Shown here: positions 1-53,784 of the stretch, one piece after another
Layout: every line of letters starts with the position of its first letter
How positions within the stretch are numbered: the stretch's first letter is position 1
Origin: a virus
Lineage: Duplodnaviria; Caudoviricetes
DNA length: 53,784 nucleotides
Virus record (IMG/VR): IMGVR_UViG_3300021446_000141
Location: 1-53,784 of that record
Reading direction: 5' to 3' (one strand)
Notes under the pieces: generated by a model
The model's database searches: none
What the model saw: the letters and a program-made list of their open reading frames with translations, nothing else
Told to the model about the DNA's origin: nothing
Position numbers and translations under genes: made by a program

Positions 1-160
1 GTTTCAATCCCTTGCCGTCTCCGTCACCATTTCTCACTCCCCTTCAACCGGACCCAGCGGGTCCGTCTTCATTCAAAAGTGAGGAATGGTACCGAAGTAG
101 TATTCATCTAATTGCGGTAGGACAATTACCTGTTGGGTCTCCCCCACTGCGACCGCACCC
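1..160 (-). ncRNA. 5' part of putative large structured ncRNA, copy 1 (runs off window edge)
   Basis: Diverged repeat of ~22161-22317. Helices 26-37/79-90 and CGGACCC-AGC-GGGTCCG (49-65) are kept despite sequence change. Minus-strand promoter at 179-194. Confidence 0.65.
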
Positions 161-178
161 CCAGCTTTGCTGGCCAGG

Positions 179-194
179 TACTTAAGTCTTTCGG
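179..194 (-). promoter_or_regulatory. BRE-TATA promoter of ncRNA copy 1
   Basis: Minus strand reads CCGAAAGACTTAAGTA, about 26 nt upstream of GGGTGCGGTC. Nearly identical at 22336-22351. Confidence 0.7.
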
Positions 195-466
195 GTGTCA
201 ACTATTATCATACCTAACGAATAGATTAGATTCGTTCAATCTATGGATTAGACTGTACTAATCCGTGTTGCTGGAGAGGTTCGTGTCGCTGGAGGGTCCT
301 GGATGTAGCTGTAGATCTCCGGATGTCGCTGGAGGTCCTTTACGGGACCGGCCCCAGTGGCCCCGTACTGAGAGGGCCTCAGCGTGACGTGAGCGCCGTG
401 TGACCGGAAAGGGGACTCATACCCCTCCACGGGAACGGCTCGGACCACACGGGCCACTGTGCGGCT

Positions 467-733
467 CTACTCGTCCGTTGTCTCGTCACCCGAACCGTCA
501 TCGACCGTATCGGGGCCTTCCACCAACAGGTCCTCGGCCATCTCGCCGGCAGCTTGCTCGATGCCGCCGCACTCGTCGACGACCCGCAGTACCTCGGCGT
601 GCCCTTGCAGAACGTGGGCCATTTCTCCCGCATTGATACCGTTTGCCACGCTATGGGGAATCAGTACGTCCATTAGGAGATCGAACTCTTCGATCGTGTC
701 GGGTGTCCCGGTATATGGTTCGTCGTCTTTCAT
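467..733 (-). CDS. hypothetical acidic protein (88 aa)
   Basis: Acidic ORF with AAAAGCTTATTA promoter-like element at leaderless spacing. Confidence 0.75.
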   Translation of the reverse strand: MKDDEPYTGTPDTIEEFDLLMDVLIPHSVANGINAGEMAHVLQGHAEVLRVVDECGGIEQAAGEMAEDLLVEGPDTVDDGSGDETTDE

Positions 734-764
734 GGATACTCGTTGGCCCGCAGAGGTAATAAGC

Positions 765-1037
765 TTTTGGCCAGAAAATGAAGTTTGAGACCGAATTTCT
801 GTTTTTGAAAGGAATTGTTAGTTCTGACCACAAGAGATTGTTTGGGCCACAATAGATCGTTCGGGCCAGAACTTCAAGGTTCTGACCGAACCAGGTACGG
901 TCTGAAAAATGTTTGTATGGCCAAAAATTTTCGGTCTGGCCGAAAATTGCTTGTATGGCCAAAAATTAGGAGTTACGGTCGGAAATTACGAGTTACTGCC
1001 TAAATTGTCAGTTAGACCCAAAATTGGTGGTTACGAC
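765..1037. repeat. AT-rich array of ~19-20-bp degenerate units (GRCC-nn-AAATT)
   Basis: ggccaaaaatt, ggccgaaaatt, ggccaaaaatt, ggtcggaaatt, gacccaaaatt at ~919, 938, 957, 977, 1016; no credible ORF. Confidence 0.75.
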
Positions 1038-1224
1038 CGGGAGCGCACGGCCCGGATTCAGTTGACACGTTCCTGGTGCGGACGCACGGCACAGAATTGA
1101 TTGACACTTTGCAGCGTGGGGGTGGAGGAATCGTCGGTAGACGATTCCCCACGCGTTCGCGGAGTTATCGGAGATGACTCCGCGACATCACAACCCTTAT
1201 AGGTATGACCGTACAAGTAGGGGT

Positions 1225-1620
1225 ATGGCAGAACACTCACCAAGCGGTGACGGAGAGGTCTTTCCCAGTAGCGGACGAACAGGAAACGGTACGTTCGAGG
1301 ACGCGACGTTAGTGCGACTCATGCTCGTCCACCCCCACGACGTGTCCGGCCACCGATTTGCACGCGTGTTCGACCGTACGAAGCGTGATCTGGCCGAACG
1401 GTACGGTGGGGTCACAGTGTACGACGATTGTGGTGGCATCTGGCTCGGCCCGGACGGAATGGAGGCCGATGAGGTGTACGTCCTCGAATCTGCCTGTATT
1501 CAGGAACCCTTCGAGGCCGACCACCTCACAGCCATTCAGTTCGACATCGCCGAGTCGTTGGACGAGGACTCGGTGTTCGCGTACACGACCTCTATCGGGG
1601 CGCAAATGTACACGCACTGA
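1225..1620 (+). CDS. hypothetical protein, possibly DUF3574/P-II-like alpha-beta fold
   Basis: Leaderless ATG after CTTATA; YGGVTVY..GGIW pattern; acidic. Fold call is weak. Confidence 0.7.
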   Translation: MAEHSPSGDGEVFPSSGRTGNGTFEDATLVRLMLVHPHDVSGHRFARVFDRTKRDLAERYGGVTVYDDCGGIWLGPDGMEADEVYVLESACIQEPFEADHLTAIQFDIAESLDEDSVFAYTTSIGAQMYTH

Positions 1621-1667
1621 AAGAGCAAATCACAATCCTTAAGTACCCGTATCCCCTACTACCACAC

Positions 1668-1961
1668 ATGGCACCCGATCCAGACAACCACATGCTCGAT
1701 ATGTCAGCACCGCACGACGATCCGCTGCCGGACCTCGAAGACGTTCGCATGGACGACCTCGACGAACTCGACGACCGGACCGTGTTCGAGGCGTACCTGC
1801 GTATCAACGAGGCCGAGACGTTCGCCACCGCCATGCAAAGTGCGGACGCAGTGTCCATTCTCGTCCACGAACGGGGCTATTCCATCGACCGAAGCCCTGA
1901 CGGCAAATGGGTGGCCTTTACCCACGACGAGAAGTCCGATCTACGACCACAAGAAGCATAG
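1668..1961 (+). CDS. hypothetical protein
   Basis: Acidic ORF with CTTAAGT promoter at leaderless spacing. Confidence 0.8.
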   Translation: MAPDPDNHMLDMSAPHDDPLPDLEDVRMDDLDELDDRTVFEAYLRINEAETFATAMQSADAVSILVHERGYSIDRSPDGKWVAFTHDEKSDLRPQEA

Positions 1962-2134
1962 GTGCGGCCGTACGGGTTCCCGTGTGGCCGCACCGGGCGC
2001 GCGGTGCGGAAGGACACGGCATAGATCGGGTTGACAGGTTCGGGTGTGGCCGCAGGGGGTACGGCGTCAACTGAGTTGACAAGTTTTCACCCGAGATCGC
2101 AGGGTTTATCCGTACGGGTCCCCTCCTATCGTAC

Positions 2135-2497
2135 ATGGCACCAGAAAGCCAGACTGAGCCGGTTGCACCGAACGACAACCAGTCCGTCCCGAAGGGTCTC
2201 GTCGTCACTCAGCGGGGCATCATGGACTCGCGTCCACACGTCACCCGCGAACACATGGAAGAGTACCACGGTGGTCCTTGCTTCGAGAGCGAGGAGACCG
2301 TGGTGTTCGCCGACTCGCGTGGGTACGAATGGGACGAGTACCTGAACACCTTCGCGGATATGGGTCTGTCCACCGCCGAGGTGTCCGACCGACTGTACGA
2401 GGTCGCCGAGGACACGAGCCCGGCTGACCTGAATCGATGGGAGGGTTCGTACCCGATCCCGATCGACAAGCGCAGTGGGGGGTTCGGCGAAGAATAA
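2135..2497 (+). CDS. hypothetical protein, paralog of 8483-8830
   Basis: VVFADSRGYEWDEY and YPIPIDKRSGGFGEE match the paralog; promoter GGGTTTATCC. Confidence 0.85.
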   Translation: MAPESQTEPVAPNDNQSVPKGLVVTQRGIMDSRPHVTREHMEEYHGGPCFESEETVVFADSRGYEWDEYLNTFADMGLSTAEVSDRLYEVAEDTSPADLNRWEGSYPIPIDKRSGGFGEE

Positions 2498-2632
2498 CTC
2501 CTCCGGCCGTACCTATACTGGGTGCGACCGTACCCATTCTTTTTCGACCACAGCGGGTACCGCTTCGACTGACCTGACATTTTGCGACTCCAGAAGAAAA
2601 GGTTTATCCGTACGGGTCCCCTCCTATCGTAT

Positions 2633-2866
2633 ATGGCACCAGACAGCCAGACCGAGACGGTAGAACCGCACCTCGATGATTACATGTCCGCATACGTGGC
2701 CCTCGAAGAACACTGGCACGACGAACGGCTCACCGAGGCCCAACGTGAGACCCTACGGGAGGCCCACGTCGTCCTCCAGAACTGTGAGGCCATGGACGGA
2801 CGAGAACTCGCGCCGGGCGACGAACCCGACATCGAGCCGAATTATGGCACGCTGGGGGGCACCTGA
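2633..2866 (+). CDS. hypothetical protein
   Basis: Same promoter block and similar first codons (MAPDSQTE) as the 2135 gene. Confidence 0.8.
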   Translation: MAPDSQTETVEPHLDDYMSAYVALEEHWHDERLTEAQRETLREAHVVLQNCEAMDGRELAPGDEPDIEPNYGTLGGT

Positions 2867-2869
2867 TCA

Positions 2870-3004
2870 GTGACTGACACAACCGAGGAGGGCACCGGAC
2901 TCGTCCTCATCGGGGCCGTCCTCGCCGTGTTGGTCCCGATGGGATGGGTCGCCCAGATGGTGATCGTTGCGGGCGTGGCGATCGTGTTGATTGGAGCCCT
3001 CTAA
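2870..3004 (+). CDS. small membrane protein (44 aa)
   Basis: GTG start; LVLIGAVLAVLVPMGWVAQMVIVAGVAIVLIGAL hydrophobic hairpin; T-tract follows. Confidence 0.6.
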   Translation: MTDTTEEGTGLVLIGAVLAVLVPMGWVAQMVIVAGVAIVLIGAL

Positions 3005-3259
3005 CTGGGGGCCAACCTTTTTTCGTTCGGCCGTACCCGTATAGTTCTGGCCGTACAGTACGCGTACCCGTGCGGCCCGATGTGTACCCGTGTGGCCCGA
3101 TCCGGCTGGGTGGTGCTGGAACGGGCACCGCGTCAAACGAACTGACACATTCTCGGTCGAAAACGACGGTGAGCGGAGCCAGAGGCGACGCGAACGTCGA
3201 AAGACGCGCCAGCGTCTTTCGGAAGGTTTATACGTACGGGGGTACTACGTAGGGATGCA

Positions 3260-3571
3260 ATGGCACAAGTTGCCTACTCCGTCGACAACGAGGAATTGTT
3301 CGAGGGCCTACACCAGGCGGGTGCGTCCGAGGCGTTCGTCCGTGTGCTCAGACAGAGGCCCGATTCGCCCGTGGCCCGCGAGATACGCAAGCAGGTGGAC
3401 GCGTGGGGCACCATGCCGCGAGAGCTACCGACCGTTTCCGGAGGCCACTTCTTCGAGGCCCTCTGGGATGGGGACGTAGAGCGCGCCATGTGTCGGGCGG
3501 ACCTGTCCAACAGTGAGGTCATGCACGACGTGTTCGGGATCACCCGCGAGGAGGCCCGCGATGCACTCTGA
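3260..3571 (+). CDS. hypothetical protein
   Basis: Acidic ORF after GGAAGGTTTATA promoter. Confidence 0.75.
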   Translation: MAQVAYSVDNEELFEGLHQAGASEAFVRVLRQRPDSPVAREIRKQVDAWGTMPRELPTVSGGHFFEALWDGDVERAMCRADLSNSEVMHDVFGITREEARDAL

Positions 3572-3959
3572 GGGTACCCCGGAAGAACTACTCCGGGAGC
3601 TTCGAGGACACGAGCCCAACTTCGACCGAGAGGGGGTCGTCTACCACCTCGGTGACGGTTTTCCCTTCGAGACGGCCGAGATTCGGTACAACTTCGACGG
3701 TATCGGAACCGACGTGGAGGATACCATCGACCAGTTCCGTGGTGCACCGAACCTCGGCCACCTTTACCTCGATGGCGAACAGGTCGCGCCCACCGACCAC
3801 CGTCGGGAGGAATGGGAACGGGTCATGACCGAGAGGCACTGTTCGCCCGAACCCGAGCAGGATGCGCTCGGGGACGGTAGCCGTGTGGACGAGTGGAAGC
3901 GCTTCTACGAGCGCAAGGACACGACTCAGGCCGAAAAACACGAGAACGGTCGCAAGTAG
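3561..3959 (+). CDS. hypothetical protein
   Basis: Acidic ORF overlapping the previous stop. Confidence 0.7.
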   Translation: MHSEGTPEELLRELRGHEPNFDREGVVYHLGDGFPFETAEIRYNFDGIGTDVEDTIDQFRGAPNLGHLYLDGEQVAPTDHRREEWERVMTERHCSPEPEQDALGDGSRVDEWKRFYERKDTTQAEKHENGRK

Positions 3960-4094
3960 TACCCGTACGGTCGCATCCAGCCGGGTACGGCAGTACCCAT
4001 TCTTATCCGGCCGCAACGGGTACGGTGTAGAATGAGCTGACACCTTCTAACCGAAAACAACAGGTTTATCCGTACGGGTCCCCTCCTATCATAC

Positions 4095-4400
4095 ATGGCA
4101 CCACAAGGCCAAACTGACGATAGTTCGAGCGCAAATGGCGTTTCCCTCCCGATGATCGGGATGGATGTGAACGAGCACCTTCCACCAGCAGGGGAACCGT
4201 ACGCCCACGAGGACTTTCGTGTGGGGACTGACCGGTGCCCCGTGAACAATTGCGAGGGCCAACTGAATCGGGTCAAGGTCATGGCGGAGGACCCCAATTC
4301 CGGCGCACCCAGCCACATCGAGACCCTTGAGGTGTCCTGCCTCGAATGTCAGCGGATCGTGTTCAAGACCAACAGCGTGGAGTACGACCGGGGTGAGTGA
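4095..4400 (+). CDS. Zn-ribbon-like protein
   Basis: CPVNNC...CLEC; promoter block as for 2135 and 2633. Confidence 0.75.
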   Translation: MAPQGQTDDSSSANGVSLPMIGMDVNEHLPPAGEPYAHEDFRVGTDRCPVNNCEGQLNRVKVMAEDPNSGAPSHIETLEVSCLECQRIVFKTNSVEYDRGE

Positions 4401-4402
4401 TC

Positions 4403-4561
4403 ATGGAAAAGAATGGGTACGGTCGCACGAGCGGGATGGTGACCGACGAGCCCTTCATGTACGAGGGGTTCATCATTACCCCACGCGAGGACACGTTTGT
4501 GGTAGAGGCACCTACAGGGGGACAGTTCCAGGTTGTGGAAGAACTCTGCGACCTCGAATAA
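4403..4561 (+). CDS. small hypothetical protein (52 aa)
   Basis: MEKNGYGR...EELCDLE, acidic, 2 nt after the previous stop. Confidence 0.6.
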   Translation: MEKNGYGRTSGMVTDEPFMYEGFIITPREDTFVVEAPTGGQFQVVEELCDLE

Positions 4562-4601
4562 AACCGAAGCCTTTTTCCGGCCGCATCCGATAGGGTGCGG
4601 T

Positions 4602-4976
4602 ATGAACAATACACAACTCGAACGAACCGAAGAGATCTGTGCGGACGACTCCACTGGTACGGCCGAACACGACCACATCGAGGGACACGGTGAGATTTGC
4701 GGGCGCACCCTGCTCCGTGAGTCCTACTGTACGGGCGCTGTGTCGACCGTGTGCCCATCGGACACCTGCGAGCACCACACCACCGTGACGAGATCGTTCG
4801 GGCCACACGAGTGTCCTCGCTGCTCTGAGGAGCTTCCTGTGGATGAGGAGGACTTCATCGAAACCGACCTGTTCTGTCGGGTACACGGTTCCAAAGTGCC
4901 CGTGAAGTCACACGTCGAGAAGAACATCGCCGAACGGGAGGAAGGGAACAGTCCCCTTAGCAATCTGGACCTGTAG
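4602..4976 (+). CDS. Cys/His-rich putative Zn-binding protein
   Basis: CPSDTC, CPRC and CRVH motifs. Confidence 0.7.
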   Translation: MNNTQLERTEEICADDSTGTAEHDHIEGHGEICGRTLLRESYCTGAVSTVCPSDTCEHHTTVTRSFGPHECPRCSEELPVDEEDFIETDLFCRVHGSKVPVKSHVEKNIAEREEGNSPLSNLDL

Positions 4977-5102
4977 GGCAGTACACATACCCGTGCTGCT
5001 GCACCCAGCCGAGTACGACCGCAGCAGGCACGGTACAGAACGATCTGATACGTTCTGATCCAAAACGAAGGGTTTAACTGCAAGGGTCCCCTCCTATTGG
5101 AT

Positions 5103-5495
5103 ATGGTGCGAGATTACCACCACGTCGAAACCAGTATCGAACCACAAATGCTCCGTGCGGTCGAAGACCTGCTCCGTGACGGCCACACGGGCAAAGGAAA
5201 CGCGATCACCTCGGGTGCGATCGCAGAGGCCCTCGATGAACCCGAGGGCCACGACACCAACCCGAACGTGCGTGATGCGGTCCGAGAACTCACGCATGTG
5301 GGCGTGCCGATCGCCTCGTGCAACAGAGGGTACTACGTGATGGACGACCCAGGAGAGGTCGACGACTACGTTCAGGACCTGCGGTCTCGGGCCGACTCCA
5401 TTCAGGAGCGGGCGGAGGCCGTCGAGTCGGCCGCACGTGAGGAGGGTGTCGTGCAGCCGAGCCTGTTCGGACGACTGCGAGCGGTCCTGTTCTAA
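5103..5495 (+). CDS. winged-helix DNA-binding protein
   Basis: ITSGAIAEAL...VRDAVRELTHVGVPIASCNRGYY pattern followed by a coiled coil. Confidence 0.7.
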   Translation: MVRDYHHVETSIEPQMLRAVEDLLRDGHTGKGNAITSGAIAEALDEPEGHDTNPNVRDAVRELTHVGVPIASCNRGYYVMDDPGEVDDYVQDLRSRADSIQERAEAVESAAREEGVVQPSLFGRLRAVLF

Positions 5496-5706
5496 GGGCC
5501 TGTGCGGCTGGAGTAATTTTCGTGGATCTGCAAATATATGGTGTAGCTGTATGAGCAGGGTGTTGCTGCATGAGTGAGGTGTCGCTGGAAAGGCTGGGTC
5601 CGACCACAGCCAGCCGAGTCGGGCCGCAAGGGGCACGGGTCTGCCCGGATTGATAGGTTTCGGGCCGAAACAAAGGGGTTAAGTGTGGCCGGTGCCATGT
5701 ATAGGT

Positions 5707-6075
5707 ATGGTACCAGAACCTACCACTCCGGCCGCACTGTTCGAGAAACTGACCGAACGAAAACAGAACGACCTCAAACACGACGCGTGGGAGGCAGCGA
5801 TTCGGCAGTTCAGCGAGGAGAACCCGTACCGTTACTCGGAGTTGGAGTTCGCCGAAGGGATCTCCTATGAGGACATGCGACTCGTCGTTCATGAAGACAA
5901 GGACACCGGGAAATACTTCGACATCGTTACGGGGATCTCGCCAATTACGGCCGAAGAGGAACGCCTCCGCCAACTCGTCACTGATTTCATGATCGTGTAC
6001 CGTGACGAACTACTGGGACGGATCAAGGAGGAGTCCTCGGCGTACGGTCCCGACGGCGTGTACCCTCACAAGTAA
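5707..6075 (+). CDS. hypothetical protein
   Basis: Leaderless ATG after GGGGTTAAGT; acidic. Confidence 0.8.
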   Translation: MVPEPTTPAALFEKLTERKQNDLKHDAWEAAIRQFSEENPYRYSELEFAEGISYEDMRLVVHEDKDTGKYFDIVTGISPITAEEERLRQLVTDFMIVYRDELLGRIKEESSAYGPDGVYPHK

Positions 6076-6077
6076 TC

Positions 6078-6320
6078 GGTTCGGGCCAGAAATTGATAGT
6101 TTGGGCGGTAAATCAACAGTTTGGGCCGTACCCAGTCAGTTTTGGCCGAAAATTGTGAGTTTGAGTCGTCGGGCTGGTTCGGGTGTAAATTCAGTGTTAC
6201 GCTCAGAAATTGTTGGTTATGACCCAAAATTGTCAGTTACGCTCGTAAATTTCTGGTTATGACCCAAAATCAACAGTTACGGCCGCAAATTGCTGGTTAT
6301 GGCCGCAGACTGACAGATAC
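6078..6320. repeat. 20-bp-period AT-rich array
   Basis: Units start at 6201, 6221, 6241, 6261, 6281, 6301 (gctcagaaat, gacccaaaat, ggccgcaaat ... gttay). Confidence 0.85.
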
Positions 6321-6401
6321 CGCCCGACGGGTAAGGGTACGGCCGAACGGTGGTGAGTGCAAAACGATGGGTTTATGTGTGTAGGGGGCCTTGTATTGAG
6401 T

Positions 6402-7103
6402 ATGCCACGTCAGGCAACACTCGGCGACAGTAGCCCAGCCTTCGACCACTATGATCAACACGCTGACCTGTATGATTACATACAGGGACGGCTCGACGCG
6501 ACGCGTCAGCGTTTCATGCAGGGAGACCGTGGGGTCAAGTGGCAAATGCTCGATAAGAGCGCGACCTTCGCCATTCTGTCCGCAAACACCCGCGTTAGGT
6601 TCCACGAGGCCGGTTTCGTGGACTTGATGGGTCTCACCTCACCCACCGAAGATGAAATCGCTGATGTGTTGCATGAAAACAATATCATGTACCACAACAA
6701 CAAAGCGAGATACATCTACGAAAACCGACGTGACGCCGACCGGGGGGCCATTATTTCAGCACTGGAGGCCGGTGAAATCGACAAAGCCCACCGCCTGATA
6801 ACCGAGGAGTATCTCGGTTTGAGTTACATGAAGGCCGCGTTTACCCTCGCTATGTTGGGGTTCGACCGCAAAATGTGTGTCGACACGAATGTCGCCCAAA
6901 ATGTGGGGTTAGAGGGTAAGGTGGGGGCGAACCTGAAAAATATCGGACAGTACGAGGACCTCTGTAAGGAGGTGCGCGAGGTGTATCAGGACCTAAATGA
7001 GTGTGTCAGCAACTTTATCTGGCAGTGGGCCACCTTCTCACAGTTCCGGGGAGAAGTGACAACTCACGACCCATTCTTCCTCTCGGTTGGAATAGATTTG
7101 TAA
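6402..7103 (+). CDS. HhH-superfamily DNA glycosylase-like protein (Ogg-like)
   Basis: NKARYI and GLSYMKAAFTLAMLGF...CVDTNV resemble the HhH-Lys and downstream Asp of archaeal Ogg glycosylase/lyases. Confidence 0.7.
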   Translation: MPRQATLGDSSPAFDHYDQHADLYDYIQGRLDATRQRFMQGDRGVKWQMLDKSATFAILSANTRVRFHEAGFVDLMGLTSPTEDEIADVLHENNIMYHNNKARYIYENRRDADRGAIISALEAGEIDKAHRLITEEYLGLSYMKAAFTLAMLGFDRKMCVDTNVAQNVGLEGKVGANLKNIGQYEDLCKEVREVYQDLNECVSNFIWQWATFSQFRGEVTTHDPFFLSVGIDL

Positions 7104-7145
7104 TCGGCCGAAACCTTTTTAGGTCTGGGTTCCTTACAATGGGTT

Positions 7146-7820
7146 ATGGCACAATCAGAATGTCCTGTTTGTAGTGAAACAAAACAGTCACTCGGGAAAC
7201 ACTGGGCACGGTCTGCCAAATGTGATTACCCTGATCTTTTCGATGAGGAAAAGTCATTGTTAGATAGTTTACTGATTGGTGATGGAACATTGGATAGGTA
7301 CTCTGATAAGAATAACCGTCTATCCATAGGGGTAATCAGAGAGGAATATATTGACTATCTTGCAGAAAAACTCGATTGGTTAGTTGCCGATAAATATGTT
7401 ACTTCACCAGAAGGTGTACGTAGAAACAATAAATATTACAAGATAAATACTATTTGTCATCCATTTTTCAACCAAATGGAGGAAAGATGGTACCCGAATG
7501 GGGAAAAGTTCATGCCTGATACACTACAAATAACCCCCACCTTCCTTACACACTGGATATGTCAAGACGGTAATCTTTCTTGGAACCAATCAGGTACCGC
7601 CAGATACAAACTTGGCAATATACATTTTGGCGAACGCGAAGAGTTCTTTACTGAAAAGTTCAAGGACCTTGGATTTAACGTGGTAATTACCAATTATGAA
7701 CTCGGGTTTTCATCAAAAGATACTGATAATCTCCGTAGATTTATGGGCGGTCCATTACCGGGATACGAATACAAGTGGGCTGAAAACAAAGCAGAATACG
7801 ACAAAAAGAAACATCTTTAA
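7146..7820 (+). CDS. free-standing LAGLIDADG-type homing endonuclease with N-terminal Zn finger
   Basis: SLLIGDG and HWICQDG motifs; CPVC...H...C; markedly AT-rich and Lys-rich compared with neighbours. Confidence 0.8.
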   Translation: MAQSECPVCSETKQSLGKHWARSAKCDYPDLFDEEKSLLDSLLIGDGTLDRYSDKNNRLSIGVIREEYIDYLAEKLDWLVADKYVTSPEGVRRNNKYYKINTICHPFFNQMEERWYPNGEKFMPDTLQITPTFLTHWICQDGNLSWNQSGTARYKLGNIHFGEREEFFTEKFKDLGFNVVITNYELGFSSKDTDNLRRFMGGPLPGYEYKWAENKAEYDKKKHL

Positions 7821-8005
7821 GTGTCAGTCGGCGTGTACTTGTAGGGGCGGATTCTTTCCGGGTTTGTGCCTACTGGAAGGAGATGGGGCCGGACATGTCA
7901 GATTTTTCTGCACCGTGCCGATGGCGGAAACGCACCGCACAGATTAAACTGACATGAATAGGTACAAACCGACGAGTTTAAGTGTTACCGTATCCAAGTA
8001 GAGGT

Positions 8006-8365
8006 ATGGCACCAAAAGGCCACAAGCGAGCGTTCGCTCGGTTGAACATCGACGAGGACACCCTTACCGGGGAACCCGTCTGGGCGGTCGCCCGCGAATC
8101 GGACGAGATAGAGTTGTATCAGGAGGACCCCGACCGCGAGGAACTACGTGGGGGCGACGTTGCCCTGATTGAAGATAAGGGCGAGATGATCGTGAAAATC
8201 GGTATGGAGGAAGAACGGACGTATCCCGACGAATGGAACGGTGGGTACACAAACGAACGTGGGTACCCTCTCATCAACCTCCGCACAGGTACGGAGATCG
8301 ACTGGTTCCGTACCCTGCCGAGCAACGACAACGGTGCATGGACCCCCCTCGACATGGTGATGTAG
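8006..8365 (+). CDS. hypothetical protein
   Basis: Leaderless gene behind dyad plus TTTAAGT. Confidence 0.8.
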   Translation: MAPKGHKRAFARLNIDEDTLTGEPVWAVARESDEIELYQEDPDREELRGGDVALIEDKGEMIVKIGMEEERTYPDEWNGGYTNERGYPLINLRTGTEIDWFRTLPSNDNGAWTPLDMVM

Positions 8366-8482
8366 GTCAGACTTGTCAATTCGTTCTACACCGTGCTTTT
8401 CCGGAGGCATACGGCTTAGATCCAACTTACATGAACCAGTGCAATTCAAAGGGTTTAAGTGCCACCGCACCCATATATCTGT

Positions 8483-8830
8483 ATGGGAAACAGTGATCCC
8501 CAAACGGCCGAGAACAGTGACATGGGACTGCACCTATCCGGGTGCGGTATCATTGATGGCGCGGAACACGCAAACCGTGAATACATGGAACGGAAACTGG
8601 AGGTCCGTTTCGAGGACGACGAAAAGGTCGTCTTCGCTGACACAAGTGGCCTCCAGTGGGACGAGTACATAGCACGTTTCCTCGATACCGGTCAACCCCT
8701 ATCGCGGTTTCTGGCCACAATGAATCGGCTCGGGCGCGAACATACCCCGAACGATGGGATCGACCACTGGGAGAAGGCATACCCTCTTGTGTTCGACAAG
8801 AAAGGTAACGGGTTCGGGGGCGAAGCATGA
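8483..8830 (+). CDS. hypothetical protein, paralog of 2135-2497
   Basis: VVFADTSGLQWDEY, YPLVFDKKGNGFGGEA. Confidence 0.85.
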   Translation: MGNSDPQTAENSDMGLHLSGCGIIDGAEHANREYMERKLEVRFEDDEKVVFADTSGLQWDEYIARFLDTGQPLSRFLATMNRLGREHTPNDGIDHWEKAYPLVFDKKGNGFGGEA

Positions 8831-8997
8831 CTGACATGCGCGTGAAAGTTCACCCCCACGGAAGTTTCACTGGTATCGACATAGAAGGATTCGAGGAAGG
8901 TAATCTGGCCTTCGATCACCAGAAGGGTACCCTACTGGTACACGCGGACGGGGGCGAGGAACCGACCCACAAGATCGACCTACCGCCGGACGAGTGA
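8827..8997 (+). CDS. small hypothetical protein (56 aa)
   Basis: ATGA overlap; MTDMRVKVHPHG...DLPPDE. Confidence 0.65.
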   Translation: MTDMRVKVHPHGSFTGIDIEGFEEGNLAFDHQKGTLLVHADGGEEPTHKIDLPPDE

Positions 8998-8998
8998 C

Positions 8999-9139
8999 AT
9001 GACACCGAACGCTACCGAGTACCCTGGGAAAACGGTGCACTGTCCGGGCGAACCATGCGACGAGTGCGAGTGTGAATACTTTGACATCGGGCGCGAGGCA
9101 GCTATCTGTATCGACTGTCACAAAGAATATTGGCCCTGA
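8999..9139 (+). CDS. Zn-finger microprotein (46 aa)
   Basis: CDEC...CIDC. Confidence 0.65.
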   Translation: MTPNATEYPGKTVHCPGEPCDECECEYFDIGREAAICIDCHKEYWP

Positions 9140-9308
9140 TATGTAAGGTGGAGCCGGACCTGTCAATTCGTTCTATACCGTACCCTTGCGGAACTACACG
9201 GCTCGGTTTCATCTGACATGTATCCCGTGCGGCTCCAAAGGTGTCGTGTACCTGCAACTATCCGGTGCGATTCAAAGGGTTTAAGTACTACCGGTGCCAT
9301 GTATGAGT

Positions 9309-9893
9309 ATGGACGGAACCCACCCGTTCGACCCGACCGAGGTAACGACCGACGAATTGGCGCACACCATCGGTGCCGAATATGTCAACTGTTCATTTCA
9401 AAGCGAACAGTCGGAATTGACACAAGAATCGTACCGTAACATCGCGCGCATTAACGGCGGAAAGTTCGCCTCGCTTATGTCCGAGGTTGACGTGGTGTTT
9501 ACCGAGGACGACCCATACGCCAGCTATCAGGACATGAAAGAGAAGGTAGAGGAAACCGATACCCTCAAAGTGTTCTCCGGTGGCACCCACCCGGACCCTC
9601 GTTTCATGACGGAAACCGAAAACGTCATCGGAAGGGCCGTACACGACTACTACGGTCACCTTTCGGCCGACGTGAACTTTTCCTTTGAAGGTGAGTTCCG
9701 TAAGTGGCAACATGTAAAAGACGATTACTTCCCGCGCGACCGGGAGGTGCTCTTTGCGGAGGTAGTGGGTCAACTTTCGGCCGCAAAGTTTCTCGACGGT
9801 GGGTTTGCCGACCCCCGGTTTGAACAGCGTGAGATTCGTGCGCCCCAGCGGTGGATTGATTGGACGAAAGAACATATCGCTGCTAAAGAATAA
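9309..9893 (+). CDS. hypothetical protein with RAVHDxxGH putative metal-binding motif
   Basis: ENVIGRAVHDYYGH...FSFEGE...AEVVGQ. Confidence 0.8.
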   Translation: MDGTHPFDPTEVTTDELAHTIGAEYVNCSFQSEQSELTQESYRNIARINGGKFASLMSEVDVVFTEDDPYASYQDMKEKVEETDTLKVFSGGTHPDPRFMTETENVIGRAVHDYYGHLSADVNFSFEGEFRKWQHVKDDYFPRDREVLFAEVVGQLSAAKFLDGGFADPRFEQREIRAPQRWIDWTKEHIAAKE

Positions 9894-9894
9894 C

Positions 9895-10029
9895 ATGGCT
9901 ACATATAAATGTCCCTCGTGTGAAAGTAAAGGTGTGGCGACTGATCGGGAAACTGATAAGTTTCTGTCGTGTGAGACCCCCACGGACGAATGTGAGGTTC
10001 TTCTTTTCGGGCGTGAGGAGGCCGTCTGA
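9895..10029 (+). CDS. Zn-finger microprotein (44 aa)
   Basis: MATYKCPSC...C......C. Confidence 0.65.
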   Translation: MATYKCPSCESKGVATDRETDKFLSCETPTDECEVLLFGREEAV

Positions 10030-10149
10030 AAGACCTGTCAGATCGTTCTACACCGTGCTGTTGCGGAAGCACACGGCATAGATTCGACTGACACTTTCCC
10101 GTTCCGATTCAAAGGGTTTAAGTGCCACCCGCACCTTTCCCTAATCGGT

Positions 10150-10569
10150 ATGGTAGACATTACCGCCACCGTCGAACTCGCAAAGTTCCGAACCACCAGC
10201 GACCGCTCCTCGGTCACAAATTCGGAGGGTTCGCTCAAAAGGCAGCAGAATTACGAGGCAGAATTGGAGATTCTGCTCGAACCCCACCCGAATTTGGACG
10301 CATACGACCCCGCCGTCGAAGGCGAACTTTCGTGTGTCGCACAACTGATAGAATCATACGCAGGCGGTCTCGACGACAACGAAGAACTCGTGTCAGTCGA
10401 AGACTACAAGATGCACGGGAGTTATGACCAGTGGATCGAGCAGGCCGAAGCCTTCGCGTCCGAACGGCCTGACATGTCAGTCGACGAGGCTCTCACGGAA
10501 TTTGGTCGGTGGTCGTGTACCGATGGGAGAAGGCTCGCGCAGGTATCGCTCGAACACAGGCAAGCATAG
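10150..10569 (+). CDS. hypothetical protein
   Basis: Leaderless gene behind dyad plus promoter; followed by a long T tract at ~10581-10590. Confidence 0.8.
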   Translation: MVDITATVELAKFRTTSDRSSVTNSEGSLKRQQNYEAELEILLEPHPNLDAYDPAVEGELSCVAQLIESYAGGLDDNEELVSVEDYKMHGSYDQWIEQAEAFASERPDMSVDEALTEFGRWSCTDGRRLAQVSLEHRQA

Positions 10570-10711
10570 TAACGCAGACATTTTTTTTTTGCGGAATAGA
10601 TGTGTCAATTCGTTCGTAGCGGTGCCTTTGCGGAAGCACACGGCTTAGATTGGCCTGACATGAACAAGTGCAAACCAAAGGGGTTAAGTACTACCGTACC
10701 CATGTACGAGT

Positions 10712-11047
10712 ATGGTACCGAACACTGCCACCGAACCCGAACGAAGTACCCCCGACACGACCGTCGAGATTCACAATATCTCGGAGGTACCCGAACGCGA
10801 AAAAATCTTGGTCCACTTCACGGTGCGCGACTACGACACTTACGAGTGGATCGGCGACTTCTTCGTTCGTTACACCGAGCGTGACGGGACCTACCACAAC
10901 TTCGGATACTCGGGGTTCCGACACGGCAGCGGCCTGTACATCGAACACCGCCCGTCCGGCGGAATCTTGGAACACTGTACGGACCTTCTCGAAGACGAGG
11001 GATACGACGCGATGCAAGGGTTCCGATCGGGGATCGACAAGAGGTGA
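10712..11047 (+). CDS. hypothetical protein
   Basis: Leaderless gene behind dyad plus promoter. Confidence 0.8.
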   Translation: MVPNTATEPERSTPDTTVEIHNISEVPEREKILVHFTVRDYDTYEWIGDFFVRYTERDGTYHNFGYSGFRHGSGLYIEHRPSGGILEHCTDLLEDEGYDAMQGFRSGIDKR

Positions 11048-11053
11048 TTAGTT

Positions 11054-11155
11054 ATGGGTAAATATGCCGAGTGCCACCGATGTGGCTCCGAATACGACCC
11101 GACAGAGTACTACACCTGCCCGTACTGTGTGCCCGAATGGCAGCGTAACCGGTAG
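11054..11155 (+). CDS. Zn-finger microprotein (33 aa)
   Basis: GAGGTGA SD-like sequence; MGKYAECHRCG...CPYC. Confidence 0.65.
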   Translation: MGKYAECHRCGSEYDPTEYYTCPYCVPEWQRNR

Positions 11156-11273
11156 GGCCGGACCTGTTAGTTTTTTCGGAACCGTGCCGTTGCGGAGCTA
11201 CACGGCATAGATTTAATTGACATGAACCAATGCAAACCGACAGGTTTAACTCCCACCGCACCCATGTACCTGC

Positions 11274-11501
11274 ATGGGCATGATCCCCATCTGCGACGGC
11301 TGCGGTGTACGCATGGACGGAAACCGACCGGTCGCCGACACGAACCGTTCGGGCCACTGGTGCGCCCAGTGTGCCGGGACCGAACCCGACGACCGCGAAC
11401 GGGTAGAGGTGCCGGGGGACCTCGGTCGGCCGGGTGCCCCCGACGGCGAGGTGTCGGTGTTCAGGGGCGAACGTTGCGGCCGACGGAGGGCCGACTATTG
11501 A
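11274..11501 (+). CDS. Zn-finger small protein
   Basis: CDGCG...CAQC; behind dyad plus promoter. Confidence 0.7.
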   Translation: MGMIPICDGCGVRMDGNRPVADTNRSGHWCAQCAGTEPDDRERVEVPGDLGRPGAPDGEVSVFRGERCGRRRADY

Positions 11502-11611
11502 GCGACAACTGGCACTGTTCGTGTGACAACCCGGACGTGGTGTTCCCATACGCGGGAACCCTTGCGGAAGGAACCGCACCCCTGTGTGAAAACTGTGGAG
11601 AACTGATCTGA
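11498..11611 (+). CDS. Zn-finger microprotein (37 aa)
   Basis: TTGA overlap, GGAGG upstream; CSC...CENCG. Confidence 0.55.
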   Translation: MSDNWHCSCDNPDVVFPYAGTLAEGTAPLCENCGELI

Positions 11612-11730
11612 AAGAAACACCTGTCAATTTTTTCGGGACCGTGCCGCTGCGGAGGCACACGGCTCAGTGTGGTCTGACATGAATCAGTACAAACCGAAGG
11701 GGTTAAGTCCCACCGCACCCATGTACGTGT

Positions 11731-11850
11731 ATGGCACAGATGACCATCGAGTGCGACGAGTGTGGCTTCCTCGTGAACCCAGCAAAGGAGGTACGGTGCC
11801 CGTGCGGGCATACCGACCTCGATCCCGGCGCACCCGGAGGGGTTCCATGA
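11731..11850 (+). CDS. Zn-finger microprotein (39 aa)
   Basis: MAQMTIECDECG...CPCG; behind dyad plus promoter. Confidence 0.7.
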   Translation: MAQMTIECDECGFLVNPAKEVRCPCGHTDLDPGAPGGVP

Positions 11851-12026
11851 GTGACCTCAACTGTACCGAGTGCGGTATGACCGCCTCGTATGCGGACGCA
11901 AACATCGCCGATCTGCGCCGATCGTGCGGGGAGGGCAACGACGGCGTGCCTTCCGAGACCGAGACAGCGGGCGGGTCCGTCCGATACGTGTACAGTGGAA
12001 GCAAACACGACTGGATAGAGACCTGA
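11847..12026 (+). CDS. Cys-containing microprotein (59 aa)
   Basis: ATGA overlap; CTECG. Confidence 0.65.
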   Translation: MSDLNCTECGMTASYADANIADLRRSCGEGNDGVPSETETAGGSVRYVYSGSKHDWIET

Positions 12027-12144
12027 AAGGATAGCTGTCAATTTTTTCGGTACCGTGCCCTTCCGGAGGCACACGGCTCGATCTGTCCTGACACTTCTCA
12101 GTGCGATTCAAAGGGTTTAAGTGCCACCGTACCCATGTACGAGT

Positions 12145-12420
12145 ATGGCACAACAATGCCACCACGAGCGAATGGAGTTCCCGCACCTGAAAGAAGCACT
12201 CGACATGTTCGGGGACGAAAAGGACGCGTTGAAGCGGAAGGGGAGGGGTACCCTCCTCATGAGAGAGGTGTGCCCTGACTGTGGGTTCGACCGTGCGGAG
12301 GCAACGGTGCATGGGTTTTGGGTCGGGGAGTCCGTTTCGTGCCTGAACTGCTCGGAACGGTTCGAGGCGTCCGACTTTCCCGACAGAGAGGAACTGGAAG
12401 AATTAGAGGTTGACAGGTAG
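12145..12420 (+). CDS. CPxCG Zn-ribbon protein
   Basis: CPDCG...CLNC; behind dyad plus promoter. Confidence 0.75.
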   Translation: MAQQCHHERMEFPHLKEALDMFGDEKDALKRKGRGTLLMREVCPDCGFDRAEATVHGFWVGESVSCLNCSERFEASDFPDREELEELEVDR

Positions 12421-12847
12421 AGCCTGACCTGTCAGATCGTTCTTTACCGTACGGTTGCGGAAGCACACGGCTCAGATTCAATTGACACTAACCCCCGTGC
12501 GGTGATACGAGAGGCCGGAGGCCTCTCGGCATGACGAGAGAGCTTCGCTCTCTCGAACCACTGCACATGTAAGGTGGTGCTGCAAAAGTATCGTGCCGCT
12601 GCAACTATACTACCAGCCGGGGACCGATTCGGGTTCGTTCCACACCTTGTCACACATCGGACACCTCCAGGTGTGGTAGTACTCGGTCGGTGGGTCGTCT
12701 ATCACCTCGCCGGTTGCACCACACTCGGTGCATCGGTCGGTCTCGAACGTCGGGATATGGTCGAGCGCCATACCCACCCTTGTGGCCCGATCCCTATAAA
12801 TCCCCCAGAAACGGAGGGTTTAAGTTTACGGGGTGATGTGTGGGGGT

Positions 12848-13429
12848 ATGGCCCGAACGATTACGGCCGACGAACGGGAAACGTTCGACCGCATCGCTGG
12901 CGAGATTTACCAGCACGAACACCTCAATATGAAGGAAATCGCGGACATGGATACGGCCGGATTCGAGCGGCTCGGGACCGGACTTGCCCGTGTGGTGTTC
13001 GACCTCGAAGACGGCTACGTCCTGAAATGTGCAACGAGGATCGACTGGGACAAACACTGTCCGATGGAAGGTGGTTCCGGTATCGTCCAGAACCGGAACG
13101 AGGTTCGTCGCCACGAGGACATGGATCGTGACGACCTGCCGGATTGGTTCGCACAGGTAGAAGGTCACCACGAAAAATATTTGTGGATCGTACAGGAAAA
13201 AGTCACTGAAGGAGGTGTTACCACGGCCAAAATTCAGGAGATGAAGTCCGACCTGTCAGATATGTCAGGAATTGTGGTGTTCGACCTCCACTGTGGAAAC
13301 GTTGGTACGACCGAGAACGGTGATAAAATAATCGACTACGGTTGGTGGGAAACAATTGACTGTCAACGTGACTACGAGTCGATAGTTGAAGACACGCGAC
13401 AGTTCGTTCAGGAAACATTAGGCGTCTGA
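12848..13429 (+). CDS. minimal protein-kinase-like enzyme, paralog 1
   Basis: LGTGLARVV (Gly loop), VLK, NE, DLHCGNVG (catalytic loop), IIDYG. Confidence 0.8.
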   Translation: MARTITADERETFDRIAGEIYQHEHLNMKEIADMDTAGFERLGTGLARVVFDLEDGYVLKCATRIDWDKHCPMEGGSGIVQNRNEVRRHEDMDRDDLPDWFAQVEGHHEKYLWIVQEKVTEGGVTTAKIQEMKSDLSDMSGIVVFDLHCGNVGTTENGDKIIDYGWWETIDCQRDYESIVEDTRQFVQETLGV

Positions 13430-13548
13430 CAGAAAAAATGTCAGATCGTTCTATACCGTGCCTTTGCGGAGACACACGGCTTAGATTCGGCTGACACTTC
13501 TTCGGTCGAAATCGAAGGGGTTAAGTGGTACCGTATCCAAGTAGGGGT

Positions 13549-13779
13549 ATGGCACACAAGCCATCCCACCGAGCGCAGAAACGGGCCGTCGAACTAAGTC
13601 GCTCTCCGTTCGTGAAAACGGCGGAAGTGCGCGAAGACTCGCCAGGTCGGGCCCGGATCGTGGTGCGGGCGACCGACTTCGGCGGAAAGGTCACGGACGC
13701 GATCAACTACGGCGAGTGGAGCCTCTCGACCCTTTCGGGGGTCGAACCCGACGGTACGATCAAGTTCGAGCTGTTGTGA
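13549..13779 (+). CDS. hypothetical protein
   Basis: Leaderless gene behind dyad plus promoter. Confidence 0.75.
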   Translation: MAHKPSHRAQKRAVELSRSPFVKTAEVREDSPGRARIVVRATDFGGKVTDAINYGEWSLSTLSGVEPDGTIKFELL

Positions 13780-13917
13780 AATAAACGATTATTTTTTGTG
13801 GGTAGACGTGTTAGATCTTTCGTAGCGGTGCATTTGCGGAAGCACACGGCGTCGTGAGGTTTGACATGAACCAGTACAAAACGAAGGGATTAAGTACCCC
13901 CGCACTCATGTACTGGT

Positions 13918-14136
13918 ATGGCACAAGATGCCACCCCGCAGTGGGAAAAGCTGACCGAAGCGTTCGAGGACAGTCCTGCGTGCGCTACGTGCGCTCGTAA
14001 GGAAAAGGCCTCTCAGGGTATCTGTAAGTGCCCTGAGTGCGATGAAGTCATTACGGACGGGTCGACCGCCAACATGGTGTCGTTGCTGCACACCCACCTG
14101 AACGAGGCACACCCGGAGGTCGCGTACAGGTACTGA
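13918..14136 (+). CDS. Zn-finger small protein
   Basis: CATC, CPEC...HxxxxH. Confidence 0.75.
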   Translation: MAQDATPQWEKLTEAFEDSPACATCARKEKASQGICKCPECDEVITDGSTANMVSLLHTHLNEAHPEVAYRY

Positions 14137-14293
14137 TGTACCTGTAAACTTGTTGACGTTGCTGCAAACGCTCGTGTCGCACCTGTCAATTACGCCGAAG
14201 CGGTGCTCTTGCGGAAACACACGGCTCCGTACGGTCTGACACATCTCCAGTGCAAAACGACAAGTTTAACTACCCCCGGCACCGTGTCACGGT

Positions 14294-14881
14294 ATGGCGC
14301 GAGAAGTTACTGCCGACGAACGCGCGACGTTCGACCGCATCGCTGCCGAGGTCTATTCCAAGGCAGCTAACACGTTGGTGTCCGAATACGAGGAGATCGA
14401 CATGAACGGGTTCGACCTCCTCGGCGGAGGGGTGGGCCGGCTGGTACTCGACCTCGGCGATGGGTACGTCCTCAAGTGTGCCACGAAAACCAACTGGGAG
14501 GCAGATGTGGTCGCAAAGGCCTCCAGCGGTCTGGTTCAAAACCGTAACGAGGTCCGGCGCGACGAGGACATAGATCATGAGGACCTGCCCGATTGGTTCG
14601 CACGGGTGGAGGACCACCACGAACAGTACCTTTGGACCGTACAGGAAAAGGCCGAACCCGGCGGGGTTCCTGCCGACCGAATCGTGGACATGGAGATGAA
14701 ACTCAATGACATGACAGACGACCTATGTATCTTCGACCTCCACAACGACAACGTGGGTCGGTTGAATGACGGTAGCGTGATAATTGACTACGGTTGGTGG
14801 GAACGCGTGGACGAGGATCGTGACTACTCGGCGATAGTTGAGACTGCACGACACTTCGTGGAAGGTATGTTGGGCGTCTGA
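14294..14881 (+). CDS. minimal protein-kinase-like enzyme, paralog 2
   Basis: LGGGVGRLV, VLK, DLHNDNVG, IIDYG; colinear with 12848-13429. Confidence 0.8.
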   Translation: MAREVTADERATFDRIAAEVYSKAANTLVSEYEEIDMNGFDLLGGGVGRLVLDLGDGYVLKCATKTNWEADVVAKASSGLVQNRNEVRRDEDIDHEDLPDWFARVEDHHEQYLWTVQEKAEPGGVPADRIVDMEMKLNDMTDDLCIFDLHNDNVGRLNDGSVIIDYGWWERVDEDRDYSAIVETARHFVEGMLGV

Positions 14882-15023
14882 CACGCACCCGGCCCGTGTG
14901 GCCGGACGTGTCAGATCGTTCTACACCGTGCTCTTGTGCAACCGTACCGCTTAGATCGAGTTGACATGATACCCGTACGGCCGAAAACGATGGGTTTATC
15001 CGTACGGGGTGTGTTGTGTTGGT

Positions 15024-15395
15024 ATGGAGCACACCACTCCAACCGACGCGATCGAATCGGGCGACCGAATCGTTGCGAACGACTCCGCCGAAATGGTCCG
15101 ATCGGGCCTTCTCGGTACCGTCAAGGGTATCCTGCCCGAGCAGGGAGAGGCCAAGTACGGGGTCGTCGAGTTTGAGTCCGGCGACACGAAGACCCTCGCA
15201 CTGCCCCTGCTGACCCCCGCGTCCGAATACGACGGCCACCTGTTGATCGACGCTGCACGTGATCACGCGACGCGGGTCGAGACCGGGTGCGACAAGTGTC
15301 CCGTGTGTGAGGCGACCACGCGCCACGTCGGGTCCCACCGATACATCGAAGGGTTTGAGGTGTGCGCGGGTTGTGACAAAGAGTTCGCGCCCTGA
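15024..15395 (+). CDS. SH3/KOW-like plus Zn-finger protein
   Basis: IESGDRIV...GTVKG...VEF; CPVC...CAGC. Confidence 0.7.
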   Translation: MEHTTPTDAIESGDRIVANDSAEMVRSGLLGTVKGILPEQGEAKYGVVEFESGDTKTLALPLLTPASEYDGHLLIDAARDHATRVETGCDKCPVCEATTRHVGSHRYIEGFEVCAGCDKEFAP

Positions 15396-15587
15396 ACGGA
15401 AGTAGGGGCCTTCCGGCCGATCTGTCAATTCTTTTTTCCACCGTGCCCTTGCGGAAGCACACGGCATAGATTGAATTGACATATATTCCCTGTGGCTGGA
15501 CAAGTAGGGGTGTTGCTGCACGGGTATCGTGTACCTGCAAAAGTATCGTGCCGCTGCAAAGAACAGGTGTTGCTGCACCCGTCCGTT

Positions 15588-15773
15588 CTATTCCCAGTCG
15601 CCCAAGTTGACAACAGTTTGTTCGTTTCGCGCCTCGACCACTTTGTTCCGGTGCTGATCAGTCAGGGTCAGGTGACCGGTCTCCCTGCTGGCGAACGCGA
15701 GCATTTCAGGCTCACGGGGGAGGTGGTCGTCGGGATCGGCCGCGTCGAACTCGGTGGGGGTCTGGTACACCAT
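15588..15773 (-). CDS. small hypothetical protein
   Basis: Behind the inverted dyad (15815-15872) plus GGGTTTAAGT on the minus strand. Confidence 0.75.
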   Translation of the reverse strand: MVYQTPTEFDAADPDDHLPREPEMLAFASRETGHLTLTDQHRNKVVEARNEQTVVNLGDWE

Positions 15774-15911
15774 ACCCGTACATGGATGCGGTGGGACTTA
15801 AACCCATCGTTTCGTGTCAGGCAGTTTTCGGCCGTACACATCCGCAAACGCACCGCGACGAACGAGTTGACAGGTTCTGACCGCAAAAAAAAATTACAGC
15901 AAGCCGTTGTG

Positions 15912-16142
15912 TCAGCAGCGGTACAGTTCGATGTAACCGTCACCCAGTTTGCCCACAACGAACTCGGTACCCTCGATGATGTCAGAGATCCGGAAGTCCA
16001 CGAACCCACCGTGGTACCTGATCCGGTCCCGTGCGCTGTTGCCCTTCTTTTCCTGATGTTTGTAGACCGCCCTCCGGTCGTCGTCGGACTGGTTGATCGT
16101 GCGAACCTTGTCGATCACTTCAGCATGGGTCATGTCTCCCAT
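15912..16142 (-). CDS. small hypothetical protein
   Basis: Minus-strand CGAAGGGTTTAAG at leaderless spacing; T tract after the stop. Confidence 0.7.
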   Translation of the reverse strand: MGDMTHAEVIDKVRTINQSDDDRRAVYKHQEKKGNSARDRIRYHGGFVDFRISDIIEGTEFVVGKLGDGYIELYRC

Positions 16143-16765
16143 ACAGGTAGGTGGCACCGCTACCCCTTAAACCCTTCGTAAATACAGGGTTCCTCGGCCT
16201 AAAATTAACTGTTTGGGCCAGAATTCGTGGTTTGCAGCCTAAAATTCGTGGTTTGGCCGACCGAAATTTGTCGTTAGCGCGCGCCGGAATCCATAATGGT
16301 TCTACACGGCCGTTGTGACCGGATGTTGACACGTGTAGAACCATGAGAGTTGAGATCGAGACCTACATGATCGTTCATGCAGGACCGGAGACGCACGGCG
16401 CGCGCACAATTGACATACCCCCCAAAGATATTTTATCGATCCGCAAAAGCATTTTTCGGCCATACCAGATAGATTTGCCGTAGGAGAAAAAATTCGGCCA
16501 AAGCAGGCATATGCAGGCAACACCTTTATACGTATCAACCCTCCATATTCGGTATCAAGTAGGAAAGATTCATTGTAAGCCCTTACCCGCGTGGGTGGTT
16601 TCGCGCGGGCTACGGTATCCAGCCAATGAGTCCCCGCGTTCGGCGCGTTGCGGTCCGAGCGTGACGGGATAACGGCGAAAAGCGCGTAGTCCACACTAAA
16701 CCGTGGAGTATTGACCCGACCCATGCCGGAGCGAATGAACAAGACTGGGATAAACAGGGAGAACC

Positions 16766-17938
16766 ATGAACGAACCAGAAAAGCGCGAACGAACGGCAAC
16801 CAATACGACTATGAGTGAAACCACCGACGCGACGACCGACGCGGAGAACAGTGCAACCGAATACGGCCGAGAGCGAACGATTTACGGTAACCGGTTGGGT
16901 GTCAACCCCGAAGATGTTCCGCGGAAAACCGACCTTCAACCCAGCGACTTTGAAGGTGGCGACGTTTCCTTCGGGTGGGGCGGACAAATAGCGGATTCGA
17001 CAGTCAAAAAGACCGTCATCCGTGACTTCTACGACTTCGGTGAGTCGTGGGAGACCGTAAAAGCGGAGACTATCAGCACGGCCGAAAAGGCCTTTCATAG
17101 TGGCGCTATCGACAGATTCGAGCGCAACGGCCGTGAAACGCGCGAGCATTTCATGGATACCACCGACCGCGAACGTGAACAGCTAATCGCGTATGCGGTC
17201 GGCGTTCAATTCGCGTCCTATCGGTGCGAGGAGGCGAGGCTCGCGTCAATAGTGCGGAATACAGAGGGTACGGGCCTTAACGCGGCCAAACAGATTGTCC
17301 GTAAAAGCCCCAAAGGGGGCCAAACATTCCCCCTATTAACGGACATGATTCAGTCCGCCCAACACGTCACACTGGCGAACATTCTTGTTGAAGAAGGTGC
17401 AGAAAGCGCGCGCCAGTATGCGATTGAAAACATAAGCGGTATGAGCGAACGCAAAGCGGGCTTTTGGCTCATGCTATTGGGTTTCGGCGAATCGTTCGCG
17501 CTCGACGTGAACGTTCGCGCGATCATTACCCCATACGTTCAAAAAGTCGTGAACATCGCGCCGGACTCAATCGACGCATGCCAGAAATGCAGAAACGCCT
17601 GCATGAATGACAAAAACGACAACCCGAGGATAGACGGCCCGTCAAACAAGATCGAAAACGGGTGGTATGCCGAACCCGGCATTTACGCCCGCAACCGGTC
17701 TTATTTGGGGTATCATATGATTGACCATGTTGGCGAACATGGTCACGGAGCCGAACAATATGCGGATTTGATCATTCGGTTCTTCCGTAACGAACTCGAC
17801 AAAGATTTGAGTCGTCGGACCGCGACTCAAATCATGTTCAATTCGGGTATGTCGTTCACGGAATCGGCGTCGAATGAAGCGCCGAACCGTGATGAAAAAT
17901 TCTACACCCACCAATACTTTTACGACGCAGTTCTATGA
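16766..17938 (+). CDS. HhH-superfamily glycosylase-like protein (divergent, 390 aa)
   Basis: ISGMSERKAGFWLMLLGF...ALDVNV parallels the motif in 6402-7103; start may be 16811. Confidence 0.6.
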   Translation: MNEPEKRERTATNTTMSETTDATTDAENSATEYGRERTIYGNRLGVNPEDVPRKTDLQPSDFEGGDVSFGWGGQIADSTVKKTVIRDFYDFGESWETVKAETISTAEKAFHSGAIDRFERNGRETREHFMDTTDREREQLIAYAVGVQFASYRCEEARLASIVRNTEGTGLNAAKQIVRKSPKGGQTFPLLTDMIQSAQHVTLANILVEEGAESARQYAIENISGMSERKAGFWLMLLGFGESFALDVNVRAIITPYVQKVVNIAPDSIDACQKCRNACMNDKNDNPRIDGPSNKIENGWYAEPGIYARNRSYLGYHMIDHVGEHGHGAEQYADLIIRFFRNELDKDLSRRTATQIMFNSGMSFTESASNEAPNRDEKFYTHQYFYDAVL

Positions 17939-17989
17939 ATTGAAGTCGCAATCTTTTGTTTTTTCGACAGATTAATTCCTCATGGTCTT

Positions 17990-18730
17990 CCATGATATAG
18001 TTGCGGTCAGACTCTGCCACCTACGACGAAAACTATCCCATTGACGACCGTGACATACCTTTCGTCGGACTCTCACGACTGTGACGAAACTATACCAGTA
18101 ACGACCGTGACATAGTTTTGCGCGAAGGTGACTGAGTGTGATGAGAGGTATGTCATGCACGTTCATGAAGAACTTCGTTTTGCAGTGTGCTGGGTGTGTC
18201 GAGAAGTGTGTCATTGAAGTTCATGACATAGTTCGTACCGCAGCCAAAACCCCCTGAATTAACCCCCAGGGGGTAGGGTTGATTTCACAGGGTCAGCCAA
18301 GTTTATTTAGGGGTGGGGCAGCAGTTTTTTAAATATACAAGATGTCAGATCGCTTACAATAGAGCGCGGACTGAATCTAAAAATCTGAGGTGATACACGT
18401 CGAGATTTACCCCTTTATAAGGACCCATACGTACCCGTACGGTCGGATTTCGCCCGGTCTGGTCCGACCCAAGCCCGTGCGGTCGGATTTCGCCCAATCT
18501 GGTCCAATTCGCCCCAGTATGGTCAGACCAGGCCTCGTACGGTCAGACAAAGCCCTCTCGGGCCACAGGGAACACACGCGCACAGTCAGACTCAACAGGG
18601 TACGGCCGGACACAGCCAAGTACGGTTGTACCCTGATTTCGATCTCAGGCCGGCTCAGTCCACTCACAGTAGATTTGGTGCGACCACAAGAGGTAGCCAT
18701 CGTATCAGACCAAGAACAGCGTGAGCGCCA
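17990..18730. repeat. non-coding repeat cluster (candidate origin/terminus region)
   Basis: ~58-bp-period repeat (18025-18057 / 18083-18114), clustered TGACA/TGTCA, AT-rich patch ~18300-18420, 20-bp-period GGTC array 18441-18580. Confidence 0.65.
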
Positions 18731-19032
18731 TCTCAACGCCTCTGAGAGAAACCTATTTAAAGTGGCCGAATCGGCGTAGCCAATTCGCCACATGCTCGGA
18801 GAATGGTCGGTAGATCATTCTCCGGCGGCAGCCACATCCGAATGGGTACAGCCGAAAGAGTTAAGTTGCGGTCGGACCTATATCAGGATGCCGTTAACAT
18901 GGCGATGGCAATCTGGTGCCACGGAGCCCAGTCTGGTGAACTGGGCTCTCTGTTTTTCCCGACGAAGCCGGTTCCCCTCTGGGGTCCGGTTTTGGGGGCG
19001 GGGATGGGGATGGTCGAGGACGGGGCCCGCGG

Positions 19033-19551
19033 TCACTGTTCTCTCAACGTGAGCGAGTCGATGTCATGGTTTGCTATCTCGTAGCACACCCCGTTCTCGC
19101 CCTGGAAGGTAAGGTCCTCGATTACACCCAGGGTGGTATTGCTCTGCTTCGAGTGGGTTTCCTCCGCAGCCACCTCGTAGTCCACCACGACCAGAACCCC
19201 GACCTCCCTCCGGACCTCCAGGGCCACCTTTCGGAAGAGACACTCCTGGTGACACTCGAAACAGATCTCGTGTTCGTGATAGGATTTGATCTGACGGGAC
19301 TTGCTCGGAATCCGGACGAACTCCGAGCATAACTGGCAGTAATACGCCTCGTCCCGGTCGACCTCGATCCCCTCCTCGATGTCCCGATGGGCCGTTTCGG
19401 CCGTATCCTTCATGGTTTCGGCCCGAGAGATGATCTCCTCCAACTCCTCGGCCGTTTCCTGGAGGGATTCCATGTTCCGTTCCTGTTCGAGTTCCTTTTC
19501 CTTTCGACGTACCTCCGCCTTCAGCCGCTCGATTTCCTCTCGTGTGGTCAT
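19033..19551 (-). CDS. coiled-coil plus Zn-finger protein
   Basis: MTTREEIERLKAEVRR coiled coil; CQLC...CFEC. Confidence 0.75.
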   Translation of the reverse strand: MTTREEIERLKAEVRRKEKELEQERNMESLQETAEELEEIISRAETMKDTAETAHRDIEEGIEVDRDEAYYCQLCSEFVRIPSKSRQIKSYHEHEICFECHQECLFRKVALEVRREVGVLVVVDYEVAAEETHSKQSNTTLGVIEDLTFQGENGVCYEIANHDIDSLTLREQ

Positions 19552-19558
19552 ACCTGAA

Positions 19559-19819
19559 TCAGTTGCGACCGGACAGTCTCGCATCGGCCCGACCCTGCTC
19601 GGCCGGCTCGATGGGTTCCCAGAGTTCGACCGCACGGATGTCGGGTCTGTGTCGAATATGTCCCTCCGCCACCAGGATTTCGACCCGTTCCTGCACATCT
19701 ATCATGGGTTCGTTCAGAGTGTGCCCAATGCCCTCGCACAGATGATCGACCTCCATCGTACCGGCCTTCAGTGCGACCACAATCATCTGGTCGATTACAC
19801 GATCCACATCTCGACTCAT
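19559..19819 (-). CDS. small winged-helix-like protein
   Basis: MEVDHLCEGI...VQERVEILVAEGHI pattern. Confidence 0.55.
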   Translation of the reverse strand: MSRDVDRVIDQMIVVALKAGTMEVDHLCEGIGHTLNEPMIDVQERVEILVAEGHIRHRPDIRAVELWEPIEPAEQGRADARLSGRN

Positions 19820-20192
19820 AGCGGACCAGGGCCTTGTACGGCCGGATAGGGGCCCCGTACGGCCAGACCCGGGCCGGGTACGATCCGATGGCACTCCCTG
19901 GGTTCAAACTGTATCCGTTTGGGATTCACAGTGATTCGTCCTGCCATACCTGGTCTACGTCTCGGTGACTGAAAACAGTTACGGACACACCCGACATCCG
20001 TCCCCGGCCCAAACACATCCCAGGGAATCAGGCCACACGAGTAGGGTTCCGGCCGTACCAGGCACGTACATGGCTGCACTGGTACTTGGCACCACACCAC
20101 CATGTACAATATGAGTGTGGTGGCACTGTACCTGTGCGGCCAAAAATGAATCGTTTGTGGCCCGATCCCTACTTCTATGGCCCGACGAGTGC

Positions 20193-21380
20193 CTACTCGA
20201 ACCGCACGATGGCGTGCCCGTCGATCTCCATCGAGTCCACGAAGCCGTCGTAGTTGTAGGCGTCCGCGCCCGAACCGACCTCTCCGGTCGCAGTGGACCC
20301 GTTGATGTAGTCGTTGTCGTTTTTGTTCGCTTCCTCGGTCGTGGTCTTTTCGAGCGAACCCGTGACCGAGAACTCGTACTGTGCCGCCGGACCTGTCCCT
20401 TCGATGATAATGGTTTTCATGTTTCCGTTTTGATTGTAGATTTCCGTCGCAACCGCTGCGTTCACCATACCGGCCTGCTGCCGGTAGGACGATTCGTCGA
20501 TGGGTTGGGCCGTGTCGAGGAGTTGTCGTTTGAGATCCTGACCGGTGAGGCCCATGGTCTCCTGTACGGCCGCAGCCACGCCAGCCGTGATGGGAGCAGC
20601 AGCCGAGGTCCCGCCAAAGTAGCGGTTATCCTCACCAGCCGGCTCGATCACGATGTTGGTGCCAGGTGCTGCCAGATCTATTGCCTCTCCGTAGTTGCTG
20701 AATCCGGCCAGTTCCATGTCACCCCCCTCGTTGAAGGGCTCCCGTACGGCCCCAACGGACAGACATTCGTCGTACACTCCCGGGTAGTTCCACTCGGCCG
20801 GGTCGTCCGTCTCGTTGTTTCCTGCGGACTGAATGATCAGCATGTCCTCGGAGACGGCCCGGTCGACCGCATCCCGCAGGCTCTGGGACTCGTACCTATG
20901 GTACCGCGAGACGTTCAGGATGTCACATCCGTCATCGATGGCTTGGTGAATCGCCTCGTCCAGGTCACTGTCCCACGATCGGTAAGCTCGGATCGGGGTG
21001 TTAATCACCCCGGACGCGTCCTGGTCGTTGTTAGTTTCGCCTGCGAGCGTAAGGGCCACCTGGTCCTCGTGGGTTACCTTGTCCCCACCATGACAGGGGC
21101 TGGTGTCGTCGCCCTTGAGATCATACCCCCCGACGTAGTTGTCGTCCAGTTCGTTGTCCTCACAGTCGATCGGATCGCCCATGATTCCGACCGTGACGCC
21201 CGCGTTGTAGCCGTGGTGTCTCCAGTACGGCTCCATCCCGACCGCCTCCTGGTGCCAGGCCTGGTACTGGGAGTACGTGGGATCGTTCGGTTCCTCGGAG
21301 TGGGCCGATCCGACCCCACTGAACGCGGTGAGGCCGAGCGATGCACCTGCCGCCGTAGCGAGATACTGTCTCCTGTTCAT
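20193..21380 (-). CDS. Tat-exported subtilase (S8 family), divergent
   Basis: MNRRQYL Tat signal; SAGN, YPG, FSNYG, DLAAPG and GTSAAAP motifs; C-terminal beta-rich domain. Confidence 0.85.
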   Translation of the reverse strand: MNRRQYLATAAGASLGLTAFSGVGSAHSEEPNDPTYSQYQAWHQEAVGMEPYWRHHGYNAGVTVGIMGDPIDCEDNELDDNYVGGYDLKGDDTSPCHGGDKVTHEDQVALTLAGETNNDQDASGVINTPIRAYRSWDSDLDEAIHQAIDDGCDILNVSRYHRYESQSLRDAVDRAVSEDMLIIQSAGNNETDDPAEWNYPGVYDECLSVGAVREPFNEGGDMELAGFSNYGEAIDLAAPGTNIVIEPAGEDNRYFGGTSAAAPITAGVAAAVQETMGLTGQDLKRQLLDTAQPIDESSYRQQAGMVNAAVATEIYNQNGNMKTIIIEGTGPAAQYEFSVTGSLEKTTTEEANKNDNDYINGSTATGEVGSGADAYNYDGFVDSMEIDGHAIVRFE

Positions 21381-21804
21381 GCTCCGTGTGTCACACCTGG
21401 GGTACGTCCTCCCAACAGAAAAAACTTACGGCCGTAGAGGGTGTGATCTGACCACACCTGGCAGGGTCTGGCCGGACGGGTATCGTCCGACCACACGAGA
21501 TACATGTATGGTGGTACGGTATTGCATACCAAACTACCAACAACAAATAGTTGCGGCCAGAACCGTCTTGGTATGAGATGACCTTACCCGTACGACCAAA
21601 AGAGTGCGCGCTGCCTGGTGTGCTCGTATAGAAACCTTGTCAGGCCATACCAGTGGTCAGCACGGCCATATGAAGACCGGTACGGCCAGACCAGGCCTCG
21701 TTCTACCGCACCAGGAACCTAGTGGGACCGCACCCAGACCCGGGTGTAACCACACCAGTACCTGGTGCTATCAAACGTAGAATAATTCGGTCATATCTAT
21801 GGCC

Positions 21805-22317
21805 GGGTGCGGTCAAATCCCATGGGTACTGTTGAACTCCTCGGATACTGCGGGAGACCGCCGACCTGGTGTGTTACCAGTGAATGACAGTCGTAAAACG
21901 ACTGTCCTTGCCGTATGGAAGTCGCACAGCGACTTCCAGAGCCTGGCTGTTGCTGGCCAATCAATTCTCCCTCTCCAAAACGACCCAGCGGGTTGCTACC
22001 CCAACACTGGTACGGAGGTCGACCAAAACTATGGAAATCTCCGAACTGGTACGGTCGAACCACCGCCGGCCGTTCCGGAACCAATCCTCTGCCGTGCTGA
22101 AGGACCCACCACGGTCCTTTCCCAGCACGATCTCTTGGGCTACCACAGTTCGTATAGGGACGTTCAATCCCTTGCCGTCTCCGTTGTCATCTCTCATCTC
22201 CTCAACCGACCCACCGGGGTCGACCTCTTTCAAACATGAGAGATAGTACCGGACCAGTTTTCATCTAACTGTGGTAGAACAATTACCTGTTGAGCTTCCC
22301 CCACTGCGACCGCACCC
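21805..22317 (-). ncRNA. putative ~513-nt structured non-coding RNA, copy 2 (complete)
   Basis: 10-bp terminal helix 21805-14/22308-17; 11-bp helix 22140-50/22267-77; several more hairpins; own promoter; paralog at window start; no credible ORF. Confidence 0.75.
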
Positions 22318-22335
22318 CCAGCTTTGCTGGCCAGG

Positions 22336-22402
22336 TACTTAACTCTTTCGGCTCTTGAAATGGTAACGTTTCACATGAGACCTGTACCAAAAGACTTAAG
22401 TG
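22336..22402. promoter_or_regulatory. divergent BRE-TATA promoter pair
   Basis: Minus strand CCGAAAGAGTTAAGTA (22336-22351) faces the ncRNA; plus strand CAAAAGACTTAAGTG (22388-22402) faces the morphogenesis operon. Confidence 0.75.
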
Positions 22403-22488
22403 CCTCTGGGCCAAAGGTTCGATCGCCGGGCGAAACAGTTTTGCTTTGCTCACATCCGTGGAACTTTCTCCACGGTATTCGGTCGCTG

Positions 22489-23154
22489 ATGTCTACGCAT
22501 CTGAATTGGTCTGACTACAGTCCTCCTGATACGACTGGATCTGATCCTGTTCGTGTGGAGGAATCCCATGGTGACGCTACCATAGATCGCAGTCCATCCA
22601 GCGGGTCGCTTTCGGAAGAGCAGTGTTTCAACGACCGGATGTCGTACAGCCCGAACGATGGACGATCCTCGACCCGGACCACCTTCTACGCAGATGACTC
22701 CTCGGTCGACATGACGCCCCGCCAACGGGAACAGTACAGACGTTTGGCCAAATGGAACGATGACCAGTACGCGCCCGATCGGTCGATCCGGAACCTCGAC
22801 GCTAACAAGGAACGGTTCGCGCACACATGCGCCAATGCACTCGAACTTTGCGAGTATCAGCGCGACCGGGTGATCCACATCGTGAACGACATCGACTTCT
22901 CGAAGTACAACCCGGCGGGGCTGCGGTACGAGGAGGTCATCCTCTGTATCATCTCGCTCGTAATGTACGAGGAGGAGGGCCCCAGCTTCGAGGGGACCAT
23001 CCGCGACTGGTTCCGCGAGCAGGCCCAGGTCCATGACATGCTGGATGGGTCCCGACGTGGCAAGGTTAACAAGACGAAAATGGCGGATTTCTGGACGGCA
23101 CGTCAACATCTGCTGCGGAACACGGATCATTTCGATACACAGGAAATCTCATAA
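22489..23154 (+). CDS. TFB/cyclin-fold-like factor (resembles haloarchaeal proteins annotated RNA polymerase subunit epsilon)
   Basis: YRRLAKWN...DRSIRNL...HTCANALELCEYQRDRVIHIV...EEVILCII resembles the TFB B-linker plus first cyclin repeat. Confidence 0.6.
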   Translation: MSTHLNWSDYSPPDTTGSDPVRVEESHGDATIDRSPSSGSLSEEQCFNDRMSYSPNDGRSSTRTTFYADDSSVDMTPRQREQYRRLAKWNDDQYAPDRSIRNLDANKERFAHTCANALELCEYQRDRVIHIVNDIDFSKYNPAGLRYEEVILCIISLVMYEEEGPSFEGTIRDWFREQAQVHDMLDGSRRGKVNKTKMADFWTARQHLLRNTDHFDTQEIS

Positions 23155-23158
23155 CAAA

Positions 23159-24037
23159 ATGGTAAGCGACAAACCACAACCCGGACGGTGCGGTGCGAAG
23201 TGTAGGGATCGGGTCGGAATTGAGGTCTATTCGACCGACGTGAACAGTAGTGTGCCCTGGACCGAGGAGGAGATCGAGCGGATGTGGATGGTCGACCAGG
23301 AGGAGGCCGAGGAACCCGGCAAACTCGAACGGGTCGAGGTAGAACCGGAGTACCAGGAGGCCCGTGAGTACCGATGGGAGGACTGGGTGGTGTCGGACAT
23401 CGAACTGGATGATGGTGAACGCCTCCGGTTCCGGCCGGACGATGACGACTGGCCGCCATATATGAAGTGGTCTACCATGGAGGTCCAGGGACACTGCGAG
23501 AAGTTCCCCTCGCGTGCGACCGACAGTAGTCGTTGTTACATCCATGACGGGCCGGAAGATTCGTTTGACGAGGAGGACCGTTCACGCGGAGGGAAGAACT
23601 CTTCGGGTGGTAATGCGATGAAGCACGGTCTGTACGCACAGCGCGGGAACTACTACCAGTCGGTCTCGAACGAGGACAAACGGTGGATCGACGGTATGGT
23701 GGACTCCTGGGTCGAGAACGCTCCCTTCACGCGGGACAACGACGCCAAGGTCAACAAGCTGTTCCAGGTGGCGGTCGACGAGCACAAGATGTGGCGAGCG
23801 AACAACTACTTTGCCGAGGACGAGAACGACCTCGTGGAGTACGAGCCTTCCTATGACGCCGAGGGCAACTATGTGGGCGACGAGGCCGTGGAGAGTCCGA
23901 TGAACCTGGTATACGACCGCATGGCACGGACTAACATGACCATGTTGAAGGACCTCGGGGTACTGGAGGACCCGGAGTCCCAGCAGGCCGAGGCCACTGA
24001 GTCCCTCGCACAGAAACTATCGGGTGGTGGAGAATAG
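23159..24037 (+). CDS. terS: terminase small subunit (probable)
   Basis: RCGAK...RCYIHDG...GNAMKHGLYA motifs; position upstream of TerL. Confidence 0.7.
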   Translation: MVSDKPQPGRCGAKCRDRVGIEVYSTDVNSSVPWTEEEIERMWMVDQEEAEEPGKLERVEVEPEYQEAREYRWEDWVVSDIELDDGERLRFRPDDDDWPPYMKWSTMEVQGHCEKFPSRATDSSRCYIHDGPEDSFDEEDRSRGGKNSSGGNAMKHGLYAQRGNYYQSVSNEDKRWIDGMVDSWVENAPFTRDNDAKVNKLFQVAVDEHKMWRANNYFAEDENDLVEYEPSYDAEGNYVGDEAVESPMNLVYDRMARTNMTMLKDLGVLEDPESQQAEATESLAQKLSGGGE

Positions 24038-24396
24038 TGCTTCCGAAAGTAACGGAGTTCTCCGGAGGGTACTACCTCGTGGAGGACGTGTACCTCGAAC
24101 CCGACGGGAACGTGCGCCGGCCATCGGTGGAGCCCGCCTTCTACCGGTATCTTCGGGAGGACGTGTACGGGGGTCGGGAGATACCGATTACCGTAAAGTA
24201 CAACGATACCCACTTCGAGCTACATCCGGCTGAGGGCGTGCCGATCGACTCGATCGCTGTGCCCCCTGGGGTGCTCGATCGGTTCGGAGAGGTGGCCCCG
24301 GGCGACGGCACGGTCTTGCTGGCGAGGCCGAGGTCCTCGTACCGTATCGAGCAGATGCGGGCGTACTCGGGCTTCTCTCATGTCGACCCAAACTGA
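24037..24396 (+). CDS. DUF5802-like haloarchaeal protein
   Basis: EFSGGYYL...EP...HFELHP..GVP..SIAVP pattern, recalled from memory and not searched. Confidence 0.55.
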   Translation: MLPKVTEFSGGYYLVEDVYLEPDGNVRRPSVEPAFYRYLREDVYGGREIPITVKYNDTHFELHPAEGVPIDSIAVPPGVLDRFGEVAPGDGTVLLARPRSSYRIEQMRAYSGFSHVDPN

Positions 24397-25699
24397 TTCC
24401 CCTGACGAGGGCACGCTGCGGAACAAACCCTCGGCGTTCGTCAAGAGCGTGGTAGGTGCGGACCCCTTCTGGTACCAGGAGGACATAATGGACGCCGACT
24501 CGGACCGCAAGGTCTTTCGTGCGGGCCGACAGGTCGGTAAGTCCCGTGTAGCCTCCTGGATCGGGCTGCACCAGGCAGTCACCAATTCGGATGTAGACGT
24601 GCTGATTACGGCGGATGCCCAGCGCCAGTCCTCGGAACTGTTCGCCCAGGTGAAAAAGGAGATGTCCATGTCGAACTTCACGGAGGACGACTGGGGGGTC
24701 ACCCGGGACACTGCCACCATGATGGAGTTCGATAACGGCTCACGGATCATCTGCCTCCCGACGGGTCGAGACGGCCAGAAGATTCGGAACTACGCGGCCG
24801 ACCTCATTATCGTGGACGAGGCTGCCTTCATCGACGACACCATCTACGAGGACGTGCTCGAACCGATGACGTTCGTGACGGACGGGACCATGATCCTGTG
24901 TTCGACCCCGTGGGGCCAGAGCGGGTATTTCTACGACAAAGCAAACCACCCTGACTGGTACGAGGTCCACGTCTCGTCGTACGACAATCCTGAGATTTCC
25001 GATGAGAAGATCGAGACGTTCAAAGAGGGCAAGTCTCACGCGACTATCCAGCAGGAGGTCGAGGGCAAGTTCGTCCCCGAGGCGGATAACTTCTTCGACC
25101 CGGACCTGGTACGGGATGTGGTCGGAACCGAGGACGGTACGCCCGTACGGTTCGAGGGCGAGGAGGTCTATCTCGGGGTCGATCCGGCCGACTCGGGTAT
25201 GGACGACACGGCCCTTGTACTGATGGACGATGACGGAAACGTGTTCGACATCGAACACCATCAGCAGATGAAACTACACCAGGGCAAGGAACGTATCAAG
25301 GCCCTGGATCGTAACTACAACTTCGATGAGATCGTGATGGACAAGACCGGTCTCGGGAAGGGTCCTGTCCGGGACCTGGAACACAAGATTGGCTCCTCGG
25401 TGAAGGGGATCAAGTTCACGGTCCCGAAGAAACAGGACATGTACCAAACTCTCAAATTCGATATGGAACAGGACAACCTGACGATCCAGAACCATGACGA
25501 GCTACGGACACAACTGAACAACATGACGGGAGACAAGACCCGATCGGGCCGATACAAGATCCATGCGGGGTCGGGGAGCGATGACCTGGTGGACGCCCTC
25601 GTGTTGGCGAACTACCATGCCGATACGGAGGGATCTCGTGGAATGGCCCGGAACGCGGCCACTGGTGCGCGGTTTATGGGATCGCTTCGAGAACTATGA
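24380..25699 (+). CDS. terL: terminase large subunit
   Basis: Walker A GRQVGKS, Walker B IIVDEAAF, STP motif, nuclease GVDPA...DDLVDA. Confidence 0.95.
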   Translation: MSTQTDSPDEGTLRNKPSAFVKSVVGADPFWYQEDIMDADSDRKVFRAGRQVGKSRVASWIGLHQAVTNSDVDVLITADAQRQSSELFAQVKKEMSMSNFTEDDWGVTRDTATMMEFDNGSRIICLPTGRDGQKIRNYAADLIIVDEAAFIDDTIYEDVLEPMTFVTDGTMILCSTPWGQSGYFYDKANHPDWYEVHVSSYDNPEISDEKIETFKEGKSHATIQQEVEGKFVPEADNFFDPDLVRDVVGTEDGTPVRFEGEEVYLGVDPADSGMDDTALVLMDDDGNVFDIEHHQQMKLHQGKERIKALDRNYNFDEIVMDKTGLGKGPVRDLEHKIGSSVKGIKFTVPKKQDMYQTLKFDMEQDNLTIQNHDELRTQLNNMTGDKTRSGRYKIHAGSGSDDLVDALVLANYHADTEGSRGMARNAATGARFMGSLREL

Positions 25700-25787
25700 A
25701 GCATGTGAACTGTTCTCACCCGGTCAGTTATTACGCCTTTAATAGAGACGTTTCGCTCGCACTTCGGCCACTTTCCACCACACCCAA

Positions 25788-28457
25788 ATGAAGGTTCCCA
25801 AAACTACGGAGGAGGTAGCGCAACTGTTTCGCGTTACTGACGAGGAACCCGAGCCGAGGGCGACCCGCAAGGCCTCAACGGAGGTCCTCTCGGGGGACTA
25901 CGAGGAACATCACGCCCCGGAGGACGAGATGGAGGAGTACTGGCGGATCTACGAGAACTTCTCTGTCGTCCGTACCTCTATTTATTCGTTCTCACAGGAG
26001 GTGGTCGAGCCGGGCTGGTATGTGGTCGCCTCGAACGAGGAGACTGCGACGGAACTCACCGAGTGGCTCACGGAGTCGGTCACCACTGGGGGGGAGGAGG
26101 GCCAGGACTTTTCGGAGATACTTCGACGGGTGACGGTCCAACGCGAGGTACGTGGGACCGCACTGGTCGAGAAGGTTCGGGGCTCGAACAGTGATAAGAT
26201 AGTCGCACTACAGCTATTGAATCCCGAGACCTTCAAGGTCTATACACAACCTCAGAGTAACGTGCTGGTCAAACCTGATGACGTTGACCTTGACGCCGAG
26301 GAGATCACGGAGAGCCGGCAGAGGCGTCGTCGGGCCTCACGGGACACGGTTCCGGTCACGGATGAGGGTGAGGGGGCTGCCTACGTACAGTACGATCATG
26401 ACCTCCATCGGTGGAACAACCGCGACGAGGTGTTCTTCACCAACGACGAGATCATCAAGTTCACACGGGACGACGATGTGGGCGAGGTGTTCGGTACCTC
26501 CCGAATCGAGTCGGTGGCGGACCGGGTACACGGACTCCAGCAGAAACTGAAGGACAACGACGAGGCCATTGCACAGAAGGCCTACCCGTTCTGGATGTTC
26601 CGGGCGGGTCCCGAAGACGGTGAGGACATGTGGGACGAGGAGGACATGGACGACTTCCTGGAGAATCATGACGCCGAGAAGTTCGGTCCGGGCATGAAGC
26701 AGATGGTTCCGGGAGACCTGTCCCTCGAAACCCACTCGGGCGACACTGCGGACATATACGAGTCCGTCAAGTACGACATCGACCACATCTCGGTGGGACT
26801 CCCGATGCCCCAGTTCTCCCTGGGGGCGTTCGGTGAGGACGTAAACAGGGCCCGTGCGGAGGCACAGGAGAACCGTCTCCGCCGGCAGGTAAAGGACGTG
26901 CGCGGGGAACTGGAGGCGAAGTTCACACCCCTCCTTCGTGAGGTCGCACGTGAGCGGGGTCTGGACGACCCCGACGAGGTTGCCCTCAAGGTGGGTCGTC
27001 CGGGCGAACCCTCCCCCGAGGCCCAGGAGGTCAACCGTAACATGATCCAGTACCAGTCGAACAGTCCGCAGGCCCGACAGGGCCAGCGTGGGCCCCGTAC
27101 GGACCGACGGTTCTCGGCTGGCCCGAACGACACGAATGGCCCGCCCTCGGGTGGTGTGGTCCCACGGGCCAACGATCCGACCACGGACAATCCGGGTGAC
27201 CCTGGATCGTATACGGCTACCCCGGACGCGACCGGTGTGGATGTATCGGGTGGTGGGGACGAAGGGGAGTCCCTTCCGGTCGTGCAGATGTCTGGGGACC
27301 CATCGGGATCGGTTTGGGACGCAGAGGACCCTGGTCTCCAGGAAGTAGAGGAACTTGCGGACCCACGGTATGTTTCGGTCCGATCGGATACCCGCTCTCT
27401 GAAGAACACCATCGCCGAGTATCTGAGGGAGGTCCGGGACGAGACCCTCGACCGTCTGGACGAAAAGGGCTCGTCCCGACAGAAGGCGATCGAGTCTGAA
27501 CGCATCATGAACCGAGTCGTCGCCGATGCGAAAGGCTCGCATGGACTCCAGGCCGAGATCGACGAGGCCATGGAGGAGACGGTCCGTAGGACAATCGACT
27601 CCCTCAACAAACAGTACCACTCGCCCCCGATCGAGACCCACTACGGGGTACGGGCGGAGTCGAACAAAGAGGCCTACAGTCGGTCCGCAATGGCCTCGGT
27701 CGAGGAGATGACGGAGGACCTTCGGCACTACCTCCAGCAGATCGTGGTCCGAGGGGTCCAGAACGGGGAGGACTTCGATCGTATCCAGGAGTCGGTCCGC
27801 GAACGGTTCTCGGACGAGGAGATCGACCGTCGGTCTCGACTCGTGGCACACATGCAACTCAAGAAGGCCACGGAGTCGACCAAGCTAAAGGAGTACGAGG
27901 CCCATGAAGAGGTCGTGGGCGTCGAGGTGGTCAACCCTTGCACCGAGGACACGACTCGATTGTGCCGTAATCTGGCCGGCTGTACGGGTACTGAGGTACG
28001 GGCCTTCTTCGGACCGGACCGTGACGTTGCCTCCCAACTCGAAGCCGATGTGGGGGGCGAGGAGCTATACGATGGGTTCACACCCCTCCCGGCTGCGCCC
28101 CCATATCACTATGGGTGCCGGAGTACCCTGGTCCCGGTCTCGGCGAAGGAGACCGACTCCCTCTCGAAGCATGGCTCGACCATGTTCGAGGAGACCGATC
28201 CGGTCATGACCCCGGAGGGTCCGGGTATCGTGGTCCGGGTCATGGAGCACAACTTCCTGATCCAGCCTAACGAGAACGAGTCCCACAGGGAGGTTCAGGC
28301 TGCACCGGACAACACGGCCTATGTGGTCTCCCTTATGGGCCAAGGTCGGCAGGTGTTCCGAATCGAGGACCTTCAGGAGGCCGACGTGAACTTCCAGACT
28401 ACTGAACCCTCCTCGGATGACGAGGAATCCGACCCCGATAGGGAGGAAGAGAACTGA
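25788..28457 (+). CDS. portal protein fused to MuF/SPP1 gp7-like domain
   Basis: Follows TerL; FGTSRIESV portal-like motif; low-complexity linker; PPYHYGCRS MuF signature. Confidence 0.85.
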   Translation: MKVPKTTEEVAQLFRVTDEEPEPRATRKASTEVLSGDYEEHHAPEDEMEEYWRIYENFSVVRTSIYSFSQEVVEPGWYVVASNEETATELTEWLTESVTTGGEEGQDFSEILRRVTVQREVRGTALVEKVRGSNSDKIVALQLLNPETFKVYTQPQSNVLVKPDDVDLDAEEITESRQRRRRASRDTVPVTDEGEGAAYVQYDHDLHRWNNRDEVFFTNDEIIKFTRDDDVGEVFGTSRIESVADRVHGLQQKLKDNDEAIAQKAYPFWMFRAGPEDGEDMWDEEDMDDFLENHDAEKFGPGMKQMVPGDLSLETHSGDTADIYESVKYDIDHISVGLPMPQFSLGAFGEDVNRARAEAQENRLRRQVKDVRGELEAKFTPLLREVARERGLDDPDEVALKVGRPGEPSPEAQEVNRNMIQYQSNSPQARQGQRGPRTDRRFSAGPNDTNGPPSGGVVPRANDPTTDNPGDPGSYTATPDATGVDVSGGGDEGESLPVVQMSGDPSGSVWDAEDPGLQEVEELADPRYVSVRSDTRSLKNTIAEYLREVRDETLDRLDEKGSSRQKAIESERIMNRVVADAKGSHGLQAEIDEAMEETVRRTIDSLNKQYHSPPIETHYGVRAESNKEAYSRSAMASVEEMTEDLRHYLQQIVVRGVQNGEDFDRIQESVRERFSDEEIDRRSRLVAHMQLKKATESTKLKEYEAHEEVVGVEVVNPCTEDTTRLCRNLAGCTGTEVRAFFGPDRDVASQLEADVGGEELYDGFTPLPAAPPYHYGCRSTLVPVSAKETDSLSKHGSTMFEETDPVMTPEGPGIVVRVMEHNFLIQPNENESHREVQAAPDNTAYVVSLMGQGRQVFRIEDLQEADVNFQTTEPSSDDEESDPDREEEN

Positions 28458-28458
28458 T

Positions 28459-29100
28459 ATGGTAGAACGTTACAGAATCGGACCGGAGCAGTTCACTTCC
28501 TCCCGTATTGACGGGCTCGCTGTGTACGACCCGGACCTCGGTCGTAAGGTAGAGGACCTCGAATCCTTCAGTGAGGGGGACCTCGTTGAATATGACGAGG
28601 AAGCGGGTGTGGTCGTAGAGAAGTACACCTCGGACTTCGACTGTCCGGGTGGCGACGGAGAGACGACCGTGGAGGCCTCTTCGGACGAACCGTACTATAT
28701 CGTCGCACGCGAATCGGGTGGGGCCAAACCCATGCCCCCCTCGGAGCTATCCAGTAAGGATGGCAAACTGACGGATGTGGATATGGACGAGGCCGATTCG
28801 GCCTCGCTCGCACGGGTGTACTACCGTATGGGCGACCCCGAGTCTCTCGGGGAGTTTCGGGACTGCTACGACGAACTGGCGAATATTCCAGGGGTAGACG
28901 ATCCCCATACGGGATTCGACTCCCTGCCGGACGGATGGGACCGTAGTTCGGTCCTACAGGCCTACGCCTCCCTTGGTGGGAGTTGGTCCTCCTGTAACAG
29001 GGAGATGAGTACGAATAAGGGTCCCAGGTTCGCCAAACGGTGGTGCTCGGCTCTGAAGGACGAGGTACTGAAGACCGAAGAGTGGCGCGGTGGCTTCTAA
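28459..29100 (+). CDS. head-associated protein with SH3/Tudor-like domain
   Basis: FSEGDLVEY...GVVVE...VEASSDEPYYIV is similar to the portal C-terminal domain. Confidence 0.7.
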   Translation: MVERYRIGPEQFTSSRIDGLAVYDPDLGRKVEDLESFSEGDLVEYDEEAGVVVEKYTSDFDCPGGDGETTVEASSDEPYYIVARESGGAKPMPPSELSSKDGKLTDVDMDEADSASLARVYYRMGDPESLGEFRDCYDELANIPGVDDPHTGFDSLPDGWDRSSVLQAYASLGGSWSSCNREMSTNKGPRFAKRWCSALKDEVLKTEEWRGGF

Positions 29101-29128
29101 CGGAACGAGATAGGCACACACTACACCA

Positions 29129-29272
29129 ATGGCAAACGAATCAGATAACGAACATCCCGACGGGCTCGTTGAAGAGGTCGACACGTTGAAAGGTCGCATC
29201 GACGAGATCGAGACACGGGTCGACGATCTCCAGGAGACCTTCGAGGTCTACATCAGAGGACAGGATAAGTGA
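29129..29272 (+). CDS. small coiled-coil protein (47 aa)
   Basis: VDTLKGRIDEIETRVDDLQE heptads. Confidence 0.65.
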   Translation: MANESDNEHPDGLVEEVDTLKGRIDEIETRVDDLQETFEVYIRGQDK

Positions 29273-29276
29273 TACA

Positions 29277-29615
29277 ATGAATGAAACTGAATCGGAAGGT
29301 ACAGGGGTATGGATCGGACACCAGGCGCTCTCGGAGGTCGAGGGGACGCCGGATGACGCCGAGGAGTTCCGAACGTTCATGTTCGAGGGCCAATATGTCG
29401 AGGACCCGATCGTTGATCCCGACAACTGTGTGGACTGTTGGTTCGACATGGACGGGATCTCCTGTGAGGTCGTGGGGGATCTGAACGGACACGTCGCCTA
29501 CCGGAAGATGCACGGGTCGGACCGCATCTATACCATGTCCTGGGAAGAGTGGCACGATCGGGCCGCGGAGGGCGTGATCGAGGTGGATAAAAGCCTCATG
29601 GATAACGAACAATGA
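29277..29615 (+). CDS. hypothetical protein
   Basis: Acidic ORF with ATGA overlap to the next gene. Confidence 0.75.
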   Translation: MNETESEGTGVWIGHQALSEVEGTPDDAEEFRTFMFEGQYVEDPIVDPDNCVDCWFDMDGISCEVVGDLNGHVAYRKMHGSDRIYTMSWEEWHDRAAEGVIEVDKSLMDNEQ

Positions 29616-31360
29616 GTGCTGCGACCGTAACGTATGCGAACGGTATGGGGACGGCCGAGTTGTCGGCCACCGAAGAGGACGAGTTCGTGATCCACGGGGT
29701 CGCGCTCGGTTCGGGCGACATCACACACGGGTCCTCCCAGACCCGTAAGCTGTGGCCCGAGGAGGAGTTGGAGAAGGCGGCCGATACCCTTGCGGGTCAA
29801 CCCCTCGTCAAGAATCACGAGAACACGGTCGAGGGGAAGGTCGGCACCGTACGCGATTCGAGTTTCCTCGAAGGGGTCGGTGTGATCTACGAGGCCGTGA
29901 TCGACCCGGAATACGATCACCTGGCCCGCAAGGTACAACGGGGTGGGCTCGAAGTGTCGGCCCGGGTGTACCACCGACCCTCCGAGGAGTTGGAGGAGGA
30001 CCCGGAGACGGGTGCGCTCGTAACCGAGGACCTCCGGTTCGACAACCTCTCGTTGGTCCTCACGGGTGCCTCGAAGTCCAACACTGCCGAATGGGGCGAG
30101 TCGTCCCATCTGGAGGAGGGTGACCGTCTCGAAGTGGAGGTAGACGAGCTTCAGGACGAGTTCGACTTCGAGGGCGAACCCGTCGAACTCGGTGAGACTG
30201 ATTCCGATGCAGAAGAGTTGGTCTCGTACTCCTACCACACCCCGAGCTACTCGGGCACGACCACGGCCGAGTGGTCTCGACCCGATATGAAGGACTTCGA
30301 CACGGACAGCCTGGAGGAACTGGACGACCACTTCTTCCTGTCCGCGAGTGGTTTCCCACCTGACAAGTACACGGATCTCTCCGTACCGGTAGTCGAACCG
30401 GACGGACAACTCTCCCTTGGCGGGCTACGGGCTGCGATCAGCGGCCACGGCTGGCAGGCTGTGGACGGACTCGACGAGGAGGTCGGCCACAAGGTCGACC
30501 GTTGGTGCATGAAGAAAGCCGAGGAGGAGTTCGGGAAGGACTGGGACGGCGAATCCGGTGACAGTGAGGAGAACAGTTCCGCTACGGAAGACCAGGAGTC
30601 GATCCTGGTGGCGGATCTCGATGACCTCCAGGGAGGCGTTCTCCCTGGGACGAGAGCAACGACGGTGCCCGACGATCTGGGCCTTGTACAGGTCGAGACA
30701 GAATTTAACACTATGCGACAGAACATCGAAGATCTGGACAACCCAGAGGATTACGTGGCGGTCGAGGAGGACGACCTCGAAGCGCTCTCCACGAAGGCGA
30801 GCCAGTTCGAGGACCTCGACGGTCGTCTCGAAGACCTCTCGGGTAACATGGAAGACCTCGCGTACACACAGAAGCTGGTGCACGAGGTCGGCCAGGAACT
30901 GGTAGAAGAGCTTGCAGAACACGAGGACCCCGTGCTGATGGAAAGCGAGGCACGTGAACGCGAACGGAGTATGGTCGAGGAGGTCGGCCAGCTTCACGCC
31001 GACGTGCTGGCGGACACGGGTCCCTTCACGGCCGAGGAGCTTATGGAGCGCTTCTCCCCGCTCGAACTGCGCGAGAAGGTCGAGGAGGACGAGCACCTCT
31101 CGCTCGACCCGCAGGTCGAGGAGACCGAGGAGGTCGACGAGGAGGAGGCCGAGTACAAGGGCACGAACCCCGAGTCCGAGGAGGAACTCGGTGACGTGTC
31201 CGAGGAAGACGAGGACATCGAGGCCGAGCAGCTTGCTGAGGTACGGGAGCAGGCTGCCGACCAGCTTTCCGAGATGGGCTGGGGCGGTACGGCCGATCGG
31301 GTTCGAGACGGTGAGATCGAACTCAACAGTCTCGACATGGATCTGACAGGAGGTAACTAA
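29612..31360 (+). CDS. prohead protease-scaffold fusion
   Basis: PLVKNH, KVGTV, EVS, NLSLVLTGA protease-like N-terminus; acidic helical C-terminus; upstream of MCP. Confidence 0.8.
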   Translation: MSAATVTYANGMGTAELSATEEDEFVIHGVALGSGDITHGSSQTRKLWPEEELEKAADTLAGQPLVKNHENTVEGKVGTVRDSSFLEGVGVIYEAVIDPEYDHLARKVQRGGLEVSARVYHRPSEELEEDPETGALVTEDLRFDNLSLVLTGASKSNTAEWGESSHLEEGDRLEVEVDELQDEFDFEGEPVELGETDSDAEELVSYSYHTPSYSGTTTAEWSRPDMKDFDTDSLEELDDHFFLSASGFPPDKYTDLSVPVVEPDGQLSLGGLRAAISGHGWQAVDGLDEEVGHKVDRWCMKKAEEEFGKDWDGESGDSEENSSATEDQESILVADLDDLQGGVLPGTRATTVPDDLGLVQVETEFNTMRQNIEDLDNPEDYVAVEEDDLEALSTKASQFEDLDGRLEDLSGNMEDLAYTQKLVHEVGQELVEELAEHEDPVLMESEARERERSMVEEVGQLHADVLADTGPFTAEELMERFSPLELREKVEEDEHLSLDPQVEETEEVDEEEAEYKGTNPESEEELGDVSEEDEDIEAEQLAEVREQAADQLSEMGWGGTADRVRDGEIELNSLDMDLTGGN

Positions 31361-31361
31361 T

Positions 31362-31775
31362 ATGGCAAACCTACAGGAAACCGAACCGACTGGGCGCGAT
31401 GGTGGCGATCGGTACGAGTGGCTCGGTAACCGGGTCTCGACGGACGTTGACGACTCGGTGGAACGCGGCATGTGCCTCGCACTGAACGGTGACGGCAGTG
31501 CGAGCGCAGCCGATGCCGAGGCGATCGACGCGGCAGCCGTGCGCGACGCAGGGGCGACCCCCTACGACGTGGATACGATTCAGCTTCGTGGCGCGGTCGA
31601 GATGCGTGTCGAGAGTTCCGTCAGCACTGGCGATCGTCTGCTTGCAGGCGACACTGGTGGGACGGGAACGGCGGGGGTGGCCACATCGGGTGGCGATCGG
31701 AAGGACCCGCTGGCGCTTTCGGACGCACGAACACTTGACGACGGCAACGATTACGCCGTTGTTCACCTTGGATAA
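31362..31775 (+). CDS. capsid cement/decoration protein (probable)
   Basis: Gly/Ala-rich 137 aa directly before MCP. Confidence 0.65.
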   Translation: MANLQETEPTGRDGGDRYEWLGNRVSTDVDDSVERGMCLALNGDGSASAADAEAIDAAAVRDAGATPYDVDTIQLRGAVEMRVESSVSTGDRLLAGDTGGTGTAGVATSGGDRKDPLALSDARTLDDGNDYAVVHLG

Positions 31776-31808
31776 CACCAAGTAAAATAACACTATTAGG
31801 ACTCACTA

Positions 31809-32660
31809 ATGGCAGAAGACACATTCGACGTTGAGGAATTGGAAGTATCGTTTTCGGATACTATCAGTCAGGCGGTAATTCGGGACCGCGTGGAGGACGT
31901 GGTGGAGGAGGACCTCCAGTTCCGCGAGGCCTTCATGAACTACCCGGCCCAGGACGTTTCGACCAACGTGGTCGAGATTCCCGTTCCGGAGGACGACATG
32001 GGTCTCCCCTCCCTCGTGGGTGAGGGCGACGAGTACCCCCGCGAGCAGGAGCACTACGGTACCGAGAAGCTGACATTTGACAAGTTCGGGATGGAGATCG
32101 CGTTCACCTGGGAGAGCCAGGAGGACTCGCTCATCAACCACGTCTCCTCCCAGGTCGACCGTCAGGGGCGCAAGCTCCAGGAACGGCTCAACGAGGAGGC
32201 GTACGAGGTCCTTGCGAACAACAACCACCCGACGACTGCGGGCGACGCGGACGAGGTGTTCAGCTACCAGGACGTTGTGGCCGGACGGAACGTTCTCAAG
32301 CAGGAGAGCTACAATCCGGACCTCATGATTGTCGATCTGGAGGCCTCGGCTGACCTCCTGACGGACGCGAACTTCATTCACGCGACCGACATGGGTGACG
32401 AGATCCTTCGGACCGGGCAGATCGGCCAGATCGCAAACCTCGACGTGATCGAGGCGGACTCGCGCCGGATCGGTGGCGACGATGCCACTCCGGGCGCGTT
32501 CATCATCGACACGGACTGGTACGGGTACGAGAGCACCCGGACCGGTATCACGAGCGAGGAGTACACGGAGATGCGTACCGAGACCGATGTGGTCCGTATC
32601 AAGACCCGCATGGGCTGGATCTCGATCTACGAGGACGCCTGTGTCGAGGTCGAGGGCTAA
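31809..32660 (+). CDS. major capsid protein (HK97 fold)
   Basis: VGEGDEYP, KFGMEIAFTWE, GQIGQIANLDV, RMGW motifs; synteny. Confidence 0.9.
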   Translation: MAEDTFDVEELEVSFSDTISQAVIRDRVEDVVEEDLQFREAFMNYPAQDVSTNVVEIPVPEDDMGLPSLVGEGDEYPREQEHYGTEKLTFDKFGMEIAFTWESQEDSLINHVSSQVDRQGRKLQERLNEEAYEVLANNNHPTTAGDADEVFSYQDVVAGRNVLKQESYNPDLMIVDLEASADLLTDANFIHATDMGDEILRTGQIGQIANLDVIEADSRRIGGDDATPGAFIIDTDWYGYESTRTGITSEEYTEMRTETDVVRIKTRMGWISIYEDACVEVEG

Positions 32661-32682
32661 CTGAGACGGTTACGATTCCATC

Positions 32683-33198
32683 ATGACACCGGACTGGGAC
32701 GGATCGAAGGAGGACGTAATGGACACCGAGCCCGATCAGACGGTAATACAGTCCGTCTCGGGCAGCTACCAGCCCTCCTATGCCGGAATCGGTGACGTGC
32801 CCCTGAGCGGACCGGGCGCGGACGCCGACCAGTCCGAAAACGACTACGACGAGACCCAGAAGAGGAAGGCCCTCTTCTATGCGGAGTCGAAGGTCGAGTT
32901 GGACTTCAACGATGGGGACGCACTGGTCGAACCCACCAAGCACCATCGGAACGCAGTGATGAACCTCGCCTCGCACATCCTGACGGCTGCTGCGGAGGAA
33001 CCCGACGATGTGTCCATAGGGGACATGGTGGGCGAGGGAGGATCGCTCGTGCGGTACTCCTCGACCTACCTCGAAAACTACAAGTCCCTTCGTCGGTCCA
33101 TACGCGAGTCCACTGTCGAAGATGGGGGCGTCGACAACTACACGACGACCGTCAACAACCGTACCCCGAGCGGTCCCCCGAACCTGAACCACCTATGA
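32683..33198 (+). CDS. head-tail adaptor (probable)
   Basis: Position after MCP; AVMNLASH...SIGD...STY pattern. Confidence 0.6.
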   Translation: MTPDWDGSKEDVMDTEPDQTVIQSVSGSYQPSYAGIGDVPLSGPGADADQSENDYDETQKRKALFYAESKVELDFNDGDALVEPTKHHRNAVMNLASHILTAAAEEPDDVSIGDMVGEGGSLVRYSSTYLENYKSLRRSIRESTVEDGGVDNYTTTVNNRTPSGPPNLNHL

Positions 33199-33713
33199 GC
33201 AGAAATGGATACCGTGAGATCGCACGAGAACTCGATGATGTGGTCGACTCCCTCGACGAGGTGCTGGAGAGGGGGAAGGGTGCGGACGAGGAGACGGTTC
33301 GTGGCGCAATCGAGTCGGGTATGGACGAATCCATGTACCGGGACGCGCTCCCACTTGCACGGACGTTGGCCCCCAAGGACACGGGTGCGCTCGCAGCCTC
33401 CATTGATGTGGACGAAAAGGGCTGGGAGGCCGGCCGATACCGGGCCTCGATTGGCTCACCCAAAGAGTATGCGCTGGTACAGGAGTACGGGACCCGGAAG
33501 AAGAACTACCCGATTACGCCCAAGAACGGAGAGTGGCTCCGGTTCTACTGGGCCAAGAAGGGACGCACGGTTTTCCGTCGGGTGGTAACACATCCCGGTG
33601 TCGAGGGGAAGTACTTCCTCCGGGACTCGGTGAGAGAGACCCAGGGCACCCGTCGCGGTCGGGTGGTAACCGAACTGGGTGAGACACTCGAAGACGGGTT
33701 CGGGAACTACTGA
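33195..33713 (+). CDS. HK97 gp10-like neck/tail-completion protein
   Basis: APKDTGALAASI, YALVQEYGT, HPGVEGKYFL. Confidence 0.8.
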   Translation: MSRNGYREIARELDDVVDSLDEVLERGKGADEETVRGAIESGMDESMYRDALPLARTLAPKDTGALAASIDVDEKGWEAGRYRASIGSPKEYALVQEYGTRKKNYPITPKNGEWLRFYWAKKGRTVFRRVVTHPGVEGKYFLRDSVRETQGTRRGRVVTELGETLEDGFGNY

Positions 33714-33716
33714 GTC

Positions 33717-34412
33717 ATGCCGACAGAATATCAGGTCCTCGAAGGAATCGAGAACGCGATTCGGATCGCAGACAGCAGGTCCGACAACAACGTCTCGGTA
33801 CCCTCGAACCTCACCTATTTCGTCGGGGAGATCGACTCCAGTGAGGCACAACCGTATATCAATCCACCCGCACTGGAGATCCGTCCGACCCGGGTGGACC
33901 GCCTTACCAACCTCAACGATGACCTCGTGGGGATGATCGAAGACGAGGATGGAAACGAGGTCGGCTACCTCTACGAGAACCGCTACGAGATGCAGGCCGA
34001 GGTGAACGTCTGGACGGCGGAGGGTTCTCCTGTCCGGATGAACGGGGTGGCCGAGAGCGTACGGACTGCCCTGAAGCCCTACGACGACTACGTACGGCAG
34101 CAGGGACGGATCGACTGGGAGATGGACCATCTTCCGTCCACACCCGATCCGTCGACTGCGGAGGAAATGTGCCTGGTTCGCCGATTCGCTCTCGGCACCT
34201 CGATGCCGGCACACGACTTTGCGATGTCTCCGAACCTTCGCCGTTGGACCCAGGAGGTCACCGTTCAGTACGGCGAGTTGACGGATACCGTCGAACTGTA
34301 TGGCGAGGTGCCGTACATCGACACGATCGAGTTCGACGAGTCGGTCTCGGAGATGGGTGGTTTCACGTGGGAACTGGACAACGGTGACGTTGAAGGACTA
34401 TGGATGCAGTAG
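33717..34412 (+). CDS. tail terminator (probable)
   Basis: Synteny before the sheath gene. Confidence 0.55.
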   Translation: MPTEYQVLEGIENAIRIADSRSDNNVSVPSNLTYFVGEIDSSEAQPYINPPALEIRPTRVDRLTNLNDDLVGMIEDEDGNEVGYLYENRYEMQAEVNVWTAEGSPVRMNGVAESVRTALKPYDDYVRQQGRIDWEMDHLPSTPDPSTAEEMCLVRRFALGTSMPAHDFAMSPNLRRWTQEVTVQYGELTDTVELYGEVPYIDTIEFDESVSEMGGFTWELDNGDVEGLWMQ

Positions 34413-34447
34413 ACGATGGAATCTAACCTATAACAGGACACAACAAC

Positions 34448-35779
34448 ATGCCAAGCACAACGACATTCGGTAGCTTCCCTGGCGTAAAGGTAAACGTCAC
34501 GGGTGGGGCTATCACCAACATCGAAATCGGACGAGAACAGACTCTCGTTCTGTTCGGACGGGGAGACTCGGCGAACGGAAGCGCAGCAGTAAACACCCCG
34601 ACCACGATCCTCTCGCGGGCGGACATCGACCGCAAGTTCGGCCAGGACACGGAACTGGCTCGTGGGATGAAGGAGGCCCTCTCGAACGGGGCGAACATCG
34701 ACTTCCTCTACGGGGTCATGCCGAACACGGTCTCTAACACCGAATCGTTTGCCGGGACCTCTTCGGGTACGATCTCTCAGACCCCGGTCTCGCAGGACAC
34801 GGTGAGCGTCACCGACTCCACGAGCGGGAACCAGATGAGCCTGGAGATCACCTATGAGGACGCACCCTCCCAGCCCACGGCCTCGGAGACGGTCCGATTG
34901 AACCGTAAGAGTGGGGAGTGGGCGGCCGACAGTTCCTCGGACTATGAGTTCCAGTACGAGTACGAGGACTACGCCACGGCCTTTGATTCGGCCGATAAGA
35001 CCGTCAATGACACGGAGACGGGCCTTTACGGTGCGATCTCGGACAGTGAGAGCGTGGCCAGCACCCTCAGCGGGAAGGTGAACGAGCTTCGGTCCCAGTA
35101 CCAACTGGTTATGGGCGTAGCAGGCGCGGAACCCAATGGGGACACGGACGATGTGGCCTACCTCGAATCGGGCTACCCGCACTACGACGTGTCGAACTAC
35201 ACGGATAACGTGGACAACGACGCGATGTTCCTCCACGCACCGGCACGTACCAAGACGGACCCGGTTCCGTTCGTGGGTGCCGTTGCGGGCCGAATGGTGG
35301 GCAATGCGATCGACGACCCCGTGTTCAACGACACCCTGAACGTGGGTGCGGGCGACCTCACCCAGAACTTCGGGAAGTCCCAGGCCGACGACATGCGTGA
35401 TCGGCAGGTCATGCCCGTTCGGGACACGGGGTCCGTCCGGCTCCGGGATAACGTCTCGACCAGCACGGAAACCGACTGGCCCCGGGACTTCTTCAGGCGT
35501 CGGATCGTGGACCAGACCATCATCATGTCCCGTCTCGTGGGCGACACGATCTTCGGCAGGATCAACGACGAGGACACCCGTGAGAGCGCGGAGGACCTTA
35601 TCCGGTCGGAACTGTCCGGGTTCGCCGACGACCGGCTAATCCAGCCAAACACGGACGACGAGACCAACTGGTACGTGGATGTGTACGACGCGGGCGCGGA
35701 TACGGTCGGTATCGACATCGGTATCACACCGTACGGGCTCGCAAAGCGTATCGACGTGAGCATCGTGGTTAACACGTAA
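34448..35779 (+). CDS. contractile tail sheath protein
   Basis: N-terminal FPGVKV, RKFG..TEL, RRIVD, GRINDEDTR, ITPYG..KRI. Confidence 0.9.
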   Translation: MPSTTTFGSFPGVKVNVTGGAITNIEIGREQTLVLFGRGDSANGSAAVNTPTTILSRADIDRKFGQDTELARGMKEALSNGANIDFLYGVMPNTVSNTESFAGTSSGTISQTPVSQDTVSVTDSTSGNQMSLEITYEDAPSQPTASETVRLNRKSGEWAADSSSDYEFQYEYEDYATAFDSADKTVNDTETGLYGAISDSESVASTLSGKVNELRSQYQLVMGVAGAEPNGDTDDVAYLESGYPHYDVSNYTDNVDNDAMFLHAPARTKTDPVPFVGAVAGRMVGNAIDDPVFNDTLNVGAGDLTQNFGKSQADDMRDRQVMPVRDTGSVRLRDNVSTSTETDWPRDFFRRRIVDQTIIMSRLVGDTIFGRINDEDTRESAEDLIRSELSGFADDRLIQPNTDDETNWYVDVYDAGADTVGIDIGITPYGLAKRIDVSIVVNT

Positions 35780-35802
35780 AAACAACCACAGGACTACACA
35801 CA

Positions 35803-36267
35803 ATGGTATATCAAGCAGCGGCCAACTCTGGCGATCCCTACGAGACCGGTAACGACGGAAAGTTCAAGATCGGGGGCCAGCAGTTTGCCGTAACGAACGT
35901 ATCGTACGATCGAGAGGCCGAGACGGCCGACGTGCAGCTTGACGACTCCCTGTGGCCCCGTAACGCGATCACGGGTCTGCGAGCATCCGGCTCGTTCGAG
36001 CACGACGGTGCCAACGAGGACCTCCGGCAGGCTGTCGAGGAGGACTCCGGGTCGGGCTGCAAGGAGGCAGGTCAGCCGAAGTTCCTCGGTACTCTCGTGG
36101 TGAAGGAGTCGGGCGACAGCCGAACCGATCCGACCGAGTGCCCCGGGTTGAAGACGACCCGCTTCGAGGGCGTACTGGTCGAGTCCCGCAGCAAGGACTC
36201 GCCGTCGGACGACGTGACGAGCATGTCGTACGACTTCATCGCCGAGAAGATGCTGCCCAACGGGTAG
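35803..36267 (+). CDS. tail tube protein
   Basis: 154 aa beta-rich protein after the sheath; ends SYDFIAE. Confidence 0.8.
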   Translation: MVYQAAANSGDPYETGNDGKFKIGGQQFAVTNVSYDREAETADVQLDDSLWPRNAITGLRASGSFEHDGANEDLRQAVEEDSGSGCKEAGQPKFLGTLVVKESGDSRTDPTECPGLKTTRFEGVLVESRSKDSPSDDVTSMSYDFIAEKMLPNG

Positions 36268-36405
36268 CGTCTAACACAGCTTTTCTTTTCGTCGCTTCGA
36301 CCGTAAACCTTTTAAGGCTCCAACACATAGGTGCGCCCGTGCGTTTCTCGCAGTTTTGTCGCACCTCTGTCCAGGTTTTGGTGCAACCAAAGTGATACTA
36401 CATAT

Positions 36406-36858
36406 ATGGAAGAAGTCGAAGCCATGGACTTCTACAATCGGGTTGTAGGGTCCGAACGTGACACGAAAGAGGTACAAATCGCGGAGGAGTCGGGTGCGGG
36501 TCTAACCGTCACCCTTCAGGTCGTAAACAGGAAGGATCTCCTCGACGAGATCTCGCGTCTGCCGGACGAGATGCTTGAGACCATCTCCGAATCCGAGGAC
36601 GCGGACGAGGCCGAGGAGAACGCAGAGGAGGCTGGTCTGCTCTCGGGGGTAGATGGGACCACGATCGAGGCCTTCGAGAACATCTGTGCGAAATCCCTCA
36701 CCCACCCCGAATGGACGGACATCGAGGTTAACCAGGTCGTCCAGCAACTGGACTTCGAGGTACTGTTCCCCATGGGTGCGGAGGTAATCGAGCTTTCATT
36801 CGCCGAGACGGGTAACATTACGGATTTTCACGATCCCTCCTCGGACGAGAACTCGTAA
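36406..36858 (+). CDS. tail assembly chaperone
   Basis: Between tube and TMP; TTTTAAG promoter at ~36310. Confidence 0.75.
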   Translation: MEEVEAMDFYNRVVGSERDTKEVQIAEESGAGLTVTLQVVNRKDLLDEISRLPDEMLETISESEDADEAEENAEEAGLLSGVDGTTIEAFENICAKSLTHPEWTDIEVNQVVQQLDFEVLFPMGAEVIELSFAETGNITDFHDPSSDENS

Positions 36859-37184
36859 CCCAGTTGGACAAGGGGCTCCGTCCGTCGGTAGAAGTCCCCG
36901 TGCTCTACCACCGAGAGGACTGTCGGTTCCACGGGTACTCCCATGAGCGCGACCGGGTGGACTGTTCCTGTAAGTATGACGAAAATGGTCGCCCGACCGA
37001 TGAGATGGTGGTCCACGAGGAACGTGAGGCACACGCGAAGGAACTCACGGACTTTCAGGTCAAGTTCATGACCGAGGCGACCGCCGTGATGAACGGCGAG
37101 GACCAGGTGGACGAGGACGATATAGATCCCTCGAACGCGGGTCCTGGACTCGGGACACACCAGATGCCTGGTGGCCGGATGTAA
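36816..37184 (+). CDS. -1 frameshift extension of the tail assembly chaperone
   Basis: -1 frame is open from 36816 and contains the slippery G-GAT-TTT at 36822-36828; no good own start. Confidence 0.65.
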   Translation, partial: HYGFSRSLLGRELVTQLDKGLRPSVEVPVLYHREDCRFHGYSHERDRVDCSCKYDENGRPTDEMVVHEEREAHAKELTDFQVKFMTEATAVMNGEDQVDEDDIDPSNAGPGLGTHQMPGGRM

Positions 37185-37200
37185 CCCCCTCCCCCCCAGA

Positions 37201-40200
37201 ATGTTAGGTTTTACGATAGAAAACGTGGTTTCGGTCGTCGAGCAGGTTACGGACCCAGTGAGCGACATCCGTGACGAACTCGACGACATGTCCCGGGACT
37301 TCAAACGTGCTGGGGACGCAGAGAGCGAGTTCGAGGAACATCTGGACGATCTGAAGAACCGCTCGATCGACACCGAGGGGGGCATCAACGACCTACGGTC
37401 CAGTCTGAACGACCTGGACGACGACTTCCGATCGGCTAATCTGGACGACAGTGACGTACTACAGTCCCAAGACACCGACGAGGTAAGCGAGCGGTTCGGT
37501 CGTGGTATCACCGAGGCCCTTGGGGGAGAACTGGAGGGGGATCGGAACGTACTCGCCCAGTATCTGGACCCGGAGGATCGGGTCGAGGACGAGATCGGTG
37601 ACATCGGCAGAGTCGCACTTACTACCAGGGACGACATCGACGTACTCGGCGACGAGGTAGTCGATACGACCGACGACAAGCGGGGCCTAATGTCGGCCGT
37701 ACAGGCCCTCTCTGTGGACTTAGACGAGCTATCGGAGTCCACAGTACGGAGTATCTCCAAATTTGAGACCCTGGACGAGTACCTCGATCATTCTACGGTA
37801 CGACTCCAGCGCATGTCCGAGCAGTCCCAGGCCACTGGGGACGGACTGGATTCCCTCAAACAATCGGAACGGGAACTGTTGGACTCCAACAAGGAACTGC
37901 TCCGGAACCTCGGGATGACCGAGGAACAACTGGAAGGCGTCGGGACGGAAAGCGAGAGTACCTTACGGGCGATGGAGCGTATTCAGGCCGCACAGAGCGA
38001 TCTGAATCGGAAAGAACCTGTCGCCGAGCTACCGTCCAAAGCGGACGAGGATCAGGTCGGAACCCAGATCAGTATGGGCGCAGGCGGCTTCGAGGACGTA
38101 TCAAATATCCGTGCGGCCGAAAAGGCCATAGAGGACCTGGAGGAAGCTGCTGAGGAGAACAACGCCACCTTCGACAAGAAGGCGATGAAGGTGGCCCTCG
38201 CAAACGATAACTTCGAGGAGTTCAACGCACGGATGCGGGACACCCGGAGTCGTCTGGGTGCAGTCGAGGAACGTACGGACGACAACAACAAGTCCTTTTC
38301 GAGGTTTATCGCCACGCTCTATAGGGCCACCACCGAGGCCGACGGGTTTTTCGACGGGATGATCCGGGTCCGGAAGGGGCTCAGACAGGTCGAGGAACAG
38401 GCCGAGGACTCGAACCGCAAGATGACCAAGACAACGAGGGTACTGGGCAATCTCAATGAAAAACTGTCCACGACCTCGTTCTCGATGGGTCCATTCACCA
38501 CGCAACTGTCGAACGTCATCGCACTGTTCCCGCCCCTGATCGCACTCATCTCGGCTGCGGCCGCAGCCCTCGGTGGGTTCCTCTTTGCTGCACTCGGTGC
38601 CGGTGGGGCCCTTGCGGGCATGGGTATCGCCGGATTCCTCGGGATGACCGAGAACATCCAGGGCCAGTTCGCTGGTATCAACAATCGGATGGACGCCACC
38701 AAGGCCCTGGGTAAGGCCGTAAAGAACGCCCTGTACGACGCAATGGCCCCCCTCCGGGAGTCCACCCTCTCGGATGGGACCGACATGACGACCCTGTTCG
38801 TTCAGGCCCTGCGTGGTCTGATCGACGCGGTACACATCGTCTCGGAAGGGCTCGCCGAGATAATCGCCCTCGAAGAGACCAAGGACTTCCTCGAAACGAT
38901 CTCGAAGGCCATCGAGGGTGGAGACGAGTCGGGTCTGGCCGAGACCATGGACGCCTTCAAGTATTCTGTCAAGACCCTTCTGCCCGTACTCGGTGACCTT
39001 CTGGTCGCACTTGGTCGTCGTTTACCCGGAATCATCAAAGGTACCACTGACGTGGCGGAGGGCCTGGCCCCACCCCTCGCCAATTTCCTTCAGACGATCG
39101 GTCCACTGATCCGGGAATCCGGACAGTTCGGCTCGAAAATGCTGACGGTCCTTCTACCCGCATTAGAGGCGGTCATCGAGGGACTGGTCATAGCCTTTAC
39201 CATCGGCAACATGTGGCTGGACCTCCTCGGAAAGATCGCCGATGTGACCGGAATAGACGAGATTCTGGGCGGACTCGCCGAGCCGGCCAAGTCCCTGCTC
39301 TCGATCGTGACAGCACTGAGCACGATCTTTATCTACGTGAAGGTTGTGGGCAAAGTAATCAGCGGCCTCGGGTCCGTCCTCAGTTATTTGGGTGTACCCG
39401 TAAAAAGCCTGGGTACGATGGTACGATACCTGGGTCGGGCCGTCGGGTACCTTGCGAAGCCAGTCAAGGCTGCTGGGGCCGCACTGGGCCGTCTGGCAGG
39501 ACCCGTCAAGTATGTGGGTAGGCTGGCCCTTGGTCTTGCGAGCAGAGTTCTCTATCTCGGAAAGTGGCTGTTCACCCTCGGAAGCTATGTATGGACCGCT
39601 GTGGGCGGACTCTCCGGGTTGGCCGGCACCCTTGGCGCGGTGGCCACCAAGGTGGCAAGTCTGGTTGCAGCCATCAACCCTGTGACGGCAATCATCGCCG
39701 TTCTGGTCGGACTAATCGTGTTGGTCCACACGAAGTTCGATATGCTGATGGGGATCATTAGCGACGTAAAGGGCTACATCCGGAGCCTCCAGGACCGGAT
39801 GGGTAAGTTCGGAGTCGTGCTCGAACCGGTCGTATGGGGCCTGGACACCCTGGCTGCCCTCTTCAAGTTCATCAAGAACCCGATCGAGGCAGCCGCCGAG
39901 TTCCTCGGCTGGATCACGGGTATGGTCGAGGGGCTCGTGGAGGCCCTCACGGGCAACACCTTGAGCGAGAGCCTGAAGACGATCGGTTCGATCCTGGAGA
40001 CGTTGGCTGCACCCTTCTCGCTGTTCGCTGGTCTACTCGGCGGGGCCTCCGATCTCGTCTCGGACCTTGCGGGGACGGTTGCGGACGGAGCACAGGCGTT
40101 CCTCGATATGGGCGCAAAGGCCGTCGAGGCAGGCAAGAAGGTTGCGGAGGGACTCGGCCAAACTGCTGGGGACCTCTGGGAAGGTGGGAAGGACCTGGCC

Positions 40201-41466
40201 GGTGACGCCATACAGAAGGGCAAGGACGTGGCCAACGAGGCCGGTGAGGCAGCAGGCGATGCCCTCGATAGCGCGAAAGACCTGGCTGGGGACGCAGCCG
40301 GCAAGGCCGAGGGCATCTGGAACTCGGTTACCCCCGATGTGGACCTGGGTGGTGCGAAGGAGTCCGGCAAGAAGGCAGCCGAGGAGGCCGGAAAGGTCGC
40401 TGACAAGGCCAAGGACAAAGCCTCGGACATCACCCTGAAGGCCGCTACGGTCGAATTGAAGGGAGATCTGGCCGAGGGTGCCCGTGCGGTCAAAGAGGAG
40501 GTAGATGGAATCAAACAGAAGGCCAAGGACACCGAGGTAGGCCAGATGGGGGCCGATGGTGCTCGTCGGGCCAAAGAGGAGATCCGGAAGGCCAAAGAGG
40601 CCGGTGGAGAGCTAAAGGCCGAGGTGCAGCCGGAGGGCGGGAGCCAGGTCGACGTGCTGCTCGACCGGATCAGTAATCTGGTAGATGTTATCACGGAGGC
40701 CCACCTGGGCGACATCGGGACTGGCGAGATCGACTCCGGCCGACGAAAGGCGGGTGCCCTCCAGGGGGCCCTCGATTCGGCCAAGTCGGTCTTCTCGGGC
40801 TTCGAGATGCCGGTTCCCGGCCAAAACATGTTGGGTACGGCCAAACAGAACGCCACGACCCTACTCGGCAAGGTCCGGGAGGCCGGGTCCATCCTCGGCG
40901 GGATAGGAGGCCCTGACGCCGGACTCGGTGGTCTCGTCTCACAGGCCCGTGAGGTGGGCTCACAGCTTGCTCAATCGGGCCCGGAGGTTGCCGAGGGTCT
41001 GGCCACCGATCCGCTCGGAACGCTCTCTACGGCCGTACAGGGCTCTCTGAGCGGACCTGACCTGTCGGGCTCCATCGAGTCGGTTCCGGCCAACAAGGAG
41101 CAGGCACGCAAGAGCACGATGCGTGTCGGTCGGATGGTAGTCGAGACCGTGAAGGGAGTGGACCTCACCTCGGCAACCCAGCCCGCTCAGACCGTACAGG
41201 GAACGGTCGAACCACAGGAGGTCTCTGGTTCGGAGGAACCCGCCGGGTTGGCCAAGGCCGTGGGCGGGTCGAAGAAGGCACCCCAGGTACGGAAGAAAGA
41301 GCAAACTGCGACCAAGACCGAGAAGAACGTCGAGGTCGACAAGACCTACAACGTCAACATCGAGACGGATTCGGATGAGGACGCGCGGTCGAGGCGCAGC
41401 AAGTTCCGTGACGCCCGCAACCAACTCGAACGGGAGGACCGTGAGGGTGGTTCGGGTATCAGATAA
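37201..41466 (+). CDS. tape measure protein
   Basis: ~1420 aa, helical, with hydrophobic Ala/Gly/Leu repeats; synteny. Confidence 0.9.
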   Translation: MLGFTIENVVSVVEQVTDPVSDIRDELDDMSRDFKRAGDAESEFEEHLDDLKNRSIDTEGGINDLRSSLNDLDDDFRSANLDDSDVLQSQDTDEVSERFGRGITEALGGELEGDRNVLAQYLDPEDRVEDEIGDIGRVALTTRDDIDVLGDEVVDTTDDKRGLMSAVQALSVDLDELSESTVRSISKFETLDEYLDHSTVRLQRMSEQSQATGDGLDSLKQSERELLDSNKELLRNLGMTEEQLEGVGTESESTLRAMERIQAAQSDLNRKEPVAELPSKADEDQVGTQISMGAGGFEDVSNIRAAEKAIEDLEEAAEENNATFDKKAMKVALANDNFEEFNARMRDTRSRLGAVEERTDDNNKSFSRFIATLYRATTEADGFFDGMIRVRKGLRQVEEQAEDSNRKMTKTTRVLGNLNEKLSTTSFSMGPFTTQLSNVIALFPPLIALISAAAAALGGFLFAALGAGGALAGMGIAGFLGMTENIQGQFAGINNRMDATKALGKAVKNALYDAMAPLRESTLSDGTDMTTLFVQALRGLIDAVHIVSEGLAEIIALEETKDFLETISKAIEGGDESGLAETMDAFKYSVKTLLPVLGDLLVALGRRLPGIIKGTTDVAEGLAPPLANFLQTIGPLIRESGQFGSKMLTVLLPALEAVIEGLVIAFTIGNMWLDLLGKIADVTGIDEILGGLAEPAKSLLSIVTALSTIFIYVKVVGKVISGLGSVLSYLGVPVKSLGTMVRYLGRAVGYLAKPVKAAGAALGRLAGPVKYVGRLALGLASRVLYLGKWLFTLGSYVWTAVGGLSGLAGTLGAVATKVASLVAAINPVTAIIAVLVGLIVLVHTKFDMLMGIISDVKGYIRSLQDRMGKFGVVLEPVVWGLDTLAALFKFIKNPIEAAAEFLGWITGMVEGLVEALTGNTLSESLKTIGSILETLAAPFSLFAGLLGGASDLVSDLAGTVADGAQAFLDMGAKAVEAGKKVAEGLGQTAGDLWEGGKDLAGDAIQKGKDVANEAGEAAGDALDSAKDLAGDAAGKAEGIWNSVTPDVDLGGAKESGKKAAEEAGKVADKAKDKASDITLKAATVELKGDLAEGARAVKEEVDGIKQKAKDTEVGQMGADGARRAKEEIRKAKEAGGELKAEVQPEGGSQVDVLLDRISNLVDVITEAHLGDIGTGEIDSGRRKAGALQGALDSAKSVFSGFEMPVPGQNMLGTAKQNATTLLGKVREAGSILGGIGGPDAGLGGLVSQAREVGSQLAQSGPEVAEGLATDPLGTLSTAVQGSLSGPDLSGSIESVPANKEQARKSTMRVGRMVVETVKGVDLTSATQPAQTVQGTVEPQEVSGSEEPAGLAKAVGGSKKAPQVRKKEQTATKTEKNVEVDKTYNVNIETDSDEDARSRRSKFRDARNQLEREDREGGSGIR

Positions 41467-41601
41467 CCCCTCTTCCCTGAGAGGCGCTCAGTTGACGCTC
41501 ACACGGATATGGGTGCGAAAGGATGCCTACCCCTTCCGACCGCACCAAACCGACTGTGAGCCGACTCAGCCGACTTAAGATCGAAGCGAGGGGTAAGTCG
41601 C

Positions 41602-42042
41602 ATGGTCAATGCTTCGGCCAGGAGTGGTGGTGGATCGAGCGAAGGGGGAGAGTGTCGGACCCCAGCCCTCCTTGGTGGGGTGGCACTCACCTTCCGTACG
41701 CCAGAGGTATCTATCGACGGGGAAAGTCGCACGAAGGAGCACAAAATCCTCGATAACACCACGGTCATTCAGCACCTCGGACGGAACGCTGAACAGATCA
41801 CGGTGAAGGGAGTATGTACTCCACAGGAGGCCACGGGTCTCCGGAAGACGCTTGAGTTGGATCAGACCAAGTTCCGTTCGTACGAGTGGTCGGGTGAGGT
41901 CATTGTGAAGACGGTGACGATCGACCCGGTACTCGGTCGGGACCCAGGCCTGGACGAGTGGCTGTACGACTATGACGTGACCATGGTCGAGGTCTCCTCG
42001 GCAGCACCGGACCGCCAGACCTATACGGTCACAGGGGGCTAA
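41602..42042 (+). CDS. tail tube initiator/baseplate protein
   Basis: IQHLGRNAEQITVKG motif; follows TMP. Confidence 0.65.
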   Translation: MVNASARSGGGSSEGGECRTPALLGGVALTFRTPEVSIDGESRTKEHKILDNTTVIQHLGRNAEQITVKGVCTPQEATGLRKTLELDQTKFRSYEWSGEVIVKTVTIDPVLGRDPGLDEWLYDYDVTMVEVSSAAPDRQTYTVTGG

Positions 42043-42046
42043 TACG

Positions 42047-43111
42047 ATGACAGGTCACGATGTAGAGGTCCAGGAGATCGACGTGGAAGTCCAGGTTGGC
42101 GACCAGGAGATGGAACCCATCTCCATCGAGACCGAGATGTATGCCCGTGGCAACTCGAACCACTGTCTCGTGGAGGGTCTCCTTCCGAACGGAACTGAAC
42201 CCAAACCTGGCGAGGACATCGAGATCTTCATCAACAGTTATCAGGTCTTCAAGGGGTACGGGGTACGGGCCAGCAGGACCAAGGATTCTGTCTATACGAT
42301 CGAGGGCTATTCCACGAGGTATGGTCTGGCCCGACTCAACGGAAGTACGACCACGGAGGGCGCTCGCAAGTACAGTGTCAAGGTCTTCCGGGACGAGATG
42401 GAGGAGGCCGGAGTACCCGAGTTTCGGGCGGACGCAGGTGGTAGCTACCGGGGACCGGAGGAGCCGACCACCCACGAGTACGTCAACAAGGGTCTCGTGG
42501 ACGTGATCAACGACATCGCCGAACGGCTCCAGGCATACTGGTGGGTCGACGAATACGGGGTCGTGGTACTGTCGAGCGAGACCCGTCCGGGCGACCACGT
42601 GCTCGATCTGATCAAAGAGGTCAAGGTGGGCGATCAGTCCTCGACGAAGGACACGACCGTGGTGTACGGTGGCAGCCCGGCCTCTCAGTCCGGTATCGAG
42701 TTCGCCACGATGGTACTGGAGGAACGTCTGAAGGGAGACGAGACGAAACAGTCCCAGGAGGGCCAACATGGCGGGGACTTCCGGAGCCTGTTCGTGACTG
42801 ACCGGGACCGGGTACAGAAGAAAAAGAACGCCCAAAAGCAGAACGAGGTCAACGCTGCGGCCAAATCCTTCATGGATGAGCACTACCAGGAAGAGTCTAC
42901 GGGGACAGTCATCACCACTGGGTACGCAGACGTGTACCCATGGCAGGACGTGACCGTTCCGAACTACCCCGAGACCCAATCGCTGGGCAGGGGGCGCTAC
43001 GTCGCAAAGAACGTCCGTCAGCGTGTGAACAACGAGGACGGGTTCATTACAGAGATCGATGTGATGGAGCACCCGCGGGGTGGGGCCAAACCCGACTCCA
43101 GGAGAAATTAG
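42047..43111 (+). CDS. baseplate hub protein
   Basis: VFKGYG, IAERLQAYWWVDEYG, GRYVAKNVRQ...GFITEI. Confidence 0.75.
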   Translation: MTGHDVEVQEIDVEVQVGDQEMEPISIETEMYARGNSNHCLVEGLLPNGTEPKPGEDIEIFINSYQVFKGYGVRASRTKDSVYTIEGYSTRYGLARLNGSTTTEGARKYSVKVFRDEMEEAGVPEFRADAGGSYRGPEEPTTHEYVNKGLVDVINDIAERLQAYWWVDEYGVVVLSSETRPGDHVLDLIKEVKVGDQSSTKDTTVVYGGSPASQSGIEFATMVLEERLKGDETKQSQEGQHGGDFRSLFVTDRDRVQKKKNAQKQNEVNAAAKSFMDEHYQEESTGTVITTGYADVYPWQDVTVPNYPETQSLGRGRYVAKNVRQRVNNEDGFITEIDVMEHPRGGAKPDSRRN

Positions 43112-43112
43112 C

Positions 43113-44222
43113 ATGGTTAGCTCCTCAACCGCCGACTACATTGCCAGGGAGTTCGATCGCCGAAACATCCAGCTTCAGGTCGGAATCGTGGCCCGTGTTA
43201 ACGCACGAGTACGGGAGGGTGACAAGACGAACCACGAGGTCAACGTGGACATGCGTGATGCCGAACACACCCGCTGGGACCTACAGATACCCGTCTCGAT
43301 GGACGGGGAGGTTCGGGTGCCCAAACACGGGGACGTGGTGCTACTCGACTTCGAGGACGCTGACTATGTACACGAGGCCCCCTACGTCACGGACGTGGTG
43401 TACACGAACTATACCCGTGCACCCATGGGCGAGGAGGGTCTGTACAAGATAGTGCGTGGTATCGAGGACCGGGAGTCCCATGACGAGGAAGGGACAAACC
43501 TGGAACGGGACACCTTCGCCTTCGAGCACGACATGTCGAAGGAGTACATGCGAATGGGATGGCGTGATGAGGAAACCCCGGGCAACCGTGAACCCACCAA
43601 GTGGATGGGTCTGTACGACAACCCCGAGTACCCCGACGAGGAACCCCGCCTGATGGCCTCGCAATATGGTACTGATTATGACATCGTGGGGCCCTCGTTC
43701 AACTTCAGTGAGGGCGAGATCGAGGAGATGGTGAACGATCCGGCCATACTCGGTCGGGTGCGACTCGACCCGGACCAGCAGATCAACATCTTCAGCCTCT
43801 CCATGTCCGAGGACACCCCGGAGGTTCCGACCGGAACCGAGTTCTTCGTCTATGACGAAACGAACGGGTCTCCCGGTACGGAACTCCGCTCGCTGTTGAA
43901 ACAGGAGCCAGGTACGGCCGACGAGGCCGGGTGGTCCACGAGCAGTGGTGATCCGCCCATATCCCTCAACACCTCCTACGAGACCGATGAGACGCTTCCC
44001 CTTGAAGACGGTCGGGACGAGTACCGCCGGAAGGGTGAGCCCGTGTGGTCGATCTCGTATGAAGAGGAGTACGGGTCGGGTACGGAACCTAAGTACATTT
44101 CGTTCGGAATCGACTCGCCCTCCGGTACCTCGCTGAGTGCGAGCATACAGGGCATGATCGGGCGAGACCAGAAACGTGACCCGGACCGGATCATCTACGA
44201 CGACTACCCCGAGGCCCCTTGA
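43113..44222 (+). CDS. baseplate spike-like protein with C-terminal extension
   Basis: OB-fold-like VGIVARV...VPKHGDVVLLDF. Confidence 0.65.
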   Translation: MVSSSTADYIAREFDRRNIQLQVGIVARVNARVREGDKTNHEVNVDMRDAEHTRWDLQIPVSMDGEVRVPKHGDVVLLDFEDADYVHEAPYVTDVVYTNYTRAPMGEEGLYKIVRGIEDRESHDEEGTNLERDTFAFEHDMSKEYMRMGWRDEETPGNREPTKWMGLYDNPEYPDEEPRLMASQYGTDYDIVGPSFNFSEGEIEEMVNDPAILGRVRLDPDQQINIFSLSMSEDTPEVPTGTEFFVYDETNGSPGTELRSLLKQEPGTADEAGWSTSSGDPPISLNTSYETDETLPLEDGRDEYRRKGEPVWSISYEEEYGSGTEPKYISFGIDSPSGTSLSASIQGMIGRDQKRDPDRIIYDDYPEAP

Positions 44223-44316
44223 ACTGGACCCACCCGAGTATGGGCTGACCAAAAGCCTTAAGTACCTCCAGCCTGTAACTTTCGTCACGACCTTTTTACG
44301 TTCGGGCGCACGTCGC

Positions 44317-44682
44317 ATGGCCGACCAGGACCACGAGCTTGGGGTCGGGTTCTACCTCGATAAGCAGTTTGACATGAACCCGAACGCCTATGGCGACATC
44401 GAGAGCGCCGATGGTCTCGACAAACTGGCGAGTGATCTCTCGTACTTCCTTCATCAGGAGCTACAGGAATACCTGGGCTCGACCAGTGACCTCGGCACCC
44501 AGGAGGACGCCCGGTTGGCCACACGAGACACGATCGAACGGAACGAGCGGGTGGACTCGATCGTAGGCGCGGTCCAGTTAGACTTCGATCGTTCAAGCGA
44601 GACCCTGCGTATCGAGGTACTGCTCGACACCATCATAGAAGACGGGACCTCGGAGTTGTCCTTCGATATTCGGAGGCGATAG
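44317..44682 (+). CDS. gp25/W-like sheath initiator
   Basis: GDIESADG...NERVDSI; precedes the J-like genes. Confidence 0.65.
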   Translation: MADQDHELGVGFYLDKQFDMNPNAYGDIESADGLDKLASDLSYFLHQELQEYLGSTSDLGTQEDARLATRDTIERNERVDSIVGAVQLDFDRSSETLRIEVLLDTIIEDGTSELSFDIRRR

Positions 44683-44685
44683 TAC

Positions 44686-46671
44686 ATGTACTCGGTGGAC
44701 GAACGGAACACGATCATGTCGAGGTTACAGGGTACGATCAACCGCAAGGTCGACGAACTCACCTCTTTCCTCGACGAGACCACGAACGATCTCGTCACCG
44801 AATCGATGGCACGGGAGATGAATACCCATCAGGAGAAGCTCCTTGCGACTCAACTCATCCACTCCATCGACCACTGTGATGGGGTCGACGAGGACGACCT
44901 CCGTCGGCTCGGACTCGCCGACCAGTACGATCCGGAGGACCTCAACCGGTACCTCTCGTCGGGTCACCTCGACGAGTTAGCGAAGGAATACGGGCTCGTA
45001 CGGGAGGACGGGGAACGTTCGACCGGAACGGTCGAGGTGCAGGTGTCACACGACGAGGTGCGGGTGTACGAGGGTACCGAGGTGGCCACACGCCCGGACA
45101 ACAACAACGAATACAAGTCCTTTTTCGTGGACGCGGACGACGACGGCGAGATCACCACGGATGTGCCCGATGAAGACCTGCCGTACATGACACCCCTGTC
45201 GGGTGAGACCACAGTAGAGGTCCCCGTCATCGCCGAGGACGTGGGTCCCGAGTACGACGTGAATCCCAACACGATACAGTACCTCCCGTCGCCTCCGAAC
45301 AGAATCCAGGGTATCGACAACCCGGTGGGCACCTCCGGCGGGAAGATCAGGGAGTCGGACGAACAACTCAAGTTTCGGATACGGTCGGCCTTGTTCGGCT
45401 CGAACCGGGGGAGTACGGCCCGAGGGGTTGAGATCTACGCACTGGAGGAGGTCGATGGTATCAACGACATCTACCTCGACGAATACCCACAGTACGACCC
45501 GATCTATGTCGATGTGGTGACGGATGGGGGTAGTACAACCGAAACGGCCGACGTGCTGGACGACGCACAACCGTCGGCCATGAGACATATCCCCCGTGAC
45601 CCCGAGGTGTACCGTGTGGCCGTACGGTGTGACCTGCTGGACGGGGACGATACGGTCGACGCCTCCGCCGTGGAGACGACCATCACGGAGTACCTCCAGA
45701 ACCTTGATCTCGGGGAGGACATCTACCGCAGCAACATCCGTTCGGTCATCATGGACGCGGACGACTCGATCCAAAACATCGAGGCGTTGAGTCTGAGGGT
45801 GTCCCGGATCGACAACGAGCGGCATCGGTTTTTCGACAACCAGGACCAGTACGGTCTGAAACTCTCGATCCGGGAGCAACGGTACATCCAGGAGGAGGTA
45901 TTCCGGAACGGTACGGCCCAGTACCCTATCGAGGTCCTTCCGATCGAACCCGGTACGATCGACGTGGAGGAGGACAACTACAACGAAATCATCACCTATA
46001 CGGAGGGAACGGACTACCAGACGGTGGACCCGAACGGGGAAGGGTATCCGACCGCAATCGAGTGGCTCTCCGGTGGTTCCAGCCCTTCCCCTGGGTCGAT
46101 ATTCAAGATACTCTACAAGAACAACTCCGAGGTCCGGGGCGAGGACAGCACCTCCTATTCGTCGGGAACAGACGTGTACGACCTCAAGTATACGGCTATG
46201 TCAGAAGACGCACAAGTTCGGGTCCCCGACGGCTCGGGTGGGTACACACGGTATGAGGAGGGAGTAGACTTCGGCCTCGTGAACCCCGACGGGGACGGGT
46301 ACTATCAAGCCATCGACTGGAGTGTGAGCGGAGGGAGCCCTGCTGATGGCGAGACGATGAACTTCTACTACGAGGTGCCCACCGTGGGCATCGAAGAGGT
46401 GCGTGGTACGGTCAACGACGCCGACTACGCCTTCGAGGAGCCCGTCGACTACGACGAGAACCGTCCCGACGAGGCCCAGTATCCGTACGTACAGGACATC
46501 GTGTGGGACCCCAACGGGACCACGCCGGACCCCAAAACTGAGTTTACCGTGGACTACCTCGCCAACGCGCCCATCGGGGAGGACCTGGAGATAGATCCGA
46601 TCAAGAAGATCTCCCCTGACACGGAGGAGATCGACGTGCGGACGTATACGGAGGCCGAGATCTATGGCTAA
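44686..46671 (+). CDS. baseplate J-like wedge protein 1
   Basis: LDELAKEYGLVR, AEDVGPEYDV, GGKIRESDEQLKFRI. Confidence 0.85.
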   Translation: MYSVDERNTIMSRLQGTINRKVDELTSFLDETTNDLVTESMAREMNTHQEKLLATQLIHSIDHCDGVDEDDLRRLGLADQYDPEDLNRYLSSGHLDELAKEYGLVREDGERSTGTVEVQVSHDEVRVYEGTEVATRPDNNNEYKSFFVDADDDGEITTDVPDEDLPYMTPLSGETTVEVPVIAEDVGPEYDVNPNTIQYLPSPPNRIQGIDNPVGTSGGKIRESDEQLKFRIRSALFGSNRGSTARGVEIYALEEVDGINDIYLDEYPQYDPIYVDVVTDGGSTTETADVLDDAQPSAMRHIPRDPEVYRVAVRCDLLDGDDTVDASAVETTITEYLQNLDLGEDIYRSNIRSVIMDADDSIQNIEALSLRVSRIDNERHRFFDNQDQYGLKLSIREQRYIQEEVFRNGTAQYPIEVLPIEPGTIDVEEDNYNEIITYTEGTDYQTVDPNGEGYPTAIEWLSGGSSPSPGSIFKILYKNNSEVRGEDSTSYSSGTDVYDLKYTAMSEDAQVRVPDGSGGYTRYEEGVDFGLVNPDGDGYYQAIDWSVSGGSPADGETMNFYYEVPTVGIEEVRGTVNDADYAFEEPVDYDENRPDEAQYPYVQDIVWDPNGTTPDPKTEFTVDYLANAPIGEDLEIDPIKKISPDTEEIDVRTYTEAEIYG

Positions 46672-48697
46672 CGGAGAGATTCCCGAGGCCTTCGTTCCTC
46701 GTACGATCGAGGAGATCCTCTCGGACCTCGAAGACGTGATCGTGGGGGAGACCACCACGGGTCTGTCCCGATTCTGGCCCTATTCGTTCGAGACCGAGTA
46801 CTTCCGGGCGTACGCGATGAAGGTACGAGAGCACGAGATCATCGCGCTGGCGGTGCTCCTCTCGAACTGGATCGACTACTGTACGGGCGTGGACGAGTCC
46901 GATATGGAAACCCTGGGCCTTGCGGACGAACCCATTACCCGTGAGGAGATCAACAGGTATCTGTTCTCCGATAACCTCGACCCCATCGGGAAGAAGTTGG
47001 GCGTCGAGCGCCGGACGGGTACTCGTGCGACCGGACACGTCACCTTCGAGGTGGCATCCGAGACCGCTCGGGTCTACGAGGGGACACGGGTGACGACGGA
47101 CCCGGTGACCTCCGACGTACTCTATGAGTACTATGCCGATCTGGATGGGGATGGTTCCATAGACGAGGGGAACTACACCACACCGGACTCGGGTCGGGAG
47201 GTAACGGTTCCCATTGTCGCCGAAGAGATCGGTGGGCAGTACGACATCGGTCCGGGCCAGGCCATCCACCTTCCGAACCCACCCCAGGACGTTGTGTCCG
47301 TACGGAACGACCAGGAGATCACGGGCGGGGGTGACCGTGAAAGTGACGAGTCGTTCCGCAACAGGATCAAGGGCTCTATCCACAAACGCACGTACGGTGG
47401 CAACAAGCAGGGGATGAAGGACGGAATCCGGACCCGTGTGGAAGGGGTGGAGGACGTGGAGATAATCGAGTACACGGACCAGCATCCGGTCTACTCGGAC
47501 GTGATCGTGGACGGTGGAGAGCGAGATGAACTACTGTCGGTCATTAATGAGATCCGCCCTGTCGCCCTCGACCAGCGCCTGATCCGCCCGGAGCGGATCA
47601 ACATCTCGGTGCGGGCCGAGATAGCCGGTACGGGCATAACCGAGGACTATATCGTCTCGGAGATCGAACGGTACCTCACGAACATCGAGATCGGGGAGAA
47701 CCTGTACGAGGACGACCTGGTACAGTTGATCGAGAACCTCGAAGACGACATTCGGAACATCGAGACGCTCAGTCTCGCAATCGAGTCGGTGGAGTCCGAA
47801 CGACACACATACGACTCCGATACGGGCATCTATTCGCTCGACGTGAACGCTCCGACATTACCCTTCGAGAGGTACGTCTTCCGGGGCACGGGTGAGGTCT
47901 ACGAGTTCGAGGTCCTCCCGATCAAGCCGAGTACGGTCGAAATCACCTCGACCACCTACCAGGGCACCACGACCTTTACGGAGGGAACTGACTACCGTCT
48001 GGTCGACAGTACCCGTGACGAGGAACCCGACCTCATCGAGTGGATCGACGGAGGGGACTCTCCGGACATGTACGAGACCTTTACGGCCGAATACGAGTAC
48101 ATTGATCGGGTCGGAGAGGGCCTGGCCATCGAGGACGCGAGCCAGTACTTCGCCGACCAGGACGTGTACAACCTCCGGTTCGAGGCGAGGGACTCCTCGT
48201 TCTATCGGATCACTGACAGTGATGGCCATGCCTATGACCGTGGAGTCGCATGGGAGGCCCAGGACCGGACTCAGACGGGTGACATAGACTCGATCCGGTG
48301 GCTCCCGGAGGGCAACCGTCCGAACGACGGGGCCACCTTCTATCCGCACTATGACATTGCCTCGGGAACCCTCGGTGCCTACGAGGTGTATGCCTCAGTG
48401 GACAACGAGGAGGGTACCAAGTTAGAGGAATCCGTTGCGTGGGAGACCTTCTACGGTGGCGACAACTACTTCGACCTGGAGATCCACTGGCGAAATGCCA
48501 CAGAATCGGGTGCGAAGAATCCCTCCGAGGGATGGAAGGATCAGAGCCCAGTGTATCCGGACGACGGCACCGAGTTCACGGTCAACTACGACGTGAACCA
48601 GCCACTGAACGAGGACTACATCGCCTCGCCCACACAGAAGATCTCTCCGGGACAGTATATCGAGGTCGAGGCCTACGATATACAGTCTCAGGAATAA
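46664..48697 (+). CDS. baseplate J-like wedge protein 2
   Basis: LDPIGKKLGVER, AEEIGGQYDI, GGGDRESDESFRNRI; colinear paralog. Confidence 0.85.
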   Translation: MANGEIPEAFVPRTIEEILSDLEDVIVGETTTGLSRFWPYSFETEYFRAYAMKVREHEIIALAVLLSNWIDYCTGVDESDMETLGLADEPITREEINRYLFSDNLDPIGKKLGVERRTGTRATGHVTFEVASETARVYEGTRVTTDPVTSDVLYEYYADLDGDGSIDEGNYTTPDSGREVTVPIVAEEIGGQYDIGPGQAIHLPNPPQDVVSVRNDQEITGGGDRESDESFRNRIKGSIHKRTYGGNKQGMKDGIRTRVEGVEDVEIIEYTDQHPVYSDVIVDGGERDELLSVINEIRPVALDQRLIRPERINISVRAEIAGTGITEDYIVSEIERYLTNIEIGENLYEDDLVQLIENLEDDIRNIETLSLAIESVESERHTYDSDTGIYSLDVNAPTLPFERYVFRGTGEVYEFEVLPIKPSTVEITSTTYQGTTTFTEGTDYRLVDSTRDEEPDLIEWIDGGDSPDMYETFTAEYEYIDRVGEGLAIEDASQYFADQDVYNLRFEARDSSFYRITDSDGHAYDRGVAWEAQDRTQTGDIDSIRWLPEGNRPNDGATFYPHYDIASGTLGAYEVYASVDNEEGTKLEESVAWETFYGGDNYFDLEIHWRNATESGAKNPSEGWKDQSPVYPDDGTEFTVNYDVNQPLNEDYIASPTQKISPGQYIEVEAYDIQSQE

Positions 48698-48700
48698 CAA

Positions 48701-49141
48701 ATGACTGATACGACAACCAACAACTACGAAGAACTGATCGTCGGCGTACTGATCAACAACTACGAGGCCCCCGCAAACTTCACCGTCGGGCTTTATAACG
48801 ACTCGGTGGACGCGATCGGGCCCGGAGACGACATCGGAGCGATCACCTCGGAACCGACCGGCTCCTCGTACAGCAGACAGTCGGTCGACCGGGTGAACTG
48901 CTCGTCGAGCCAATCCGGCGGAAACCAGCGGCTTGAGTTCCCCCGGGTGGACTTCGATACATCCGATTCGGACGAGGGGATCGACTCGTACTTCCTGATG
49001 GCCGAGTTCAACGACGGGACCAATTCGACCTACCGGCTGATTTCGACCGGAAAGATCGAGAGCGATACCTACTCGGTTGACCTGTCGAACATCGACCAGT
49101 ACACCCTATCGAACATTTTCATCGAGCACTCCGAGAGCTAA
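48701..49141 (+). CDS. baseplate/tail-fibre attachment protein (probable)
   Basis: VGLY...EPTGSSYSRQSV...FP pattern; synteny. Confidence 0.55.
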   Translation: MTDTTTNNYEELIVGVLINNYEAPANFTVGLYNDSVDAIGPGDDIGAITSEPTGSSYSRQSVDRVNCSSSQSGGNQRLEFPRVDFDTSDSDEGIDSYFLMAEFNDGTNSTYRLISTGKIESDTYSVDLSNIDQYTLSNIFIEHSES

Positions 49142-49161
49142 TCCGTTAGGACCCTCTACTG

Positions 49162-50646
49162 ATGCCAACAGAAAACGATCTGGATGTCGAAACTGTCGAC
49201 TACGGTGAACTCGACAGTACCTCGACCGCGGTAGAGGGTCAGGGTACGACCACAGCGAGCACGGCGAGTACCTGTTCGGGCGGACGGATCACCTTCGCAG
49301 ACGCCCAGCCCGTGCGGTCGGAGGGCGCTGCTGGGGTCGCAACCACCATCTCCTCACGCAGGGACGAGGCCCTTGGGGTCGGACAGGCCGCCTCGGGCTC
49401 GACCGTAGAGGCCGAACGGACGGACTTCAACGATGGTCTCCGCACCCCGCCGGTCATCAGCTACCCCTCGGTCGAGACTGACGGCAAACAGATCATCGAC
49501 GACGGGGTGGGAACTACCCACACGATGAGCACCAGCAGTCCGGGGACCACCACGAGTGTGGTCGCAAGCGCTCAGGGGTCCGGCCTCTATACTGAGAGTT
49601 CCTCAAACGAACGCGAGGAGACCTTCCAGGACGACTCGATTCCGGGTACGGCCCAGAACAACGACCCGATCATGGCCGACGTTCCGTTTCCGACCCCACG
49701 GAACGACGTGCTGGTCGATCGGGAACCATATCGGTACAACGCGAAGGAATACGACGACGGAACCGAATCCGAACAGACCGTCTACCGTCTCCGAAAGGCA
49801 CCCGTCAAGTCGGTCCAGTCGGTCCGAGCAGAGGTGGATGGAGACGAAATCCTCCTCGTCGAGGGCGAGGACTACGAGGTGGCCGACCAGGACCGGGACA
49901 TGAAACCGGACAGTATCGACTTCGGTGCCGACACCGTGGAAGATGGACTGGTCCCCGACTTCGGGAGCACGTTCTACGTGTCCTACCGGTGTCGTCCCGT
50001 GGTCGAGCGGTACACCGAGTCCTTCGATGAAACCTATGAACAGTTCCTCCCAGATGTAAACTACATCGTCAACTCGGCCCAGATTACGAACGCACAGGAC
50101 GACGACCTCAATCGGATCGGACGGGAGTTCGGTCCACTCGGAAAACGACAGGATCGTAACAACCCCGAGTACCAGACCTACCTACAGTCGCTCGTCCGGG
50201 CGTTCAAGGGTCGTGGTACGGTCGAAGGGGTCCGGTTTGCGATAGCCTCGGCCACCATCGGCGGAAAGGAGAACGTCGGGTTGGACGAGGACTTCGTGGA
50301 AAGCGTATACAAGATCGTTCTCCGGAACTGGACGCCGCATCGAACCGAAACGATCTCCGAGTTGGCTGAACTGGCCGATCCCTCGGGTGTGGAGCGAATC
50401 CCTCCGATCCAGTATCGGAACCCGGGTACGAACGTACGGCTCTTCTCGGATGTAACCCGGGCCACGGAGATCACGATCACACTCGAAACGGATACGGTCG
50501 TAATGGATGCCGGGGACACCACCACCGAGCGATATGCGGACGGACTCGGCTCGGGGTACCTCGGAGAGGGCGACCTCTCCCGGGAAGAGGACCTCTCGAC
50601 CCTACAGTTCGACAATGACACGATGGACGACGAACGGTTATCATAA
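49162..50646 (+). CDS. baseplate wedge protein (gpI-like C-terminus)
   Basis: AQDDDLNRIG...FKGRGTVEGVRFAI...PSGV. Confidence 0.65.
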   Translation: MPTENDLDVETVDYGELDSTSTAVEGQGTTTASTASTCSGGRITFADAQPVRSEGAAGVATTISSRRDEALGVGQAASGSTVEAERTDFNDGLRTPPVISYPSVETDGKQIIDDGVGTTHTMSTSSPGTTTSVVASAQGSGLYTESSSNEREETFQDDSIPGTAQNNDPIMADVPFPTPRNDVLVDREPYRYNAKEYDDGTESEQTVYRLRKAPVKSVQSVRAEVDGDEILLVEGEDYEVADQDRDMKPDSIDFGADTVEDGLVPDFGSTFYVSYRCRPVVERYTESFDETYEQFLPDVNYIVNSAQITNAQDDDLNRIGREFGPLGKRQDRNNPEYQTYLQSLVRAFKGRGTVEGVRFAIASATIGGKENVGLDEDFVESVYKIVLRNWTPHRTETISELAELADPSGVERIPPIQYRNPGTNVRLFSDVTRATEITITLETDTVVMDAGDTTTERYADGLGSGYLGEGDLSREEDLSTLQFDNDTMDDERLS

Positions 50647-50649
50647 TAT

Positions 50650-51042
50650 ATGACAGTTACGACAGACAACGGACTCGAATGGGCGGAAGGACAACTCATC
50701 GGTGCCGACCAGGGCAAGATCGACGCGATGGCAGTCGGTTCCGGCAGCACGACGGAGAGCACCTCGGACACGAGCCTCGACAACCGGGTCTCGGATATTA
50801 TTACCGATAATAATAACCCCGTACGGTTCCTCCGTACGGACCAGGGGTTCGAGTGCTTTATCACCATTCAGGGTGGTTCAGAGGTGCCGAGTGATACCGA
50901 GATACGGGAGGTCGGTGTGTACTCGAAGGCGACAGTTACTGGGGAGAGCCCGATCCTCGTCGCACGGGACGTGTTCTCCACCGTGACGGTGAACCCGGGC
51001 CACTCCGTGGAGTTTCAGATCCCCATCGACTTGAGGAGGTAA
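50650..51042 (+). CDS. tail-fibre N-terminal-like adaptor
   Basis: TDNG, MAVGSG, DTSL, IREVGVY, LVAR. Confidence 0.65.
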   Translation: MTVTTDNGLEWAEGQLIGADQGKIDAMAVGSGSTTESTSDTSLDNRVSDIITDNNNPVRFLRTDQGFECFITIQGGSEVPSDTEIREVGVYSKATVTGESPILVARDVFSTVTVNPGHSVEFQIPIDLRR

Positions 51043-51045
51043 TGT

Positions 51046-52095
51046 ATGGCAGGAAAACTATTCCCACAGCCGGACCAGGACGCGGATGCAGCTAATTTCG
51101 CACAGTGGAACAGCACCGGGATCGCCGAGGCATATGCCGTCAGTGGCGTCGAACTGACGAATCCGGATTATTCGGCCGGGACCGTGGACGTTACGGCCGG
51201 AAAGGTACGGATCTGGAAGGACTCCTTCGAGGCCACCCAGAAAAGCAAGGTACGGGAGCACGGGACCCAGTTCATGGCGACCCTGGACGCTCAGACCCTA
51301 TCTCTGGATGATACCTCCGTAAACTTCATCTACGTCGTGCCCGGATTCCAGCAGGCTGGGACCAAAACGCCCTCGTTTTCGGTCACACAGGCCCAGAATC
51401 CTCCCACAGCCGAGTCCGTCCTGATTGGGGAGGTCGATTGTCCCAACTCGACTACATCCGAACGGAACAGGTTCCCGGACGGGGAGTTCGGGGATCTCAC
51501 TACGGAGAACCTGGACAGCACTGTCAAGAACCTAATGCCCAGTTACTCCGGGACCGGGAACGCTCCGGCCGAACCCGGTAACGTCATCTACGTCGATGGG
51601 ACGGGTTCGGAGGAAGCGGGCGTGTACTCCTACAACGATGACCAGTCGGTGTGGGACGGTCCGCTCGAAGGTGGCGCGAAAAACACCAACACCCAGACCG
51701 CGGTGTCGGAGAACGGAACCGAGTTAGTGGCCAACACCGCGGACATCGACTTCACCAAGAACATCGTGGCGACCGATGATGGGGACGGTACCGTCTCGGT
51801 CAACGTCGAGGGCAACGCTCTCGGGTACAATACCACGAACATCAGTTCGGCCTACACCGCGAGTGATATGGAGGCAGTCTTCTGTGATGCCTCCGGAGGA
51901 GCCTTTACGGTTACACTTCCTCCCGTGGGGGCCGACACGCAAATCGTACTGCACAAGACCGATTCGAGTGGGAACTCCGTTACGGTCGATCCAAACGGAA
52001 GCGAGACGATCAACGGGGACACTACCGACGAACTGAGTGCCCAATACGAGTCGATCGAGTTGATTTCCGACGGAAACGAATGGTTCATCATCTAA
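51046..52095 (+). CDS. tail fibre protein
   Basis: Thr/Asp-rich; C-terminal DASGGAFTVTLP...ETING...SDGNEWFII domain. Confidence 0.7.
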   Translation: MAGKLFPQPDQDADAANFAQWNSTGIAEAYAVSGVELTNPDYSAGTVDVTAGKVRIWKDSFEATQKSKVREHGTQFMATLDAQTLSLDDTSVNFIYVVPGFQQAGTKTPSFSVTQAQNPPTAESVLIGEVDCPNSTTSERNRFPDGEFGDLTTENLDSTVKNLMPSYSGTGNAPAEPGNVIYVDGTGSEEAGVYSYNDDQSVWDGPLEGGAKNTNTQTAVSENGTELVANTADIDFTKNIVATDDGDGTVSVNVEGNALGYNTTNISSAYTASDMEAVFCDASGGAFTVTLPPVGADTQIVLHKTDSSGNSVTVDPNGSETINGDTTDELSAQYESIELISDGNEWFII

Positions 52096-52105
52096 CCGGA
52101 CAATA

Positions 52106-53784
52106 ATGACGAAATATGAATGGGTCCAAAACGATCACGAGGAGATCGAGACGGACCTCACGACACTCGATGGCGCACCACGGGACCTCGATCTAACAGG
52201 ACGGAAGGTTAACTATGTACTGAGGCACTACCTCGGCCCAAAGGTGGCAGACAAGGAGGCGAACGTGCAGGGTACGACCGCAAAGGTGGAACTGACCCCT
52301 GACAACCTCTCACGTACCTCCAAACACATGGCCGAGTGGGTTATCACGGGTGGAGAAGACGATCCCACAACACTGCCCAAAGACGGTTCGATCGGGGCCA
52401 AAGTCCGGGCATCCGTGGACAACGGTGGGAACGTAGCCGAGCCCCTCGTCGAGGATAAGACCGTCGATACCCTCACCGTGAACGGTCTAACTGGATCTCT
52501 TACCGATGGGACCGAAATCGACGACCTGGTGGGGACGAACCTCTCCGTTTCGGGTGGTACTCTGAAGGCGACCGATACCGACACACAGCTATCGGATGAG
52601 GACGTACAGGACCTGGTTGCGGGACTACTGAGCGGGTCCGGTGCGACCAGTGTCTCCTACGACGACAGTAATGACTCAGTAACGGTCGAGAGCACCGATA
52701 CGAACACACAGCTATCGGGCGAGCAGGTCGAGGACATTGTGGCCGAACTGGTAGAGGGTTCGGGCGCAACAAGTGTCTCGTACGACGACACGAATGGAAC
52801 CCTTACTGTCGATAGTACGGATACCGACACACAACTATCCGATGAGGAGGTACAGGACGTTGTGGCCGATTTCGTCTTGGCTGGCAACAACGTGGCGGTC
52901 TCATACGACGATAGCGGTAACGTTCTATCAGTATCCTCGACGGATACTAACACACAGCTATCGGATGAGGACGTACAGGACGTTGTGGGCGGACTGGTGA
53001 CAGGTTCGGGTGCGACCAGTGTCTCCTACGATGACAGTAACGGGACCCTTACGGTAGAAAGTACCGATACTGACACACAGTTGTCCGATGAGGACGTACA
53101 GGACGTTGTGGGCGGACTGGTGACAGGTTCGGGCGCAACGAGTGTCTCATACGACGACAGTAATGACGTTCTCACAGTATCCTCGACGGATACCGACACA
53201 CAACTATCCAGTGAGGAGGTAGAGGACATGGTGGCGTCGTACCTGTTGGGCGGGAACAACGTCCAGATCAGTTACGACGATGCAAACGATACGTTAACAA
53301 TTGACGCCAATCACGACCACTCGGGTGAGACCCTGGGCACGTCGTCCTCACCGGTTAGCACCGTTCACGCGGACGTGACCAATGCGGGGGAACTGTCCGC
53401 TGATACGTCCACAACCGCCGAGAAGCCTGTCTACGATGTGGCCTCTTATGGGGCTACCGGGGACGGGTCTACCGACGACACGGCAGCCATTCAGTCCGCA
53501 ATTGACACCGGTATCTCCAACGGCGGTGGGACCGTCTACCTTCCGAACGGGACCTATGTGATTTCGGACGAGCTTGTCGTCGGGGACGGTATCAGTATCG
53601 AGGGCGACGGGCGGGACGCTACTGCGATCGAAACCGATCAGAGTGGGTCCGGAGCGAGCTTCCCTGGCGCAATGATTGCAGGTACTGACGTATCCGATTT
53701 CCACCTCGAAGGACTCTCCATGGTGGGGCCAGGGGTAAACGCCTCCTATGGTGCAATGTTGTTCCGGTCGAGGTACAACATTGC
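52106..53784 (+). CDS. tail fibre/spike adhesin with pectate-lyase-like beta-helix (truncated by window)
   Basis: ATG at 52106, appears open to the window end (absent from the ORF track); YDVASYGATGDGSTDDTAAIQSAI...VYLPNGTY. Confidence 0.85.
   Translation, partial: MTKYEWVQNDHEEIETDLTTLDGAPRDLDLTGRKVNYVLRHYLGPKVADKEANVQGTTAKVELTPDNLSRTSKHMAEWVITGGEDDPTTLPKDGSIGAKVRASVDNGGNVAEPLVEDKTVDTLTVNGLTGSLTDGTEIDDLVGTNLSVSGGTLKATDTDTQLSDEDVQDLVAGLLSGSGATSVSYDDSNDSVTVESTDTNTQLSGEQVEDIVAELVEGSGATSVSYDDTNGTLTVDSTDTDTQLSDEEVQDVVADFVLAGNNVAVSYDDSGNVLSVSSTDTNTQLSDEDVQDVVGGLVTGSGATSVSYDDSNGTLTVESTDTDTQLSDEDVQDVVGGLVTGSGATSVSYDDSNDVLTVSSTDTDTQLSSEEVEDMVASYLLGGNNVQISYDDANDTLTIDANHDHSGETLGTSSSPVSTVHADVTNAGELSADTSTTAEKPVYDVASYGATGDGSTDDTAAIQSAIDTGISNGGGTVYLPNGTYVISDELVVGDGISIEGDGRDATAIETDQSGSGASFPGAMIAGTDVSDFHLEGLSMVGPGVNASYGAMLFRSRYNI
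52571..53308 (+). repeat. six 123-bp (41-aa) coding tandem repeats
   Basis: Consensus TDTDTQLSDEDVQDxVxGLxxGSGATSVSYDDSNxxLTVxS. Confidence 0.9.

Follow-up and report, generated by a model that had tools for sequence, protein, structure and literature searches.

ROOL and GOLLD are large "ornate" RNAs of phages and prophages that assemble into homo-oligomeric cages or rings, and the pRNA of phi29 is a phage-encoded, structured packaging RNA with paired ends. To our knowledge, large structured RNAs of unassigned function are uncommon, nearly all of them coming from bacteria and their phages. In the present study we analysed a window of 53,784 bp (a whole IMG/VR record, listed as linear and estimated by CheckV to be 46% complete), which carries two diverged copies of one sequence unit: copy A at the left end (1–194) and copy B in the interior (21787–22351). 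These copies are probably paralogous, virus-encoded genes for a structured non-coding RNA (ncRNA) of a new family; we infer the transcription, strand, ends and mode of action of this candidate RNA as set out below.

The window encodes a portal protein with a Mu-F domain (25788–28457), a T4-type large terminase (TerL; 24380–25699), a small terminase (TerS; 23033–24037) and, on the minus strand, an S8 protease (20193–21380). The TerL protein has its closest cultured counterpart in Halogranum tailed virus 1 (HGTV-1; 40.7% identity), and the closest database proteins reach up to 54%. The virus is a haloarchaeal tailed virus distantly related to HGTV-1, and the runs that contain the sequence of the record, which come from two studies, are labelled as halite metagenomes. 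The region between 1.2 and 18 kb carries small plus-strand ORFs, most of them without a family match. A free-standing gene for a LAGLIDADG_2 homing endonuclease (7146–7820, E 1.5e-16) lies inside an island of 42.5% GC, with an Ogg-HhH glycosylase-like ORF (6357–7103) just upstream. Near the other end, five 123-nt tandem repeats of 66–79% identity (52569–53288) were found within an open-ended ORF (52106–53782). An IMG/VR contig that is 99% identical to the record (G001) extends 1871 bp beyond its right end, and the last 27 nt of the record (53758–53784) match this contig in the inverted orientation, so that the right end may be a fold-back artefact. This contig does not include the RNA unit, its end falling at 22380 in the interval that separates the back-to-back promoters described below.

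A preliminary description of the window had reported that positions 1–194 recur near 22161–22351, which was confirmed both by MAFFT (1–194 aligned to 22161–22354) and by BLAST within the record (3–194 versus 22163–22351, 84% identity, E 1.1e-53). The repeat is direct, with an offset of 22157–22160 bp. The longest identical block, given earlier as 45 bp (141–185), is indeed present, although its measured length is 46 bp (140–185 = 22297–22342), and it is accompanied by identical blocks of 22 bp (3–24 = 22163–22184), 14 bp (122–135 = 22279–22292) and 9 bp (103–111 = 22260–22268). A 21-mer taken from the longest block occurs twice in the window, versus 0.00 occurrences expected from 100 shuffles. 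The similarity was also correctly said to end just upstream of a BRE: the match between the copies stops at 194/22351, where the minus-strand BRE has its upstream edge. As judged by MAFFT, BLAST and the covariance model R1 (which scored copy A at 167.7 bits and marked it as cut at the 3' end), copy A comprises the promoter and the first ~160 nt of the candidate RNA on the minus strand, cut by the left end of the record.

For a view of natural variation, contigs of four halite runs from two studies (X1–X4) were aligned to 21400–22700 at 80% likeness. These contigs diverge from the window exactly at 22351, with three kinds of flank, and also at 21787 and 21765, and the boundaries of the unit were therefore placed at these points. 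At least three different flanks were found on each side of the unit in the community. One of the flanks at 22351 is the window's own copy-A flank, which was seen in X2 and X4, i.e. in different studies. This observation bears on the nature of copy A, as a record that begins inside a repeat could owe its first letters to a chimeric contig end. Such an assembly artefact is, in our estimation, the most improbable of all explanations, given that in contigs of the two studies A-type sequence continues into the right flank that it has in the window (GTGTCAACTATTATC...) and that the differences typical of copy A recur in X1, X3 and X4. The flanks also bear on the remark that the two copies bracket a 22-kb accessory region: this is true as geometry only, the unit being found with at least three flanks per side.

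Several copies, sharp edges of homology and at least three flank contexts, as well as a length of 330–565 bp and a 10-bp inverted repeat near the ends, are features that a non-autonomous mobile element (MITE or PATE-like) spread among halite viruses might also display, its fold then representing transposition hairpins. However, the true edges (21787 and 22351) are 18 and 34 bp further out than the inverted repeat and are not themselves inverted repeats, and no target duplication is visible. Moreover, no transposase, TnpB or IscB was identified among the scanned ORFs, no match was obtained from Rfam HEARO or other models, and the copies are 16–36% diverged with compensation, which does not resemble random decay. 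A mobile element is thus an improbable explanation of the unit.

The promoter of the unit is of the virus's own type. The window contains 22 TTAAGT sites (11.6 expected), approximately 15 of which occur in a cgAAgGGtTTAAGT context with ATGG 29 nt downstream; the cgAAgGGtTTAAGT sites are promoters of leaderless early genes, with which copy B has in common both the hexamer and an A/G-rich sequence upstream of it. Between 8350 and 15580 we observed 11–15 copies of an intergenic cassette of 94–136 nt, composed of a hairpin (ACCGTGC...GCACACGG), the BRE/TATA motif (cgAAgGGtTTAAGT) and ATGG 29 nt downstream, which looks like a terminator-promoter module placed ahead of every small early gene. On the minus strand, the two RNA units have ccgAAAGAnTTAAGTacc. 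The promoter scan and the comparison of the copies revealed the BRE-like CCGAAAGA (read on the minus strand; TCTTTCGG is its reverse complement) at 187–194 in copy A and 22344–22351 in copy B, and the scan placed the TATA-like TTAAGT at 180–185 and 22337–22342, respectively, i.e. at the right distance for a minus-strand RNA gene. If the 29 nt between TATA and ATG in the leaderless promoters are taken as a guide, the transcript of copy B is predicted to start at 22314–22317, within the first bases of its closing helix. The promoters of the two units thus resemble those of the cassettes at 8.3–15.5 kb in BRE/TATA type (cgAAgGGtTTAAGT) and in start spacing; however, the latter drive leaderless protein genes, whereas the former are followed by ~300–550 nt without an ORF and possess a palindromic spacer. 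This spacer (22320–22336), as read from the sequence, contains the palindromes CTGGCCAG and CCAGC-AAA-GCTGG, which are identical in the two copies and may therefore function as an operator. A scan for promoters and terminators of bacterial type returned 0 sites, its models being bacterial and hence uninformative for archaea.

Copy B is located between back-to-back promoters at the point where the packaging module begins. The packaging/structural operon (TerS, TerL) has a divergent promoter on the plus strand, whose TTAAGT the promoter scan placed at 22396–22401; this promoter lies 54 bp from that of copy B. Arrays of 19–20-nt periodic repeats (of the GTGTTGCTGCA / GTCGCTGGAG type) are present at 255–345, 5528–5590, 12561–12604 and 15497–15578, one of them directly beside copy A; these arrays may be regulator sites or iterons.

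The whole conserved unit of copy B (21787–22351, minus strand; promoter, candidate RNA and 3' tail) has its edges at the divergence points of the contigs of other runs. The minus-sense fold of 21790–22325 (536 nt) has a minimum free energy (MFE) of −224.1 kcal/mol (z −5.52), and none of 100 shuffles was as good. The predicted transcript is closed by a 10-bp helix, P1, in which the 5' strand GGGUGCGGUC (22308–22317, placed by folding and promoter spacing) pairs with the 3' strand GACCGCACCC (21805–21814, placed by folding). Within P1 the fold and the alignment of the copies place an invariant 4-bp hairpin with a GUAA loop of the GNRA type (22279–22290), followed by the P2 domain (22140–22277), where an 11-bp P2 (22267–22277 with 22140–22150) encloses a P3-P4-P5 arm (22185–22255) and P6 (22156–22172). 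The strands of P4 are ATCTCTCAT (22189–22197) and ATGAGAGAT (22236–22244), and the arm ends in the hairpin CGACCC-ACCG-GGGTCG (22207–22222). Folding and natural variants define the two-tier hairpin P7 (22094–22128). These elements form part of a core of ~270 nt, outside which lies an inner (3') domain of ~235 nt with hairpins (21815–22049). After P1 there is a conserved 3' tail (21787–21804), as homology reaches 21787, and downstream of the unit a U-rich stretch, AUUAUUCUACGUUUGAUAG (21765–21786), which is a possible archaeal terminator; U-runs are also seen in two other flanks (reverse complements). Internal repeats within copy B amount to pairs of 10–15 nt only.

Several further features of this region were recorded. 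A second, proximal sequence in the core, GACCGUACC (22048–22056), could serve the 5' strand of P1 as an alternative partner to 21805–21814, and in the short-form variants described below the two partner motifs are almost in tandem. P6 may be T-loop-like, since with its U.G pair open (AGGGA-UUGAACG-UCCCU) it would match a T-loop in size and in U..A spacing. A second GGGUGCGGUC-like box occurs at 21724–21737 in the minus-sense reading, and a near-perfect hairpin of ~83 nt lies downstream of the RNA of copy B (21625–21707), where it is the source of chance matches to miRNA models.

The inner domain appears to be optional, as suggested by the contigs of other runs, some of which represent short forms. 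A joint connecting 21814 to 22050 was present in four contigs from three runs (separated in X1 by 12 other letters), and a joint connecting 21850 to 22050 in two contigs, with TTT in between; in a contig of X3 (record 19), 50 other letters stand in place of the inner domain. The two joints suggest natural short forms without the inner domain, in which the helix would close after ~290–350 nt.

In copy A, the sequence and fold place the 5' strand of P1, GGGUGCGGUC, at 151–160, and its partner beyond the end of the record; if copy A is a short form, the contigs suggest that its closing helix lies ~290–350 nt from the start. The helices quoted in the preliminary description exist in the sequence of both copies. 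Folding of copy A gives a P4 formed by ACCATTTCTCAC (26–37) and GTGAGGAATGGT (79–90) around the hairpin P5, CGGACCC-AGC-GGGTCCG (49–65). Regarding AATTGCGGTAG (109–119), P2 would retain 10 of its 11 pairs, with one G.U and one A.C, if copy A shared the 3' strand of the B type; such sharing is hinted at by an A-type contig (X4 record 23), which is near-identical to copy B over 22101–22160.

Divergence between the copies is distributed very unevenly along the candidate RNA. Read in the RNA sense, the first 29 aligned positions are all identical (29/29), the GNRA hairpin with the 5' strand of P2 shows 31 identities in 37 positions and the ACGGAGACGGCAAGGGAUUGAA block 22 in 24, while only 49 of 76 positions (64%) are shared in the P3-P5 arm. 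Judging from the two sequences, invariant junctions combined with variable stems form a pattern typical of structured RNAs. Over the 86 columns of the arm, 26 substitutions and one 3-nt indel separate the copies, and yet each arm alone folds into the same P3-P4-P5 stack (A −38.5, B −31.8 kcal/mol). Random mutants of copy B with the same number of changes had a mean energy of −21.3 (sd 4.3), and one in 2000 reached the energy of copy A; the reverse test yielded 35 in 2000. In the MAFFT alignment 92.9% of 85 cells were paired, versus 38–51% with slid partners. Three pairs are changed on both sides between the copies, and a single G-C pair is inserted in P5, causing the alignment to mis-register this helix.

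Natural variants of P7 point in the same direction. Both changes of one compensatory pair (22103G>A with 22116C>T) were present in a single X2 contig, and those of another (22096G>A with 22126C>T) in a loose end before 22142, alongside 22116C>T. In the X3 contig mentioned above (record 19), 22096G>A and 22099G>A are not accompanied by changes in their partners, so that G.U pairs result in the minus sense only. Selection on RNA structure in two paralogous RNA genes, as proposed earlier, thus gained support from the retained fold (mutant test), the double changes together with the P7 variants, and the promoter. The covariation statistic lent little weight to this proposal: 56 of 500 shuffles reached the observed values, a non-significant result obtained with only two sequences, one of them truncated. 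The unit does not appear to be protein-coding, as the ORFs over it are without a PHROG match and the differences between the copies include 1-nt and 3-nt indels.

The distribution of the most conserved positions has to be weighed against another explanation, according to which the unit is a regulatory or recombination module acting at the DNA level (an operator and promoter region, a boundary "linker", or a transcript-primed origin) at junctions of gene blocks, with hairpins that either are fortuitous or function as DNA. Invariance is indeed greatest over the promoter, the palindromic spacer and the first 28 transcribed bases, and the spacer is as invariant as the RNA. In X1 the summed contig depth (which is not a copy number) was 9.1–9.9 over the flanks, 20–39 over the RNA body and 106–121.5 over 22280–22367, a peak which indicates that the promoter and 5' end are common to many different contigs. 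The position of copy B at the beginning of the packaging module and between back-to-back promoters, the end of the 99%-identical contig at 22380, just outside the unit, and the periodic repeats that adjoin copy A would also suit a DNA element. On the other hand, compensatory changes and an inserted pair maintain helices more than 100 bp from the promoter, which a protein-binding DNA site does not need, G.U-type changes are tolerated in one sense, and a helix that pairs the first and last bases of the unit is a feature of the transcript level. We therefore consider a DNA element unlikely, although it is the strongest competitor of the minus-strand ncRNA genes.

The strand of the functional RNA was assessed from the promoter and the folding of the arms, which together make the minus strand very probable. 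Folding of the arms is more favourable in the minus sense (copy B −31.8 versus −23.7 kcal/mol, copy A −38.5 versus −31.6 kcal/mol; 4 versus 1 G.U pairs). Single variants were divided almost equally, five being tolerated in the minus sense only and four in the plus sense only (22020, 22084, 22171 and 22295); this tally set aside A-like and compensated sites and used 33 of the 40 rows listed, with 35 further differences outside it, and several of the underlying pairs are long-range MFE pairs of doubtful reality. Relative to shuffles, both strands fold about equally well, the fold of copy B in the plus sense being comparably unusual (z −5.73 versus −5.52).

These last results would also be expected of a functional RNA transcribed from the plus strand (~21805 to 22350) and ending in the hairpin CCAGC-UUU-GCUGG. 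Besides the fold and the four listed single variants that fit the plus sense only, such an RNA would turn one mismatch in the P4 of copy A and one in the inner domain of copy B into G.U pairs (the positions favouring this sense are a C.A in the P4 of copy A and an A.C in the CAACCC/GGGUCG hairpin of copy B), and at its 3' end the hairpin is followed by a C/U-rich stretch. However, it would have no conserved promoter: the homology of the variants begins only 18 nt upstream of the helix, with differing left flanks that contain no TATA at the right distance, whereas the minus-strand BRE/TATA fits the viral consensus at the right spacing. In addition, the arms would be 7–8 kcal/mol weaker, and the U.G extension of P4 would be converted into C.A mismatches. 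A plus-strand RNA is accordingly improbable, if marginally less so than a mobile element.

No known RNA family was recognised in the window. A search of its whole length with Rfam 15 (4227 families, the ROOL and GOLLD models included) gave 0 matches at the gathering score, and at E ≤ 10 returned only three chance matches to miRNA models, located in the hairpin at 21625–21707 outside the unit. ARAGORN detected 0 tRNA or tmRNA genes. The model of archaeal RNase P RNA (RF00373) had no match in the window, while the same search was positive in 11 of 14 control genomes, including that of Haloferax volcanii. In view of the strong fold and the lack of a match to any known RNA family, the transcript is probably a new virus-encoded ncRNA.

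The ACGGAGACGGCAAGGGAUUGAA block presumably resembles the repeats of haloarchaeal type I-B CRISPR systems (AGACGG ... GGGAUUGAA). This resemblance and the invariance of the block between the copies could indicate an RNA decoy of the host CRISPR system that mimics such a repeat. The 22-mer, with up to three ungapped mismatches, was nevertheless found in only 3 of 401 sampled genomes, once in each and without an array (the reversed control gave 2), and none of the CRISPR-DR families in Rfam gave a match at E ≤ 10. A decoy is very improbable, nearly to the same degree as an artefact of assembly. Of possible antisense targets within the window, four perfect 13-mers were noted and rejected, this number being about the chance expectation.

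Relatives of the unit were sought in several collections. No match was obtained in INPHARED (distant blastn) and PLSDB. Of four exact patterns searched in IMG/VR, one gave two loci, both unrelated AT-rich chance matches, and the other three gave 0; no IMG/VR contig carried the P7 27-mer, and none was related via the protein adjoining copy A. An exact pattern gave 49 loci in JGI metagenomes, all of them chance matches by BLAST, and 0 in GTDB contigs. The S8-peptidase neighbour, used as a query, returned no locus. Relatives of TerL were found at 79 IMG/VR loci and 80 genome loci, none of the latter haloarchaeal, and comparison of both copies with the TerL-related IMG/VR loci and the HGTV-1 loci (blastn, nhmmer) revealed nothing. 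The covariance model R1 (189 positions, 51 pairs), run over the window and 57 related loci (516 kb), detected only copies A and B, the other four matches having E > 2; it detected none in the whole of HGTV-1 or in four IMG/VR records, G001 included. Among 401 genomes of the phylum Halobacteriota (sampled evenly; the phylum is that of a Methanomicrobia MAG), only chance matches of 24–40 nt were obtained. Since a homolog was absent from all the collections searched, the breadth of the family is that displayed by the community contigs. We found no structured RNA of haloarchaeal tailed viruses in PMC7002113, PMC13532342 and PMC8651126, whose supplements may bear on this point.

Taken together, a promoter and an end-paired transcript conserved as one unit, compensated stems, invariant junctions and a variable peripheral domain constitute the signature of a structured RNA gene. 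Minus-strand ncRNA genes are better supported than each of the alternatives, i.e. a DNA element, a plus-strand RNA, a mobile element, a CRISPR mimic and an artefact. On the evidence of the sequences, this virus has two or more paralogs, and further variants exist in the community. We propose that a BRE/TATA promoter of the viral type, with a possible palindromic operator in its spacer, would drive minus-strand transcription, and that the first bases of the transcript, GGGUGCGGUC, would pair with GACCGCACCC near its 3' end. Between the strands of P1, the ~270-nt core would comprise the GNRA hairpin, the three-way P2 domain (P3-P4-P5 arm and P6) and P7, and would be followed by a dispensable peripheral domain of 12 to ~235 nt, a short tail and a U-rich stop. 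The invariant junction blocks (the 5' 29 nt, CAACAGGUAAUUGU, UUAGAUGAA and ACGGAGACGGCAAGGGAUUGAA) may then represent the functional core, with the stems acting as struts only. The competing 3' partners of the 5' strand (GACCGUA at ~22050–22056 versus GACCGCACCC at 21805–21814) could provide a conformational switch. If the copies are indeed RNA genes, their product might, by analogy with ROOL and GOLLD, be a stable, end-protected RNA with a trans-acting role during infection, namely as a scaffold that binds protein or self-assembles, a mechanism that we put forward with considerable reserve. With its paralogs per genome, natural length variants and community variants, the family is well suited to covariation and structure work, and it could reveal an RNA-based step in the infection cycle of haloarchaeal viruses.

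Several known systems share individual traits with the candidate RNA. As in RNase P RNA, SRP RNA and Y RNA, its first and last bases pair and a conserved core is combined with variable peripheral domains, the possibly T-loop-like P6 being a further common trait, but it matches neither the RNaseP_arch and SRP models nor any other Rfam family. Copy B resembles phi29 pRNA in context, since it adjoins terminase genes; however, the candidate RNA is three times larger, its second copy lies 22 kb from the packaging genes, the Rfam pRNA model gave no match, and this virus possesses an ordinary TerS/TerL pair. The omega/HEARO RNAs of IscB/TnpB elements are likewise structured (200–400 nt), borne on mobile DNA and common in haloarchaea, whereas the units described here have no adjacent tnpB or iscB gene (as judged by a domain scan of the neighbours), carry an invariant 5' 29 nt that is not a guide, and show no match to HEARO. 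A further parallel is with ROOL and GOLLD, which are also virus-borne, non-coding, multi-helix RNAs of several hundred nucleotides that have their own promoter, combine variable stems with invariant junctions and are not known to have a partner protein; the candidate RNA differs from them in belonging to an archaeal virus, in having at least two diverged paralogs per genome and an optional domain of ~235 nt, and in lacking an Rfam match. It is therefore conceivable, although we advance this only tentatively, that the units represent the first class of large "ornate" RNAs in archaeal viruses: a multi-copy family of 300–550-nt RNAs of halite haloviruses with an invariant factor-binding or self-assembling core, swappable peripheral domains and their own operator-controlled promoters.

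Follow-up and report, generated by a model that had tools for sequence, protein, structure and literature searches.

Among the described systems closest to the array reported here are the PeSL (promoter-early stem-loop) cassettes, also the subject of a 2014 follow-up (PMC4122927). Both the definition of PeSLs and the model for their shuffling come from work on T4-type phages (Arbiol et al. 2010, PMC2839356). For Halogranum tailed virus 1 (HGTV-1, Halomagnusviridae), Sencilo et al. 2013 reported a conserved motif between genes (via PMC3950731); a 2014 review gives this motif as a TATA-like box and an inverted repeat before most left-arm open reading frames (ORFs) and states that it has been compared with the PeSLs of T4-type phages (PMC3950731). 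The class I repeats of HF1/HF2 are 56–58 bp elements of the halovirus early/middle region that are associated with experimentally shown promoters, in which the TATA box precedes the transcription start by ~26 nt (Russ et al. 2021, PMC8707807).

The window analyzed here is the whole 53.8-kb stretch of DNA (53,784 nucleotides) and represents about half (~46%) of an uncultured myovirus genome. The closest cultured relative is HGTV-1, with a tail sheath identity of 48.8%; identity to the tail sheaths of HF1/HF2-group viruses is only 23–25%. A tblastn search of the left-arm proteins against the relatives searched returned matches for only 4 of 45. Two paralog pairs are present among the arm genes, and the gene at 14294–14881 is a paralog of that at 12848–13429; the cassette genes are thus not all unrelated, as a first-pass annotation of this DNA had described them.

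The array consists of 15 full copies of a 58–59 bp imperfect palindrome, hereafter the dyad, confined to positions 7896–15872. The copy number, range and lengths given in the first-pass annotation were all borne out: every copy is in place (13 of 58 bp and two of 59 bp), and a strict form of the pattern gave 11 strand-matches compared with 0.00 in 100 shuffles. Fourteen copies lie on the plus strand and one is inverted (15872–15815), upstream of a minus-strand gene. A profile built from the 15 copies recovered exactly 15 full-length matches in the 53.8 kb (45–64 bits, E <= 3e-13) and no further full copy. No full dyad lies inside any gene or in the remaining 45 kb of the window, and searches of 185,579 prokaryotic species genomes and of viral and metagenome collections found the same dyad in no other genome. 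The copies, the predicted units they precede and associated elements are as follows.

2005–2036 and 2050–2081, plus: two copies of the dyad right half, then a 22–23 nt gap, a class-B TATA (GTTTATCC) and ATG 2135
2575, 4038, 5046 and 5651: TGAYA boxes of similar half-site promoters
7896–7954, plus: dyad 1, 59 bp, T5C in left arm; TATA 7977–7982, ATG 8006, gene 8006–8365 (119 aa)
8374–8431, plus: dyad 2, outer right box TTACA, palindromic center TTCCGGA; TATA 8454–8459, ATG 8483, genes 8483–8830, 8827–8997 and 8999–9139
9161–9218, plus: dyad 3, 61-nt gap to TATA containing one 19-bp GCTGCAA-type repeat; TATA 9280–9285, ATG 9309, genes 9309–9893 and 9895–10029
10036–10093, plus: dyad 4, AGATC in left arm; TATA 10117–10122, ATG 10150, gene 10150–10569
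10603–10660, plus: dyad 5, T10 run 12 nt upstream; TATA 10683–10688, ATG 10712, genes 10712–11047 and 11054–11155
11165–11222, plus: dyad 6, outer box TGTTA, T6C in left arm; TATA 11245–11250, ATG 11274, gene 11274–11501, then a small ORF
11622–11679, plus: dyad 7, T6C in left arm; TATA 11702–11707, ATG 11731, genes 11731–11850 and 11847–12026
12036–12093, plus: dyad 8, palindromic center TTCCGGA, T6C in left arm; TATA 12116–12121, ATG 12145, gene 12145–12420
12430–12487, plus: dyad 9, AGATC in left arm, no promoter; the twin-hairpin structure follows, with a convergent minus-strand gene (12771–12610) opposite
12497–12567: twin 9-bp hairpins with a closing 8-bp stem, between convergent units
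13439–13496, plus: dyad 10, AGATC in left arm; TATA 13520–13525, ATG 13549, gene 13549–13779
13809–13866, plus: dyad 11, T6 run upstream and AGATC in left arm; TATA 13889–13894, ATG 13918, gene 13918–14136
14184–14241, plus: dyad 12; TATA 14265–14270, ATG 14294, gene 14294–14881
14909–14966, plus: dyad 13, degenerate center (TTGTGCAA), AGATC in left arm; class-B-like TATA (TTTATC) ~28 nt downstream, ATG 15024, gene 15024–15395
15423–15481, plus: dyad 14, 59 bp, T6C in left arm, no promoter; four 19-bp GCTGCAA-type repeats (15497–15578) follow, with a convergent minus-strand gene opposite
15815–15872, minus: dyad 15, inverted, T9 run upstream on the minus strand; 12-nt gap, TATA 15802–15797, ATG 15773, gene 15773–15588

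Conservation within the dyad is box-like, and the spacers are variable in sequence and fixed in length. The boxes run in the order TGTCA / TTC / CCGTGC / TTGCGGAA / CACACGG / AGA / TGACA and are spaced about every 9 and every 18–19 bp. The core had previously been given as an asymmetric TTGCGGA; a symmetry-breaking G is indeed found in 13 of the 15 copies, but TTGCGGAA is otherwise a near-palindrome (TTSCGGAA). This asymmetry tracks the direction of transcription and is reversed together with the gene in the inverted copy. The conserved repeat as a whole is longer, at ~94–136 nt, and takes in, besides the dyad, a spacer, BRE/TATA and the start of the transcribed region (families D2, D3 and D5).

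In agreement with the initial description, a TTTAAG-like TATA box lies 22–23 bp beyond the dyad in most copies (10 of 15); the gap is 28, 12 and 61 bp in three others, and the two copies that have no promoter (12430 and 15423) are both at convergent junctions. The ATG was originally placed ~29 nt on from the TATA, and we find it 23 nt beyond the hexamer in 12 of 13 dyad-linked promoters and 27 nt beyond in the remaining one. Parts in identical order precede the minus-strand gene at the sole inverted copy. From this arrangement, the dyads are tied to predicted promoters whose mRNAs are predicted to be leaderless. The composite TGAYA-N20-25-TATA-N22-28-ATG occurs 16 times, always on the plus strand, between 2077 and 14967 (shuffle mean, 0.28).

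Signals of a different type are found on the other side of the dyad. A T-run of at least five lies within −30 to +17 of the dyad in eight copies and AGATC is found in the left arm of five, so that one or the other occurs in the left arm or flank of 12 of 15. Reported termination in Haloferax volcanii was 95% of transcripts for a T5C stretch and 11–27% for AGATC (PMC7237163); the left arm or flank of these 12 dyads is a carrier of putative haloarchaeal termination motifs. The twin-hairpin structure folds with a z of −5.09, matched by 0 of 200 shuffles, and is probably a bidirectional terminator.

Two relatives carry analogous arrays built on dyads of differing sequence. In HGTV-1, at least 21 repeats occupy intergenic sites; they are based on a CTCCTCGTG-N-CACGAGGAG palindrome with AT boxes on its flanks and are positioned between a T-run and BRE/TATA. 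A second related contig, G005, has 19–22 repeats with two ATAAC-N5-GTTAT palindromes. An endonuclease III-like gene is embedded in all three arrays.

The modules in front of nearly every small arm gene also mark the differences in gene cassettes between strains. A diverged strain in another metagenome, X3, is represented by the assembled contigs of one run, in which one insertion and one replacement have good support (side 255). The insertion contig (depth 15.4) contains positions 13862–13921 twice, flanking 465 extra letters, that is, a ~525-bp extra cassette bordered by a duplicated 60-nt module piece; in the replacement, 8367–8428, most of dyad 2, is swapped for 123 other letters. A 690-bp joint is weakly supported (side 46). 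Divergence from the window is uneven, ranging from 1.2% to 10.9% among pieces. Cassette-scale strain differences terminate in the modules, which supports shuffling by homologous recombination over integron-like site-specific recombination. The first-pass annotation had proposed looking for strain junctions inside the dyad. In the one well-resolved strain difference, the insertion, the duplicated ends belong to the promoter-proximal TGACA-spacer-TATA-ATG part, outside the dyad core. Signs of mosaic structure within the dyads are weak or ambiguous (Mantel, L against R, r = 0.29, p = 0.026).

The dyad had been read at first pass as a promoter-tied element with a double-stranded protein-binding geometry, its N12 arms being non-complementary spacers. 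The latter point did not hold: left-arm TTC(T) mirrors right-arm AGA(T), and 68.1% of mirrored cells pair, compared with 32–44% in slid controls. A palindrome that always lies 6–75 nt past a stop codon, and that lacks a promoter in two copies, might act solely as an RNA or single-strand hairpin, an intrinsic terminator or attenuator in the manner of a PeSL, with no protein recognition. The HGTV-1 counterpart is a perfect 9-bp stem, and a hairpin tested in H. volcanii was reported to give 59% termination (PMC7237163). Folding of the window copies as RNA gave z of −3.5 to −4.5 in 4 of 15, better than all 200 shuffles each, but z >= 0 in three and a mean of only −1.7 over all 15. Nor is there compensatory change: the covariation score is 0.131 compared with 0.130 in shuffles (231 of 500 as high), and inner-box variants (CGGTG, CCGTA, CACCG) have no matching change on the opposite side. 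Conservation is limited to the boxes and includes the center, which would be the loop; the T-run comes before the palindrome, not after it; and the strict 22–23 nt TATA phasing, like the occurrence of lone right halves at other promoters, is left unexplained. We consider a role purely as a hairpin unlikely. Because its spacing is fixed, its asymmetry follows transcription, and its symmetry comes without covariation, the dyad fits better as a protein site on double-stranded DNA, which upholds the first part of the earlier reading. A hairpin role may exist in some copies, since four fold far better than any shuffle.

Three other accounts of the dyad have less in their favor. It could be an integron-like site, with an asymmetric core cut by a site-specific recombinase that moves the cassettes and whose gene lies in the missing genome half, the window being only ~46% of the genome. 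Like attC arrays, the window has small, mostly ORFan cassettes separated by imperfect palindromes of comparable length whose inner and outer boxes are paired; the center is asymmetric as in attC and other core-type sites, and X3 shows a cassette-sized insertion and a replaced dyad. The integron-like array suggested at first pass is nonetheless at odds with several observations, and we give it very little credence: 13 of the 15 cassettes come with a promoter of their own, which sets them apart from integron cassettes; the duplicated ends in X3 fall outside the TTGCGGAA core; the covariation typical of folded attC sites is absent; and relatives have matching architecture with unrelated dyads. 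As that annotation itself had noted for recombinases, no match to Phage_integrase or Resolvase was found within the window. In HGTV-1, the 94 kb of listed annotation (50,001–100,000 being outside that scope) has homologous-recombination genes (RadA, Holliday junction resolvase and RecB-like nuclease) and no integrase. A hitch-hiking or selfish MITE-like palindrome, homogenized by gene conversion and without function beyond the promoter, would account for the terminal inverted TGTCA/TGACA boxes and for uniformity within the genome and difference between related viruses, as concerted evolution predicts. Such an origin is quite improbable given box-like conservation with variable spacers of constant length, a shared orientation relative to genes in 15 of 15 copies, the fixed TATA distance, and the dyad's absence from genes, from the rest of the window and from the genomes and collections searched. 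The parallel with HF1/HF2 drawn at first pass likewise failed, as the class I repeats are a different element. Their length matches (58 bp), as do their intergenic placement and the halovirus early region (PMC8707807), but HF2 motifs alpha and gamma had no match in the window and motif beta only one, with one mismatch and outside any dyad. As described, class I repeats number only seven over 49 kb in a different virus family, have no dyad, and contain BRE, TATA and transcription start, whereas the window TATA lies 22–23 nt outside the dyad. With sheath identity of 23–25% as well, membership in this Haloferacalesvirus repeat family is ruled out by sequence and architecture, and we attach next to no probability to it.

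Overall, we think it probable that the 8-kb stretch is a hyperplastic, ORFan-rich arm of an HGTV-1-like haloarchaeal myovirus, in which composite terminator-dyad-promoter cassettes with a protein-bound dyad bound small units and are shuffled by homologous recombination. One regulatory cassette of ~110–136 nt would bound each unit, containing in gene direction the upstream stop codon, T5-6C or AGATC, the 58-bp palindrome, a 22–23 nt spacer, BRE and TTTAAG-type TATA, exactly 23 nt, and a leaderless ATG. We infer that a symmetric oligomeric protein, viral or host, binds the palindrome on double-stranded DNA and sets the activity of the downstream promoter via the promoter-proximal half (CACGG-N12-TGACA), 22–23 nt from TATA, a half that about five other promoters would use alone. 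The bound protein might also be a roadblock or insulator, stopping upstream read-through with the T-run or AGATC signals. Among 44 proteins of the left arm and its flanks, Pfam identified none with a DNA-binding domain; the only candidate dyad-binding protein, encoded at 5103–5495, is a weak language-model lead (score 0.85) with a low-confidence fold (pLDDT 48). Because the ~20 modules are near-identical and in direct orientation, they could serve as homologous recombination substrates through which cassettes are added, deleted or swapped, and each moved gene cassette would bring its own terminator and promoter. For the PeSLs of T4-type phages the same mechanism has been proposed, and it was extended by analogy to HGTV-1 (PMC2839356, PMC3950731).

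PeSLs, as described, are ~100-bp repeated intergenic cassettes concentrated in hyperplastic ORFan regions, each with a terminator for the upstream unit and a host-type early promoter, and strain differences are cassette indels ending in the repeats (PMC2839356). In the same manner, the array appears to be shaped by homologous exchange between repeated regulatory modules. PeSLs differ in having a bacterial sigma-70 promoter, in contrast to the archaeal BRE/TATA and leaderless mRNAs of the window, and a true G/C hairpin at a variable position within the promoter, where the window has a fixed-geometry, protein-site-like imperfect palindrome upstream of it. Mini-circles have been demonstrated for PeSLs. 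The resemblance to HGTV-1 extends to the location in the arm beside the terminase module, to the endonuclease III-like gene inside the array, to the succession of T-run, ~50–55 bp symmetric element, BRE/TATA, ~23 nt and ATG before small ORFs, and to the proposal that the repeats both control transcription and allow shuffling. There, a perfect 9-bp stem surrounds a 1-nt center and is flanked by TATA-like AT boxes, whereas the window has GC-type boxes over 58 bp with a conserved 8-bp center and no real stem; the gap to TATA is ~40–45 nt compared with 22–23 nt, and genes point away from the terminase instead of towards it. The novelty suggested at first pass is therefore limited: the HGTV-1 motif matches the array in kind (PMC3950731), while sequence comparisons made both ways gave no match. 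Such arrays are already known from HGTV-1 and T4-like phages, and HGTV-1 and a second contig carry analogous ones, so what is new in the window is the sequence and geometry of its dyad.

The array consists of predicted terminator/dyad/promoter cassettes. This composite kind is well described in T4-type phages and has also been noted in Halogranum tailed virus 1 (HGTV-1), the nearest relative in culture. Its recurring element is an imperfect palindrome, the dyad, whose count, coordinates and constant length, as given by the first-pass annotation, all held up. The window holds 11 strand-matches to TGTCA-N10-14-CCGTG-N12-16-CACGG, and 100 dinucleotide-preserving shuffles averaged 0.00. With a looser pattern there were 13 matches forward and 14 in reverse, all within 7896-15872, and none in a backwards control. 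A profile made from the dyad copies recovered exactly 15 full-length matches (45-64 bits) and none further in the 53,784 bases; 13 are 58 bp long and two are 59 bp. Fourteen lie on the plus strand, and the 15th (15872-15815) is inverted and stands upstream of a minus-strand gene (15773-15588), with the order of parts kept. These full copies and about five to seven half copies are confined to 1-16 kb, and the 38-kb structural part holds none.

By information content the dyad resolves into seven boxes (TGTCA, TTC, CCGTGC, TTGCGGAA, CACACGG, AGA and TGACA), and the autocorrelation of that content is highest at spacings of 9 and 18-19 bp. Its centre had been described as an asymmetric TTGCGGA core. 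The asymmetry points in a constant direction relative to the downstream gene, inverted copy included, but the centre is nearly palindromic (TTSCGGAA): 12 copies carry TTGCGGA, and two carry the fully palindromic TTCCGGA. The repeat unit exceeds the dyad, as direct-repeat families of 94-136 nt (D2, D3, D5 and D6) run from dyad through spacer and BRE/TATA box to the first transcribed bases.

On the gene side, 13 of the 15 dyads each precede a TATA box and a predicted leaderless ATG of their own, an arrangement that we call a module; those at 12430 (dyad 9) and 15423 (dyad 14) have no promoter. The gap between TGACA and a TTTAAG-like hexamer is 22 nt in seven copies and 23 nt in three, so the spacing of about 22-23 bp first given for most copies applies to ten copies but not to three others (28, 12 and 61 nt) or to the two that lack a promoter. 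From hexamer to ATG the distance is exactly 23 nt in 12 of the 13 predicted promoters and 27 nt in the remaining one, and a BRE/TATA-like box at this fixed position fits the haloarchaeal promoters mapped in the halovirus HF2. Since the TATA box of HF2 promoters is described as starting near -26 (PMC8707807), transcripts would begin within about 3 nt of the ATG, and these mRNAs are probably leaderless. The composite TGAYA-N20-25-TATA-N22-28-ATG occurs 16 times, always on the plus strand, between 2077 and 14967 (shuffle mean, 0.28). Five of these matches are promoters in 1-6 kb with a right-half profile match or a TGAYA box only. Because right-half elements thus accompany promoters outside the array, CACGG-N12-TGACA placed 22-23 nt before TATA appears to be a general upstream element of the virus's left-arm promoters. 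A promoter without a dyad is also present, at 12848. A second promoter class, GGTTTATCCGTACGGGTCCCCTCCTATCRTAYATGG, lies at 2096-2157, 2594-2655, 4056-4117 and 5064-5125; its conservation extends into the first codons (MAPxxQT...), and its members are preceded by GTGCGGCC...GGCCGCAC hairpins and right-half dyads.

Mirrored cells of the dyad pair in 68.1% of cases, a share that drops to 32-44% once the partners are shifted by 1-3 columns, which shows the symmetry to be genuine; the covariation score (0.131), however, matches that of shuffles (0.130, with 231 of 500 equally high). Inner-box variants stand uncompensated by the opposite side (CGGTG in four copies, CCGTA in two and CACCG in two). 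RNA folding of the 15 dyads gave a mean z of -1.7, with four beating all 200 shuffles and three at z >= 0. Symmetric, box-wise conservation without compensation has the look of a symmetric-protein site on duplex DNA, and we infer that the dyad behaves as one rather than as a stem-loop, in line with the double-stranded protein-binding geometry first suggested; in the best-pairing copies a hairpin may contribute. A candidate regulator encoded at 5103-5495 has no Pfam match, its Atlas lead (HTH_11) scores only 0.85, and its single-sequence AlphaFold model (pLDDT 48) is unusable.

The dyad also bears on the gene before it. A stop codon lies 6-75 nt upstream of every copy. A run of at least five T occurs within -30 to +17 in eight of the 15 dyads, five of these being T5-6C inside the left arm, and AGATC is found in the left arm of five; 12 of the 15 carry one motif or the other. 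In Haloferax volcanii, a T5C stretch is reported to have ended 95% of transcripts, compared with 11-27% for the AGATC motif, and the authors of that termination study suggest a bound protein as a possible roadblock (PMC7237163). Both promoter-less dyads fall exactly where plus-strand runs meet convergent minus-strand genes; dyad 9 is then followed by a strong twin hairpin (z -5.1) and dyad 14 by four 19-bp repeats. [quoted passage not shown] The distal half would supply termination signals for the upstream unit, and the promoter-proximal half would serve as the upstream element of the next promoter. Protein binding, termination and promoter activity of the module are all predictions from sequence.

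Secondary elements
12497-12567: twin hairpin, two 9-bp stems closed by an 8-bp stem
5528-5590, 9230-9257, 12561-12604, 14150-14183 and 15497-15578: repeat family of 19-bp period, GTGYYGCTGCAA-type, one to four copies per site

The GTGYYGCTGCAA-type repeats adjoin promoter-less or atypical dyads, occur also before the promoter at 5680, and are possibly sites for another DNA-binding protein. Thirty-five nucleotides at about 12526-12560 reach a depth of 350-1750x in all four halite metagenome runs compared with the window, versus 5-20x for the virus, and loose ends vary on both sides; this is a short element common to very abundant other genomes. An Rfam search of 7000-17000 at E <= 1 returned only two chance microRNA matches, on the twin hairpin.

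The record is estimated to be 46% complete. Past 23 kb, PHROG matches include terminase subunits, portal, major head protein, tail sheath, tape measure and baseplate proteins. The tail sheath is 48.8% identical to that of HGTV-1 (Halomagnusviridae) but shares just 23-25% identity with HF1/HF2-group sheaths. None of the 21 cassette proteins reaches the Pfam cut-off, and, beyond an endonuclease III-like gene embedded in the array, only four of the 45 left-arm proteins have a tblastn match in the second related contig, G005, or in HGTV-1, of which bases 1-50,000 and 100,001-143,855 were covered. ARAGORN found no tRNA in the whole window. Two pairs of paralogues, 2135/8483 (35% identical) and 12848/14294 (55% identical), indicate that cassettes have been duplicated. 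The second pair (12848-13429 and 14294-14881, phrog_4301) carries the motifs VLKCAT, DLHxxNVG and IIDYGWW, which read like a minimal protein-kinase core; neither protein has a Pfam match, and phmmer of 14294-14881 against PDB sequences gave nothing below E = 0.86.

Other features of the window
7146-7820: LAGLIDADG homing endonuclease (phrog_11023, E 2e-38)
about 780-1030 and 6070-6310: iteron-like 20-bp repeats, AAATTnnnnGTTAYGRCC, with at least six tandem copies at 6187-6306
51-194 and 22208-22351: direct repeat of 144 nt, 85% identical
20193-21380, minus strand: subtilase (Peptidase_S8, E 2e-27), between the ORFan arm and the terminase genes
52569-53288: five tandem repeats of 123 nt (41 codons), within the final ORF (52106-53782, open-ended), which follows the baseplate genes

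The endonuclease gene sits in a low-GC patch (42.5% GC, 7001-8000), directly after an endonuclease III-like gene (6402-7103). The iteron-like runs are candidates for a replication origin or partition site. The 144-nt repeat brackets the entire 22-kb ORFan arm, with its second copy just upstream of the terminase module, and the repeat-bearing final ORF probably encodes a repeat-domain tail fibre.

Cassettes were compared among strains and relatives, as the first-pass annotation had advised. Seven halite-metagenome runs from two studies contain part of the window, and four (X1-X4) were compared as assembled contigs; coverage reaches only 14 of 30 bins in X4 and is interrupted in X2, and such gaps carry no evidence. 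X1 matches the window almost exactly, as do X2 and X4 wherever they cover it. The remaining run, X3, comes from the other study and contains a diverged strain whose contigs show four structural differences. One joint, 6913 to 7822 (side 44), skips 908 bases, so the LAGLIDADG gene is absent there, a presence/absence difference typical of homing endonucleases. At 8367-8428, most of dyad 2 is swapped for 123 other letters (side 255). A weak joint links 11738 to 12429 (side 46). Finally, in a contig of 2,598 nt (depth 15.4), 13862-13921 is present in two copies that are separated by 465 additional letters (side 255). This 60-nt duplication takes in module 11 from its TGACA box through spacer and TATA box to the ATG. 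Relative to the window, X3 therefore has an additional cassette, about 525 bp in size, unless the window's strain has lost one.

Divergence of X3 from the window shifts piecewise, from 4.8% (7822-8366) to 1.2% (8429-11179) and 2.1% (11253-12344), then 7.3% and 10.9% within 12532-14604 and 4.5% (14657-16288), which fits mosaic exchange; a mosaicism test inside the dyads gave a weak signal. The shuffling evidence comes from one run with two firm events, in assembled contigs, which break at repeats and lose rare forms. The idea of a shuffling array, raised at the outset, gains a cassette-scale strain difference bounded by the module, but the ends of that cassette fall inside the repeated module, as predicted by the model of promoter-early stem-loop (PeSL) cassettes of T4-type phages, and not in the dyad core.

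That position of the firm X3 junction also weighs against the proposal that the dyads are integron-like (attC) recombination sites, which we regard as very improbable. Integron cassettes are promoterless and read from a common promoter, whereas 13 of the 15 cassettes here have a promoter of their own; attC sites keep a folded structure while their sequence is free, whereas the dyads keep their boxes and leave pairing uncompensated, with no covariation. The first-pass remark that no recombinase is visible agrees with our searches: Phage_integrase (PF00589), with all control genomes positive, had no match in the 53.8-kb window, and neither did Resolvase, though the record is only about 46% complete and over half of the genome is missing. 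Within bases 1-50,000 and 100,001-143,855 of HGTV-1, the genes annotated for recombination comprise RadA, a Holliday junction resolvase and a RecB-like nuclease.

Searches for the same dyad elsewhere returned only isolated matches. In IMG/VR the four-box pattern hit one locus, in a coding region of an unrelated phage contig, and the core pattern gave a single match; JGI metagenomes gave 35 single core matches, none a full dyad by profile (best 26.5 bits versus 45-64), and 185,579 species genomes gave three single four-box matches, all in bacteria, in collections that may leave out the window's own genome or very near ones and so could hide close kin. Megablast of 7800-16000 against a phage collection and tblastn of 12848-13429 against phages gave no match, and searching IMG/VR with the proteins at 16766-17938, 12848-13429 and 6402-7103 yielded no relative carrying the array.

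The two relatives nevertheless have arrays of similar build. In HGTV-1, a repeat of 68-125 nt splits a small-gene array at 128-142 kb; it is present in at least 21 copies, each reading, in gene direction, T-run, CTCCTCGTG-N-CACGAGGAG palindrome with mirror AT boxes, about 25 nt, BRE/TATA, about 23 nt and ATG. G005, an HGTV-1-like contig (small terminase subunit 43% identical), has 19-22 intergenic repeats, each with two ATAAC-N5-GTTAT palindromes among TCCGGA/TCCGCA boxes, again sitting between T-runs and a BRE/TATA box.

Arrays in relatives, each of 19-24 dyad-plus-promoter modules with unrelated dyads
L010, 28.6-42.2 kb: HGTV-1 array (128.6-142.2 kb of HGTV-1)
L047, 0.5-14.8 kb: G005 array

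An endonuclease III-like gene lies inside all three arrays, twice in that of G005. The dyad pattern has no match in the whole HGTV-1 record, and the HGTV-1 inverted repeat has none in the window with up to three mismatches. Unrelated dyads and few shared genes in arrays built alike indicate that, in these HGTV-like viruses, architecture is kept while dyad sequence and gene content are replaced between relatives.

To our knowledge, very little is known about the timing and insulation of early genes in archaeal tailed viruses, and in the literature surveyed HF2 is the only halovirus with reporter-tested promoter repeats. The array adds a third well-resolved case of one module per ORFan in the HGTV-1 lineage, with a box structure that suggests a protein site. 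What is new is the 58-bp seven-box palindrome, with signs of a protein site over a stem-loop; the apparent division of labour between its halves; the replacement of the dyad from one relative to another; and a cassette that distinguishes two strains and is delimited by the module. We speculate, tentatively, that each HGTV-like lineage has a private symmetric operator of 55-65 bp paired with an oligomeric regulator of viral origin, so that a single protein bound at each module would block upstream read-through and gate the next promoter. If so, the ORFan arm would consist of insulated, co-timed single-gene units that recombination reshuffles without breaking regulation, and the unrelated dyads of the window, HGTV-1 and G005 would be orthogonal regulatory codes that could limit productive recombination or cross-activation among co-infecting relatives. 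Being compact and present in 15 copies with natural variants, the module could itself serve as a set of mutants for reporter, pull-down and termination assays with Haloferax/Halorubrum hosts.

The dyad was not recognised at first pass, and its sequence indeed matches neither the HGTV-1 repeat nor the HF2 motifs, but its kind had already been noted in HGTV-1. No description of a TGTCA...TGACA dyad was found in the literature searched, and in two papers related to HGTV-1 the words repeat, promoter and palindrome are not applied to such a motif. HF2 class I repeats are described as 56-58 bp long, in seven copies, with BRE, TATA and transcription start inside and motifs alpha, beta and gamma (PMC8707807). 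Unlike in these HF1/HF2 repeats, TATA here lies 22-23 nt downstream of the 58-bp dyad, and becomes internal only when the repeat is taken to be the entire module, about 110 nt in length. In the window, alpha has no match with up to two mismatches, the gamma core none with up to one, and beta matches once, at 7814, with one mismatch and away from all dyads.

The closer parallels lie with HGTV-1 and the T4-type phages. A review describes, for HGTV-1, a TATA-like box and inverted repeat before most left-arm ORFs, an arrangement shared by the window, and relates that its likeness to T4-type promoter stem-loops prompted the suggestion of roles in transcription regulation and genome shuffling (PMC3950731). 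Gain and loss of cassettes is there a suggestion by analogy with T4-type phages (PMC3950731); the second strain provides population-level support for modules as sites of such events. PeSLs are described as cassettes of about 100 bp joining an early promoter to a terminating stem-loop and clustering ahead of ORFans in hyperplastic regions; recombination among these cassettes is held to explain indels between phi1 and RB49 and to yield mini-circles (Arbiol et al., PMC2839356). Like PeSLs, the window's intergenic module crowds a hyperplastic region, mostly right before ORFans, and indel or replacement ends between close strains fall in the repeats (two firm events in X3). The window's predicted promoter is archaeal (BRE/TATA) whereas that of PeSLs is sigma-70, which makes the module an analogue, not a homologue. 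By that analogy, the cassettes would belong to a kind that both organises ORFan-gene expression and serves as a substrate for recombination.

Follow-up and report, generated by a model that had tools for sequence, protein, structure and literature searches.

Large structured non-coding RNAs are known from bacteria and their phages, where the few RNAs of this size (ROOL, GOLLD, OLE and raiA) are long-standing puzzles, although some were recently shown to build RNA-only cages. ROOL and GOLLD (PMC5737381; bioRxiv 10.1101/2024.12.08.627333) are 500 nt or longer, multi-domain and non-coding, are encoded by viruses among others, have no assigned function, and retain conserved unpaired segments between covarying helices. 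Other systems bear on what follows: the Racr RNAs, which are RNA anti-CRISPRs or solitary repeat units of phages (PMC10651486); the packaging RNA (pRNA) of phage phi29, a structured viral RNA whose gene lies beside the packaging genes; and the MITE/PATE non-autonomous transposons of haloarchaea, which are a few hundred bases long, multi-copy and strongly folding, with inverted repeats near the ends and deletion derivatives. Here we examine a locus in a tailed haloarchaeal virus that an earlier note, made from sequence alone, had proposed to encode a novel, highly structured RNA of about 513 nt, comparable in size to ROOL or GOLLD, encoded twice and divergent from the packaging operon. We know of no large structured non-coding RNA described for an archaeal virus, and searches of the literature found none, although such searches do not exclude one in print; the lists of halite small RNAs that accompany PMC7002113 may bear on expression.

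The DNA analysed (the window) is a whole IMG/VR virus record of 53,784 nucleotides, IMGVR_UViG_3300021446_000141, estimated to be 46% complete. Its large terminase is 41% identical to that of Halogranum virus HGTV-1, and the small terminase (23033/23159–24037), large terminase (24380–25699) and portal (25788–28457) are recognizable. The element lies in a 1.1-kb gene-free gap between a minus-strand subtilase gene (20193–21380; Pfam Peptidase_S8, E 2e-27) and a plus-strand gene (22489–23154) that heads the packaging operon and has a coding-type codon score of 0.16, whereas the overlapping minus-strand ORF 22450–23130 scores −0.16. The features of the locus, several of which are predictions, are as follows.

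22388–22401, plus strand: divergent promoter word of the late operon (gene 22489–23154, terS 23159–24037, terL 24380–25699, portal 25788–28457), back to back with the RNA promoter and 37 nt away.
22337–22350, minus strand: BRE/TATA promoter of the candidate RNA gene (CGAAAGAGTTAAGT).
22318–22330, no strand assigned: perfect palindrome CCAGC-TTT-GCTGG between TATA and the predicted start, a possible operator by inference.
21805–22317, minus strand: body of the predicted RNA, closed by the terminal helix 22308–22317/21805–21814, with the 5′ end predicted at 22314–22317 and no 3′ end assigned.
22278–22291, minus strand: small hairpin with a GUAA (GNRA-type) loop in the conserved 5′ module.
22140–22277, minus strand: domain I, in which an 11-bp helix (22267–77/22140–50) closes a junction with a long arm (22188–97/22236–45, tip hairpin 22206–12/22217–23) and a short hairpin (22156–61/22167–72); a 22-nt unpaired or weakly paired stretch, 22163–22184, is identical in both copies.
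22093–22129, minus strand: domain II, two stacked 7-bp helices (22093–99/22123–29 and 22100–06/22113–19) with a GACCC/GGGUC-type tip.
21851–22049, minus strand: variable or optional domain holding the two ACTGGTACGG words, a third GACCCA-type hairpin (21982) and three perfect hairpins (21866–80, 21886–906 and 21916–38).
21787–21804, minus strand: 3′ tail that still belongs to the repeated unit, whose left border is at 21787 in some copies and at 21765 in others.
1–194, minus strand: copy B, comprising the promoter (180–193), the 5′ module and part of domain I, cut by the start of the contig.

To determine whether the reported structure is real, we first re-examined each of its elements. All ten helices that the earlier note had listed are uninterrupted Watson-Crick helices of 5–11 bp, including the 10-bp helix joining the two ends (21805–14/22308–17), and the repeated words are where the note had placed them: CTTGCCGT at 21907 and 22171, ACTGGTACGG at 22006 and 22045, and GACCCA-type hairpins at 21982, 22103 and 22208. 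The 513 nt fold far better than dinucleotide shuffles on both strands, at −197.8 kcal/mol against a shuffle mean of −155.6 on the plus strand (z −6.3) and −220.9 against −183.2 on the minus strand (z −5.2), with 0 of 100 shuffles as good in either case. Because shuffles flatter native DNA, we also folded 157 native 513-nt windows of the same contig and regressed the energy on G+C. By this measure the minus-strand fold of the element is the most extreme of all (residual −40 kcal/mol, z −3.1), whereas the plus-strand fold is not in the top eight and lies at about z −1 as we calculate it by hand from the fit. The observation in the earlier note is therefore borne out, with one correction: the conserved unit is wider than 21805–22317, running from 21787 (or 21765) to 22351 and including the promoter.

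We next asked which strand is likely to be transcribed. The virus uses a recognizable BRE/TATA word, the degenerate form of which, CRAMRRNNTTAAST, occurs 18 times in the window against 0.06 expected. Sixteen hits are on the plus strand, 13 of which stand before the small early genes between 5 and 15 kb, and the only two minus-strand hits, at 22337–22350 and 180–193, are at the outer borders of the two copies of the element, in agreement with the minus-strand promoter that the note had claimed. At 11 of the 16 plus-strand hits an ORF-opening ATG lies 36 or 37 bases from the start of the word (one hit has it at +35, one at +40, one only at +26/+32, and two have none), which is the geometry of leaderless transcripts and, applied to the element, predicts a start at about 22314, inside the 5′ strand of the terminal helix. 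Consistent with transcription of the minus strand, unpaired bases are 64% purine on that strand (61 A) but 38% purine on the plus strand, where unpaired C dominates; the minus-strand fold has the stronger signal against native DNA; and most one-sided changes between copies are G-U on the minus strand (see below). Some observations point the other way: the pair 22192/22241 is U-G on the plus strand and A-C on the minus strand, 22269 C>T behaves likewise if its partner is unchanged, and the small hairpin 21789–21804 is better on the plus strand. No clear oligo-T terminator follows 21805 on the minus strand, and a scan for sigma-70 promoters or intrinsic terminators, which is not suited to archaea, returned 0 sites. 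A leaderless start at the predicted 5′ end can be set aside because the GUG frame stops after 10 codons, and a bulge-helix-bulge signal at the terminal helix because that helix is uninterrupted. The palindrome at 22318–22330 occurs without mismatch only at the two copies (161–173 and 22318–22330) and lies within a 45-nt block, covering the promoter and the 5′ end of the RNA, that is identical in both and that shows the highest metagenome depth (see below).

Copy B (1–194) is 84% identical to 22163–22351, and similarity between the copies stops at 22351, one base outside the BRE. To determine whether the fold is conserved, covariation having been singled out beforehand as a point on which the proposal could fail, we built a covariance model from copy A alone (model R1, 188 positions), which finds copy B at 104 bits (E 1e-28). 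On that alignment 93.3% of 90 cells are standard pairs, against 37.5–48.3% when the partners are slid by 1–3 columns; four pairs, in the arm of domain I and its tip hairpin, have changed on both sides; four have changed on one side, always to or from G-U on the minus strand; and six cells are unpaired. In the GUAA-loop hairpin of copy B four of the five pairs and the loop are unchanged and the closing pair is unpaired. With two sequences the shuffle control is weak (31 of 500 shuffles reach the observed value) and the alignment was fitted to the model, so that these changes, which rest on 1.4 copies plus fragments of metagenome variants and on no formal test, are supportive evidence and not proof. 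In further support of a shared architecture, the equivalent arms of both copies, folded on their own, give the same three-tier hairpin.

Six runs labelled halite metagenome, from two studies, contain the region; none is on record as RNA, and expression was accordingly not examined. We placed the contigs of four of these runs on 21300–22500 at 80% likeness or more. The flanks are covered by single long contigs (depth 5 in run X1 and 9.1 in run X2), whereas the element is shattered into many short contigs with variants. Summed depth rises to 37.4 (X1) and 127.6 (X2) over 22284–22324, up to 14 times the flank depth, and to 107 over 22325–22365 in X2, with the rest of the element at roughly 2–5 times the flank depth. 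Loose ends mark a sharp right border at 22351 with at least three different continuations, one of which is copy B's own flank, and a left border at 21787 or 21765, also with several continuations (runs X1–X3). Contigs in three of the four runs join 21814 or 21850 directly to 22050, representing short forms that lack about 200–235 nt, and the contig that matches copy B replaces 22057–22141 (85 nt) by 105 other letters. One contig carries 22103 G>A together with 22116 C>T, a compensatory change in the inner helix of domain II, and the strain variant 21886 G>A turns a C-G pair into U-G on the minus strand; 22096 G>A and 22126 C>T are listed for different pieces, so that their linkage was not shown. 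The unit thus consists of promoter, fixed 5′ module, exchangeable folded modules, 3′ strand of the terminal helix and a short tail, and exists in several diverged copies, so that the note's description of it as encoded twice is an understatement. This also explains why assemblies of this virus break here: the window begins inside copy B, and a near-identical contig from another sample (L003) begins at window position 22380, 29 nt outside the other copy.

A conserved translated ORF had been named in advance as a finding that would count against an RNA gene, and we found none. Five of the six ORFs that overlap the RNA body have negative codon scores, and the sixth, a 90-aa minus-strand frame (21961–22233) that was called as a gene in the record, is weakly positive at 0.07, against 0.16–0.38 for real genes. 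The 146-aa plus-strand frame has no relative, and the 90-aa frame has only itself among 1.84 billion representative proteins and 5.8 billion clusters. By our reading of the alignment, the 12 codons of the 90-aa frame that can be compared in copy B show five replacements and no silent change, and the indels that separate the copies (1, 5, 20, 196 and 235 nt) break the frame.

Comparison with Rfam, likewise proposed beforehand as a test of novelty, gave no family. Rfam 15, which includes tRNA, RNase P, SRP, introns, ROOL, GOLLD, OLE and pRNA, gave 0 matches at gathering score in the whole window; at E≤10 over 21300–22500 the only hit was a chance-level miRNA hit, and scans of short stretches gave only sub-threshold hits, including weak Box C/D or sR16 hits at chance level. 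ARAGORN found 0 tRNA or tmRNA genes. Word, BLAST, nhmmer and covariance-model searches of phage, plasmid, IMG/VR, JGI metagenome and GTDB collections gave only chance hits apart from the near-identical contig. Blastn searches for distant matches of 21700–22400 against phages and of 21765–22351 against plasmids returned no match. Exact words from the conserved 5′ module gave 0 hits in IMG/VR, two hits in JGI metagenome contigs (both 20–24-nt chance matches in unrelated bacterial-looking DNA) and two in GTDB genomes (a Caldilinea MAG and a Thalassarchaeaceae MAG, judged to be chance from the organisms alone, without inspection of the sequences), and a 19-mer from the conserved 22-nt segment gave in IMG/VR two overlapping AT-rich contigs sharing only 20 nt. 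An nhmmer search of the whole gap against the loci of terS relatives and HGTV-1 found only the near-identical contig (L003/L004). Model R1 found only copies A and B in the window; its best other hits, in L005–L009 of the comparison loci, had E 0.23–2.3, and it found nothing in the whole records of four IMG/VR contigs and HGTV-1, an empty answer that proves little for a single-sequence model. The terminase relatives are themselves distant, at most 40% identical among 15 proteins for terS and 41% to HGTV-1 for terL; three contigs with 28–33% identical small terminases were among the DNA searched, whereas the neighbourhoods of the 14 terS relatives were not compared. There is thus no deep conservation, no relative having been found in more distant haloviruses, including HGTV-1.

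Taken together, the results support the interpretation offered in the earlier note insofar as it was tested: with moderate confidence, we conclude that the stretch is a free-standing gene for a structured non-coding RNA of about 0.5 kb read on the minus strand. Our analyses demonstrate the helices, the promoter word, the second copy with its compensating changes, the multi-copy modular family, and the absence of a conserved ORF or of any known family, whereas that the element is transcribed, where exactly the RNA ends, and what it does are matters of inference, no transcript having been seen. In this view host RNA polymerase would start from the BRE/TATA at 22337–22350, at about 22314–22317, and the conserved palindrome would probably let a regulator control it. 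The RNA would close on itself through the terminal helix of about 10 bp and would comprise a conserved 5′ module, two arm domains ending in similar GACCC/GGGUC hairpins, each followed by a conserved purine-rich single strand (ACGGCARRGGAUUG-like), and an exchangeable third domain, in a family, present in this virus or its close kin, in which the promoter and 5′ module are nearly fixed while the inner modules are swapped, deleted or diverged. The anatomy points to a stable RNA, with its ends locked in a helix, a GNRA-capped hairpin in the fixed module, and A-rich single strands conserved between covarying helices. Repeated hairpin-plus-linker units on one scaffold, with paralogues that keep the 5′ module but swap the units, are what one expects of an RNA that binds several copies of a host or viral protein, and their diversity suggests conflict with the host; we therefore suggest, tentatively and without direct support for protein binding, a scaffold or decoy whose modules diversify under an arms race.

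The main alternative, which we consider unlikely, is that the element is a DNA-level repeat, either a non-autonomous mobile element (a MITE or an IS200/IS605-derived, PATE-like element) or a recombination module, whose hairpins act in single-stranded DNA and whose promoter is incidental or a relic. The copy number, the sharp borders with several different flanks, the internal deletion forms and the 10-bp inverted repeats near the ends fit this possibility, and perfect helices without wobble also fit a young set of DNA palindromes. However, the inverted repeats are not at the ends of the unit, as they would be in a MITE: homology runs 34 nt beyond one and 18–40 nt beyond the other, the true ends are not inverted copies of each other, and no target duplication is visible. 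Furthermore, the fold is branched, with many local hairpins and no single long fold-back, one-sided changes are mostly G-U on one strand, and the outer border coincides with a BRE/TATA of the virus's own type. Neither PF07282 (TnpB) nor PF00078 (reverse transcriptase) has a match in the window at E≤0.1, with positive controls detected, but since only 46% of the genome is represented, the question of a partner gene of an IS200/IS605 derivative, omega-RNA or retron stays undecided on these data. A different and doubtful possibility is that the RNA works specifically as a CRISPR-repeat mimic of the Racr kind, trapping Cas6 or Cascade proteins of the haloarchaeal type I-B system. In copy B the tip hairpin and its flanks (41–68, on the minus, transcribed strand) have as their best Rfam match CRISPR-DR24 (positions 6–30 of 30; 16.1 bits, E 0.23), a family that passes its cut-off in only 1 of 14 control genomes, which we assume to be Haloferax volcanii, and the first 22 bases of the window give weak minus-strand hits to two more repeat families through a GGAUUGAAAC end. 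None of these matches is significant: the gathering score is 35 bits, the same site has E 0.52 over the whole window where an unrelated site has E 1.2, the equivalent hairpin of copy A gives no CRISPR hit at E≤10, and the stem is longer than in the repeat model (8 unaligned letters against 5); neither the host nor its repeats are known. Also unlikely is a cis-acting leader or small-protein mRNA, for example a long structured 5′ UTR of the subtilase gene, which lies downstream on the same strand with no strong terminator between 21805 and 21381 other than T4 and T6 runs, and for which the weakly positive 90-aa ORF might be cited; yet other copies have other flanks on that side, the unit ends at 21787/21765, the leader would be about 935 nt long in a virus whose genes are mostly leaderless, and the ORF has no relative and is broken by the 85-to-105-letter swap and by the deletions in other copies. 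A packaging (pac/cos) site or replication origin is least likely, for although copy A lies directly upstream of the terS-terL-portal operon and the genome-wide enriched word GGTACGG occurs in and beside it, several diverged copies sit in different contexts, compensatory changes keep hairpins along the whole length, a gene-type promoter lies at the border, and HGTV-1 and three other terS relatives have nothing similar.

Set beside the described systems, the element resembles ROOL and GOLLD in size and kind only and not by homology: it has no sequence or structure match to them in Rfam 15, its virus infects archaea, no tRNA genes lie beside it, and it is multi-copy, with exchangeable modules and a fixed promoter plus 5′ module. 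Its size and fold are those of such ornate RNAs, but covariation from two sequences plus contig fragments (four double changes) does not settle whether it is one of them, and assembly into multimers was not assayed. Like Racr RNAs it would be a virus-encoded RNA with its own promoter, but it is about ten times longer than one repeat unit, and its resemblance to a repeat is below every threshold and absent in copy A. It lies beside the packaging genes, as does the gene for phi29 pRNA, but is about three times larger, has no Rfam match, has copies in other contexts, and belongs to a virus with a terminase of large and small subunits.

The boldest reading, which we regard as improbable, is that these viruses carry a battery of large decoy RNAs, each a stable scaffold of about 0.4–0.5 kb with a fixed 5′ module displaying exchangeable hairpin modules copied from host RNAs, among them degenerate type I-B CRISPR repeats, that would soak up Cas6/Cascade or other RNA-binding defence proteins. 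If so, this would be the first RNA-based counter-defence known in an archaeal virus, and a new way of building one, with many mimics mounted on one ornate scaffold. Whatever its function, the element represents a real, previously uncatalogued candidate gene family for a large structured RNA of a haloarchaeal virus, with strand and start reasonably supported, and it adds to the puzzle of the large bacterial and phage RNAs a clean candidate from another domain of life, with a recognizable promoter, a fixed 5′ module that can serve as bait, and natural module-swap variants.

Inspection of the remainder of the window revealed that the same 14-base promoter word found at copy A of the candidate RNA element (CGAAAGAGTTAAGT) is also present on the plus strand within 18853-18957, where it is followed at +35 by an ATG that opens a 54-codon W/R-rich frame. 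It is also followed by a 9-bp hairpin with a T5 run (about 18921-18957), and then by a second hairpin with T4. This region may specify a small RNA or a tiny leaderless gene facing the end of the minus-strand gene 19033-19698. A second gap of about 1.1 kb without a convincing ORF is found here (17443-18300, plus strand, within the gene-free gap 17939-19032), the plus-strand fold of which is the most extreme of 157 native windows (z -3.15 at 17785). This gap holds repeated GACGACCGTGACATA-like words and, at 18434-18513, 40-nt direct repeats (repeat family D15).

The 7-mer GGTACGG or its complement occurs 50 times in the whole window, against about 6.6 occurrences that we calculate would be expected, and four of these lie in the gap that holds the element. 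The 400 nt between the element and the subtilase gene (21381-21786), which are single-copy in the metagenomes, carry GGTACGG and GGCCAGAC-type words together with a second GACCGCACCC word at 21725-21734; T4 and T6 runs on the minus strand at about 21596 and 21423 could end a longer transcript. In addition, five tandem copies of a 123-nt unit (66-79% identical over a 228-nt reference; repeat family D1) are located at 52569-53288 on the plus strand, inside the last, open-ended gene of the window.

A near-identical IMG/VR contig of 33,275 bases from another sample (L003/L004) starts at window position 22380, 29 nt outside the element's promoter, and the window itself starts inside copy B, the second copy of the element. 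Assemblies evidently break at this repeat. At 22388-22489 on the plus strand, the promoter word of the late operon has no ORF-opening start codon within 25-60 nt, and the ATG of the first gene is at +101, so this operon seems to have a leader, unlike the early genes.
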